Part shown: piece after piece, positions 1 to 35,165 of the stretch
Layout of the letters: each line of letters opens with the position of its first letter
Position numbering within the stretch: the first letter of the stretch is position 1
Origin: an uncultured Eubacteriales bacterium
GTDB lineage: Bacteria > Bacillota > Clostridia > TANB77 > RGIG9151
Assembly (NCBI GenBank): GCA_964640345.1
Contig: CAZXFU010000003.1
Coordinates: forward strand, 1-35,165
Direction of reading: 5' to 3'
Length of the DNA stretch: 35,165 bases
Made by a program: the position numbers and the translations under genes
The notes under the pieces: model-generated
What the model saw: the letters and a program-made list of their open reading frames with translations, nothing else
The model's database searches: none
What the model was told of the DNA's origin: nothing

Positions 1-117
1 TCGGTTACAAGCTTTGAGTATGTTTTTTATATTAATTTGATACTAAAGTGTGGAAAGGAGAACAATTATTTCTCTTTCTCAATTGACTTTCAGAACTTTT
101 TTACCAAAAATATATAC

Positions 118-146
118 TTGATTTTTCATTATCGTTTTTATATAAT
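118..146 (+). promoter_or_regulatory. Candidate sigma-A promoter upstream of flbD (TTGATT-17 nt-TATAAT)
   Basis: TTGATT at 118-123, a 17-nt spacer, then TATAAT at 141-146, about 55 nt upstream of the flbD start. AT-rich context makes chance matches likely. Confidence 0.3.
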
Positions 147-199
147 AATTTTTGTAAAATGATATAAAATTGTTTGAATGTTGTGGAGGCGTGCCTAAA

Positions 200-409
200 T
201 TGATAGAATTAACAAAATTAAATGATAAAAAATTTGTTATAAACTCAGACTTGATAGAAACAGTTGAAGCAGTACCTGATACAACGATATCGCTTACTAC
301 AGGTAATAGATTTGTAGTAAAGGAAAGCGTTGAAGAAATTGTACATAAAATTATAGAATTCAGACAAAGTTGTAGCATTTTTTTGCAAAAGAAAAGGGAG
401 GAAGAGTAA
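200..409 (+). CDS. flbD: Flagellar protein FlbD
   Basis: Translation LIELTKLNDKKFVINSDLIETVEAVPDTTISLTTGNRFVVKESVEEIVHKIIEF matches the FlbD family pattern (MIxLTRLNG..F.lN.dlIe.ie.tPDTvItL..G.k..VkEs.eEv..ki.ey). I chose the TTG at 200, preceded by GGAGG at 184-188, over the track ATG at 170. Confidence 0.85.
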   Translation: MIELTKLNDKKFVINSDLIETVEAVPDTTISLTTGNRFVVKESVEEIVHKIIEFRQSCSIFLQKKREEE

Positions 410-865
410 ATGGGTAAGAAGACAATTTTTTTTATTATCATAGGATTGGTACTCGGTGCAGTTCTTGCAGGTGTCGGTATTTATTTTATGATCCAAAACG
501 GAACTGTGAAGGAGCCTGTGGAAGAAGTTGCAGAATTTGACCTAAAGGACGGTCAAAGATTTACTTTGTCAAAGGTGCAAATCCCCTTGGTTCAAACCGG
601 TTCAAAAATATCTATCTTACAAGCTGACTTTACAATAGTTTTAAAAAATGAAAATGCATTAACTTTAGCGACTTCCATGGAACCTGATATAAAGGATGCA
701 ATTTATGGGGTGTTTGAAAGTAAAACACCGGAGGAATTAAAGTTACCTGGAGCAAGAGAGTCGATGAAGGAGCCTGTACTTGAGGCTATAAGAGAACTTT
801 ACAATTCAGAAGAAGATAAAGAAAATATTATTGCTGTTATGATTGCACCTTTTATAATTACTTAA
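410..865 (+). CDS. fliL: Flagellar basal-body-associated protein FliL
   Basis: N-terminal single TM helix (IFFIIIGLVLGAVLAGVGIYF), then a roughly 120-aa periplasmic-type domain. Size and the position between flbD and fliM are typical of FliL. The ATG overlaps the flbD stop (TAAATG). Confidence 0.8.
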   Translation: MGKKTIFFIIIGLVLGAVLAGVGIYFMIQNGTVKEPVEEVAEFDLKDGQRFTLSKVQIPLVQTGSKISILQADFTIVLKNENALTLATSMEPDIKDAIYGVFESKTPEELKLPGARESMKEPVLEAIRELYNSEEDKENIIAVMIAPFIIT

Positions 866-953
866 ATTTAAAAAGATATATTAAAGATAATTTGATAATG
901 TGTGCGACTTTGGTGTATATGAAGTCTAACTTTTTTACAAAGGAGAAGTTAAA

Positions 954-1841
954 ATGGTAGTTACAAGATATGATTTTTCTAAACCTAGTAAATTTGCAAA
1001 AAATCATATTGCGGGTTTTAGAAATATTTATGAGTATTTTTGTAAAACATCTTCAATTATACTTGAAACTCTTTTAAGGAGTGAGGTTATAGTTGAAATT
1101 GAAAATATAAAAGAAATGCCGTATGAAGGATATATTAAAACATTAAAAGACCCGGTAGCGATTGGTGTTATTAGAGCCCAAGAGTTACAGGGCGATATTT
1201 TGATGGAGTTTCCTCCCAACATTGCTTTTGAAATTATAGATAAGACTTTGGGCGGAAATGTTGAGGCAAAGCCTACTCAGAGAAATCTTACCGAAATTGA
1301 GGCTGCGATTATTTATAACATTATGAAAAACTTGATGACGTCACTAAAAGAGGCTTGGGGGCAGGCTTATAACATTACACCTATTGTTGAGAAGTTTTTT
1401 ACGACTACAAAACTTATTAATATGACGCGTCTTAATGATACAATTATAATGATAGAAATTAGGCTTAGTGTTGCAAATGAAACCGGAGTTATGAAGTTTT
1501 GTATACCGTATGAGACAATAAAGGCAATCATTAATAAAATAGATATCAAATCATGGTTATTTACTGAGGTTGAACCAAATTCGCCGGAAAAGGTAAAGAA
1601 AATTGAGGAAAAACTTGAACTGTCCAAAGTTGAGTTGCATGCGGTTTTGGGGGATACGAAGTTAAAATTATCAGATATTAAAGATTTACAGGTCGGAGAT
1701 GTTATTACGCTTAATACAAATATAAAATCAGAATTGCCTGTATATATTGATGGTGTAAAAAGATATAAGGCAAGACCGGGAACTAAGAATAAGAAGCTTG
1801 CCATTAAGATTACCGAGACAATTCGCAAGGAAGATGAATAA
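954..1841 (+). CDS. fliM: Flagellar motor switch protein FliM, N-terminally short form
   Basis: YDFSKPSKF near the N-terminus (compare YDF[KR]RP.[KR]FSK in FliM), a CheC-like middle domain, and a C-terminal SpoA/FliN-type domain (LSDIKDLQVGDVITL..). RBS AAAGGAGAAG lies before the ATG. An in-frame TAA at 927-929 prevents any upstream extension. Confidence 0.9.
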   Translation: MVVTRYDFSKPSKFAKNHIAGFRNIYEYFCKTSSIILETLLRSEVIVEIENIKEMPYEGYIKTLKDPVAIGVIRAQELQGDILMEFPPNIAFEIIDKTLGGNVEAKPTQRNLTEIEAAIIYNIMKNLMTSLKEAWGQAYNITPIVEKFFTTTKLINMTRLNDTIIMIEIRLSVANETGVMKFCIPYETIKAIINKIDIKSWLFTEVEPNSPEKVKKIEEKLELSKVELHAVLGDTKLKLSDIKDLQVGDVITLNTNIKSELPVYIDGVKRYKARPGTKNKKLAIKITETIRKEDE

Positions 1842-1855
1842 AGGAGGATAAGTTG

Positions 1856-2839
1856 ATGCTAGAAGGAGAAGAACTAAAGCAACTTTTACAGAATGATACA
1901 GAGTTTGACCAGGAAGTAGATATGCTTTCGGAAATGGATAAAAATGCTATTGTAGAATTGTTTAACGAACCTATGAAAGCTGTTTCTAAGGCAATGGAAA
2001 AGATATTGGGGAAGCCGTGTACACTTGGCGAAATATCTGCAGACATTGCAAAAGCTTCACTTATTAAAGAAACTTTAGGAGATACATATAGACTTTTTGA
2101 TGCAGAGTATAAAAGCGGGCTTTCGTCATTTGCTTTTGACACTGAAACTATAAAGAAGATTTCAAGTATTTTGTATGAAACTGTTCCGGAAGAAGGAGAA
2201 GTTACTGATGATGAGTTAAGAGGTTTTAGAGAGGTGCTTTCTCAGATGATATCATCTCTTGTGGGTGCTTTAGAAAAGACTACAGATGCAAATATTACAT
2301 TAAAAGAAACAGATAATGAGTCTAAAATTGGTACGTTAGACGAGAATGTAATTCAATTGTCAATTTCGCTTGATGTTAATGAAGATATAAATACTACTAT
2401 GTATTATTATATTACGTTTGCTGTAGTTAACACTTTGCTTAAGGTTTTAAAGTCCAAGATGCCTAAGGAATATGAAGAAGAAAATCATACGGTTAAAGGA
2501 AGTCCTGATGAACCTGAGGAAGAGAGTTCTGCTACGGTTCAACCAATTTGTTTTGAAGAACTTACTGAGAATTTAGCCGCTAATCAAAAGGAAAACATGA
2601 ATTTGCTTATGGATCTTCAACTCCAGGTTAGTGTAGAACTTGGAAAAGTAAAGAAACCTATTAAAGACATTTTACAGTTTACACAAGGTACAATTGTTGA
2701 ACTTGATAGGTTGGCTGGAGATAATGTTGATGTTTTAATTAGTGGAAAAATCATTGCAAAAGGTGAGGTCGTTGTTGTTGACCAGAATTTTGGCGTGCGT
2801 ATTACAAAAATTGTTTTGCCGGAGAAAAGAGTTTTATAG
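1856..2839 (+). CDS. fliY: Flagellar motor switch protein FliY (CheC-like domain plus FliN domain)
   Basis: N-terminal LEGEELKQLLQ peptide, a CheC-like segment (LSEMDKNAIVELFNEPMKAVSKAMEKILG) and a C-terminal FliN/SpoA domain (LQVSVELGKVKKPIKDILQFTQGTIVELDRLAGDNVDVLISGKIIAKGEVVVVDQNFGVRITKI). ATG at 1856 lies 7 nt after GGAGGA. Confidence 0.88.
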   Translation: MLEGEELKQLLQNDTEFDQEVDMLSEMDKNAIVELFNEPMKAVSKAMEKILGKPCTLGEISADIAKASLIKETLGDTYRLFDAEYKSGLSSFAFDTETIKKISSILYETVPEEGEVTDDELRGFREVLSQMISSLVGALEKTTDANITLKETDNESKIGTLDENVIQLSISLDVNEDINTTMYYYITFAVVNTLLKVLKSKMPKEYEEENHTVKGSPDEPEEESSATVQPICFEELTENLAANQKENMNLLMDLQLQVSVELGKVKKPIKDILQFTQGTIVELDRLAGDNVDVLISGKIIAKGEVVVVDQNFGVRITKIVLPEKRVL

Positions 2840-2851
2840 TCGGAGGTTTTT

Positions 2852-3274
2852 ATGGGAGCACAGTTTATAAGTTTACTTACTATTTTAATAGCTGTGGGAA
2901 GTGTTATGTTCCTTGCATATATTATGACGAAATTTGTCGGTAAAAAATCGTCAGGCATGATGAAGAGTAAATATATGAAGGTTATAGATACGCTTTCTTT
3001 TGGATTTGACAAGTCTATTTATTTAGTTCAGGTTGGCGAACAATTTGTGCTTATACATATGTCGGTTAAAGGTATGGAGTTTATTTGTAATATTGATTCA
3101 AGCCTTATAAAGTCTACTATTGCAAATACTCCGGTAAATGAAAATAAAAGCTTTGGAAAGTATTTTGATTTCTTTAAGATGGAAAACAAGATAAAAACAG
3201 ATTCAGTTAAGCAAGGAAATGAAGTTAATGAGAATATAAAACGCTTAAGGTATTTGTTTAATAATAAGAAATGA
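2852..3274 (+). CDS. fliO: Flagellar biosynthesis protein FliO/FliZ-like
   Basis: 140 aa with one N-terminal TM helix (FISLLTILIAVGSVMFLAYIM). It sits directly upstream of fliP, as FliO/FliZ does in Bacillota fla operons. Assignment rests on position and topology. Confidence 0.6.
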   Translation: MGAQFISLLTILIAVGSVMFLAYIMTKFVGKKSSGMMKSKYMKVIDTLSFGFDKSIYLVQVGEQFVLIHMSVKGMEFICNIDSSLIKSTIANTPVNENKSFGKYFDFFKMENKIKTDSVKQGNEVNENIKRLRYLFNNKK

Positions 3275-3293
3275 TTTTTGAGCGAGGTTTTCA

Positions 3294-4061
3294 ATGATGT
3301 CAAAAAGATTTAAAGTGATTTTAATTATTTTAATAGCATCGGTAATATTTATTTCCGCATCGCATGCTGAACCTATAAATATTCCTAAAATCACTTTAGG
3401 AATAGACGAGGCAACTGAGCCCCAAGAAACAGTTACTACAATTCAAGTTATTTTGCTTCTTACTATTCTTACTTTAGCACCGTCTATTTTAGTGTTAATG
3501 ACATCTTTTACAAGAATTATTATAGTACTGTCTTTTTTAAGGAGTGCTATGGGCACTAACCAGATGCCACCAAACCAGGTTATGGTTGGACTTGCTTTGT
3601 TTTTAACATTTTTTATAATGTCTCCTACGTTCTCAGAAATAAATGATAAGGCACTTCAGCCGTATTTGTCCAATACTATAACGCAGCAGGAAGCGTACGA
3701 TAATGCTGTTGGTTCTATAAAACATTTTATGTTAAGCCAGCTAAGAGGCGAATCGGACCTTGCGTTATTCGTTGAAATCGGAGAAGTAGAAAATGTTCCG
3801 GAAGATTTGTCTCAGTTGCCGCTTACTATTATTGTTCCGGCGTTTGTTATAAGTGAGTTAAAGATTGCGTTTCAGATGGGATTTGTTATATATATACCGT
3901 TTCTTATTATAGATATGATCGTTTCAAGTACCCTTATGTCTATGGGTATGATGATGTTACCACCAAGCTTAATTTCTATGCCGTTTAAGTTATTGTTGTT
4001 TATTTTGGTTGACGGTTGGAACTTGGTTATTAAGACTATTGTTACCGGATTTGTGCGATGA
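3294..4061 (+). CDS. fliP: Flagellar export apparatus protein FliP
   Basis: Signal peptide followed by conserved FliP strings (LTILTLAPSILVLMTSFTRIIIVLSFLR.A.G....PPNQV, GFVIYIPFLIIDMIVSS.LMSMGMMMLPP). Confidence 0.95.
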   Translation: MMSKRFKVILIILIASVIFISASHAEPINIPKITLGIDEATEPQETVTTIQVILLLTILTLAPSILVLMTSFTRIIIVLSFLRSAMGTNQMPPNQVMVGLALFLTFFIMSPTFSEINDKALQPYLSNTITQQEAYDNAVGSIKHFMLSQLRGESDLALFVEIGEVENVPEDLSQLPLTIIVPAFVISELKIAFQMGFVIYIPFLIIDMIVSSTLMSMGMMMLPPSLISMPFKLLLFILVDGWNLVIKTIVTGFVR

Positions 4062-4075
4062 TGGAGGTGTTTTAG

Positions 4076-4345
4076 TTGGATACAGGCGTTGTTATGGATA
4101 TAGCAAGTAATGCAATGATTACTGCAATTATGGTTGCTTCTCCGATTTTGTTAATCAGTATAATTGTAGGACTTGCTGTTAGTATTTTTCAGGCTACAAC
4201 TCATATTCAAGAGCAGACGCTTACTTTTGTGCCTAAGGTTTTAGCCATTGTTGGTGTAATGATTTTGTTTGGCCCGTGGATGATAACTGTTCTTACTACA
4301 TTTATAACGGAATTATATTCCGGAATGAATACTTTATTTTTATAA
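4076..4345 (+). CDS. fliQ: Flagellar export apparatus protein FliQ
   Basis: 89 aa with two TM helices and the IFQATTHIQEQTLTFVPK motif typical of FliQ. TTG start after GGAGGTG. Confidence 0.92.
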   Translation: MDTGVVMDIASNAMITAIMVASPILLISIIVGLAVSIFQATTHIQEQTLTFVPKVLAIVGVMILFGPWMITVLTTFITELYSGMNTLFL

Positions 4346-4358
4346 TTAGAGGTATTTT

Positions 4359-5144
4359 ATGATTGATTTTGGAGTTGCAGTAGAGAATTTTGATGCTATA
4401 TTGTTAGTTTTGGTAAGAATGAGCGGGTTATTTATATTGTCTCCGGTTTTTGGAAGACAAAATATGCCTGCTCTTTTTAAGATTGGCTTTGCATTTTTCT
4501 TGACGCTTATATATGTCAGTGCAACAGATAATCTGGTAATTGATTATAAGGACAGCATGGTTTTATATGTTATATATGTTGCAAAAGAGCTTGCAGTCGG
4601 AATGGTTATGGGGTATGTTACTTATATAATTATGTCTGGAATATATCTTGCCGGACAAATTATAGATAACCAAGTAGGCTTTGGTTATGCAAATGTGTTG
4701 GACCCAATTACTAATATCCAAGTCCCTCTTACATCTAATTTCTACTACACATACTTGATATTAATTTTCTTATTAATAAATGGTCATCACATGATAATTA
4801 GAGCTTTGTTTTATAGCTATAAAGTAATACCACTCGGACAACTTACATTTAGCTCAGACGTTATTTCGGAACTGGGATCGGTTATGTCTGAGATGTTTGG
4901 AATCGCACTTAGAATTTCAGCACCGATTATTGCTGCAGTGTTTATTACGGACGTTGTATTAGGTGTCCTTTCAAAAACAATACCTGAAATGAATGTATTC
5001 ATGTTGGGTATGCCAATTAAGGTTTTGCTTGGGTTTGCTATAATAACGATTACTGTAGCGAATGCCGTTCCTATTGCAGAGGGTCTTACATCTCTTATGG
5101 AAGAAAACATTGTTAAATTTTTTAATGCTATGAGTGGTGCATAA
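4359..5144 (+). CDS. fliR: Flagellar export apparatus protein FliR
   Basis: 261-aa polytopic membrane protein positioned between fliQ and flhB. It has FliR-like N-terminal helices (LLVLVRMSGLFILSPVFG). Confidence 0.9.
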   Translation: MIDFGVAVENFDAILLVLVRMSGLFILSPVFGRQNMPALFKIGFAFFLTLIYVSATDNLVIDYKDSMVLYVIYVAKELAVGMVMGYVTYIIMSGIYLAGQIIDNQVGFGYANVLDPITNIQVPLTSNFYYTYLILIFLLINGHHMIIRALFYSYKVIPLGQLTFSSDVISELGSVMSEMFGIALRISAPIIAAVFITDVVLGVLSKTIPEMNVFMLGMPIKVLLGFAIITITVANAVPIAEGLTSLMEENIVKFFNAMSGA

Positions 5145-5164
5145 AAGAAAAGGGGGTATAAATC

Positions 5165-6286
5165 ATGAGTTTAGATGAATATGAAGTAAATGATTTATAT
5201 CTTCGTATTTCACTACAATTTTTTGCGGACAGTGATGAAAAAACTGAAGAGCCTACCGCAAAACGTAAGAAAGAAGCTCGTGAGAAAGGTCAGGTACCAA
5301 AAAGTACCGAACTTAATGCGGCTGTCGTTTTGCTTTTTGGTTTTGTATGCCTTAAAAATTTTGGTATGAAGCTATATACAGGAATGTTAGATATAGTAAC
5401 TCTTACATTTGAAGTGTATATGTATAAGGAAGATATGTTTACCGTAAATGGAATAATGGGATTGGCTACAGAATTGGCAATAATGTTTTTCACTGCGATG
5501 ATGCCTATTTTTGCAGTTATAATGCTTGCCGGTGTTGTTTCCAACTTAATGCAGTCAGGACTACTTTTTACTACAGAGAGTATTAAACCTAAATTTAGCA
5601 ATATAAGTCCGTTAAAAGGAATAAAGCAGATGTTTTCTTTAAAACAAGTTGCGGAATTCTTTTTTAAAACGTTAGTAAAAGTAGCAATAGTTGGAGCGAT
5701 AGCATATAGAACTATTAATGATAATGTGTCAGCTCTACTTAACACAATGAATTTAACTCCGGCTGCAACCGGAGAATATATAATGACCGTAATTATAGAT
5801 TTGGGCATTAGAATGGGGACATTTCTTTTAATTTACGCATTAGTTGATTGGATTATTCAGAAGAGAAAACATAAAAAAGACTTGAGAATGACAAAGCAGG
5901 AAATAAAAGAAGAATATAAGCAGACTGAAGGTAACCCGCAAATTAAAGGAAAAATCAAGCAAAAGCAGAGGCAGATGTCTATGAGTCGTATGATGAAATC
6001 TGTACCGAAAGCAGATGTTGTTATTACAAATCCTACGCATTTTGCGGTTGCTATAAAGTATGATCCTAAGGAAAATGATGCACCTATAGTTGTAGCAAAA
6101 GGACAGGATTACGTTGCACTTAGAATTAAGGAAGTGGCAAAAGAAAACAATGTGCAAATTGTAGAAAACAAAGCACTTGCAAGATCTTTATATGCTTCTG
6201 TTGATATTGGTCAGGCTATACCAGAAGAGCTTTATCAAGCAGTTGCAGAAGTTTTGGCATATGTATTCTCTATGCGTGCTTCTTAA
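5165..6286 (+). CDS. flhB: Flagellar export switch protein FlhB
   Basis: N-terminal LQFFA..EKTEEPTAKRKKEAREKGQVPKS, four TM helices and the NPTH autocleavage motif (VVITNPTHFAVAIKY). Confidence 0.95.
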   Translation: MSLDEYEVNDLYLRISLQFFADSDEKTEEPTAKRKKEAREKGQVPKSTELNAAVVLLFGFVCLKNFGMKLYTGMLDIVTLTFEVYMYKEDMFTVNGIMGLATELAIMFFTAMMPIFAVIMLAGVVSNLMQSGLLFTTESIKPKFSNISPLKGIKQMFSLKQVAEFFFKTLVKVAIVGAIAYRTINDNVSALLNTMNLTPAATGEYIMTVIIDLGIRMGTFLLIYALVDWIIQKRKHKKDLRMTKQEIKEEYKQTEGNPQIKGKIKQKQRQMSMSRMMKSVPKADVVITNPTHFAVAIKYDPKENDAPIVVAKGQDYVALRIKEVAKENNVQIVENKALARSLYASVDIGQAIPEELYQAVAEVLAYVFSMRAS

Positions 6287-6349
6287 AATTAGCTATAAAA
6301 AACGAGACCGCAAAGATTTTTTGAGGTCTCGTTTTTTATAGCTAATTTT
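6285..6349. terminator. Bidirectional intrinsic terminator, 25-bp perfect inverted repeat
   Basis: Arms AAAATTAGCTATAAAAAACGAGACC (6285-6309) and GGTCTCGTTTTTTATAGCTAATTTT (6325-6349) with a 15-nt loop. A/T runs lie on both sides. It fills the whole gap between convergent flhB and the kinase gene and overlaps both stop codons. Confidence 0.85.
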
Positions 6350-7796
6350 AAGAGTTCTTATCGCAAATTTCGAGAATAAACCAAAAATTTGCACCTTTAT
6401 CTGAATTGTTTTCAACACCAAACTCTGCATTATGGAGCTGTAATATGTTTTTAACTATAGCAAGCCCCAAACCGGTTCCGACTTTAGCACGTTTGTGAGT
6501 ACTTTTTGATTTATAGTACCTATCCCAAATGTACTTCATTTCATCAGGATTTATGCCATCTCCGGTATCAATTATCTCAATTTTTACTTTGCTTCCGGAT
6601 ACAGTTTGGCGTATTTTTACAATTTTATCATCTCCAGTATAAGTTATTGCATTGTTTACAAGATTATAAACAACTTGCATGAGCCTTAATTCGTCTGCTT
6701 CAACGAAAACCTCAGAATCATGTTCAAATTCGATAGAATAGCCATCTTTTTCCACCAATTTTGAATATCTTGTAAGAATATTTTTAATGCAGTTAGTCAA
6801 GTTAAAAGTTATTTTATTTAGAGCAATTTGCCCATTTTGAAGTTTTGAGATATCAAGTATGTCATTTACAAGGTTTGTAAGGTGTTTTGTCTCATCTATG
6901 ATTATTTGAACATTTTCGGGAGTGTTTTCTCCCGGAATGTCACGAATGACTTCAGCATAACCTGCAATCATGGTCAGAGGTGTTCTCAAGTCGTGAGACA
7001 CATTGGCTATCAATTCACGTCTTAAATTTTCTACTTTCGATAACTCGGAAGAAGAATAAGTTAATGTATTTGCAAGCTCGGATATTTCCTTATAACCGGT
7101 ATCCTGAAATTTTAAGTTATATTCATAAGGAAGTTTTTTTGCAGATTTATTTATATTTTCAATTGGCTTTGCAATTTTCTTTGAAAGTATAAGTGAAAGT
7201 ATAAATGAAAGAACTAGCATTATTACAGTTATGCAAATAAGCTGACTTCTTAAGGTGGTTGTAGTAGAGTACACCGGTTCTATTACTGAATTTAGTACAA
7301 GTGTGTATTCTTCCCCGTCTTTAGAAGTTATTTTCTTGGCAAGAATTACGCTTTTTGCAAAGTCTTTTTTGTTTTCAGAAATAAACGGACTGTTTTCACG
7401 ATGATTTGGATAAAGCTTTGAAAAGTATTCATTTGAGTCACCAAGTTCTGAGGCAATTATAGGATACAACATAAAAGAAGGTGTTTTGTGAATAATGCAA
7501 TTCATCAGCACGTTAGACGAGTATATTGCTTCATTTCCTTTGTATAGAAGAATACATATATCTTTGTTGTGAGAAACTTTTTCAATTGTATTTTTCAAAT
7601 CGGTCAAGTCTATAGAACTTTCTATAGAAGAGCATGTCGAGTAGATTTCTTTAATTTTTATCGTCTCATAAAAACTGTTTAAAAAAACTATTTGGAACAG
7701 CCAAAGAAGTAAAAGCATTATTAATGAAAATAGTGAAAAATAGGTAAAAAGCTTCCATTTTAAACTTAATTCATTTTTTTTACTGAACATTTTCAA
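6348..7796 (-). CDS. Sensor histidine kinase (two TM helices, HisKA plus HATPase_c)
   Basis: H-box VSHDLRTPLTMIAGYAE, N-box LVNNAITYT, G1 DTGDGI and G2 GTGLGLAIV. The N-terminal TM helix, extracytoplasmic segment and second TM helix fit a sensor kinase. It overlaps the upstream response regulator gene by 17 nt. Confidence 0.92.
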   Translation of the reverse strand: MKMFSKKNELSLKWKLFTYFSLFSLIMLLLLWLFQIVFLNSFYETIKIKEIYSTCSSIESSIDLTDLKNTIEKVSHNKDICILLYKGNEAIYSSNVLMNCIIHKTPSFMLYPIIASELGDSNEYFSKLYPNHRENSPFISENKKDFAKSVILAKKITSKDGEEYTLVLNSVIEPVYSTTTTLRSQLICITVIMLVLSFILSLILSKKIAKPIENINKSAKKLPYEYNLKFQDTGYKEISELANTLTYSSSELSKVENLRRELIANVSHDLRTPLTMIAGYAEVIRDIPGENTPENVQIIIDETKHLTNLVNDILDISKLQNGQIALNKITFNLTNCIKNILTRYSKLVEKDGYSIEFEHDSEVFVEADELRLMQVVYNLVNNAITYTGDDKIVKIRQTVSGSKVKIEIIDTGDGINPDEMKYIWDRYYKSKSTHKRAKVGTGLGLAIVKNILQLHNAEFGVENNSDKGANFWFILEICDKNS

Positions 7797-8457
7797 AGCG
7801 GTATCCCACCCCTCTTAGCGTTGTAATTAGGTCACTGTATTTCCCCAGACTTTTTCTAAGAAGCTTAATATGCGTATCTAAAGTTCTGTCGTCTCCGTAG
7901 AAATCATATCCCCACACGTCTAAAATCAGTTTCTCACGAGTTAAAGCAACGCCTCTATTATTTATTAGATAAACTAGTAAATCGTATTCCTTCGGTGAAA
8001 GATTTATTTTTTCGTTATCTATATACAAAATTCTTGCGGTAAAGTCTAATAGCATCGATTCGTATTTAAATGTTTCATTTTTAGTAGCACCTGAAGGGGC
8101 AGTGCGTTTTAAAATTGCCTCAATACGCATCATAAGTTCTTTGGGTGAGAACGGTTTTACCATATAATCATCTATTCCAAGTTCAAAACCATGGATTTTA
8201 TCGTATTCCTCGCCTCTCGCAGAAAGCATAATTATAGGAACATTTGAAGTTTTTCGTATTTCTTTTGCGGTAGAAAAGCCGTCTAATTCCGGCATCATAA
8301 TATCTAACACGATAATGTCAAAAGTATGAGTTTTAAATAACTCTATAGCTTCCATTCCGTTACTGGATTCCGTTATTTCATGATTGTCAAATTTTGCATA
8401 TTTTTTTATAAGATTTCGAATATTATCTTCATCATCTACAATTAAAATTTTTGCCAT
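7780..8457 (-). CDS. OmpR/PhoB-family response regulator
   Basis: Receiver domain (KILIVDDE..., DIIVLDIMMPELDG, MLSARG, KPF) plus a winged-helix output domain (LSPKEYDLLVYL..., RTLDTHIKLLRKSL, LITTLRGVGYRF). I preferred the ATG at 8457, preceded by GGAGGA, over the track TTG at 8478. Confidence 0.93.
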   Translation of the reverse strand: MAKILIVDDEDNIRNLIKKYAKFDNHEITESSNGMEAIELFKTHTFDIIVLDIMMPELDGFSTAKEIRKTSNVPIIMLSARGEEYDKIHGFELGIDDYMVKPFSPKELMMRIEAILKRTAPSGATKNETFKYESMLLDFTARILYIDNEKINLSPKEYDLLVYLINNRGVALTREKLILDVWGYDFYGDDRTLDTHIKLLRKSLGKYSDLITTLRGVGYRFENVQ

Positions 8458-8557
8458 GATATCCTCCAATTCTGACAAAAGCTTGTCTTTTTAATTACTT
8501 TAATATTATAACACAATGGTGGTCTTTATGTGAAGAAGAAATGAAAATTCACAAATA

Positions 8558-8605
8558 TGTTTTAATTTAAAAAACAACCTTAGTTTATTGTTTTAATTTA
8601 AAAAA
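8558..8605 (+). repeat. Two exact copies of the 17-bp motif TGTTTTAATTTAAAAAA, 31 bp apart
   Basis: Copies at 8558-8574 and 8589-8605. They lie in the divergent intergenic region between the response regulator and the methyltransferase gene. This may be an operator or UP-like element. Confidence 0.6.
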
Positions 8606-8626
8606 TATGATATGTTGTGTTAGAAT
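8598..8626 (+). promoter_or_regulatory. Candidate extended -10 promoter for the R-M operon
   Basis: TGTTAGAAT (TG at 8618-8619, TAGAAT at 8621-8626) with a weak -35 TTAAAA at 8598-8603. It overlaps the second 17-bp repeat copy and lies about 90 nt upstream of the methyltransferase start. Confidence 0.3.
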
Positions 8627-8716
8627 TTGATAAAAAAGTAAAATGAAGAATGAAAATCAATTAGTTATAGAAAATATTTATAAGAATAGATAAAATTTTG
8701 TGAAGGGATGGAAAAA

Positions 8717-9706
8717 ATGAATATAATTAGTTTGTTTAGTGGATGCGGAGGTTTAGATTTAGGATTTGAAAAAGCAGGATTTAATGTTGCTGTTGCTAAC
8801 GAATTTGATAAAAACATATGGGAAACTTTTAAGATTAATCATCCTAATACTAAATTAATAGAGGGGGATATAAGAAACATAAAAGAAGAGGATTTTCCGT
8901 CAGAAATTGACGGTATAATTGGAGGCCCACCTTGTCAATCATGGTCGGAAGCTGGTTCTCTGAAAGGAATTGAAGATGATAGAGGAAAACTTTTTTATGA
9001 ATATATACGTATATTGAAAAATAAACAACCTAAATTTTTTTTAGCTGAAAATGTTAGTGGAATGTTAGCTGATAGACATTCAGAAGCTGTAAAAAACATA
9101 TTGAAAATGTTTAAAGAATGTGGATATGATGTTACGCTAACATTAGTAAATGCCAAGGATTATGGTGTAGCTCAAGAAAGAAAAAGGATTTTTTATATTG
9201 GATTTAGAAAAGACTTGAGCATTAAGTTTGATTTCCCAAAGGGGTCAACAGAAGATGATGACAAGAAAATAACATTAAAAGATATTATTTGGGATTTAAA
9301 AGATACTGCTGTTCCAGCAGGCGAAAAAAATCAACATAATCCTAATGCCATAAATAATAATGAGTATTTTACTGGAAGTTATTCTCCCATTTTTATGAGC
9401 AGAAATAGAGTTAAAAATTGGGATGAGCAAGCTTTTACAGTACAAGCTTCGGGAAGACAATGCCAAATTCATCCGCAAGCTCCTAAGATGATAAAGGTAG
9501 CTACAAATGATTGCAGGTTTGTAGAAGGTAAAGAAAGCTTATATAGAAGAATGACTATAAGAGAAGTTGCTAGAATTCAAGGTTTTCCGGATTCTTTTAA
9601 GTTTATTTATAAAAATACAAATGATGCATATAAGATGATTGGAAATGCAGTTCCAGTAAATTTGGCATATGAGGTAGCTTGTGCTATAAAGAAAGTTTTA
9701 ATGTAA
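8717..9706 (+). CDS. DNA (cytosine-5)-methyltransferase, M.HaeIII-like (probable GGCC specificity)
   Basis: All canonical m5C motifs are present: [11 protein letters not shown] (I), GGPPCQSWS (IV), ENV (VI), [12 protein letters not shown] (VIII) and [11 protein letters not shown] (X). Long stretches match my recollection of M.HaeIII, for example [24 protein letters not shown] and [15 protein letters not shown]. The ATG at 8717 aligns with the M.HaeIII N-terminus MNLISLFSG. Confidence 0.93.
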
Positions 9707-9719
9707 AGGGAGAATATAT

Positions 9720-10679
9720 ATGAGTAATCAAAGCAATGTATTTGGCAGAGCTTATGAGTATATTTGCATAGAGACACTGAACAATGAGATAAATAAATTT
9801 AGAAAATCAGTAATAGAAAAAGACCCAACATATGAAATTGCAAAAGAATGTTGGAGTATAATTGATGAAGAAAGTAAGTTAATATTAAAAAACAGTGCTT
9901 TATCAGCTACATATTCTATTTTTGATTTAGAACCAAAGATAACGGAGCAAGGAGAAGATTATTTAGTATTAAAAATGCAAAAGGATCAAGAAGGCAAAAT
10001 AGGAGATGTTAGAGATATTATTATAATAAGAAATGCTGAAAAATGGGAAATAGGATTAAGTATTAAGCATAATCATTTTGCAGTAAAACACAGTCGTTTA
10101 AGTAGTAGGTTAGATTTTGGAGAAATATGGTTTGGAGTAAAGTGTTCAAAGCATTATTGGGACGATATAGAGCCAATATTTGCATATCTTAATGCTGAAA
10201 GAATATTAAAGACAAAATGGAGTGATTTGCCAGATAAAGAGAATGAGGTATATATTCCAATTTTAAAAGCTTTTATTAATGAGATTAAGAGAAGTTACGA
10301 AAAACATTTAGATTTACCCAAAAAGCTTGTAGAATATTTATTGGGTAAATTTGATTTTTATAAGGTAATTAGTATTGATAATAGAAAAGTTACTCAAATT
10401 CAATCATATAACTTAAGAGGAAATCTTAACCGGGCAAGTAAAAACACTAAACCTAAAATTGTTATTCCTATCGCAAAGTTACCAACAAGAATTGTTAATA
10501 TTGATTTTAAACCTCAAAGTAATAATACAATAGAATTATATTTGGATGAAGGATGGCAATTTAGTTTTAGAATTCATAATGCATCTACATACGTTGAAAA
10601 TAGTTTGAAATTTGATATTCAAATAGTTGGAATGCCAGCTTCAATAATATCAATTGAATGTAAATGGAATAATGAATAG
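9720..10679 (+). CDS. Putative type II restriction endonuclease, HaeIII-like by context
   Basis: 319-aa soluble protein starting 14 nt downstream of the methyltransferase gene, with its own RBS (AAGGGAGAA). It is co-directional and followed by a terminator. I recognise no motif directly. The call rests on gene order, size and the M.HaeIII-like partner. Confidence 0.6.
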   Translation: MSNQSNVFGRAYEYICIETLNNEINKFRKSVIEKDPTYEIAKECWSIIDEESKLILKNSALSATYSIFDLEPKITEQGEDYLVLKMQKDQEGKIGDVRDIIIIRNAEKWEIGLSIKHNHFAVKHSRLSSRLDFGEIWFGVKCSKHYWDDIEPIFAYLNAERILKTKWSDLPDKENEVYIPILKAFINEIKRSYEKHLDLPKKLVEYLLGKFDFYKVISIDNRKVTQIQSYNLRGNLNRASKNTKPKIVIPIAKLPTRIVNIDFKPQSNNTIELYLDEGWQFSFRIHNASTYVENSLKFDIQIVGMPASIISIECKWNNE

Positions 10680-10741
10680 AAGAGGAAAAATGAAAGAAAA
10701 TGTGTTTTATTCTGACTTTAGTAGAAAAAAGTGATAAAAAC

Positions 10742-10788
10742 AATCCTTAACCTTAGTAATAGCACTAAGTTTAAGGATTTATTTTTTT
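10742..10788 (+). terminator. Intrinsic terminator after the R-M pair
   Basis: 16-bp stem with one mismatch (AATCCTTAACCTTAGT / ACTAAGTTTAAGGATT) and a 6-nt loop, followed by TATTTTTTT. Confidence 0.75.
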
Positions 10789-10844
10789 CGGAATTGTCTT
10801 GTGAAAATAATCATTATTTGGTTTTCGGCAAATAACTTTTTTAT

Positions 10845-10873
10845 TTGCAAAATGTTGGAAATTGTAGTAATAT
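10845..10873 (+). promoter_or_regulatory. Candidate sigma-A promoter for prs (TTGCAA-17 nt-TAATAT)
   Basis: TTGCAA at 10845-10850 and TAATAT at 10868-10873, 40 nt upstream of the prs ATG. Confidence 0.35.
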
Positions 10874-10912
10874 AAAAATGAAGTGAAAAAGTGAATAATG
10901 GGAGGGAACGCA

Positions 10913-11851
10913 ATGGATGAATTAAAAATCTTCGGTTGTGACGCTAGTAAGGAATTTGCAAAGGAAGTTTGTGACTCTTTAGGAATGAAACTCGGTCAAA
11001 GTGAGTCTTTTAAGTTTGATAACGACAATAGGTTTGTTAAAATCCTTGAAACGGTAAGAGGAGACGATGTTTTTGTTATTCAGACTTCTAAGCCGCCTGT
11101 AGATGAAAACTTTATGGAACTTCTTATTACGATTGATGCTTTAAAAAGAGCATCTGCGAAACGAATTACTGCGATTTTGCCGTATTATCCTTATGCTCGT
11201 TCGGATAAAAAGGATCAACCGAGAATTGCAATTACCTCTAAATTGGTGGCTGATTTATTGGCTGCTGCAGGTGCAAACAGAGTTTTAACGTCTGATTTGC
11301 ATGCTATACAGATTTTGGGATTTTTCAATATCCCGGCGGACCAGTTGGTTTTTGCGGATTTATTGTCAAATTATTTTAAAGAGAAAAACTTTGAAGACTT
11401 AGTTGTTGTAGCAACAGATGCCGGTAGTTCTAAAAAAGCCTATAAATATGCAAAAAGGCTTAACTGCCCAATTGCTATGTTAGATAAAAGGAGACTTGGC
11501 AATTCTCAAGAGACATTAATTGAAAACATCGTTGGAGATGTTGCGGGAAAAAGATGCGTTATTTTTGATGATGAAGTGGATAGAGGAAGTTCGATTATGA
11601 ATGCGGTTCATGTTTTAGAGGATTACGGAGTAAAAGAAATATATGCAGCATGTACTCATGGAGTGCTTTCGGGGCCGGCTGTCGAGAGAATAAAAAATTC
11701 ATCAATAAAAGAATTTGTAATTACAAATACAATTCCTTTACCACCTGAAAAGCAATTAGATAAAATAACTGTTTTGACAGTTGCACCGATTTTTGCCGAA
11801 GCAATAAAGAGGATTCATGAAGGTCGCTCTATGGGAGAAATGTTTTATTAA
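10913..11851 (+). CDS. prs: Ribose-phosphate pyrophosphokinase (PRPP synthetase)
   Basis: LKIFGC..., ITAILPYYPYARSDKK, the DLHA motif and the PRPP-binding loop VIFDDEVDRGSS. The ATG at 10913 follows GGGAGGG. Confidence 0.95.
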   Translation: MDELKIFGCDASKEFAKEVCDSLGMKLGQSESFKFDNDNRFVKILETVRGDDVFVIQTSKPPVDENFMELLITIDALKRASAKRITAILPYYPYARSDKKDQPRIAITSKLVADLLAAAGANRVLTSDLHAIQILGFFNIPADQLVFADLLSNYFKEKNFEDLVVVATDAGSSKKAYKYAKRLNCPIAMLDKRRLGNSQETLIENIVGDVAGKRCVIFDDEVDRGSSIMNAVHVLEDYGVKEIYAACTHGVLSGPAVERIKNSSIKEFVITNTIPLPPEKQLDKITVLTVAPIFAEAIKRIHEGRSMGEMFY

Positions 11852-11869
11852 TTCTTTTTGGGGGAAGAT

Positions 11870-12643
11870 ATGCAAAGTGTTGGAATTTATGTTAATTTAG
11901 AAAAAGATGCGGATTTTTGCGTTACAAAAAGTATTATTTCCATTGCCGAAAAATTTGATGCAAGGTGCGAAGTAGCTGAAGTTGGTAAAAAATATGATTT
12001 TATTATATCTTTGGGAGGAGACGGAACTTTTTTAAGTGCATCTAGGAAGTTTTTAGATGAGAAAATTATTGGAGTTAATTTAGGTAATTTAGGTTTTCTT
12101 TCAGAGATTGATAAAAATAGTATAGAGCTTGAGTTGGAAAAGATTCTAAATGGGAAGTTCTTTACAGAAGAAAGATTTCTTATTGAGACAACAATTCATG
12201 AAAAAAAATTGAGAGCGTTGAATGATATTGTGGTAAGCAGAGGGAATATTGCAAGACTGCTTAATTTAGAAGTGTATTTTGATGGAAGATTCGTTGATAA
12301 TTATGTGGCGGATGGTCTTATAATTTCTACGCCAACAGGTTCTACTGCCTATTCTATGTCTGCGGGTGGACCTATTGTAGAGCCGAGGCTTGATGTACTT
12401 ATTGTGACTCCGATTTGTGCCCATTCGTTACATCAACGCCCGCTTATTGTTAATTCGGGTACTGAAATAAAATTATGCGTAAAAAATGGTAAATTTATTG
12501 TGACAGCAGATGGTCAGGAGTCTGTTAATAGTGAAAATATAAAAGAAATTATTATTAAGATGTCAGATAAAAAAATAGATATAGTGAAAACGGGTAAGAA
12601 TTGTTTCTTCGATACCGTAAGAAAGAAGTTTCATATTGTGTAG
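11870..12643 (+). CDS. nadK: NAD(+) kinase
   Basis: GGDGTFL motif, NLGNLGFL, and DGLIISTPTGSTAYSMSAGGPIV. The ATG at 11870 follows GGGGGAAG. Confidence 0.93.
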   Translation: MQSVGIYVNLEKDADFCVTKSIISIAEKFDARCEVAEVGKKYDFIISLGGDGTFLSASRKFLDEKIIGVNLGNLGFLSEIDKNSIELELEKILNGKFFTEERFLIETTIHEKKLRALNDIVVSRGNIARLLNLEVYFDGRFVDNYVADGLIISTPTGSTAYSMSAGGPIVEPRLDVLIVTPICAHSLHQRPLIVNSGTEIKLCVKNGKFIVTADGQESVNSENIKEIIIKMSDKKIDIVKTGKNCFFDTVRKKFHIV

Positions 12644-12663
12644 CTCTGGGAGGAAATTAAAGT

Positions 12664-14328
12664 ATGTTAGCTCATATTCATATTAAAAATATAGGAATAA
12701 TAGAGGACTTAGAAATTGATTTTGATAAAGGTCTTAATATTTTAACCGGGGAAACAGGTGCGGGGAAAACCCTTATTCTTGGTGCAATTCAAATGATTTG
12801 TGGCGGGAAAGTAAGTCGCGATTTAATAAGAAATGGTGCAGATAAAGCCTTTACGGAGGCTTTGTTTTATATTGAAGATTTAAGGCTTAAAAAGGCATTG
12901 AGTGACATGGGGTATGAAGGAGACGAAATTGTAATTTCAAGAGAACTTTCAAATTCCGGAAAATCCGTTGCTAAAGTAAACGGACGACTTGTTAGTGTTA
13001 ACGAGCTAAAGGAACTTGGGAAAGTTTTGGTAGATTTACATGGACAGCACGATAATCAATCACTTTTAGATCCTAAAAATCATATTGAGGTTATAGATAA
13101 CTTTGCGGGAACAGAGATTAGCGGATTAAAAAGTAAGTATACAGAATTATACAATAAACGAAAAGATATTTTAGCGGATATTGAAAGGCTTGGAGGTAAT
13201 CCTGAACAGAGAATAAGAACTATGGAGTTTTTGAAATTCCAAATTGATGAGATAAGCAGTGCAAATCTTAAAGAAAGTGAAGATGAAGAACTTAGCGAAA
13301 AGCGAAAAGTTATGGCTAATGCTGAAAAAATTATTCATAATTTATCATATTCATACGAGGTTTTTTCAGATGAGAATGGGGTTTTAAATACTTTAGAGAA
13401 GGTTCGAAGTAGGCTGGAAGAAATTTCAGGGATAGATAGTAAATATGAAAAGTTTTTAGAATCTGTGAATGAGGCATATTATCAAATTGAGGACTTAAAG
13501 GATGAGATTTCTTCTGAGACTGAAAGGTTTTTTGTTGATGATGAGGAGCTTAATAAAATAGATGAGCGACTTGATTTGATATTTAAACTTAAGAAAAAAT
13601 ATGGAAGGACAATTCCGGATATATTACAATCATATGATGATATGAATAAGGAGTATTTGGAGCTTTGCAATTCTGAAGAGATGGTTAATAAGTTAAATCA
13701 TGACCTAGTTGAGGTTGAAAAATCATTAAAAGGTGTTGCGTTAGAGATTTCGACAGTTAGGAGAAAAGTCTCTTATGAACTTCAAGTTAAGCTTGTAGAT
13801 ATTCTAAAGGATATGGAAATGCCTAAGGCAAAGTTTTCTATAAAAGTTGAGGAAACTAAAGATTTTTTAAAAAACGGTATGGATGACGTTGAAATATTGT
13901 TTTCGTCTAACCCTGGAGAGGATGTTAAGCCACTTAGCAAGGTCGCATCAGGCGGAGAAATATCAAGAATAATGCTTGCGTTAAAGAATGTTCTTGCAAA
14001 TGCCGATATAATTCCAGTGATGATTTTTGATGAAATAGATACGGGAATTAGTGGAAAGGCAGGCTTTGCTGTTGGCGAGAAGATGGTTGAAATAGCCAAA
14101 GACAAGCAGGTTATATGTGTTACTCACTTACCGTCAATTGCAGCTTGTGGCAGCCAAAATTATTATATTTGCAAAAATAGTTTAGGAGATAAGACTGTTA
14201 CTTCTGTAAAGAAACTAAATGAAGAGGAAACGATACATGAGATAGCAAGAATTATTAGTGGTGGTAATATTTCCGAAGCTGCATTACTTCATGCTAAAGA
14301 GATTAGAGGAGTCAAAAGCACGGTTTAG
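12664..14328 (+). CDS. recN: DNA repair protein RecN
   Basis: N-terminal Walker A GETGAGKT, a long coiled-coil middle, the C-terminal ABC signature SGGEISRIMLALK and Walker B IMIFDEIDTGISG. Confidence 0.95.
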   Translation: MLAHIHIKNIGIIEDLEIDFDKGLNILTGETGAGKTLILGAIQMICGGKVSRDLIRNGADKAFTEALFYIEDLRLKKALSDMGYEGDEIVISRELSNSGKSVAKVNGRLVSVNELKELGKVLVDLHGQHDNQSLLDPKNHIEVIDNFAGTEISGLKSKYTELYNKRKDILADIERLGGNPEQRIRTMEFLKFQIDEISSANLKESEDEELSEKRKVMANAEKIIHNLSYSYEVFSDENGVLNTLEKVRSRLEEISGIDSKYEKFLESVNEAYYQIEDLKDEISSETERFFVDDEELNKIDERLDLIFKLKKKYGRTIPDILQSYDDMNKEYLELCNSEEMVNKLNHDLVEVEKSLKGVALEISTVRRKVSYELQVKLVDILKDMEMPKAKFSIKVEETKDFLKNGMDDVEILFSSNPGEDVKPLSKVASGGEISRIMLALKNVLANADIIPVMIFDEIDTGISGKAGFAVGEKMVEIAKDKQVICVTHLPSIAACGSQNYYICKNSLGDKTVTSVKKLNEEETIHEIARIISGGNISEAALLHAKEIRGVKSTV

Positions 14329-14346
14329 ATTCGAGGAGGGAGTTTG

Positions 14347-14922
14347 ATGAATTTTTTAGAGGAAATAGAATTTAATATTATGCAGCCGATAGGCATTAAT
14401 GTTGTGGCTTTTCTGATAAAGATGACCAAAGCAAACCAATGGGAAAATTTACCGCTTTGCACTTTGGAAAAACTTGAATATACAGAGACTGCTGTAAACG
14501 GTAGGATTCAACGAACTTTTTCGATTCCTTACGGAGACGATACGAGCACAGGCAACATACTTATTGCTTCTTTGGGGAAGAACAGATGTGTTATTGGGCA
14601 TGGTCATATAATAAATAAAGAGTTTGTTTCGGAAGAAGAAACTATCCAACTTGAGTATATGAATTATAATGAGTCTGACGTTGAATCAAGAAATTATACT
14701 TTTTCGTATAACCCTAAAAGACAGATTGTTTTGTTAGATATTGAGACCGGATGCCAGATGCTACCGACTATTTCCAAACCGGATATGTTTGGGAATTTAA
14801 AGGGTGTTTATAAGTTGGTTCCATATAGAAGATATATTGCATTAGAGATGAATGTTATGGTTACTTTACCGAGAGATGCGGTTGTCGAAAATATTGAAGA
14901 TTTAGCGGATGTAATATTATAG
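14347..14922 (+). CDS. Hypothetical protein (191 aa), no recognisable motif
   Basis: Long ORF with RBS GAGGAGGG 6 nt upstream. It starts 16 nt after the recN stop and abuts the next ORF. Confidence 0.6.
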   Translation: MNFLEEIEFNIMQPIGINVVAFLIKMTKANQWENLPLCTLEKLEYTETAVNGRIQRTFSIPYGDDTSTGNILIASLGKNRCVIGHGHIINKEFVSEEETIQLEYMNYNESDVESRNYTFSYNPKRQIVLLDIETGCQMLPTISKPDMFGNLKGVYKLVPYRRYIALEMNVMVTLPRDAVVENIEDLADVIL

Positions 14923-14937
14923 ATGAGGAGGTTTTTT

Positions 14938-15573
14938 ATGGAGTGTAATGTAAGTATAAGATTTTGCGGACAGGTTATTGTACCGAATGAAAATGGGGAA
15001 TTAGAGTTTGAGGCAGGTTCAGGAACAAAGACAAAAATTCCTGCGGAAGAAGTGCATAAGAGACTATCGCAAGCTCAATCTTTTGATGAAGCGATTGAAT
15101 ATTTAAAGAACAGTGGGGCGTATGTTGGAAAAGAAGATTCGAGAGTTATGGTTGTTATGACTCCAAACGGTAGCCAGATTTTTTCTAATGATGCTCCGAG
15201 TCAAAAGATTGTTGTAGATAAAGACATTCCTGAGAATGTTATAAGTGAAATATTGAGTGTTGACGGATTAGACAGTATTGGGACCGTAGAGAGAATTTTA
15301 ATTTCCAATAATATAATTGAAGATCCGGAAAAAGAGGCTGAAAGAATAAAAACTATTAATGGTGGAGAGTTTAGTTTTGAAAAAGAGGCAGATAACGTTG
15401 ATTCAAGGAGTATGTTAGATGGAGGAGAAATTGCTAGTACAAGACTCAATAGAGACATGTTGGAAGATCCTAAAAATGGCATAATTAGTGAGGAAGAAAA
15501 ACGCAAATTTGATGAAGAGAGATTAAGAAAGAAGAGAGAAGAACATACTAAGGATGACGGTTTAGATAGATAA
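14938..15573 (+). CDS. Hypothetical acidic protein (211 aa) with a Lys/Glu-rich C-terminal tail
   Basis: ORF with GAGGAGG 6 nt before the ATG at 14938; the track start at 14923 would place that RBS inside the ORF. The C-terminus is EEEKRKFDEERLRKKREEH. No family recognised. Confidence 0.6.
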   Translation: MECNVSIRFCGQVIVPNENGELEFEAGSGTKTKIPAEEVHKRLSQAQSFDEAIEYLKNSGAYVGKEDSRVMVVMTPNGSQIFSNDAPSQKIVVDKDIPENVISEILSVDGLDSIGTVERILISNNIIEDPEKEAERIKTINGGEFSFEKEADNVDSRSMLDGGEIASTRLNRDMLEDPKNGIISEEEKRKFDEERLRKKREEHTKDDGLDR

Positions 15574-15596
15574 AATCTAAAGAGGAGAGATAACGA

Positions 15597-17459
15597 ATGA
15601 TAAAGGGTATTTTGAAAAATAGAAAGAAAAGATTTTGCTTTTACGGAATTGTTACTTTTGCGAGTTCGTTGCTTTTTTCATGGTTAATTACTATATTGGT
15701 TACACAATTTAAATATATGCTTGATAGTTCTATTAATTTTAATGTTTTTAGTCTTGATGCACTGCGTCGGGATGAATTTTTTATGTTGTTTCCGAAGAAT
15801 TTTTTGTTTTTTTTGGCGGTGGGATTTATTATTGCAATTTGCTATGAAGTAAAAAATTATGTTATAAAAGGTGAATATGAAGGAATAGAGCATGGTTCGA
15901 GTGGATGGGCTGACGGCGAACAATATGAGATATTAAACAGAAAAGATGGTATCATTTTGGCCCGGGACAATTATCTGACGACAGATAATAAGTTTATAAA
16001 TAAAAATGTTTTAATTATTGGTGGTGCCGGTTCTAGGAAATCAAGAGGTTATATAATGCCCAATATGATGCAGATGCTGGGCTCGTATGTTGTAACTGAC
16101 CCAAAGGGTGAGAATTTTGATACTGCGGCCGGTTTTTTGCAGAAAAACGGTTATGAGGTAAGATGTATAAATCTTGTTAATCCGAGTTGTAGCGACTCTT
16201 ATAATCCTTTATGGCATATTGGCAGTACGCTTGATGTTGATATTATTAGTGACGCTTTAATAAAAGGGACAAGTAAGGGTTCCACTAATGAAGACCCTTT
16301 CTGGCCACAGGCAGAAAGAGCGTTGCTTAACTCATGTATTTATTATTTGCTTAGTGAATGTCCTAAGGAAGAGCAGTCGTTTGCGAGTTGCCTTGCGATG
16401 GTAAGAGCGGGAGAAAATTTTGACTGGATGGACGATGTTTTTATGCGTCTTCCTTTTGAGCATATGGCAAGAAAGAGTTACGAGACATTTAGGCTTGCTG
16501 TTGATAAGACAAGAGCGGGAGTTTTAGTAGGACTTGCAACTCGTCTTAATGTTTTTGATACGCCTGAAATTTCTTCGATTACAGGTACAAGTTCTATAGA
16601 TATCGATGCGATGGGTTCTAAAAAAATGGCAACATTTGTAATTACCCCAGATAGCCATAGTGCATTTAACTTTATTTCTACGATTTTCTTTGGACAGGTT
16701 TTGCAAAGACTTTATTACAAGGCAGATGAAAACTCTGCAATTCGTGCTGATGGTAAATGTACGTTAGATGTTCCGGTATTTTTCCTTATGGATGAATTTG
16801 CTAATGTTGGTCAAATCCCGGATTTTAACCAAAAACTTAGCACGAGTAGAAGCAGAAATATCAATATTAGTATTGTCTTACAGAGTATAGACCAATTGCA
16901 GGATTTGTATAAGGATATTTATGAAAATATTATGGCCAACTGCGATACACATTTATTTTTAGGAAGCCAGGCTACTAAAACTTGTGAATATATTTCTAAA
17001 AGTTTGGGAGAAACTACTATTAATAAGAAACAGGTTTCTTTAAGCGGGAAAATGAACGGAATTGTTTTAGCATCTTCACCTGATTCGCAAAGTGTATCTG
17101 ACCAATCGATGGGACGTTCGCTTGTGACCATTGATGAGCTTAAGAGATTACCGCTTGATACAAGTATTGTTATGGTTAAAGGTTTAAGACCTATTAAGGC
17201 AAAAAAATATGATATTAGTATGCACCCATTGGCAAAGGAAATTGATAAGTTTAAGATTAGCCATAATAATCCGACTCTAAATCACAGAGGAGAGTACAGG
17301 ATTGTTTATCCTTATGGGTTAAAAACGGGAGCAGTTAACAATAGTGTACGGTCTAATGCTAACGAAGAAGAGCCTGAAATCGAGAATAATCTTGATGATG
17401 TGGATATCCAAAAGCAACTTGAAACTAAGTTTGATGAATTGTTTGGGAGTTTAACATAA
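15597..17459 (+). CDS. Type IV secretion coupling protein (VirD4/TraG family)
   Basis: Two N-terminal TM helices and a P-loop region NVLIIGGAGSRKSRGYIMPNMMQ...YVVTDPKGE. Walker B with the TraG C-terminal signature is FFLMDEFANVGQIPDFNQKLSTSRSRNINISIVLQSIDQL. Architecture is typical of Bacillota conjugative T4CPs. Confidence 0.88.
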   Translation: MIKGILKNRKKRFCFYGIVTFASSLLFSWLITILVTQFKYMLDSSINFNVFSLDALRRDEFFMLFPKNFLFFLAVGFIIAICYEVKNYVIKGEYEGIEHGSSGWADGEQYEILNRKDGIILARDNYLTTDNKFINKNVLIIGGAGSRKSRGYIMPNMMQMLGSYVVTDPKGENFDTAAGFLQKNGYEVRCINLVNPSCSDSYNPLWHIGSTLDVDIISDALIKGTSKGSTNEDPFWPQAERALLNSCIYYLLSECPKEEQSFASCLAMVRAGENFDWMDDVFMRLPFEHMARKSYETFRLAVDKTRAGVLVGLATRLNVFDTPEISSITGTSSIDIDAMGSKKMATFVITPDSHSAFNFISTIFFGQVLQRLYYKADENSAIRADGKCTLDVPVFFLMDEFANVGQIPDFNQKLSTSRSRNINISIVLQSIDQLQDLYKDIYENIMANCDTHLFLGSQATKTCEYISKSLGETTINKKQVSLSGKMNGIVLASSPDSQSVSDQSMGRSLVTIDELKRLPLDTSIVMVKGLRPIKAKKYDISMHPLAKEIDKFKISHNNPTLNHRGEYRIVYPYGLKTGAVNNSVRSNANEEEPEIENNLDDVDIQKQLETKFDELFGSLT

Positions 17460-17464
17460 TTTTT

Positions 17465-17507
17465 TCTATGTATTATTACTTGTTTTTTGAAGAGAATAAT
17501 ACATAGA
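17465..17507 (+). terminator. AT-rich hairpin after the coupling-protein gene (weak terminator or processing site)
   Basis: 13-bp perfect stem TCTATGTATTATT / AATAATACATAGA with a 17-nt loop. No downstream T-run. Confidence 0.3.
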
Positions 17508-17517
17508 GGTGAGTGCA

Positions 17518-17685
17518 ATGAATAATTTTACACGTGGCTTGCTTATTGGCAGTTTTTTAGGAGCGGCTCTTGGACTTACCGGAGCAGTAAATTCTGATTG
17601 GCTTCAAAAGAAGGTTTGGAAACCTAGTAGGAAGGCTATAAAAAAAGCAAGTAGAGTTATGAGTGATGTGGCAGGTATGATGTAG
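17518..17685 (+). CDS. Small membrane-anchored protein (55 aa, YtxH-like Gly-rich N-terminus)
   Basis: Not in the ORF track because it is under 60 aa. ATG at 17518 follows AGAGGTGAG. Translation is MNNFTRGLLIGSFLGAALGLTGAV...KKASRVMSDVAGMM. A strong terminator follows. Confidence 0.45.
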   Translation: MNNFTRGLLIGSFLGAALGLTGAVNSDWLQKKVWKPSRKAIKKASRVMSDVAGMM

Positions 17686-17692
17686 AGTGGGA

Positions 17693-17757
17693 AAATAAAA
17701 TATAGCAAAGTGATTGATAACTAAAAAACGTAGAAGTCACTTTGCTATATTTTATTT
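17693..17757 (+). terminator. Intrinsic terminator, 21-bp perfect inverted repeat
   Basis: AAATAAAATATAGCAAAGTGA (17693-17713) pairs with TCACTTTGCTATATTTTATTT (17737-17757), with a 23-nt loop and a T-rich 3' side. Confidence 0.75.
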
Positions 17758-17763
17758 AATAGA

Positions 17764-17792
17764 TTGACGCGGAACATTTTTTCGTTTAGAAT
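17764..17792 (+). promoter_or_regulatory. Near-consensus sigma-A promoter for ispG (TTGACG-17 nt-TAGAAT)
   Basis: TTGACG at 17764-17769, exactly 17 nt of spacer, then TAGAAT at 17787-17792. RBS AAAGGAG and the ATG at 17816 follow. Confidence 0.6.
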
Positions 17793-17815
17793 TGAAACTG
17801 AAAGGAGCGTATTTT

Positions 17816-17887
17816 ATGCGAAATTTGACGAAAGTGGTTAGAGTTGGGGACAAGTTTATTGGCGGTAATAATCCGATTTTAGTATAA
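17816..17887 (+). pseudogene. ispG: 5' fragment of ispG (23 codons) ending in an in-frame TAA at the conserved Gln position
   Basis: MRNLTKVVRVGDKFIGGNNPILV* aligns with the IspG N-terminus (..V.VG.V.IGG.API.VQSMTNT). It is in the same frame as the downstream ORF (17891-17816=75). Confidence 0.8.
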
Positions 17888-17890
17888 TCT

Positions 17891-18865
17891 ATGTGTAATA
17901 CAGATACTCGTGATGTTAAATCCACTGTTGAGCAGATTAAAAGACTCGAGGACGCCGGGTGCGAGATTATTAGAGTTGCTGTTTTAGATAATGAGGCAGC
18001 AGAGGCTATTTCTAAGATAAAAAAACAAATTTCCATTCCACTTGTTGCAGATATTCATTTCGATTACAGGCTGGCAATTGAATCTATAAAGAACGGTGCA
18101 GACAAAATAAGAATTAATCCCGGTAATATTGGAAGCGTTGATAGGGTTAAGGCTGTTGTAGACACTGCTCGTGAGTACGATGTACCGATTAGAGTCGGTG
18201 TAAATGGTGGTTCGCTTGCCAGAGAAGTCCTTGAAAAATATGGAAAAGTTACAGTTGGAGGATTAGTTGAGAGTGCGTATGATAACGTTTTAATTTTAGA
18301 AGAAATGGACTTTGATAACATAGTTGTTTCTCTTAAAGTTTCTAATGTGTCGGGAACTGTTGAGGCATACAAATTACTTTCAGAGAAATGCAATTATCCT
18401 TTACATATCGGTGTTACCGAAGCAGGCACCTTGATGGGTGGTACAATAAAGAATGCAATGGGGATTGGAATTTTACTAAATGAAGGAATAGGAGATACAT
18501 TAAGAGTTTCTTTAACGGCAGACCCGATTGAAGAAGTAAAAGTAGGCTGGAATATATTAAAAGGACTTGGAATAAGAAGCAATGGAGTACAGTTTATCTC
18601 GTGTCCTACTTGTGGGCGTACAAAAGTTAATATGCTTCCGATTGCTGAAAAAGTTGAGAGAGCTTTAGAAAATATAGATAAGGATATAAAAGTCGCAGTT
18701 ATGGGTTGTGCAGTGAATGGACCGGGAGAAGCTTCAGAGGCAGATTTCGGTGTCGCTTGTGGGGATGGAACCGGATTATTGTTTAAAAAAGGGGAAATAA
18801 TAAAAAAAGTCAATGAAAATGAAATTGTTACTGAATTAATCAGTTTAATTGAGGAGGGAAAATAA
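17891..18865 (+). CDS. ispG: 4-hydroxy-3-methylbut-2-enyl diphosphate synthase (IspG/GcpE), main ORF downstream of the internal stop
   Basis: SMCNTDTRDV..TVEQIKRLEDAGCEIIRVAV, PLVADIHFDYRLA, IRINPGNIG, and the C-terminal Fe-S cluster motif CPTCGR...GCAVNGPGE. Confidence 0.92.
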   Translation: MCNTDTRDVKSTVEQIKRLEDAGCEIIRVAVLDNEAAEAISKIKKQISIPLVADIHFDYRLAIESIKNGADKIRINPGNIGSVDRVKAVVDTAREYDVPIRVGVNGGSLAREVLEKYGKVTVGGLVESAYDNVLILEEMDFDNIVVSLKVSNVSGTVEAYKLLSEKCNYPLHIGVTEAGTLMGGTIKNAMGIGILLNEGIGDTLRVSLTADPIEEVKVGWNILKGLGIRSNGVQFISCPTCGRTKVNMLPIAEKVERALENIDKDIKVAVMGCAVNGPGEASEADFGVACGDGTGLLFKKGEIIKKVNENEIVTELISLIEEGK

Positions 18866-19332
18866 TGAACGCCGTTTATGCAGGATCTTTCGATCCTTTT
18901 ACAATTGGTCATCTGCATGTATTAAGGCAGGCTTGCCAGATTTTTGATAAGGTTTATGTCGCCATAGCTGTTAATAGCGAGAAAAGCAGAAGAATTGATA
19001 AAGATGTAATGAAAGAGGCTATTGACAGGGTTATAAAAAACAATGGTATAAACAATGCGGAAGCTTTAGTATTTAATGGACTTACAGTAGATTTAGCTGT
19101 TGAAAAAGGGGCTAGATTTTTGGTGAGAGGTCTTAGAAATGGTACGGATTATGAATATGAGGAAAATTTAGCAGTAGTTAATAATAAAATTTCCGGGGTC
19201 GAGACTATATATTTTAGAGCCGGAAAAACTGCACATATTAGTTCATCAGTGGTTATGGAACTTTATAATTATGGAAAAGACATCACAAAGTGGGTGCCGG
19301 AAGAAATTATTTCCGTTTTGCCTAAGAAATAA
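18865..19332 (+). CDS. coaD: Phosphopantetheine adenylyltransferase
   Basis: AVYAGSFDPFTIGHLHVLRQA (the T/HxGH nucleotidyltransferase motif), LVRGLRNGTDYEYE and ISSSVV match CoaD. The ATG overlaps the ispG stop (TAATG). Confidence 0.88.
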   Translation: MNAVYAGSFDPFTIGHLHVLRQACQIFDKVYVAIAVNSEKSRRIDKDVMKEAIDRVIKNNGINNAEALVFNGLTVDLAVEKGARFLVRGLRNGTDYEYEENLAVVNNKISGVETIYFRAGKTAHISSSVVMELYNYGKDITKWVPEEIISVLPKK

Positions 19333-19377
19333 AATTGACAGATAAAAACTTTTTATCTGTCAATTTTATTTCTTAGG
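19321..19377. terminator. 57-bp perfect palindrome acting as a bidirectional terminator
   Basis: CCTAAGAAATAAAATTGACAGATAAAAA (19321-19348) pairs with TTTTTATCTGTCAATTTTATTTCTTAGG (19350-19377). It spans the stop codons of convergent coaD and the DUF1858-like gene. Confidence 0.8.
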
Positions 19378-19564
19378 CATTTATTTGACTAAGTATCTCG
19401 TTTACATCTACGCCATGAACGTTACAAGCTTCTTCTAATGTTTCCATTTGTGAAGAAGGGCAACCAAGACAGTGCATTCCCATTCCTAAAAGAATTGGAG
19501 CGACTTCTTCTCCGCGAAGTTCTAATATTTCGCCTATAGTCATATCAGGTGTTATTTTTTCCAT
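19373..19564 (-). CDS. DUF1858-type small redox/disulfide protein (hybrid-cluster-protein-associated family)
   Basis: 63 aa. TIGEILE....APILLGMGMHCLGCPSSQMETLEEAC..HGVDVNEIL matches the DUF1858 pattern with its conserved CxxC. Confidence 0.65.
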   Translation of the reverse strand: MEKITPDMTIGEILELRGEEVAPILLGMGMHCLGCPSSQMETLEEACNVHGVDVNEILSQINA

Positions 19565-19674
19565 TTTTATCTTCCTTTCTCCTTATATTTTCAGTTTCCT
19601 GTTACTTAGTATACAGTATTTTTCATAAAATATAAAGATTTTTGGAAAAAAATATAAATTTATTAAAAAATATA

Positions 19675-19703
19675 TGGACAATTTCAAAATATTGGTATAT
19701 TAT
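19675..19703 (+). promoter_or_regulatory. Candidate promoter for the pilin-like operon (TGGACA-17 nt-TATTAT)
   Basis: TGGACA at 19675-19680 and TATTAT at 19698-19703, about 50 nt upstream of the TTG start at 19756. AT-rich background. Confidence 0.25.
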
Positions 19704-19755
19704 TTCCATATAAATACATTAATGTAAAAATGTTGAATGGAAAGGAGGGAGAATT

Positions 19756-20079
19756 TTGAAAAAGAAGTTTGCTGTTTTAGTACCGGTGTTTTGTGTTTTG
19801 ATTACGACGGTTTCTTTTGCAGCAGCAAGTTATCCTACTATTATGAATAATTTGAACAGTGCACTTACCAAAATACAGTCTTGGTTGGTAACTATTGCTA
19901 CTCCGGCAGCCGCAATTGGGGTTATAAGCGGTGTCCTTATTAAAAAGTTTAGCTTTGGAGATACCGAAAGAATGTTGGTAGGAAGAAGACTTATAAGGTC
20001 TTGCTTTGTTTCGTACGGTATGGTTATGGGAATCGATTTACTATTAAAGGCAATTAAAACATTTGTCACAAAATCGTAA
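19756..20079 (+). CDS. VirB2/TrbC-like pilin-type membrane protein (107 aa)
   Basis: Sec signal peptide MKKKFAVLVPVFCVLITTVSFAAA|S, a hydrophilic stretch, TM1 (LVTIATPAAAIGVISGVLI), a charged loop (KKFSFGDTERMLVGRR) and TM2 (SCFVSYGMVMGIDLLL). This is the canonical T4SS pilin layout. The call is by topology, not by sequence identity. Confidence 0.5.
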   Translation: MKKKFAVLVPVFCVLITTVSFAAASYPTIMNNLNSALTKIQSWLVTIATPAAAIGVISGVLIKKFSFGDTERMLVGRRLIRSCFVSYGMVMGIDLLLKAIKTFVTKS

Positions 20080-20094
20080 AGTGCGGGTGAAAAC

Positions 20095-20141
20095 AAGACA
20101 TAAGGTTTAACAGAATAATGCGTAACCTTATGTCTTATTTT
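20095..20141 (+). terminator. Hairpin after the pilin-like gene (partial terminator or attenuator)
   Basis: 13-bp perfect stem AAGACATAAGGTT / AACCTTATGTCTT with a 16-nt loop, followed by ATTTT. Confidence 0.55.
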
Positions 20142-20169
20142 CCAGTGCAAAAAGATTGGAGGTATATAG

Positions 20170-21009
20170 TTGAATAAGATAGTTGCTATAGTAGAGGCGT
20201 TAGACTGCTTAAAGGGACTTTGGAATTCCACTTCGGAACTTTTAGCGGAGGTCATGCCTAATAATTTTTACGAACTTATGGACAAGTTTGCTTTTTTGAA
20301 TGCGAATTTTTTATATATTGAAAGCTCAGGGAAATTTTTAGATAAAACTCAAAATATAGCAAATGCGATTATGAATTTATCTAACTTTGTAATATGGGGG
20401 ATTTTGTTATTTTTCGGTTTTAAGAGTTTGTTTTCTTACTTTATTTCCCAAAAAGTTGATGTCCCTTGGAAGATGTTTATCAGGATTATTATATTTGGAG
20501 TTTTAGCAAATTCGGCATTTTTTATTTGCTATTCCGGAGTGTTTTTTGCAGAAAATTGCACGAATTATATTAGAGGCTATGTGGGTGAAAGTAATACATC
20601 ATTTGCTTTTTTGGAAGAATGTGTAGACAAAAATGACTTTGATACTGAAAAAGATGAAGAATCCCAACTCAATATTTATACTGTTGATGCACTTATATCC
20701 TTATTTATTTTTTTCTCTTCTTTTTTACTATCTGTTTTTCTTTGTGGAAGATACATTTTACTAAGAGTTTTGATACTTTTATCGCCCGTGTCTTTTTTAG
20801 TCTGTGGGATAAAGGATGGAGAGAGAATATTTATTAGATGGTGCAAAGGCTTTTGTTCACTACTTTTTATGCAAGCGTTTTTTGCTGTGTCGTTAGGTAT
20901 AGTAAATTTTACGAATATCAAAGATGATACAATGTTTGGAATTTTGGTTTGTGCTCTATTGCTGCTTTTTAATAAATTTGTTTTTAGATTTTTAAAATTA
21001 TCATTATAA
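20170..21009 (+). CDS. Polytopic membrane protein, VirB6/TrbL-like
   Basis: 279 aa with about 6 predicted TM helices and a roughly 60-aa soluble N-terminus. The central segment GRYILLRVLILLSPVSFL resembles the TrbL/VirB6 core helix. It directly follows the pilin-like gene, as in Bacillota T4SS loci. TTG start after GGAGG. Confidence 0.45.
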   Translation: MNKIVAIVEALDCLKGLWNSTSELLAEVMPNNFYELMDKFAFLNANFLYIESSGKFLDKTQNIANAIMNLSNFVIWGILLFFGFKSLFSYFISQKVDVPWKMFIRIIIFGVLANSAFFICYSGVFFAENCTNYIRGYVGESNTSFAFLEECVDKNDFDTEKDEESQLNIYTVDALISLFIFFSSFLLSVFLCGRYILLRVLILLSPVSFLVCGIKDGERIFIRWCKGFCSLLFMQAFFAVSLGIVNFTNIKDDTMFGILVCALLLLFNKFVFRFLKLSL

Positions 21010-21069
21010 AGTATTAATAAACCTTTTTGCAAAACCGATAAATAAGGAGAGAAAGGTAGGTAGATTATT

Positions 21070-21873
21070 GTGAAGATTTCAAGGATTAGGCATGTGGTAT
21101 GTACGTCAATATTTTTCTTAATTGTTATTGCTATTATAACTGCGTTGTTTACGGCTGAGATAGACGCATTAAGAAAAAACACTGAGGAAATGGTTTATAG
21201 AGTTGTTGCGACTCAGGATATAGAACCTGGTAAGTCCATAACTTCTGATAATGTTCAGCTTGTTCAGATACAAAATGTTTTAGATGTTGATGGAGCAGTT
21301 TACAGAATGAATAAAGATGATGATAATGTTTCTTCTGTAGAAGCATATCAGAATGGTACTAAAAGAGAGAAAAATGATGAGCTTTGGGCAGTTGGGAAAG
21401 TGGCTAAGGACAAGATTTATAAAGGTGAAATCCTACTTGCCGAAAAGCTTGTTTTAAATGAAAATGTAGTTGGAGATGAAACGAGGCTTTACGCTATCCC
21501 ATTTGATTCATCTACTACAGGCGGATATAATATAAGTTTAGGCGAAAAAGTTGATATTTGTGTATTATACACAGAAAACGCTAAGACGATTGCGGAATAT
21601 CAGAATTTACCGGACAATAAGGCTATTGATATTGTGCTTGCCGGAAAGCAGATTGCAGATATAAGAGACGAATCAGGAAATAGCAGAAAATCTCAAGAAG
21701 GAGCTGCTGTAGTGCCGGGTTATGTTTGCTTTAATTTGTCATATGAAGAAATAAACAAAATCGAAATTGCAAAACGCCAAGGTTCGTTGTTTATTGGTAA
21801 TGCAGAAAATTATTATAAAGAGGGAAGCCAGGCGGAGACATTTATGACAGATGTTGCTATGCCTAACTTCTAA
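21070..21873 (+). CDS. cpaB: Flp pilus assembly protein CpaB/RcpC-like (SAF domain)
   Basis: N-terminal TM anchor, a SAF-like segment (YRVVATQDIEPGKSITSDNVQLVQI) and a C-terminal RcpC-like segment (RLYAIPFDSSTTGGYNISLGEKVDICVLY). GTG start. Confidence 0.7.
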   Translation: MKISRIRHVVCTSIFFLIVIAIITALFTAEIDALRKNTEEMVYRVVATQDIEPGKSITSDNVQLVQIQNVLDVDGAVYRMNKDDDNVSSVEAYQNGTKREKNDELWAVGKVAKDKIYKGEILLAEKLVLNENVVGDETRLYAIPFDSSTTGGYNISLGEKVDICVLYTENAKTIAEYQNLPDNKAIDIVLAGKQIADIRDESGNSRKSQEGAAVVPGYVCFNLSYEEINKIEIAKRQGSLFIGNAENYYKEGSQAETFMTDVAMPNF

Positions 21874-21893
21874 TTTGGAAAGGGAGAGTAAGA

Positions 21894-22748
21894 ATGGGTG
21901 AAAATAGAAACTCAAAAGTAATTTCAGTAGGAAGTATAAAACATGGCCAGGGTATTACATGTTTTACGTTTAATCTTGCATACAAGCTCTCTACTTTGCT
22001 CGATAAAAAGATATTAATTATTGATACAAATTTTATGTTTAAAGAAATCGCATATATTGCCGAACAGACTAATCCAAATGGAATAGATGATTTGATTTCT
22101 ATGGTAAAAACACAGGAATTATCTCAAGAAATTTTTATGTTATATACAGAAGAAGTAAATAAGCATTTACGTGTTATAAATTCGACGCAGATTGATACAT
22201 TGGACTATATAAGGAAAAACGATAAGTATATTATAAAAATTATAGAAGAGGCAAAGAAATATTTTGATATTATTATTATCGATGCGGGAGCGGGAGTAAA
22301 CAAGAATTCATTAATAAAGCAGATTTATGAGGTTAGTGATGTATTTGTAAATATGCTTACTCAAAATGCCTATATAATTGATTGGTACGTTAATCATAAC
22401 GAATTTAAAGATGAGAAAGTTATTAATGTTATAAATATGTATGAAGAAGACATTTATCCGGATTATGGCGATATTACTAAAGAATTTAAGTTATCTGACC
22501 TTAGTTTGATAAGATATTCTAAATTGTTTAAGAACTTTTATAACCAAAAAATATTAGATCCTTTTTACAAAACAGAAGACCTGTTTAATAACGATTTTTC
22601 GCAGCTTATTATTAAAGTGGCTGAAAAATTAAATATAAAGGAACTAAAAAAACTTGATATTGTTAATACAAATATGTTAATTGATAGCAAATATAATGAA
22701 AAAGCCAAAAAAGGTTTTTTTGCAAGATTGTTTTCTTCAAAAAAGTAA
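21894..22748 (+). CDS. TadZ/CpaE-like ParA/MinD-fold protein with a degenerate P-loop
   Basis: KVISVGSIKHGQGITCFTFNLAYKLS...KILIIDTNF aligns with the ParA/MinD pattern (kvI.v.s.KGGvGKTt.a.nLA...kVllvD.d), but both lysines are lost. Its position between cpaB and cpaF is typical of TadZ. Confidence 0.65.
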   Translation: MGENRNSKVISVGSIKHGQGITCFTFNLAYKLSTLLDKKILIIDTNFMFKEIAYIAEQTNPNGIDDLISMVKTQELSQEIFMLYTEEVNKHLRVINSTQIDTLDYIRKNDKYIIKIIEEAKKYFDIIIIDAGAGVNKNSLIKQIYEVSDVFVNMLTQNAYIIDWYVNHNEFKDEKVINVINMYEEDIYPDYGDITKEFKLSDLSLIRYSKLFKNFYNQKILDPFYKTEDLFNNDFSQLIIKVAEKLNIKELKKLDIVNTNMLIDSKYNEKAKKGFFARLFSSKK

Positions 22749-22760
22749 GGAAGTGAGAAG

Positions 22761-24311
22761 ATGACACAGGTACTTCTAAATGATGTCATAAACGACATAA
22801 AGAATATAATGGAGAACTATAAAGATGATAAAGAATTAAAAATGCTCCACCAAAAGAAAATTGACCAGGCGGCTGCCGGGAGTCCGGAGGCGAAAGGGTA
22901 TGTAAAAGAAGAAATATTAAAAATTTGTTTAAAAGAATTTAAGTTAAAAATAACAGAGGATAATATCGACGACTTGATTTCACAATATCATATAAATTAT
23001 TTTGAGAATATTTATGGTGATGATGAAAACGATCCTTTTTATAAACTATTTGAGCATATGATGTTAAATCATGATGATGATTATGAAACCAAGCTAGACA
23101 GACTTGTCCAAATTATTTACCAGGAGTTATACGGACTCGGCGTAATTGATGAATTATGCGAAGGGCATATCGACGAAACAGGAGTAAATGGTAAAGATTA
23201 TATTTGGGTTCAGGTTGGCGGATTAAAAAGACAGGTTAAGAAGCTTCGCTTCGAAAATAATGCGGTTTTACAGAAAAAAGTTTCTACTGCAATTAGTTTT
23301 GATAGTAAAAATGATATAACAGCGAGTGAGCCGATTGTCTATTGCCAAAGAATGAACGGAAGCCGTGTTACGGCGGTTATTCCTCCTGTTGCCAAGTATC
23401 CGATACTTAATATTCGTCACTTCCATTTGGCAAATGTTACTAAATATGATTTAGTAGACAAAGCAACTTTAACTGCACTTGCAGTAAAATTTATTGAGCT
23501 TGTATTTGCAGGGCGTCCAAACTTCCTAATTATAGGTCAACAGGGTAGTGGTAAATCTACGCTTTTAAGAGTTTTATTAAATGAAGTATCTGATGCAATC
23601 GGTATTGGAACGATTGAAAATATGTTTGAGTTGAACTTAGATGATTATTATCCTAGTAAAAACGTTATTGCTTTGCAGTCTACCGAAAAATTCCCGGCAG
23701 ACAAGTTGTTTGAGTTAATGTTAAGACAAAATAGAGATATTATTCTACTTGGAGAAATAAGGTCTTCTAACGAAGCTGTAGAAACGATAAACGCAATGTT
23801 ACGTCAATGCCGTGGCTCTGCTGCTACTTTTCATAGTTCTTCGCCTACTCGTGCGATACATGACTTGAGAAACCTTTGTATGAGAAGTAGTCAGTATAAA
23901 GACTTCTTAACAGCTCAATTTGACGTTGCGGATGCTATTGACTTGATTTTGGAGGGACGGCTTGATTATAAAACCGGTAAAAGATATATAAATCGTATTT
24001 CTGTTGTTGAAGCAGATGATACAGACTATAAATTTGCAGTTAATGATATTTTTAGGTATGACCATGATAAGAAGGAATTGTTGCCGGTTCAATGTGTCTC
24101 AGACGAATTCCTTGAAAAGCTGCTTGATTATGGTATGCCAATAGAGAATATAAAGAAAATAAAAGATTTATTTAAAGAAAATGTAAAAACAGATGAATTA
24201 AATTCTGAAGAAAAAAATGAAGTTGAAAAGCCGGAAACTAAAGGAAAGAAAAACAGTAAAAATAAGGCAGAAGATGTAGAAGTAAAAACTAAAAAACAGG
24301 CAAAAAAATGA
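22761..24311 (+). CDS. CpaF/TadA-type secretion ATPase (VirB11 superfamily) with a Lys-rich C-terminal tail
   Basis: Walker A GQQGSGKST (23535-23558), Walker B and Asp box DIILLGEIRSSNEA, and a His-box-like ATFHSSSP. The length of 516 aa is typical of CpaF. The last 45 or so residues are K/E-rich. Confidence 0.85.
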   Translation: MTQVLLNDVINDIKNIMENYKDDKELKMLHQKKIDQAAAGSPEAKGYVKEEILKICLKEFKLKITEDNIDDLISQYHINYFENIYGDDENDPFYKLFEHMMLNHDDDYETKLDRLVQIIYQELYGLGVIDELCEGHIDETGVNGKDYIWVQVGGLKRQVKKLRFENNAVLQKKVSTAISFDSKNDITASEPIVYCQRMNGSRVTAVIPPVAKYPILNIRHFHLANVTKYDLVDKATLTALAVKFIELVFAGRPNFLIIGQQGSGKSTLLRVLLNEVSDAIGIGTIENMFELNLDDYYPSKNVIALQSTEKFPADKLFELMLRQNRDIILLGEIRSSNEAVETINAMLRQCRGSAATFHSSSPTRAIHDLRNLCMRSSQYKDFLTAQFDVADAIDLILEGRLDYKTGKRYINRISVVEADDTDYKFAVNDIFRYDHDKKELLPVQCVSDEFLEKLLDYGMPIENIKKIKDLFKENVKTDELNSEEKNEVEKPETKGKKNSKNKAEDVEVKTKKQAKK

Positions 24312-24340
24312 TTTTTGTTAGGAAATGGAGGATGAAATAG

Positions 24341-25297
24341 ATGTCAGAGATTTCCCTTTTGATAACTGATTGGTTTGTAGAATTCGGATATGGATTGTTA
24401 ATCTTTATTGCCGTTGCTGTGGTTATGCTGATAGGAATTTTAATATATATAACGTATATAGAAAAGAAAAACAGTGCATGGCTTAACCAAAGAAAAAGCA
24501 GTGTAAAAGCTGTATATTCGCTAAAAAATATTCCTATTTTATATGGAATTCAAACAAGGATTGCTAATAAGTTTGCTATTACAAATACAGGTTCAAGGCA
24601 AGAAAATGAGAGATATGCATTATATGTTATGGGATTTATCTTAATTTGTGCAATTGGAATTATTGTGTTGCTGTATCCATTTGTAAATACATATCCATAT
24701 GCTATTATTTTAATAGTAGCAATAGGTTTGGCTATTCCTTGGATGGTGTTTAGTATATTTTATGAAGCTCAACTTGCCAAAATGATAAAGCAGTTGCCAC
24801 AAGCTATTGATGAGTTTGCAAGCAGTTATAGGAAGTCAAATAAGGTTTTTAATGCACTAAGAGATTCTTATCAGTTTATGCCAAGAGTTGTTGGCAAAGA
24901 ATTTGAAAGGCTTTATAAGTCATATAATATTGACTTTGAAGACGGAATTGAGTATTTTAGATCGAGAATAAAAAACGATTGGGCAGGTATTTTTGCGAGT
25001 CTTCTTTTGATAAACTACACAAAGGGCGGAACGATTATTGCTCAATTAGATGATTTAAATACAGAAATTGAAAACGATATTATCGCAAAAGATAGAGTAA
25101 GAAGTAAAATGTTAGGATTTAAATTAGTTGCACTTTCCACGATCCTTTTAGTAGTATTGGCTATTTTTTCAAATATGTTGATGTCTGAATCTGCTAAAGA
25201 ATATTATATGGGTTATTCCGGTCAAAATGAGATTATTATTACGTTAACAATCGCATTCATAACGTTTTTATGTATGATGATTGTTGAAAGATTATAA
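24341..25297 (+). CDS. TadB-like platform protein (T2SS-F domain)
   Basis: TM helices flank a helical cytoplasmic domain (QLPQAIDEFASSYRKSNKVFNALRDSY...GIEYFRSRI...LDDLNTEI) that fits the T2SSF/TadB pattern. It directly follows the ATPase gene. Confidence 0.7.
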   Translation: MSEISLLITDWFVEFGYGLLIFIAVAVVMLIGILIYITYIEKKNSAWLNQRKSSVKAVYSLKNIPILYGIQTRIANKFAITNTGSRQENERYALYVMGFILICAIGIIVLLYPFVNTYPYAIILIVAIGLAIPWMVFSIFYEAQLAKMIKQLPQAIDEFASSYRKSNKVFNALRDSYQFMPRVVGKEFERLYKSYNIDFEDGIEYFRSRIKNDWAGIFASLLLINYTKGGTIIAQLDDLNTEIENDIIAKDRVRSKMLGFKLVALSTILLVVLAIFSNMLMSESAKEYYMGYSGQNEIIITLTIAFITFLCMMIVERL

Positions 25298-25313
25298 AGG
25301 GGTGATAAAGTAC

Positions 25314-26486
25314 ATGGGGGAAATAATTTTAGGTATTGTAATAGGTCTGATAGTGTTATTAGTGTTATTTTTGATAATTTTGTTTGTACATCAGCCCCGG
25401 GCGATAAAGGTAAAAAATGATACATTTTCTTTAGAAGAGCTTACTTACTCACCTGTATTTAAAAAAGTAATTAATGGTCTTATGCCACCGGCAGAAGAGA
25501 GGGAATACAGGCAAAACGAGAGACTTATAAGTGACTCCGGAGTTAATATCTCAATGAGAGTGTTTTACTTATTTAAGGTTGTAACGCCGATTGTTTTGCT
25601 AGTAATATTTTTATCTATATTTTTTATTAACAGATCAATAAGAATAGATGCCATTATAACAGACCAAATAGTTGAAACTGTTGATGTACTTGGAAGCGAT
25701 TCAACAAAGCAGGTTGATACTTCATCTAATCAAGAAAAACGTGAAATGGAAAAGGCAAGAAAAGATACGTATCAAATAGTTGAAAATTTGATTGATACAA
25801 GAATTCTAAAAACAGAAGATGCTTTAACCGCAAAGCAGGTTATTCAGGAAATTATGTTAGAAAACCATCTCACGACAGATGATAATGTAGCAAACGACGT
25901 ACCAGATATGTATGACAAACTAAAGAAAGTTTATGCTGCAAAGGAGATAAGTCCGGTATCAATATTACTTATATTGCTATTCTCATTGTGTGGATATTAT
26001 ATCCCAAATGCATATTTAAGAATATCGAGATTAATAAGATATCAATCTTTTGATAATGAAGTTATAGCACTTGAGATGCTAACTATAATGGTGGGGTCTA
26101 TTGAGAACGTTACGGTAAAAGAGGTCTTAAGAATTTTATCATTAAATAGTAAGGCATTTAAACCAAACTTTGAAAAAGCCTTGCTTGAATATCCGATAGA
26201 CTTTGAGCAAGCACTTATAAATTTAGGCGATAGCAGTAAAAATAAAGATTTTCAGGCTCTTGTTTCTACACTAAGGCAATGTGCTACGTCGGATAAATAT
26301 TCAGCGTTGCAAACGCTTCAAAGAAGAAGGCTTAGTAGGAAAGAATATCGGAAACTAATGGAAGAGAAAAAAATCGAAACAAAGATGTATATTGCATTTG
26401 TGATGTTACTTCCTGTATTGTTCTTCCTTGCAAAGTTGCTGTTATCTCCATGGCAAGATTTGATGAATACAAGCGGTTTGCTGTAA
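25314..26486 (+). CDS. TadC-like platform protein (T2SS-F domain), enlarged
   Basis: N-terminal TM helix, a second TM helix, a roughly 110-aa soluble insert, then a T2SSF-like domain (EVIALEMLTIMVGSIENVTVKEVLRIL...FEQALINLGD...ALQTLQ) and a C-terminal TM helix. The ATG at 25314 follows AAAGGGG; the track TTG at 25281 is an alternative start. Confidence 0.6.
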   Translation: MGEIILGIVIGLIVLLVLFLIILFVHQPRAIKVKNDTFSLEELTYSPVFKKVINGLMPPAEEREYRQNERLISDSGVNISMRVFYLFKVVTPIVLLVIFLSIFFINRSIRIDAIITDQIVETVDVLGSDSTKQVDTSSNQEKREMEKARKDTYQIVENLIDTRILKTEDALTAKQVIQEIMLENHLTTDDNVANDVPDMYDKLKKVYAAKEISPVSILLILLFSLCGYYIPNAYLRISRLIRYQSFDNEVIALEMLTIMVGSIENVTVKEVLRILSLNSKAFKPNFEKALLEYPIDFEQALINLGDSSKNKDFQALVSTLRQCATSDKYSALQTLQRRRLSRKEYRKLMEEKKIETKMYIAFVMLLPVLFFLAKLLLSPWQDLMNTSGLL

Positions 26487-26487
26487 A

Positions 26488-26538
26488 AAAAATATGGACG
26501 AATTTAGACTTTTTCGGTAGCCTAATCTCGTCCATTTT
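26488..26538. terminator. Probable bidirectional terminator between convergent genes
   Basis: ATGGACGA (26494-26501) pairs with TCGTCCAT (26528-26535), with additional imperfect inner pairing. It is flanked by an A8 run upstream and a T7 run downstream. Confidence 0.4.
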
Positions 26539-26539
26539 T

Positions 26540-26764
26540 TTAGTTCTTTAACAAATTATTTATGTAGTATAACATTAACATCGTTTCATCTACTAAGGCT
26601 TGCTCTCCAAGAGGCTTAGAAATGTCTATTGCATTTTCCGGAGAACAATTTGCTTTATTATTAAAAAAATCAACTAATTTTTTTGGCAAAATTCTTCTTT
26701 CATTTTCAGGGAGCAAACTAATAATTGCATTTACTTGATTAATCATTTTTTGAATATTATTCAT
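26540..26764 (-). CDS. Small hypothetical protein (74 aa)
   Basis: I preferred the ATG at 26764 (MNNIQKMINQVNAIISLLPENERRILPKKLVDFF...), which overlaps the upstream gene's stop by 8 nt. The track start at 26851 would overlap it by 95 nt. No family assigned. Confidence 0.5.
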   Translation of the reverse strand: MNNIQKMINQVNAIISLLPENERRILPKKLVDFFNNKANCSPENAIDISKPLGEQALVDETMLMLYYINNLLKN

Positions 26765-28550
26765 GTGCAAGTCCTCCGTTTCTTCTGGATTTAGTTTCTG
26801 CTTTTGAAGGTAATATGCTTCCCGGAACTGATTGTTCGATAATTGCGGCAAGTAAAGCTTTAATTTCGGGAGTAGTATTTTTCAGTGCAATACGTAATCT
26901 TTCCATAGAGTCTTTTTGACTTAAAAAGTCATCTAAATCTTTTGCTGTAAATTGAGGTAAAGAGGTTTGATGATTTTCTGCTAAGTTTTCCAGTTCTTCT
27001 TTTTCTACGGTAGTTGTTTTTCTGACGTTGTTTTTTTTACGGGAAAGTTTTCCTAAAATCTCTAAATTTTCTATTGAATGGATAGCTTTACCGGAAGATA
27101 ATTTGATATCCGGGTAACTTTCCTGTAATTTTGATTTTATTTTACCAGATAGCTTATAAAACAATGGTTTACTGCCTAAGTCATCTTGTATTCGAATTAT
27201 AAAGAAGTCGCCTGTATTTTTTTTCTTACTAGTTTCTCCGCAAGATTTTATTTCAATACGGTCTTTTTTCTTTGAGCTAGATATGATTGAACTTAAAATA
27301 TCATATTGTTGGCTCTCAAATTCTTCAGGAAGTATTTTTTTCATATCAAAAGCAGTTTGTAAAATTTCCATTTCAAATATTTTTGATAGCTCAAATCCAT
27401 TATGAAACGCATTTGAATCTAATAACGGTAATAGTTTTCGAATTACATCGTTATCGGAATTTTTAATATTTTCCCAAATTTCTTCGGAGTTCTTGTGTAT
27501 TGTTTCGGGTAGATTATCAGGTTTAATATTAGTACTAACTATAGCTTCTTCGGGAACGTTTGGAGCTTTTTCTTCATATATCCCTCCTCCAGTGAATTCA
27601 CTATTATATTTAGTGTCTTTATAAAGTTGAGGTCTTTTAAATCGGTCTATTTTATACGAACTTTCATCTCTTATTAAAGTTTCAATCGTTTTGGCATTAT
27701 TTAAGTTCAAGGCATCTTTTATAGCAGAGTCTAGAGTAACGTTTAAACGCAAGTTAAAAAATTTATTTTTTATATCTTTGCGGTTAAAAGATTTTTTATT
27801 GCTAAATTCTGGAACATGGTGCTTTAGGACCTTTTCAGCCATTATATAAAATGACTCCGGTAACTCTGAATGCGGATTTAATAGCTCTTCGTCTTTTGAA
27901 TGCCAACTTAAAAAGTAGCTAAAATCTTTAATATTATCATTATTTAGCGTTTTAAGAACCTCAGGCTTAGTAAAACGTTCCAAACTATTTATATGAAGAA
28001 AAAAACTTACCTTTGCATTTGGACGATCTGTCTCGATTGCAAATGTTCTTTCAGGATATTGTTCTTTTAAGTGTTTTATTAGTCTGTTTTTCATCTCGTA
28101 ACTAGGCTTTGTAAGTACGCTGGTATTAACATTAGCATTGGGGTTTTCACAATAATCACGTAAATGTGACAAGTTGCCCAAAAATTGAATCAATATAGCT
28201 AATTGCAAGTCGTCTTGCTCGGTTTCATCGATTTTTTTGATGTTATCTAGTGAATTAAAGCGTGTATGGTAATCATGTTGATTGCATGTAATTAAAGCCT
28301 GCTGATAAAGAATCGGGTCTTCATTTCTATCATGTACATGTACATAGTTTACCATCCAACTATACCTATCGATGGGATCATCGAAGTCCGGCTGAAGTTT
28401 TTCAATTAGCATTGATGCAAAATTTAGTATTCCGGAAAAATCAGATGTTACATTATCTTCTTTATCGACAAGTGGATGTGAATTTTCTTTCAAAAGGTTA
28501 TTAAGCAACGTTCGCAGTACTGTTTCTACCTCATTAAATATGGGATCCAT
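26757..28550 (-). CDS. Large hypothetical protein (597 aa), no recognised domain
   Basis: Uninterrupted 1.8-kb ORF with AGGAGA RBS. The protein is soluble and Lys/Glu/Asn-rich. It is divergent from dnaE. Confidence 0.65.
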   Translation of the reverse strand: MDPIFNEVETVLRTLLNNLLKENSHPLVDKEDNVTSDFSGILNFASMLIEKLQPDFDDPIDRYSWMVNYVHVHDRNEDPILYQQALITCNQHDYHTRFNSLDNIKKIDETEQDDLQLAILIQFLGNLSHLRDYCENPNANVNTSVLTKPSYEMKNRLIKHLKEQYPERTFAIETDRPNAKVSFFLHINSLERFTKPEVLKTLNNDNIKDFSYFLSWHSKDEELLNPHSELPESFYIMAEKVLKHHVPEFSNKKSFNRKDIKNKFFNLRLNVTLDSAIKDALNLNNAKTIETLIRDESSYKIDRFKRPQLYKDTKYNSEFTGGGIYEEKAPNVPEEAIVSTNIKPDNLPETIHKNSEEIWENIKNSDNDVIRKLLPLLDSNAFHNGFELSKIFEMEILQTAFDMKKILPEEFESQQYDILSSIISSSKKKDRIEIKSCGETSKKKNTGDFFIIRIQDDLGSKPLFYKLSGKIKSKLQESYPDIKLSSGKAIHSIENLEILGKLSRKKNNVRKTTTVEKEELENLAENHQTSLPQFTAKDLDDFLSQKDSMERLRIALKNTTPEIKALLAAIIEQSVPGSILPSKAETKSRRNGGLAHE

Positions 28551-28690
28551 CTCATCATCTCCTGTATAATAATCATCAATTTATATATCGGCATAACACA
28601 TATAGTAGATTAATCTAAGTTGTGCCCTGAAATAGAATTATGGACAAAATCCTGATTATCTGTTATTATTTATCATGGGAGGCGACAGGT

Positions 28691-31600
28691 ATGCCCTTTG
28701 TTCATTTACATGTGCATAGTGAATATAGCTTGCTGGATGGTGCAATTCGCATAAAAGATTTGGTGGCGAGAGCTAAGGAGTTTGAAATGCCGGCGATCGC
28801 TCTTACAGATCATGGTGTTATGTACGGTGTTATGGATTTTTATAAGGAAGCGAAAAAAAATGGTATTAAGCCGATTATAGGTTGCGAGGTTTATGTTGCA
28901 ACGCGAAGTCGTTTTGATAGAGATTCTAATTCAGGAGATGCCGAAAGAGGGCATCTTGTTTTGCTATGTAAAAATAATGAAGGATATAGGAATTTAACAA
29001 AGCTTGTTTCACTTGGCTTTTTAGAAGGCTTTTATTATAAGCCTCGAATTGATAAGGAGATTTTAAGAAAATATTCTGCCGGGTTAATTGGACTTAGTGC
29101 ATGTTTAGCTGGAGAAATTCCAAGGGCACTTATTGAAAACGATTATGACAAGGCAAGAAATTTAGCTTTAGAATATAAAGATATTTTTGAGGATGGCAGT
29201 TTCTTTTTAGAGATGCAGTCTAATGGAATAGATGAACAGGTTTTAGTTAATCAGGGAATTGTGAGACTGGCTCGGGAATTAGATATTCCGCTTGTTGCAA
29301 CAAACGATGCTCATTACTTAACTAAAGATGACTATTATAGTCATGAGGTTTTATTATGTATCCAGACAGCGAAAAAGATGTCAGATACGGATAGGCTTAG
29401 TTTTTCAACAAATGAATTTTACTTAAAGTCTTCTGAAGAGATGGAGAGCAGGTTTAAGAATTTTCCGGAAGCTATTGGAAACACATTAAAAATTGCAGAT
29501 ATGTGTAATGTAGAGTTTGAGTTTGGAAATCTTAAACTGCCCGAATTCAAAATTGACACAGATATGTCGCATGAAGATTATTTTGTTGAACGTTGTAAGA
29601 AAGGTTTAGAGAAACGGTATTCAGGAAATGTTACGCAAGAAAAAATAGATAGGCTTAATTACGAAATTGATGTAATTAAGAAAATGGGATATGTTGACTA
29701 CTTTCTTATTGTTGAGGACTTTATAAGGTATGCTAAAGATAATGGAATACCTGTAGGCCCTGGAAGAGGCTCGGCTGCCGGAAGTATAGTTGCATATGCT
29801 CTGGAAATTACCGATATTGATCCGCTCAAGTTTAATTTGCTTTTTGAGAGGTTCTTAAACCCGGAAAGGGTTAGTATGCCGGATATTGACGTTGATTTTT
29901 GCTATAGAAGGCGTCAGGAAGTTATTGACTATGTTATAAGGAAGTACGGAAAGGAACATGTTGCTCAGATTATTACTTTTGGCACATTAGCTGCACGTGC
30001 GGTTATTCGTGATGTTGGACGTGTACTTGATATTTCTTATGCAAAGACGGATTTGGTAGCGAAAAATATTCCTAACGAGCTTGGAATTAATATAAAAAGG
30101 GCTCTTGAGATTAGTAATGATTTAAGGCTACTTTACGAGACTGATGTTGACGTTAAGAAGCTTATAGATATTTCTATGGCGTTAGAGGGATTGCCTCGTC
30201 ATGCTTCTACTCATGCGGCTGGGGTTGTTATTACGAAAGAGCCGGTTATGAATTATGTTGCATTATATAAAAATGACGAGAGCATAAGTACTCAGTTTAC
30301 CATGACGACATTAGAGGAGCTGGGGCTTCTTAAAATGGACTTCTTAGGGCTTAGAACACTTACTGTTATAAAAGATGCTATAGATTTTATAAAACAAAAT
30401 TATAATGTGGATATAGAGTTCACAGATGATATGTCAGATCCTTTGGTTTTTAAGCTGATTAGCGAGGGAAAGACAGAAGGTGTGTTTCAGCTTGAAAGTG
30501 CAGGTATGAAGGAGTTTATGCGTGAGTTAAAGCCGTCGACATTAGAAGATATTATTGCCGGTATTTCTTTATATAGACCGGGACCGATGGATCAAATCCC
30601 GAGATATATAAAAAATAAGAATTCAGGTAAGGAAATTACATATTTGCATCCGGCGTTAGAACCTATTTTAAATGTTACATACGGATGTATGGTTTACCAA
30701 GAGCAAGTTATGCAAATTGTTCGTGAACTTGCCGGTTATAGTTTTGGACATGCAGATTTGGTAAGGCGTGCGATGGCGAAGAAAAAAGCCGATGTTATGG
30801 CAAAGGAGAGAAACATTTTTATTGATGGCTGCGTTGAACGTGGGATTGATGAGGAATCGGCTAATAAAATTTTTGATGAGATGACGGATTTTGCAAAGTA
30901 TGCGTTTAACAAATCTCATGCTGCTGCTTATGCTGTTGTTGCGTACAGGACAGCATTTTTGAAAGCTCATTACCCGGCCGAGTTTATGGCTGCGATGCTA
31001 AATAGTTTTATTGGAAGTTTGGAAAAAGTTCCGCAGTATATTACAGAGTGTAGAAAGCTTGGAATAAAGATTTTAGGACCGAATATTAATGAGAGCTTTA
31101 CACTTTTTACAGTTAAGGGTAATGCCATTAGGTTTGGCCTTGCGGCTGTTAAGAATATTGGAGAAGATGCTGTTGATATTATTGTTGAAGAACGTGATAA
31201 AAACGGAATTTTTAAGGATTTTGACGATTTTTGTAAGAGAATTTCAGGTAAGAGGATAAATAAAAAATGCGTGGAATCACTTATTAAGTGCGGAGCGTTT
31301 GACGGAATGAAGTACAGATCTATTTTACTTGATTCCTATGAAAAAATTATTGATGGGATTTCTCAAAGTGAGAAAAATAATGTTATTGGACAATTTAGTC
31401 TTTTTGATATGGAGAAAGGTGAAAAAGATTCTTCTGTGAATTTTAATTATCCTGTAAAACCGGAGCTTTCCGAGAAGGAACTTCTTACACTTGAAAAGGA
31501 AATGCTGGGCTTATATATTAGTGGGCATCCGCTTGATAAGTTTAGAGATATTATTGAGAAACGTAGTAATATTAACTTGCATGACGTTTTAGAGTATATT

Positions 31601-32125
31601 GAGAACGTTAATAATGAAAACTTTGAAAATAAGATAACAGATAATATGGATGTTACTATTGGCGGGATTATTGAGAACCCTAGGTCGAAAATCACTAAGA
31701 ACAATGAAAAGATGGGCTTTTTTGGTCTTGAGGATTTTTACGGAACTATTGATGTTATTGTGTTTCCTAAGGTTTATCGGAAGATAGAGGAGTGCATAAA
31801 AGAGGATGTTCCGGTTATTATAAAGGGTCGACTTAGTTTAAGAGAAGATGAGGCTCCTAAGATAATTTGCAATTTCATTGAAGAGATAAAGATGACTGCT
31901 TCAAAGTTATATTTGAAGATTGATGAAAAAAATGAAGGAATTGTTGATGATAAAATTATACCAATATTAAGAAGCAGTTTAGGTAGTACGTCTGTTATGC
32001 TTTATTATTCGGGAGAAAAGGTTACGAAAGTTGTGCCCAAAGAACTTTCGGTTAATGCCTCTGAGCATTTAATTTTGGAGTTAAAGGATGTGCTGGGGGA
32101 AGAAAATGTGAAATGCGTGTATTAA
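28691..32125 (+). CDS. dnaE: DNA polymerase III alpha subunit (DnaE type)
   Basis: N-terminal PHP domain [16 protein letters not shown], the polymerase core ([38 protein letters not shown]) and a C-terminal OB fold. The ATG at 28691 follows GGGAGG; the track start at 28640 adds 17 unlikely residues. Confidence 0.95.
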
Positions 32126-32145
32126 TAAGAAGGGAAGTAATTGAT

Positions 32146-34962
32146 TTGGAGTATATAAAAATTAAAGGTGCTAAAGAGAATAATTTGAAGAATATTGATG
32201 TTAATATCCCTAGAAATAAGTTTGTTGTTATTACTGGACTCAGCGGTTCCGGGAAGTCGTCACTTGCTTTTGATACTATTTATGCTGAAGGGCAAAGACG
32301 TTATGTCGAGTCTTTGTCTGCATATGCTAGGCAGTTTTTAGGTCTTATGGAGAAACCTAATGTTGAGTATATTGAGGGTCTTTCTCCTGCCATTTCTATA
32401 GATCAAAAGACTACTAGTAAAAATCCTCGTTCTACCGTTGGAACAGTTACGGAAATTTATGATTATTTGAGATTATTATATGCTCGTATTGGTCATCCTC
32501 ATTGTCCTAGTTGTGGTAAGCCGATAACTCAGCAGTCTGTTGATCAGATTACAGATAATATTCTAGCCTTACCTGAGGGGAGTAAAATTCAGATTTTAGC
32601 TCCTGTAATTCGAGGTAAAAAGGGCGAGCATATTAAAGTGTTTGAAGATGCTAGGAAGAACGGCTTTGTTAGGGCAAGAGTTGATGGAGAGATTTTAGAT
32701 TTGAATGAAGAAATTTCTTTGGATAAGCAAAAGAAACATAATATCGAAATTATTGTTGATAGGTTGGTTATTAAAGCTGAGATAGAGAAGCGTATTTCAG
32801 AGTCTGTTGAGACTGCTTGTAATATTGCTGATAACTTGGTTATGGTTGACGTTAATGGTCAAGAGAATTTGCTTTTTTCTCAAAATTATGCTTGCCCGGA
32901 TTGCGGGATAAGTATTGAAGAAATCGAGCCAAGGCAGTTTTCTTTTAACAGCCCATTTGGTGCTTGCCCGAGATGTGCCGGAATTGGTACTTTGATGGAG
33001 ATAGATCCAAAGTTGGTAATACCTGATCCTAAACTTAGTTTAAATGAAGGTGCGATAAAGGTGGCCGGATGGAGCAGTAATAGTGGTGATGGCTATAATA
33101 TGATGTATTTAAGAGCTTTAGCAGAGCATTTTAATTTTAGCTTGGACACGCCTTTTGAGAAGTTATCGGATAAGGTTAAGAATATTATTTTGTATGGTAC
33201 AAAAGAGCGTTTTAAAGTTAAATATGAAAAAGCTTATGGGAGTGCGGATTATTTATCTACTTTTGAGGGGGTTATAAATTCTCTTATGCGAAGATATAGG
33301 GACACGAGTTCTCAGAGCATGAAAGATTATTATGAGTCGCTTATGTCTAATGCTGTTTGCCCGATTTGTGGAGGAAAGAGGCTAAAGAAAGAATCTTTAG
33401 CTGTTACTGTCGGAAATAAGAATATTTATGAGCTTACTAATTTATCTGTTTTGCAGATGAGAGAGTTTTTTAATAAGCTAAAAATGACTAAAAAAGAAGA
33501 GACTATTTCTTACCAGATTTTAAAAGAGATTAAGGCTAGACTTGAGTTTTTAGTTAATGTGGGTCTTGAGTATTTGACTTTATCAAGGGCTTCAGCTACG
33601 CTGTCTGGAGGAGAAGCACAGAGAATAAGGCTTGCTACACAGATTGGGTCTGGACTTACAGGGGTTTTATATATTCTTGATGAGCCTAGCATTGGTCTTC
33701 ATCAAAGAGATAATCAGAAGCTAATAGATGCTTTAAAAAATTTACGCGATTTGGGTAATACGCTTATTGTGGTTGAGCATGACGAAGATACGATGTATGC
33801 TGCAGACGAAATCATTGATATAGGTCCGGGAGCGGGAGTACACGGTGGTAAGGTTGTTGCTCAAGGAACTGTTGAGGAAATTAAAGCTAATAAGGATTCT
33901 ATTACAGGGGCATATCTTAGCGGCAGAAAAAAGATAGAAGTGCCTAAAGATAGAAGAAAAGGAAATGGAAAAGAGTTAAAGGTAATCGGAGCTAGTGAAA
34001 ATAATTTAAAAAATGTAAATGTTACTTTTAAACAGGGTGTTATAAATTGTGTTACAGGTGTTTCAGGCTCAGGAAAGAGCTCATTAGTAAATGAAATCCT
34101 ATATAAATCTTTGGCTAATAAATTAAACCGTGCTAATTTGGATGCTGGGAAGTATAAAGAAATAAAGGGATATGAAAGTCTTGACAAGGTAATAAATATT
34201 GATCAGTCGCCTATTGGCAGAACGCCACGTTCTAATCCTGCGACGTACACTGGAGTTTTTGATTTGATAAGGAAATTATTTGCGGAGACGAATGAAGCTA
34301 AGATGAGAGGATATAATCCTGGGAGATTTAGTTTTAATATTCGTGGCGGAAGATGTGAGTCTTGCTCAGGAGATGGCATTATAAAAATTGAAATGCACTT
34401 TTTACCTGATGTTTATGTTCCTTGTGAGGTTTGTAAAGGAAAGAGATATAATAGAGAAACCCTAGAGGTAAAGTATAAAGGGAAGAGTATTTCTGATGTA
34501 CTTAATATGACAGTTGAGGAAGCTTTAGAATTTTTTAAGAATTTACCTTCGATAAAAAATAAAATTCAGACTTTGTATGATGTCGGACTTGGATATATAA
34601 AACTTGGGCAGGCGTCTACAACACTGTCTGGTGGCGAGGCTCAAAGAATAAAATTAGCTTCAGAATTAAGTCGTAGAAGTACCGGAAGTACGTTATATAT
34701 TTTAGATGAACCCACAACAGGTCTTCATATGGCTGACGTTTCCAAACTTATTGATATATTGTACAAATTAGCTGACGCAGGAAATACGATAGTTGTTATT
34801 GAGCATAATTTAGATATTATTAAGTGTGCGGATTATATTATAGATTTAGGACCGGATGGTGGGGAAAAGGGTGGTAATATTATTGCTACTGGTACTCCCG
34901 AGGATGTTGCTAAAGTTAAAGAGTCTGCTACAGGAGAGTATTTAAAGAAAATGTTGAAGTGA
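32146..34962 (+). CDS. uvrA: Excinuclease ABC subunit UvrA
   Basis: [16 protein letters not shown], two Walker A motifs ([18 protein letters not shown]), two ABC signatures (LSGGEAQRI twice) and zinc-finger cysteines. The TTG at 32146 follows AAGAAGGGAAG and gives the canonical N-terminus; the track ATG at 32113 would overlap dnaE. Confidence 0.95.
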
Positions 34963-35052
34963 TGCATTAAGTAAAAATAGATAATGACCGATATATGAGC
35001 AGTAGGTAATGTTGTTTTGCATTAAAAATGATTTTTGAAGGGGAGAGATTTT

Positions 35053-35165
35053 ATGGTAAATGTGAACGATATTCCATGCGGAGAAATGAGAAAAGAGTCA
35101 TGGAATAACCTGTCTCAAGGCAAGTGGGGGAAAGCAGCAGTAACGACGTTGGTGTTTTTTTTAAT
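35053..35165 (+). CDS. DUF975-like membrane protein, 5' partial
   Basis: ATG at 35053 follows GGGGAGAG. MVNVNDIPCGEMRKESWNNLSQGKWGKAAVTTLVFF resembles the DUF975 N-terminus (..r.ak..Lkg.w..a....l). It is truncated by the window end. Confidence 0.4.
   Translation, partial: MVNVNDIPCGEMRKESWNNLSQGKWGKAAVTTLVFFL

Follow-up and report, generated by a model that had tools for sequence, protein, structure and literature searches.

The VirD4-type coupling protein (T4CP) encoded behind recN in the window analysed here (the whole stretch of 35,165 nucleotides) is, by genome comparison, a stably inherited core gene across an order of uncultured rumen and gut Clostridia with small genomes (~1.1-2 Mb). 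Together with ORF192, the gene directly upstream, it would form a two-gene module that has been a core feature since the ancestor of the order. The T4CP probably works for an intrinsic secretion machine whose genes lie elsewhere in the genome, not for the adjoining pilus operon, and we put at roughly 0.55 the probability that a domesticated ORF192-T4CP module feeds, order-wide, a chromosomal VirB4b-type T4SS at another locus.

The T4CP gene and its surroundings

The gene string prs-ppnK-recN-ORF192-ORF216-T4CP-small ORF ends in a hairpin. From recN onward it contains the following features.

12664..14328, + strand: recN, context (TIGR00634, 512.8 bits)
14344/14347..14922, + strand: ORF192, partner of the T4CP, 192/191 aa (ORF call; likely start ATG 14347 after the RBS GAGGAGG)
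14923..15573, + strand: ORF216, acidic, fast-evolving linker gene, 216 aa (ORF call)
15597..17459, + strand: VirD4-type T4CP, CD1115 family, 620 aa (profile matches to NF045973, PF02534, PF12696 and PF10412)
15633..15866, + strand: two TM (hydrophobic) segments of the T4CP, residues 13-37 and ~60-90 (Kyte-Doolittle scan)
16020..16043, + strand: T4CP Walker A, GGAGSRKS (read from the sequence; Arg147 codon AGG at 16035-16037)
16086-16112, + strand: T4CP motif YVVTDPKGE (read from the sequence)
16779-16820, + strand: T4CP motif FFLMDEFANVGQIP (read from the sequence)
16845-16898, + strand: T4CP motif SRSRNINISIVLQSIDQL (read from the sequence)
16779..16898, + strand: T4CP Walker B and TraG-D_C region, FFLMDEF...SRSRNINISIVLQSIDQL, conserved (sequence and alignment)
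17509..17685, + strand: small protein, 58 aa from GTG or 55 aa from ATG (ORF call)
17693..17757, + strand: perfect long hairpin with a 23-bp stem (-27.5 kcal/mol, z = -6.6)

The 620-aa protein scores 417.9 bits against NF045973 ('VirD4-like conjugal transfer protein, CD1115 family'; cut-off 250), 221.4 bits against PF02534 (cut-off 20.1), 115.4 bits against PF12696 and 76.4 bits against PF10412. A score above the curated cut-off, an N-terminal TM anchor and Walker B together place it among the T4CPs, and its layout runs from a two-helix membrane anchor at the N-terminus through nucleotide-binding and all-alpha domains to an acidic tail at the C-terminus. The initial annotation had described a full-length T4CP after recN with two TM segments, the Walker A with its AGG codon, YVVTDPKGE and Walker B, and all of these are confirmed. 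The strong terminator that it placed after the T4CP corresponds to the hairpin, whose folding energy was matched by none of 200 shuffled sequences. Its ORF sizes of 191 and 55 aa are correct when counted from ATG, but its 211 aa results from reading ORF216 from an ATG inside the frame. As it had also stated, no relaxase, VirB4 or integrase gene was recognised among the part of the window's ORFs that was scanned.

The two genes between recN and the T4CP, both proposed earlier as partners, differ in their conservation. A homolog of ORF192 lies immediately 5′ of the T4CP in all 20 order-level loci fetched, and the ORF192 profile finds matches in 290 of the 301 genomes sampled from the order, which covers 41 of 43 genera, and in none of the 385 sampled from elsewhere in the class. 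Among the 11 genomes without ORF192, nine also have no T4CP orthologue. ORF192 and the T4CP are a single-copy pair passed on vertically. ORF192 is a soluble, order-specific protein whose AF2 model is all-beta (pLDDT 83), with no match in Pfam, NCBIfam or the PDB. The ORF192 domain was also found inside multidomain proteins that are TIR- or kinase-headed and Sel1-tailed, an architecture typical of signalling and defence systems.

ORF216, on the other hand, is recognisable only inside family f1, to which the studied genome belongs, and by sequence search only inside the genus (g1), where its identity is 35-46% compared with 80-86% for the T4CP. Its N-domain of ~130 aa is folded and its charged tail is disordered (AF2 pLDDT 69; residues 145-169 disordered), and its model has no match in the PDB. 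In other families, the interval between ORF192 and the T4CP is occupied by unrelated charged ORFs of 50-123 aa, or there is no gap. ORF216 is a positional filler, whose place is kept while its sequence is not, and only ORF192 is a conserved partner. The small ORF is kept 3′ of the T4CP inside f1, with 47-83% identity in loci of g1 and g2; its product has one weakly hydrophobic, Gly-rich segment and no family match.

Distribution and phylogeny of the T4CP

T4CP orthologues, mostly single-copy, are present in 40 of the 41 relatives, which span five families and 18 genera. In the maximum-likelihood (ML) tree, the orthologues of the order form one clade that excludes the T4CPs carried on ICEs in the same genomes. 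Each of the families f2-f5 is monophyletic with 100% support, and the topology agrees with the division into families. The extra T4CP copies in sister genomes, which are ICE copies, share at most 41% identity with this T4CP, and the best identity to any plasmid-borne member is at most 38%. In 20 related loci, the module is flanked by housekeeping genes that differ by family (dnaJ-like, murF, ddl, prfA, SbcC/D-like and spoIID). With neither mobility genes recognised nearby nor a patchy distribution or host-incongruent phylogeny, it does not have the marks of an ICE.

The T4CP reading frame is unbroken in 33 of 40 genomes. Its within-genus identity (80-86%) is higher than that of recN (70-73%) and ppnK (61-64%) and similar to that of ispG (82%), and the GC content of the module is 35.4% versus 33.4% for the window. 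These observations support the view that the T4CP is a functional gene under selection and no decayed ICE remnant.

The P-loop arginine

In the Walker A of the T4CP, Arg147 takes the place of the Gly in GxxxxGK[ST], and the T4CPs of the studied genome and of its f1-clade orthologues depart from the canonical GxxGxGK[ST]. This is no private substitution. The Arg is fixed in 14 of 14 members examined of the f1/metagenome clade, whose monophyly has 100/100 support in the ML tree; the position is Lys in two other matches and Gly in all 28 remaining T4CPs, and every family other than f1 has GGSG[SAT]GK[ST]. Among the 53 columns invariant in those 28 T4CPs, the Arg clade keeps 50, and G147R is the sole fixed change. 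This pattern would be consistent with one Gly-to-Arg event in f1, followed by fixation under purifying selection. In P-loop NTPases, such a replacement is expected to disturb nucleotide binding, and classical ATP-driven coupling is for this reason uncertain in f1; Arg147 may alter ATP use.

T4SS genes elsewhere in the genome

The T4CP had been called an orphan, which holds within the window but not in the genome, where other contigs encode three VirB4-like ATPases along with another T4CP (assembly of 172 contigs, 93.7% completeness). A VirB4-like ATPase, VirB4b, belongs to a gene cluster with several VirB2-like (pilin-like) genes, a VirB3-like and a TrsD-like gene, VirB6-like genes and an M23 hydrolase, as seen in five loci (L043-L047) and on contig C31 of the studied genome (G000:C31), which holds the 3′ part. 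The cluster was found in all 11 genomes of the order sampled, at 63-80% identity, whereas outside the order only four of 290 genomes have a VirB4b match, at 30-38% identity. A VirB4 accompanied by TrsD-, VirB3-, VirB6- and VirB2-like genes, chromosomal and lineage-wide, is the gene set of an exapted monoderm T4SS. The T4CP module lies beside the VirB4b cluster in no genome examined, and the two are linked by their shared order-wide distribution only. Seven genomes without ORF192 and the T4CP still hold VirB4b, which reflects either an assembly gap or a T4SS working without the T4CP.

A genome-wide relaxase search, suggested in the initial annotation, returned no match to PF03432, PF02486 or PF01076 in the studied genome. 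These three families, which the search covered, are all absent from 23 of the 41 relatives, i.e., from most of them. Where PF03432 relaxases are present, many lie on the same contig as the extra T4CP copies, a few kb away.

Alternative partners and origins

It is unlikely, in our estimate, that the T4CP and ORF192 dispense with a T4SS channel and are linked to double-strand-break repair or to a conflict system as a DNA translocase or sensor anchored in the membrane. The gene order ORF192-T4CP-Mre11/SbcD-like-Rad50/SbcC-like is kept in f2, in f5 and in one more divergent lineage, the pair directly follows recN in g1, and in g1 loci only (recN ends at 14328, 15 nt 5′ of ORF192), and the TIR- or kinase-headed, Sel1-tailed proteins that carry the ORF192 domain are of a kind typical of signalling and defence. 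A published account of T4SS genes also leaves room for exaptation of a remote T4CP (PMC12102498). However, the neighbors in f3 and f4 (ftsH, tilS, spoIID and an M23 peptidase) are unrelated to repair, no homolog of the SbcC/D-like pair is detectable in the studied genome, and core gene order can last without a functional link. To our knowledge, every known T4CP works with a channel.

The T4CP could equally draw on VirB4a, the second order-wide VirB4-like gene, as its partner. VirB4a is fused to a Tad operon in three families (f3-f5), where a split VirB4a (VirB3-like, TrsD-like and ATPase) could, with TadZ-, TadA/CpaF- and TadB-like genes in one operon, make up a hybrid T4SS/Tad machine served by the T4CP. 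VirB4a orthologues occur in nearly all 41 relatives; VirB4a directly adjoins Tad genes in L037 and L038, the loci of f5 that were read, and lies ~2 kb or less from them in most f3 and f4 genomes according to match coordinates, and the combined operon includes no T4CP gene. Yet VirB4a adjoins the T4CP in no genome, and it falls below the NCBIfam cut-off (287 versus 325 bits). Family f2 keeps both VirB4a and the T4CP, but a CpaF-like match of ~430 aa occurs in none of its genomes, and the sister-genus genome G008 keeps the T4CP while VirB4a was not detected. We consider this partnership distinctly unlikely.

The initial annotation had proposed that the T4CP module and the neighboring Tad-like operon may together make up a single translocation system, in which the T4CP would see to substrate recruitment. 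The operon (19756-26486) encodes VirB2-like, VirB6-like, CpaB, TadZ, TadA (CpaF/TadA-like), TadB and TadC proteins; it has these T4SS-like pilin and VirB6-like genes but no coupling ATPase of its own, lies on the same strand only 2.3 kb from the module in g1, and is limited, like the P-loop Arg, to the f1 lineage. The co-occurrence comparison that accompanied the proposal went against it: the T4CP, order-wide like ORF192, is present in 40 of 41 relatives, and orthologues of the Tad-like ATPase (>80% identity) in only seven, all of f1. This phylogenetic profile rules out an obligate partnership. Two congeners (G002 and G003) keep the Arg-type T4CP without the Tad-like ATPase, and in G008 the T4CP and the operon are on separate contigs, with the T4CP in mid-contig among other genes and next to neither recN nor the operon. 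The coincidence of Arg and operon at clade level represents a single evolutionary event and carries no statistical weight. The recN/ispG/Tad-like context is restricted to the genus, and the site after recN and near the operon would be a genus-specific rearrangement; any functional union of the two is highly improbable.

A decayed ICE remnant with the Arg as the mark of an inactive relic, for which one could cite the conjugative family model (NF045973), the lack of a relaxase or VirB4 nearby and the non-canonical Walker A, has a negligible chance and is ruled out by distribution and phylogeny: the module is a single-copy orthologue throughout the order and its tree follows the families, the frame is largely intact and conserved above recN, the Arg has become fixed in a deep clade that keeps 50 of the 53 invariant sites, and the housekeeping flanks showed neither an integrase nor a compositional shift.

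Comparison with known systems

The closest analogue of the system of the order is the relaxase-less chromosomal T4SS of Patescibacteria, in which an MPF-FATA-like T4SS with TrsD is encoded far from its T4CP (PMC12102498). The likeness to these Patescibacteria/Saccharimonadia systems lies in a monoderm-type T4SS chromosomally fixed in a small-genome lineage, in VirB2-like pilin arrays, VirB3, a TrsD-like gene beside VirB4 and VirB6, in the absence of relaxases from most genomes, and in a T4CP distant from virB4. In contrast to Patescibacteria, the order belongs to the Clostridia, in another phylum, and is flagellated with sporulation genes; it has two order-wide VirB4 paralogues, one fused to Tad genes, and its T4CP is paired with a dedicated conserved protein and deviates in its P-loop in one of the families. 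The rvh T4SS of Rickettsiales, whose genes are scattered over several chromosomal islands of a reduced genome and inherited vertically (PMC12102498), resembles it in the scattered genes and the mode of inheritance, but belongs to the diderm MPF-T type, includes VirB7-10, secretes effectors into eukaryotic hosts and has canonical P-loops.

The domain architecture of the T4CP is shared with conjugative T4CPs of the CD1115 family, proteins of the PcfC/TraG/TrwB type that are found on ICEs and plasmids of Firmicutes. Compared with these, the T4CP of the order is chromosomal, single-copy, vertical and order-wide, has neither a relaxase nor a VirB4 adjoining it, carries Arg for the Walker A Gly in f1, and is accompanied by ORF192 where conjugative T4CPs usually have accessory genes beside them. 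The operon next to it resembles Tad/Flp (type IVc) pilus systems in its CpaB-, TadZ-, CpaF/TadA- and TadB/C-like proteins, but such systems use no T4CP, and the T4CP is distributed independently of the operon.

Proposed role of the module

The T4CP probably derives from CD1115-family coupling proteins that served conjugation in monoderms, and has since left the mobile element. Its most plausible role is that of substrate receptor of a translocation machine, and it is most likely still a membrane-anchored hexameric receptor and translocase, with ORF192 as a putative cytoplasmic adaptor. We infer that the module probably feeds the T4SS of the order-wide VirB4b cluster, to which the T4CP would be physically coupled. 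Most genomes of the order lack relaxases of the three families searched, and therefore the system would be exapted beyond classical conjugation; its presumed substrate would serve some other use, for which the T4SS of Patescibacteria provides a model.

A more specific version of this role, which we regard as unlikely, is an order-wide, relaxase-independent T4SS pathway in which the T4CP, as receptor bound to the all-beta ORF192, moves DNA or proteins in connection with SbcCD-like and RecN repair genes, and in which an Arg or Lys in the P-loop brings altered or regulated nucleotide use in one family. If this is true, ORF192 would represent a previously undescribed all-beta adaptor domain, reused in TIR- and kinase-headed Sel1 proteins.

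Gene content around the coupling protein

The window is low-GC DNA (33% GC), in which the VirD4-type coupling protein (T4CP) belongs to a single plus-strand gene string running from prs to a small ORF of 55-58 aa.

Features around the T4CP, with identity within genus g1, the genus of the window's organism
10898-11851, plus strand: prs; 90-93%
11858-12643, plus strand: ppnK; 61-64%
12664-14328, plus strand: recN; 70-73%
14344/14347-14922, plus strand: ORF192; 61-70%
14923-15573, plus strand: ORF216; 35-46%
15597-17459, plus strand: full-length VirD4-type T4CP, 620-aa ORF; 80-86% (74% to the congener G003)
17509-17685, plus strand: small ORF, 55-58 aa (the 58-aa ORF of the text); 69-83% (47% to G003)
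17693-17757: hairpin with a 23-bp stem, -27.5 kcal/mol, z = -6.6; closes the gene string

With 417.9 bits, the T4CP passes the cut-off of 250 for NF045973 ("VirD4-like conjugal transfer protein, CD1115 family"); it is also matched by PF02534, PF12696 and PF10412, and carries two hydrophobic segments in its N-terminus, in agreement with the identity and the two TM helices proposed in the initial annotation. The motifs quoted there are all in place, with the Walker A sequence GGAGSRKS at 16020-16043 and its AGG codon at 16035-16037, and ORF192, ORF216 and the small 58-aa ORF have no family in Pfam or NCBIfam scans. The sequence-level observation is thus confirmed. The stem of the closing hairpin is perfect and its T-run weak, and it is far longer than a typical intrinsic terminator.

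The T4CP gene is conserved across the order

The window's own genome assembly (G000; 1.47 Mb, 172 contigs, estimated 93.7% complete) and 40 relatives from 5 families (f1-f5, the window being in f1) and 18 genera, with genomes of 0.9-1.8 Mb, were searched in six frames. A T4CP orthologue was found in 40 of the 41 genomes, with identities (HMMER alignment values) of 83-86% within the genus, 75% to the sister genus and 41-51% to other families. Most neighboring genes are less conserved within g1 than the T4CP (ispG, 82%; others as listed above). In a maximum-likelihood tree the orthologues of the order form one clade, apart from the extra ICE-borne T4CPs of some of the same genomes, and f2, f3, f4 and f5 are each recovered with 100% support. 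The extra copies are at most 41% identical, and many of them share a contig with a PF03432 relaxase a few kb away; the nearest plasmid-borne T4CPs reach at most 38% identity.

We then fetched 20-kb regions around 20 orthologues. An ORF192 homolog lies directly upstream of the T4CP on the same strand in all 20 loci, and the remaining surroundings are ordinary chromosomal genes that differ by family. In f2 and f5, murF, ddl and a DnaJ-like gene lie upstream of the pair, with Mre11/SbcD-like and Rad50/SbcC-like genes and prfA downstream; in f3, ftsH and tilS lie upstream, with spoIID and a SpoIIQ-like M23 peptidase gene downstream. Only in g1 are recN, ispG and the Tad-like operon (19756-26486) found beside the pair. 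An ICE remnant can be rejected, given the presence of the T4CP in 40 of the 41 genomes, its own clade apart from the ICE copies and its ordinary chromosomal flanks. These comparisons mark the T4CP as part of the order's core gene set and not as an ICE relic.

In seven genomes (G009, G013, G017, G029, G031, G036 and G037) the orthologue is encoded by two ORFs that abut or overlap, one for the TM part (~165 aa) and the other for the NBD part (~500 aa). Three of the seven also have in-frame TAG codons within the aligned region. This could reflect repeated splitting of the gene or, alternatively, recoding.

ORF192 is an order-specific partner

A search for related loci with the single ORF192 protein returned two congeners only. 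A profile built from the alignment of ORF192 homologs, with matches counted per genome, hits 290 of 301 genomes of the order (41 of 43 genera), at one locus per genome, a few being split into two matches. Nine of the 11 genomes without ORF192 also have no T4CP orthologue. In a class-wide sample the profile matches 16/16 members of the order and 0/385 other genomes of the class. The AlphaFold2 model (pLDDT 83, pTM 0.77) is all-beta with two lobes, and no signal peptide or TM segment is predicted. The models of ORF192 and ORF216 gave nothing below E = 0.01 in Foldseek against the PDB (TM-scores ~0.3 or less). Likewise, the ORF192 profile matched no PDB sequence, and a member-by-member Pfam scan of 17 homologs found nothing. 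ORF192 is the real, order-specific partner of the T4CP and has a novel fold.

Among 1.84 billion representative proteins the profile has 334 matches. Stand-alone homologs are ~170 aa, and the domain, which has no Pfam model, also occurs within proteins of 500-1050 aa that combine an N-terminal TIR or Ser/Thr protein-kinase domain with C-terminal Sel1 repeats (P0172, P0176, P0182, P0185, P0192 and P0206; locus L065:3049-5151). One of these multidomain proteins adjoins another TIR protein. The combination of TIR or kinase domains with Sel1 repeats is typical of signaling or conflict systems, and the architecture suggests that the module acts as an adaptor or sensor. Among the stand-alone homologs, a divergent one (P0306) again lies directly before a T4CP, with Metallophos and AAA_27 (SbcD/SbcC-like) genes coming next. 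At their C-terminus, ORF192 homologs, or the intervening short ORF where present, often close with an acidic stretch and then hydrophobic residues (…DDDEMIV, …EDEPIV, …GEDDMII, …EDLADVIL), a putative docking tail.

The initial annotation had placed two partners beside the T4CP, of which ORF192 is borne out by the 20 loci and ORF216 is not conserved beyond f1. ORF192 and the T4CP are separated by 12 to 674 bp, and in other families this gap holds unrelated short charged ORFs or is empty. ORF216 evolves fast within f1, and in its model (pLDDT 69) an N-domain of ~130 aa precedes a charged, disordered tail. With such gap content and such fast evolution, ORF216 was rejected as a conserved partner. 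The f1 homologs of ORF216 end in G[LM]DR.

The P-loop arginine is fixed in one clade

The arginine of the Walker A motif, whose conservation the initial annotation had left to be checked, is fixed across f1. GGAGSRKS is present in every f1 orthologue of both genera and in 30/30 database homologs of at least 57% identity that retain the motif region; two further homologs have Lys at the Arg147 position. The motif reads GGSG[SAT]GK[ST] in every other family and in the ICE copies. Since the Arg-bearing T4CPs form a single clade (support 100/100 in the maximum-likelihood tree), the change was a single substitution that later became fixed. Taking as invariant any column with at most one exception among 28 non-Arg T4CPs, the Arg clade keeps 50 of 53 invariant columns, and G147R is the sole change fixed in all 14 members. 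A private or inactivating mutation can thus be rejected: the arginine is clade-wide, was fixed once, and comes with retention of nearly all invariant columns, so it is no sign of decay. In P-loop NTPases generally, a side chain at this glycine should perturb phosphate binding, and altered or regulated nucleotide use is therefore possible in the Arg clade.

The Tad-like operon and T4SS genes elsewhere

It had been proposed that the T4CP module and the Tad-like operon are halves of one system. In the 41-genome survey, orthologues of the operon's T2SSE ATPase (22761-24311) with >80% identity occur only in G000, G001, G004-G007 and G008, all of f1, and the ATPase is absent from the congeners G002 and G003 and from all other families. 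Genomes without it keep the T4CP, which argues against the two-halves proposal, and in G008 the two genes are on different contigs. With co-occurrence failing among relatives, obligate pairing is excluded, and a facultative link inside f1, though possible, finds no specific support. A search for public sequencing runs covering the locus found none.

The description of the T4CP as an orphan holds for the window and not for the genome, as T4SS ATPases are encoded elsewhere in G000 and in the order. The VirB4 survey used protein queries in place of PF12846 (AAA_10), which was dropped because control genomes matched too.

T4SS features of G000 outside the window
C31:2-1150: VirB4b cluster, 3' part only, cut by the contig end
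C57:1736-4462, minus strand: VirB4a, split into VirB3-like (119 aa), TrsD-like (196 aa) and ATPase (609 aa) proteins
C29:8544-16440, minus strand: third T4SS, Mbov_0397-family VirB4 (586 bits, narrowly below the cut-off of 590)
C97:426-4057, minus strand: third T4SS, second T4CP (673 aa, canonical GATGSGKT) and Mbov_0395-type pilin

VirB4b (~650 aa, 63-80% identical across families) was found in 11/11 genomes of the order sampled, and outside the order matches are confined to 4 of 290 genomes, with 30-38% identity. Its conserved cluster (L043, G016:C7; L044, G013:C1; L045, G008:C16; L047, G025:C9) encodes 3-5 VirB2-like small proteins, a VirB3-like protein, a TrsD-like (VirB4 N-domain) protein, large VirB6-like proteins (Mbov_0396-like, 780-1330 aa) and an M23-peptidase protein. 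VirB4a reaches 287 bits on NF045971, short of the cut-off of 325, and nearly all relatives have it. At both f5 loci that were read (L037, G016:C4:86000-102000; L038, G012:C28:276000-292000), its ATPase gene directly precedes TadZ-, CpaF- and TadB-like genes, and in most f3 and f4 genomes VirB4a and CpaF-like matches lie within ~2 kb, judged by coordinates only. At the two f5 loci the genes form a T4SS/Tad hybrid operon, and a similar arrangement is suggested for most f3 and f4 genomes. In G000, VirB4a (C57) and the Tad part (C8) lie on different contigs. Genus g1 also has the third T4SS, of Mycoplasma-ICE type, which includes tandem VirB6-like genes. The whole-genome relaxase search gave no match to PF03432, PF02486 or PF01076 in G000, and 23 of 41 relatives likewise have none of the three.

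Discussion

The initial interpretation survives in part: the T4CP is a conserved gene of the order, and its obligate pairing with the Tad-like operon is excluded. We propose that the T4CP, with ORF192 as adaptor, would form the substrate-receptor module of a chromosomal, relaxase-less T4SS of the order. The VirB4b cluster would be the prime candidate for the partner machine, with a probable coupling judged solely by shared distribution. In seven genomes VirB4b persists and the T4CP and ORF192 are missing, reflecting either an assembly gap or genuine independence. The whole system would descend from a monoderm conjugation apparatus that became domesticated.

Three other readings are possible. 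The T4CP could be coupled to the VirB4a/Tad hybrid, could act without a channel in a role tied to double-strand-break repair, or could have a facultative link to the Tad-like operon. The repair role is suggested by the SbcCD-like genes that repeatedly adjoin the pair and, in g1, by recN beside it. The gene order ORF192, T4CP, Mre11/SbcD-like, Rad50/SbcC-like is kept across f2, f5 and a divergent lineage (L014, L017, L018, L020, L023, L026, L027 and L030-L032; L062:8001-13710). No SbcC/D-like homolog of the Mre11/Rad50-like pair was found in G000, and g1 has the ORF192-T4CP pair behind recN instead.

The T4SS reading has its closest documented parallel in Patescibacteria, whose T4SS is chromosomal and has TrsD beside VirB4, VirB2-like arrays, no relaxase and a T4CP far from virB4 (PMC12102498). 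Our search of the literature on orphan T4CPs in Firmicutes and on combinations of VirB4 and Tad turned up no account of the system of this order. We interpret the pair as an exapted, vertically inherited T4SS coupling module of a Clostridia order, with an order-specific novel-fold partner, a clade-fixed deviant P-loop and a predicted function.

ORF192 represents a new domain, found also in TIR- and kinase-Sel1 proteins, that may serve more generally as an adaptor or sensor. The P-loop variation amounts to a natural experiment with the Walker A glycine, in which a deep clade with Arg or Lys is under purifying selection beside sister clades with Gly. Coupling proteins are normally taken as markers of mobile elements, and the core T4CP of this order is a warning that ICE-finding pipelines will mis-call such genes. 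In this case a coupling protein belongs to the vertically inherited core of a large, uncultured order of Clostridia, the remaining T4SS is fixed elsewhere in the chromosome, and the pattern of an exapted chromosomal T4SS in reduced genomes, seen in Patescibacteria and Rickettsiales, would now extend to gut and rumen Firmicutes.

Follow-up and report, generated by a model that had tools for sequence, protein, structure and literature searches.

The stretch of DNA analysed here (35,165 nt, hereafter the window) comes from an uncultured Eubacteriales bacterium and carries a seven-gene operon in which a VirB2-like pilin and a VirB6-like membrane protein precede a Tad-type motor. We tentatively read this operon, with a probability of about 45%, as two modules that occur apart in other lineages and became fused in this one; in the fusion, the Tad motor would drive a VirB2-like fibre. 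The seven open reading frames (g1 to g7; loci of this fused kind are called A-type below) are co-directional and tightly packed on the plus strand of the 35 kb window, with gaps of 90, 60, 20, 12 and 29 nt in order from g1 to g6 and a 17 nt overlap between g6 and g7, as a previous sequence-only reading had described. The operon and its neighbours are as follows.

14344..15573, plus strand: two ORFs without family, 192 and 216 aa, directly 5' of the coupling protein
15597..17459, plus strand: orphan VirD4-like type IV coupling protein, CD1115 family (PF02534, TraG-D_C, NF045973)
19373..19564, minus strand: DUF1858 small redox-disulfide-domain protein (PF08984, TIGR03980)
19675..19703, plus strand: candidate sigma-70-like promoter 5' of g1 (consensus match only)
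19756..20079, plus strand: g1, VirB2/T4SS_pilin-like protein, 107 aa (PF18895 matches of relatives, topology)
20089..20142, plus strand: stem-loop between g1 and g2 (folding energy against shuffles)
20170..21009, plus strand: g2, VirB6/TrbL-like polytopic membrane protein, 279 aa (PF04610, Foldseek)
21070..21873, plus strand: g3, CpaB/RcpC-like SAF protein with N-terminal membrane anchor (TIGR03177, RcpC, SAF)
21894..22748, plus strand: g4, TadZ-like ParA/MinD-fold protein (AAA_31, MinD, position)
22761..24311, plus strand: g5, CpaF/TadA-VirB11-clade secretion ATPase (T2SSE, TIGR03819, TrbB, VirB11)
24341..25297, plus strand: g6, TadB/TadC-like T2SSF platform protein (PF00482 in family members)
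25281..26486, probable start 25314, plus strand: g7, second polytopic platform-like protein (weak hhalign link, position)

After its Sec signal peptide, the g1 product has a two-helix hairpin and a conserved KKFSFGD-ERM loop; its AF2 model (pLDDT 74) shows a signal helix leading into a helical hairpin. The window protein itself is sub-threshold in Pfam (TrbC 1.2e-3, PF18895 2.8e-3), but PF18895 (T4SS_pilin) is matched by 25 of 27 relatives in a close set and 28 of 39 in a diverse set, and one relative, from locus L013, reaches 32 bits (cutoff 26.6). These matches and the topology place g1 in a compact VirB2/T4SS_pilin family and bear out the original view of it as VirB2-like rather than an Flp pilin. 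The window g2 also falls below the Pfam gathering threshold, while eight of its 15 relatives match PF04610 (TrbL/VirB6; best 5.6e-5), one relative has a precomputed PF19590 match, and a homologue from the B-type loci described below reaches 26.2 bits for TrbL against a cutoff of 25.9. In a Foldseek search with the g2 model (AF2, pLDDT 61), R388 TrwI/VirB6 took the top four places at probabilities of 0.97–0.99 over 260–284 columns, with the match ranked after it below 0.35; TM-scores to VirB6 were 0.36–0.45. The relatives' PF04610 matches and the Foldseek result agree with the proposal that g2 is VirB6-like and not a prepilin peptidase.

Upstream of g1, a promoter candidate (TGGACA-17-TATTAT) matches the consensus at 10 of 12 positions, and AGGAGG lies 7 nt 5' of the TTG start codon. 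The hairpin reported after g1 does exist (−26 kcal/mol, z −5.7; none of 200 shuffled sequences folded equally well), and strong stem-loops of unrelated sequence recur at the same position in the orthologous loci L001, L004, L006 and L010, two of them with T-runs on their 3' side. The stem-loop between g1 and g2 is likely an attenuator or partial terminator; since those two orthologous hairpins resemble full terminators, g1 may be transcribed apart from g2–g7. Divergent from the pilin gene, the DUF1858 gene (PF08984 4e-21, TIGR03980 2e-25) adjoins it in all A-type and about 75 of 80 B-type loci, an adjacency that holds where the flanks otherwise all differ.

The assignment of g3–g7 to a Tad-type motor stands for the first four genes and is weaker for the last. 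g3 matches TIGR03177 (CpaB, 2e-12, 46.9 bits with a cutoff of 71), RcpC (1.8e-5) and SAF (4e-5). g4 matches MinD (6.5e-8) and AAA_31 (1e-5) and is placed between CpaB and CpaF as in Tad loci, with a degenerate Walker A motif (GSIKHGQGIT) read off the sequence. g5, whose Walker A is GQQGSGKST and whose relatives are named CpaF/TadA in their sources, matches T2SSE (8.5e-20), the TadA-type TIGR03819 (3.8e-25), TrbB (1.9e-23) and VirB11 (6e-23). Seven of eight members of the g6 family match PF00482 (T2SSF, best 2.2e-5), the window protein just at 0.075. A profile search gave g7 no Pfam family and no T2SSF match; it is tied to T2SSF only weakly, through a profile–profile alignment (hhalign) with the T2SSF region of g6 (E 0.0013, probability 18%), and its position is constant across all A-, F- and Ruminiclostridium-type loci. 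Its start is probably the ATG at 25314, from which orthologues align.

Hosts of the fusion form a small group of uncultured rumen Clostridia. The seven-gene order is retained in nine related contigs despite g2 identities of 36–54% and saturated synonymous sites, and the adjacency of g2 and g3 (∼60–90 nt) persists through deep divergence. The locus is chromosomal, as first suggested, with gene order conserved across species. No plasmid counterpart of g1 or g2 was found. Both modules remain under purifying selection: dN/dS is 0.04–0.10 for g1 (with saturated dS), below 1 for g2, which is intact in nine of nine loci, and 0.01–0.14 for the motor genes. In the ATPase tree the A-type clade is monophyletic (169 of 200 bootstraps), with Flp/A24 loci as its sister group. 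A relative-rate test found no acceleration on the A-type branch for TadZ, CpaF, g6 and g7 (A/F branch ratios 0.84–0.90), while CpaB is slightly faster (1.23). Operon flanks differ between subclades, which points to frequent rearrangement.

Just 3' of the motor, where every Flp block found is located (L101, L105 and L108), sister loci encode three to five Flp-type pilins together with pseudopilins and an A24 peptidase, and ATPases from Flp/A24-carrying loci are 80–81% identical to g5. By regular expression and tblastn, no Flp-like ORF or A24 motif occurs in the 35 kb window or the surroundings of the nine related operons, confirming their reported absence locally, nor did either turn up in the flanking sequence, up to 10 kb, of the A-type loci. 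Each locus has either VirB2 and VirB6 5' of the motor or Flp, TadE and A24 3' of it, never both together. In one further locus, L020 (73% ATPase identity), just the motor is present, and the contig end truncates its 3' side. As its own pilins and peptidase are gone from the locus, the Tad motor may be re-used for a different fibre.

The pilin and VirB6-like genes are usually found in a chromosomal B-type locus, widespread in hundreds of gut Clostridia genomes, which comprises a type IV coupling protein (T4CP), the pilin, VirB6, a small membrane protein and a divergent DUF1858 gene. In all 80 B-type loci inspected, T4CP, pilin and VirB6 occur together, and Tad genes are absent from the surrounding 10 kb. 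Their T4CP is TraD/TrwB-like, and both it and the small membrane protein are missing from A-type loci. The sequence-only reading was wrong that no T4SS ATPase lies nearby: a CD1115-family VirD4 gene (PF02534 2.8e-65, TraG-D_C 2.1e-33, NF045973 418 bits with a cutoff of 250) sits 2.3 kb 5' of the operon in the window and in L010 and L106 (subclade 1). These three share the order recN, o192, o216, T4CP, ispG, coaD, DUF1858, pilin; the 192- and 216-aa ORFs match nothing in Pfam or NCBIfam, yet are conserved alongside the T4CP in L010 and L106. The VirD4-like protein may belong with the operon. In subclade 2, no T4CP was present in the flanks covered, 3.5–10 kb upstream and up to 10 kb downstream, and profile searches of the window gave no VirB4-like match. 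The earlier reading is partly supported: it stands for the gene identities and the local absence of Flp and A24, and had missed VirD4, the B-type T4CP partner and the motor relatives that keep Flp and A24.

In the scenario that we propose, the first module (DUF1858 on the minus strand, the VirB2-like pilin and the VirB6-like channel or platform) derives from a VirB4-less B-type chromosomal locus, and the second is a five-gene Tad-type motor, made up of a CpaB anchor, a TadZ-like organiser, the CpaF ATPase and a pair of platform proteins. In the fusion clade, the T4CP next to the pilin module and the pilins and peptidase next to the Tad module have been lost; from this reciprocal loss of partners we infer that the Tad motor powers the VirB2-like fibre. 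The pilin could be made in excess from its own promoter, with the attenuating stem-loop cutting read-through to g2–g7. It would be inserted by Sec, cleaved by signal peptidase I, extracted from the membrane for polymerisation at the VirB6-like protein, with a CpaF hexamer supplying energy via the TadB/C-like platform. CpaF and platform would thereby replace VirB4 of T4SSs or the single ATPase of the archaeal Ced system, and where a CD1115-type VirD4 is encoded close by, as in the window's subclade, it could contribute delivery of a substrate (DNA). Coupling is favoured by conserved order, monophyly, the either-or pattern, the lost T4CP, selection, short gaps with the stem-loop, and the lack of plasmid counterparts of g1/g2 and of a VirB4-like match in the window. 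Counting against it are the flat motor rates, where a change of substrate class might leave a mark, the terminator-like orthologous hairpins, and VirD4 as an alternative partner for pilin and VirB6 in subclade 1. We know of no T2SSF/CpaF platform that handles a two-TM, Sec-processed VirB2-type pilin, and the literature gave none either; nor did it yield a published precedent for combining VirB2/VirB6 with a Tad motor, in line with the earlier reading, which knew of no description of this combination.

A strong rival, which we consider quite possible, holds that two independent machines are adjacent as a by-product of local rearrangement. The pilin and VirB6 would use a coupling ATPase elsewhere, in the window's subclade the VirD4 at 15597–17459, as a minimal T4SS or Ced-like DNA-translocation apparatus, while the motor would still assemble A24-processed Flp-type pilins relocated in the genome. 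The separate occurrence of both modules in other lineages fits this, as do the upstream VirD4 of subclade 1, motor proteins without a rate change after fusion, terminator-like hairpins parting g1 from the remaining genes and the rearranged, subclade-specific flanks. However, it needs two coincident relocations at one tree node, every Flp block found lies directly 3' of a motor and none within up to 10 kb of an A-type locus, subclade 2 has no T4CP over the range covered, and the g2–g3 adjacency has outlasted deep divergence.

It is unlikely that g1 and g2 are small membrane proteins with another role (e.g. anchor or regulator) beside an ordinary divergent Tad system, resembling VirB2 and VirB6 in no more than their fold and weak profile scores. 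The sub-threshold scores of both window proteins, a non-discriminating Foldseek result for g1 and the modest confidence and TM-scores of the g2 model would allow this, but profile matches are consistent across the families, with homologues above threshold, the homologues adjoin a TraD/TrwB-like T4CP in 80 of 80 loci, VirB6 chains are the sole high-probability structural matches of g2, and g1 has the VirB2-like Sec signal, two-helix hairpin and charged loop. Least probable, and clearly disfavoured, is that the pair is a decaying remnant left after T4CP loss, a passive passenger 5' of a functional Tad operon; the missing B-type T4CP and small membrane protein are as such a history predicts, but the low dN/dS of g1 at saturated dS, an intact g2 in all nine loci, conserved ribosome-binding and promoter-like elements and the kept position of the stem-loop speak against it.

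Compared with Tad/Flp (type IVc) pili such as Caulobacter Cpa and Aggregatibacter Tad, the order CpaB, TadZ, CpaF/TadA and two T2SSF-type platforms is common to both. The sister loci L101 and L105 additionally encode pilins with a class III leader, pseudopilin-like proteins and an A24 peptidase; the operon here is without Flp pilin, pseudopilin or prepilin peptidase and is headed by Sec-type two-TM VirB2-like and VirB6-like proteins; all its motor components score under curated family cutoffs, and it has no secretin, as the host is a monoderm. With VirB/VirD4 T4SSs (R388 Trw, Agrobacterium VirB) it shares the VirB2-type pilin topology, a VirB6-type protein whose best-matching structure is TrwI, and an ATPase of the VirB11/TadA clade, and here too a VirD4 gene lies close by. 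VirB4, the sole ubiquitous T4SS protein (PMC4027160), was not found in the window, and VirB3, VirB8, VirB1 and relaxase were not recognised there; no mobile element carries the locus, and T4SSs have no counterparts of its T2SSF platform, CpaB and TadZ.

T4SSs of Patescibacteria (CPR) are likewise chromosomal, relaxase-less systems of monoderms with PF18895/TrbC-type pilins adjoining VirB6 (PMC12102498; review PMC12857230). They form VirB2-like pilin arrays and have VirB4, VirB3, VirB8 and TrsD (PMC12102498; PMC12857230), in place of which the operon here has Tad-type components. Since Patescibacteria are called unique among monoderms in their potential for conjugative pili (PMC12857230), the Clostridia family described here falls outside the coverage of that review. 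The archaeal Ced/Ted DNA import systems (PMC9905601) are also chromosomally fixed and relaxase-less, and combine a VirB2-like pilin and a VirB6-like channel with a single ATPase at the membrane. Their proteins have no detectable sequence relationship to those studied here; the ATPase is TraD/VirD4-like (B-type) or CpaF-like (this operon) instead of VirB4/HerA-like, and the host here is bacterial. Even so, the B-type parts list of T4CP, pilin, VirB6 and small TM protein corresponds to CedB, CedA1, CedA and CedA2.

The seven genes of the operon (g1 to g7, positions 19756-26486 of the window, which has about 33% G+C) all lie on the plus strand with successive gaps of 90, 60, 20, 12 and 29 nt, and the last pair overlaps by 17 nt. 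This ORF map and the short gaps bear out the co-directional seven-gene operon proposed in the sequence-only reading. The overlap stems from a mechanically called TTG start of g7 at 25281; its orthologues align from an ATG at 25314 (MGEIILG...), which would leave a 16-nt gap after g6 instead. The hairpin reported behind the pilin-like gene g1 is also present (-26 kcal/mol, z -5.7). A strong stem-loop was found at the same place in all five of the A-type loci examined, which are those where a pilin-VirB6 pair is joined to a Tad motor, with unrelated sequences and a T-run after two of them. Such a structure would fit a major subunit at high expression, and it would equally allow g1 to be transcribed separately. 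No tRNA or Rfam elements were detected in the window. Between g7 and dnaE, the minus strand carries two ORFs (597 and 103 aa; 26540-28550) that overlap in different frames and match no family; they look like a lineage-specific insertion, because dnaE directly follows g7 in the related contigs L005 and L106.

The assignment of g1 as a VirB2-like pilin is supported at the family level. The window protein itself scores 18-19.5 bits with TrbC/VirB2 (1.2e-3) and the T4SS pilin family PF18895 (2.8e-3), under the cutoffs of 26.6 and 27.9. PF18895 is matched by 25 of 27 close relatives and by 28 of 39 diverse ones (best 1e-7), TrbC by 13 of the 39 (best 4.9e-7), and a homologue with 52% identity reaches 32 bits against the PF18895 gathering score of 26.6. 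The alignment and an AF2 model (pLDDT 74) predict a cleavable Sec-type leader and, after it, two long helices with an invariant loop (KKFSFGD-ERM-GRR) between them, a topology compatible with the Sec signal and two transmembrane helices of VirB2-type pilins. Foldseek searches with this helical hairpin are not discriminating; a weak match to the Aeropyrum pernix Ced pilus ranks 12th (probability 0.38). The family is compact: among 1.84 billion representatives, an exhaustive profile search yields 157 matches at E ≤ 1e-3. A divergent Flp pilin was considered for g1 and ruled out by the Sec-type leader, the two helices and the PF18895 matches; the real Flp pilins of this clade carry a KGG|IETI leader.

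The second gene, g2, was described as VirB6/TrbL-like, and both its relatives and its predicted structure point the same way. The window protein has no direct TrbL/VirB6 match; PF04610 is matched by 8 of its 15 relatives, and a distant homologue from a B-type locus (coupling protein, pilin and VirB6-like genes without Tad) reaches 26.2 bits against the PF04610 cutoff of 25.9. The AF2 model is of moderate confidence (pLDDT 61). Its four best PDB matches in Foldseek all come from TrwI/VirB6 chains in the R388 T4SS, with probabilities of 0.97-0.99 over 260-284 columns, E-values of 0.06-0.11 and TM-scores of 0.36-0.45, while all remaining matches fall below a probability of 0.35. A divergent prepilin peptidase is ruled out by the same profiles and structural matches, and nothing in the window resembles the true A24 peptidases of sister loci. 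Sequence and profile searches of the PDB with the g1, g2, g6 and g7 families returned nothing meaningful.

For the five-gene Tad/Cpa core, g3 to g6 have family-level matches. The CpaB-like g3 matches TIGR03177 (2e-12, 46.9 bits, cutoff 71), RcpC (1.8e-5) and SAF. The MinD/ParA-fold protein g4 has a degenerate Walker A as in TadZ, read from the sequence, and its TadZ assignment draws on a generic fold match together with gene position. The secretion ATPase g5 matches T2SSE (8.5e-20, 71 bits against a cutoff of 24.9) as well as the TadA-type, TrbB and VirB11 families of NCBIfam at 1e-23 to 1e-25, under every equivalog cutoff of that database; its relatives are named CpaF/TadA in their sources, and g5 is the predicted CpaF/TadA secretion ATPase expected of a Tad system. 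By itself g6 has a weak T2SSF match, which recurs at sub-threshold scores (best 2.2e-5) in seven of the eight family members. The part of the claim that does not stand as firmly is the second platform protein: g7 matches no family, and profile-profile comparison (hhalign) relates it weakly to the T2SSF region of g6, so that its assignment is mainly positional. The local absence of Flp pilin and A24 peptidase was confirmed. No Flp-like pilin occurs among ORFs of at least 20 aa in 19300-26900, no pilin of the sister-lineage Flp type was found in the window or the A-type loci by regular expression or tblastn, and neither holds a Peptidase_A24 match or a G-G-G-D motif.

Upstream of the operon, the flanks had been described as core housekeeping genes, yet a T4SS-type gene is present:

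15597-17459: VirD4-like type IV coupling protein (T4CP) of the CD1115 family (PF02534, 2.8e-65; NF045973, 418 bits against a cutoff of 250)

This gene is an orphan between recN and ispG, without relaxase, VirB4 or integrase nearby, and is preceded by two conserved ORFs of 192 and 216 aa with no family (14344-15573). It is found only in subclade 1 of the A-type loci, where L010 and L106 keep the order of the window: recN, the two ORFs, T4CP, ispG, coaD, DUF1858 and pilin. The other A-type loci (subclade 2) have topA and dprA upstream instead, and no T4CP within 3.5-10 kb upstream and up to 10 kb downstream of the operon. The CD1115-family protein has no BLAST similarity to the T4CP of B-type loci.

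The remaining statements on the surroundings held. Pfam and NCBIfam scans of the window ORFs gave no relaxase or integrase family and no VirB4, CagE or AAA_10-type match, and the flanks consist of recN, ispG, coaD, dnaE and uvrA. A passing ICE is ruled out by synteny with these housekeeping genes, conserved across species, and neither g1 nor g2 has a match on 72,556 plasmids (tblastn), in agreement with the proposed chromosomally fixed apparatus. Farther out, the window carries part of a flagellar export/switch operon at 410-8478 (fliL, fliM, fliN/Y, fliO, fliP, fliR, flhB), behind it a convergent pair of histidine kinase and OmpR-type response regulator genes, and at 8708-10679 the two genes of a type II restriction-modification system, in which a HaeIII-type endonuclease (PF09556, 1e-137) comes after a C-5 cytosine methylase (PF00145, 7e-107). 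In the subclade 2 contig L004, the gene for a 328-aa protein with a borderline Replication-relaxation match (PF13814, 25.5 bits; cutoff 25.3) lies at 15097-16083, some 3.5 kb beyond the downstream end of the operon, and is preceded by genes for a sigma factor and an S1-domain protein.

The gene order is not peculiar to the window. A neighborhood search found DUF1858 (minus strand), pilin, VirB6, CpaB, TadZ, ATPase, g6 and g7 in the same arrangement in nine related contigs; the A-type set comprises the window, L001, L002, L004/L009, L006/L008, L010 with L005, L103/L104, L106 and L107. A locus search with the g2 alignment recovered only L001. No Flp-type ORF or A24 peptidase was found in the sequence flanking these loci, which spans up to 10 kb, and none of them has the B-type T4CP. 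Both modules are still under purifying selection, as seen from dN/dS values of 0.04-0.10 for g1 and 0.18-0.55 for g2 (dS saturated for both) and 0.01-0.14 for g4 and g5.

By sequence identity, the g5 homologues separate into close orthologues (73-100%) and, after a gap, a second group at about 39%. The closer group bears on the origin of the motor. In two F-type loci, L101 (the L003 locus on a longer contig; 14124-18241) and L105 (6307-9097), the ATPase is 80-81% identical to g5, and the five motor genes are followed by three to five small pilin genes in tandem, whose products carry a class-III leader (KGG|IETI), and by genes for a TadE-like protein, a larger pseudopilin/adhesin-like protein and Peptidase_A24. 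Neither has VirB2 or VirB6 upstream of the motor. The leader is unusual and is shared by the TadE-like protein; the larger protein (319-667 aa) has Flg_new repeats in L101, and the A24 peptidase is short with a LIGGGDI motif. The more distant group includes Ruminiclostridium, with CpaB, TadZ, ATPase and two membrane proteins, then two or three tiny hydrophobic proteins and two ORFs. In Ruminiclostridium and relatives (L015-L018, e.g. L016 5402-15196) this Tad-like cluster lies behind a Ser/Thr kinase gene and adjoins the flagellar genes fliD, fliS and flgN; the 50-55 aa "pilins", as called, begin directly at the hydrophobic segment. Another contig, L007, had entered through the Walker region of the ATPase and was set aside as an ordinary, unrelated Ruminococcus type IVa cluster (PilB/PilT/PilC/PilD).

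The pilin-VirB6 pair has a much wider distribution. Since the 39-sequence pilin alignment was too diverse as a locus-search query, we used a narrower one in a pattern search of species-representative genomes with tblastn confirmation, and found at least 531 stretches matching the pilin family. The best 80 of these are all from uncultured gut or rumen Clostridia (L021-L100, e.g. L025 7736-13709; lineages CAG:273, CAG:245, CAG:780, CAG:354, UBA and others). All 80 share the order DUF1858 (minus strand), a TraD/TrwB-like T4CP with N-terminal transmembrane segments, pilin, VirB6-like, and DnaD-like and DnaI-like genes, and none has Tad genes within 10 kb. A membrane protein of about 93 aa often follows the VirB6-like gene. 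One example read as a whole, L013 (7481-13777), has no VirB4, no relaxase and no unaccounted large ORF. Its VirB6-like gene is split into two ORFs of 176 and 115-131 aa (10303-11209), as in L011 (2239-3145), which may reflect a frameshift, a real division of the gene or an artefact of assembly; in L012 it is a single 290-aa ORF. Near the L013 locus, 13942-19549 on the minus strand holds dprA, a ComM-like Mg-chelatase gene split over two ORFs, and genes for two large proteins whose N-termini resemble those of type IV pilins, with an N_methyl match in one of them. The A-type operon of L004 and L107 likewise has dprA-topA at its flank. The link to competence genes may be coincidental. The DUF1858 gene ("hybrid-cluster-protein-associated redox disulfide"; 19373-19564, minus strand, in the window) is the divergent neighbor of the pilin gene in essentially every A- and B-type locus, and because the pairing is kept where all other flanks differ, it hints at a functional or regulatory tie rather than plain synteny.

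We found no published account of the B-type locus, which is apparently undescribed in its own right. It is conserved, chromosomal and present in hundreds of gut Clostridia genomes, and neither relaxase nor VirB4 was seen at the loci inspected. A review of December 2025 considers Patescibacteria unique among monoderms in their potential for conjugative pili (PMC12857230), and a study of that group states that virB2 homologues are missing from the T4SS classes of Gram-positives (PMC12102498). As reviews limit this potential to Patescibacteria, the B-type locus is a candidate DNA-exchange or contact apparatus of abundant uncultured gut and rumen bacteria.

On a neighbor-joining tree of the ATPase, A-type loci are monophyletic (169 of 200 bootstraps) with the F-type as sister, and L020 falls outside both. 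Given this tree and the lack of Flp, A24 and B-type T4CP at A-type loci, the simplest history would be a single joining of an F-type-like Tad system and a pilin-VirB6 pair, with each module losing its usual partner from the locus at that node. In our best-supported reading, with a probability of roughly 0.45, the VirB2-like pilin at its VirB6-like platform would now depend on the Tad motor in place of a T4SS-family ATPase, considering the partner loss on both sides at one node, the tight linkage kept through deep divergence and the continuing selection on all seven genes. The CpaF ATPase and TadB/C platform, with CpaB and TadZ, would then replace the T4SS ATPase and assemble a Sec-processed VirB2-type pilus, built on a VirB6-type platform without VirB4. 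The same evidence can be read as two independent systems that merely share a locus, with Flp and A24 relocated and the T4CP encoded elsewhere, the main rival, which we rate as somewhat less probable. Such independence would agree with a relative-rate test in which platform and ATPase show no acceleration on the A-type branch (ratios 0.84-0.90; CpaB alone 1.23) and with the VirD4 gene near the pilin genes in one subclade, and we know of no precedent for a switch of a Tad motor to a VirB2-type substrate. Metagenome scans for the relocated genes speak weakly against it: the sister-lineage A24 peptidase retrieved nothing, and the Flp alignment retrieved one 2.3 kb contig, L108, another F-type fragment with Flp again directly behind the platform genes (1871-2310). 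Decay of g1 and g2 is disfavored, being at odds with their dN/dS.

Tad-type and T4SS machines belong to superfamilies thought to be mechanistically distinct, and how conjugative pili are assembled is an open question. If the coupling of Tad motor and VirB2-like pilin is real, VirB2-type pilins would be extracted and polymerized by a rotary Tad-type motor rather than VirB4, which would bear on conjugative-pilus assembly and on the modularity of the two filament-machine families, as a motor swap in nature across two machine superfamilies. The rumen clade offers a natural three-state comparison of motor with Flp/A24, motor with VirB2/VirB6, and VirB2/VirB6 with T4CP. We more tentatively suggest that a type IV filament motor displaced a T4SS-family ATPase in a parent system that would correspond, in bacteria, to the Ced apparatus for DNA exchange in archaea. 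The parent may be the locus in which T4CP, VirB2, VirB6 and a small transmembrane protein occur without VirB4 and which hundreds of uncultured gut Clostridia species have fixed in their core genomes.

Our literature search found no description of a VirB2/VirB6-Tad combination. The operon is built from known kinds of parts, and its candidate hybrid function is a testable hypothesis. It does not qualify as a T4SS by the usual definition, because it has no VirB4 (the sole ubiquitous T4SS protein; PMC4027160) among the window ORFs, no relaxase and no mobile-element context, although the VirD4/TraG coupling protein of such systems is encoded outside the operon at 15597-17459. Nor is it a complete Tad system, since both Flp pilin and A24 peptidase are missing from the locus; the sister loci L101 and L105 do encode the latter, which is absent from the window and the A-type loci. 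The archaeal Ced and Ted systems are defined by a VirB4/HerA-like ATPase (CedB/TedB) together with VirB2-like pilin and VirB6-like channel, and by genetic proof of DNA import; the ATPase of A-type loci is CpaF-type and that of B-type loci TraD-type. The B-type parts list mirrors that of the described archaeal Ced system (PMC9905601), without sequence relationship to it.
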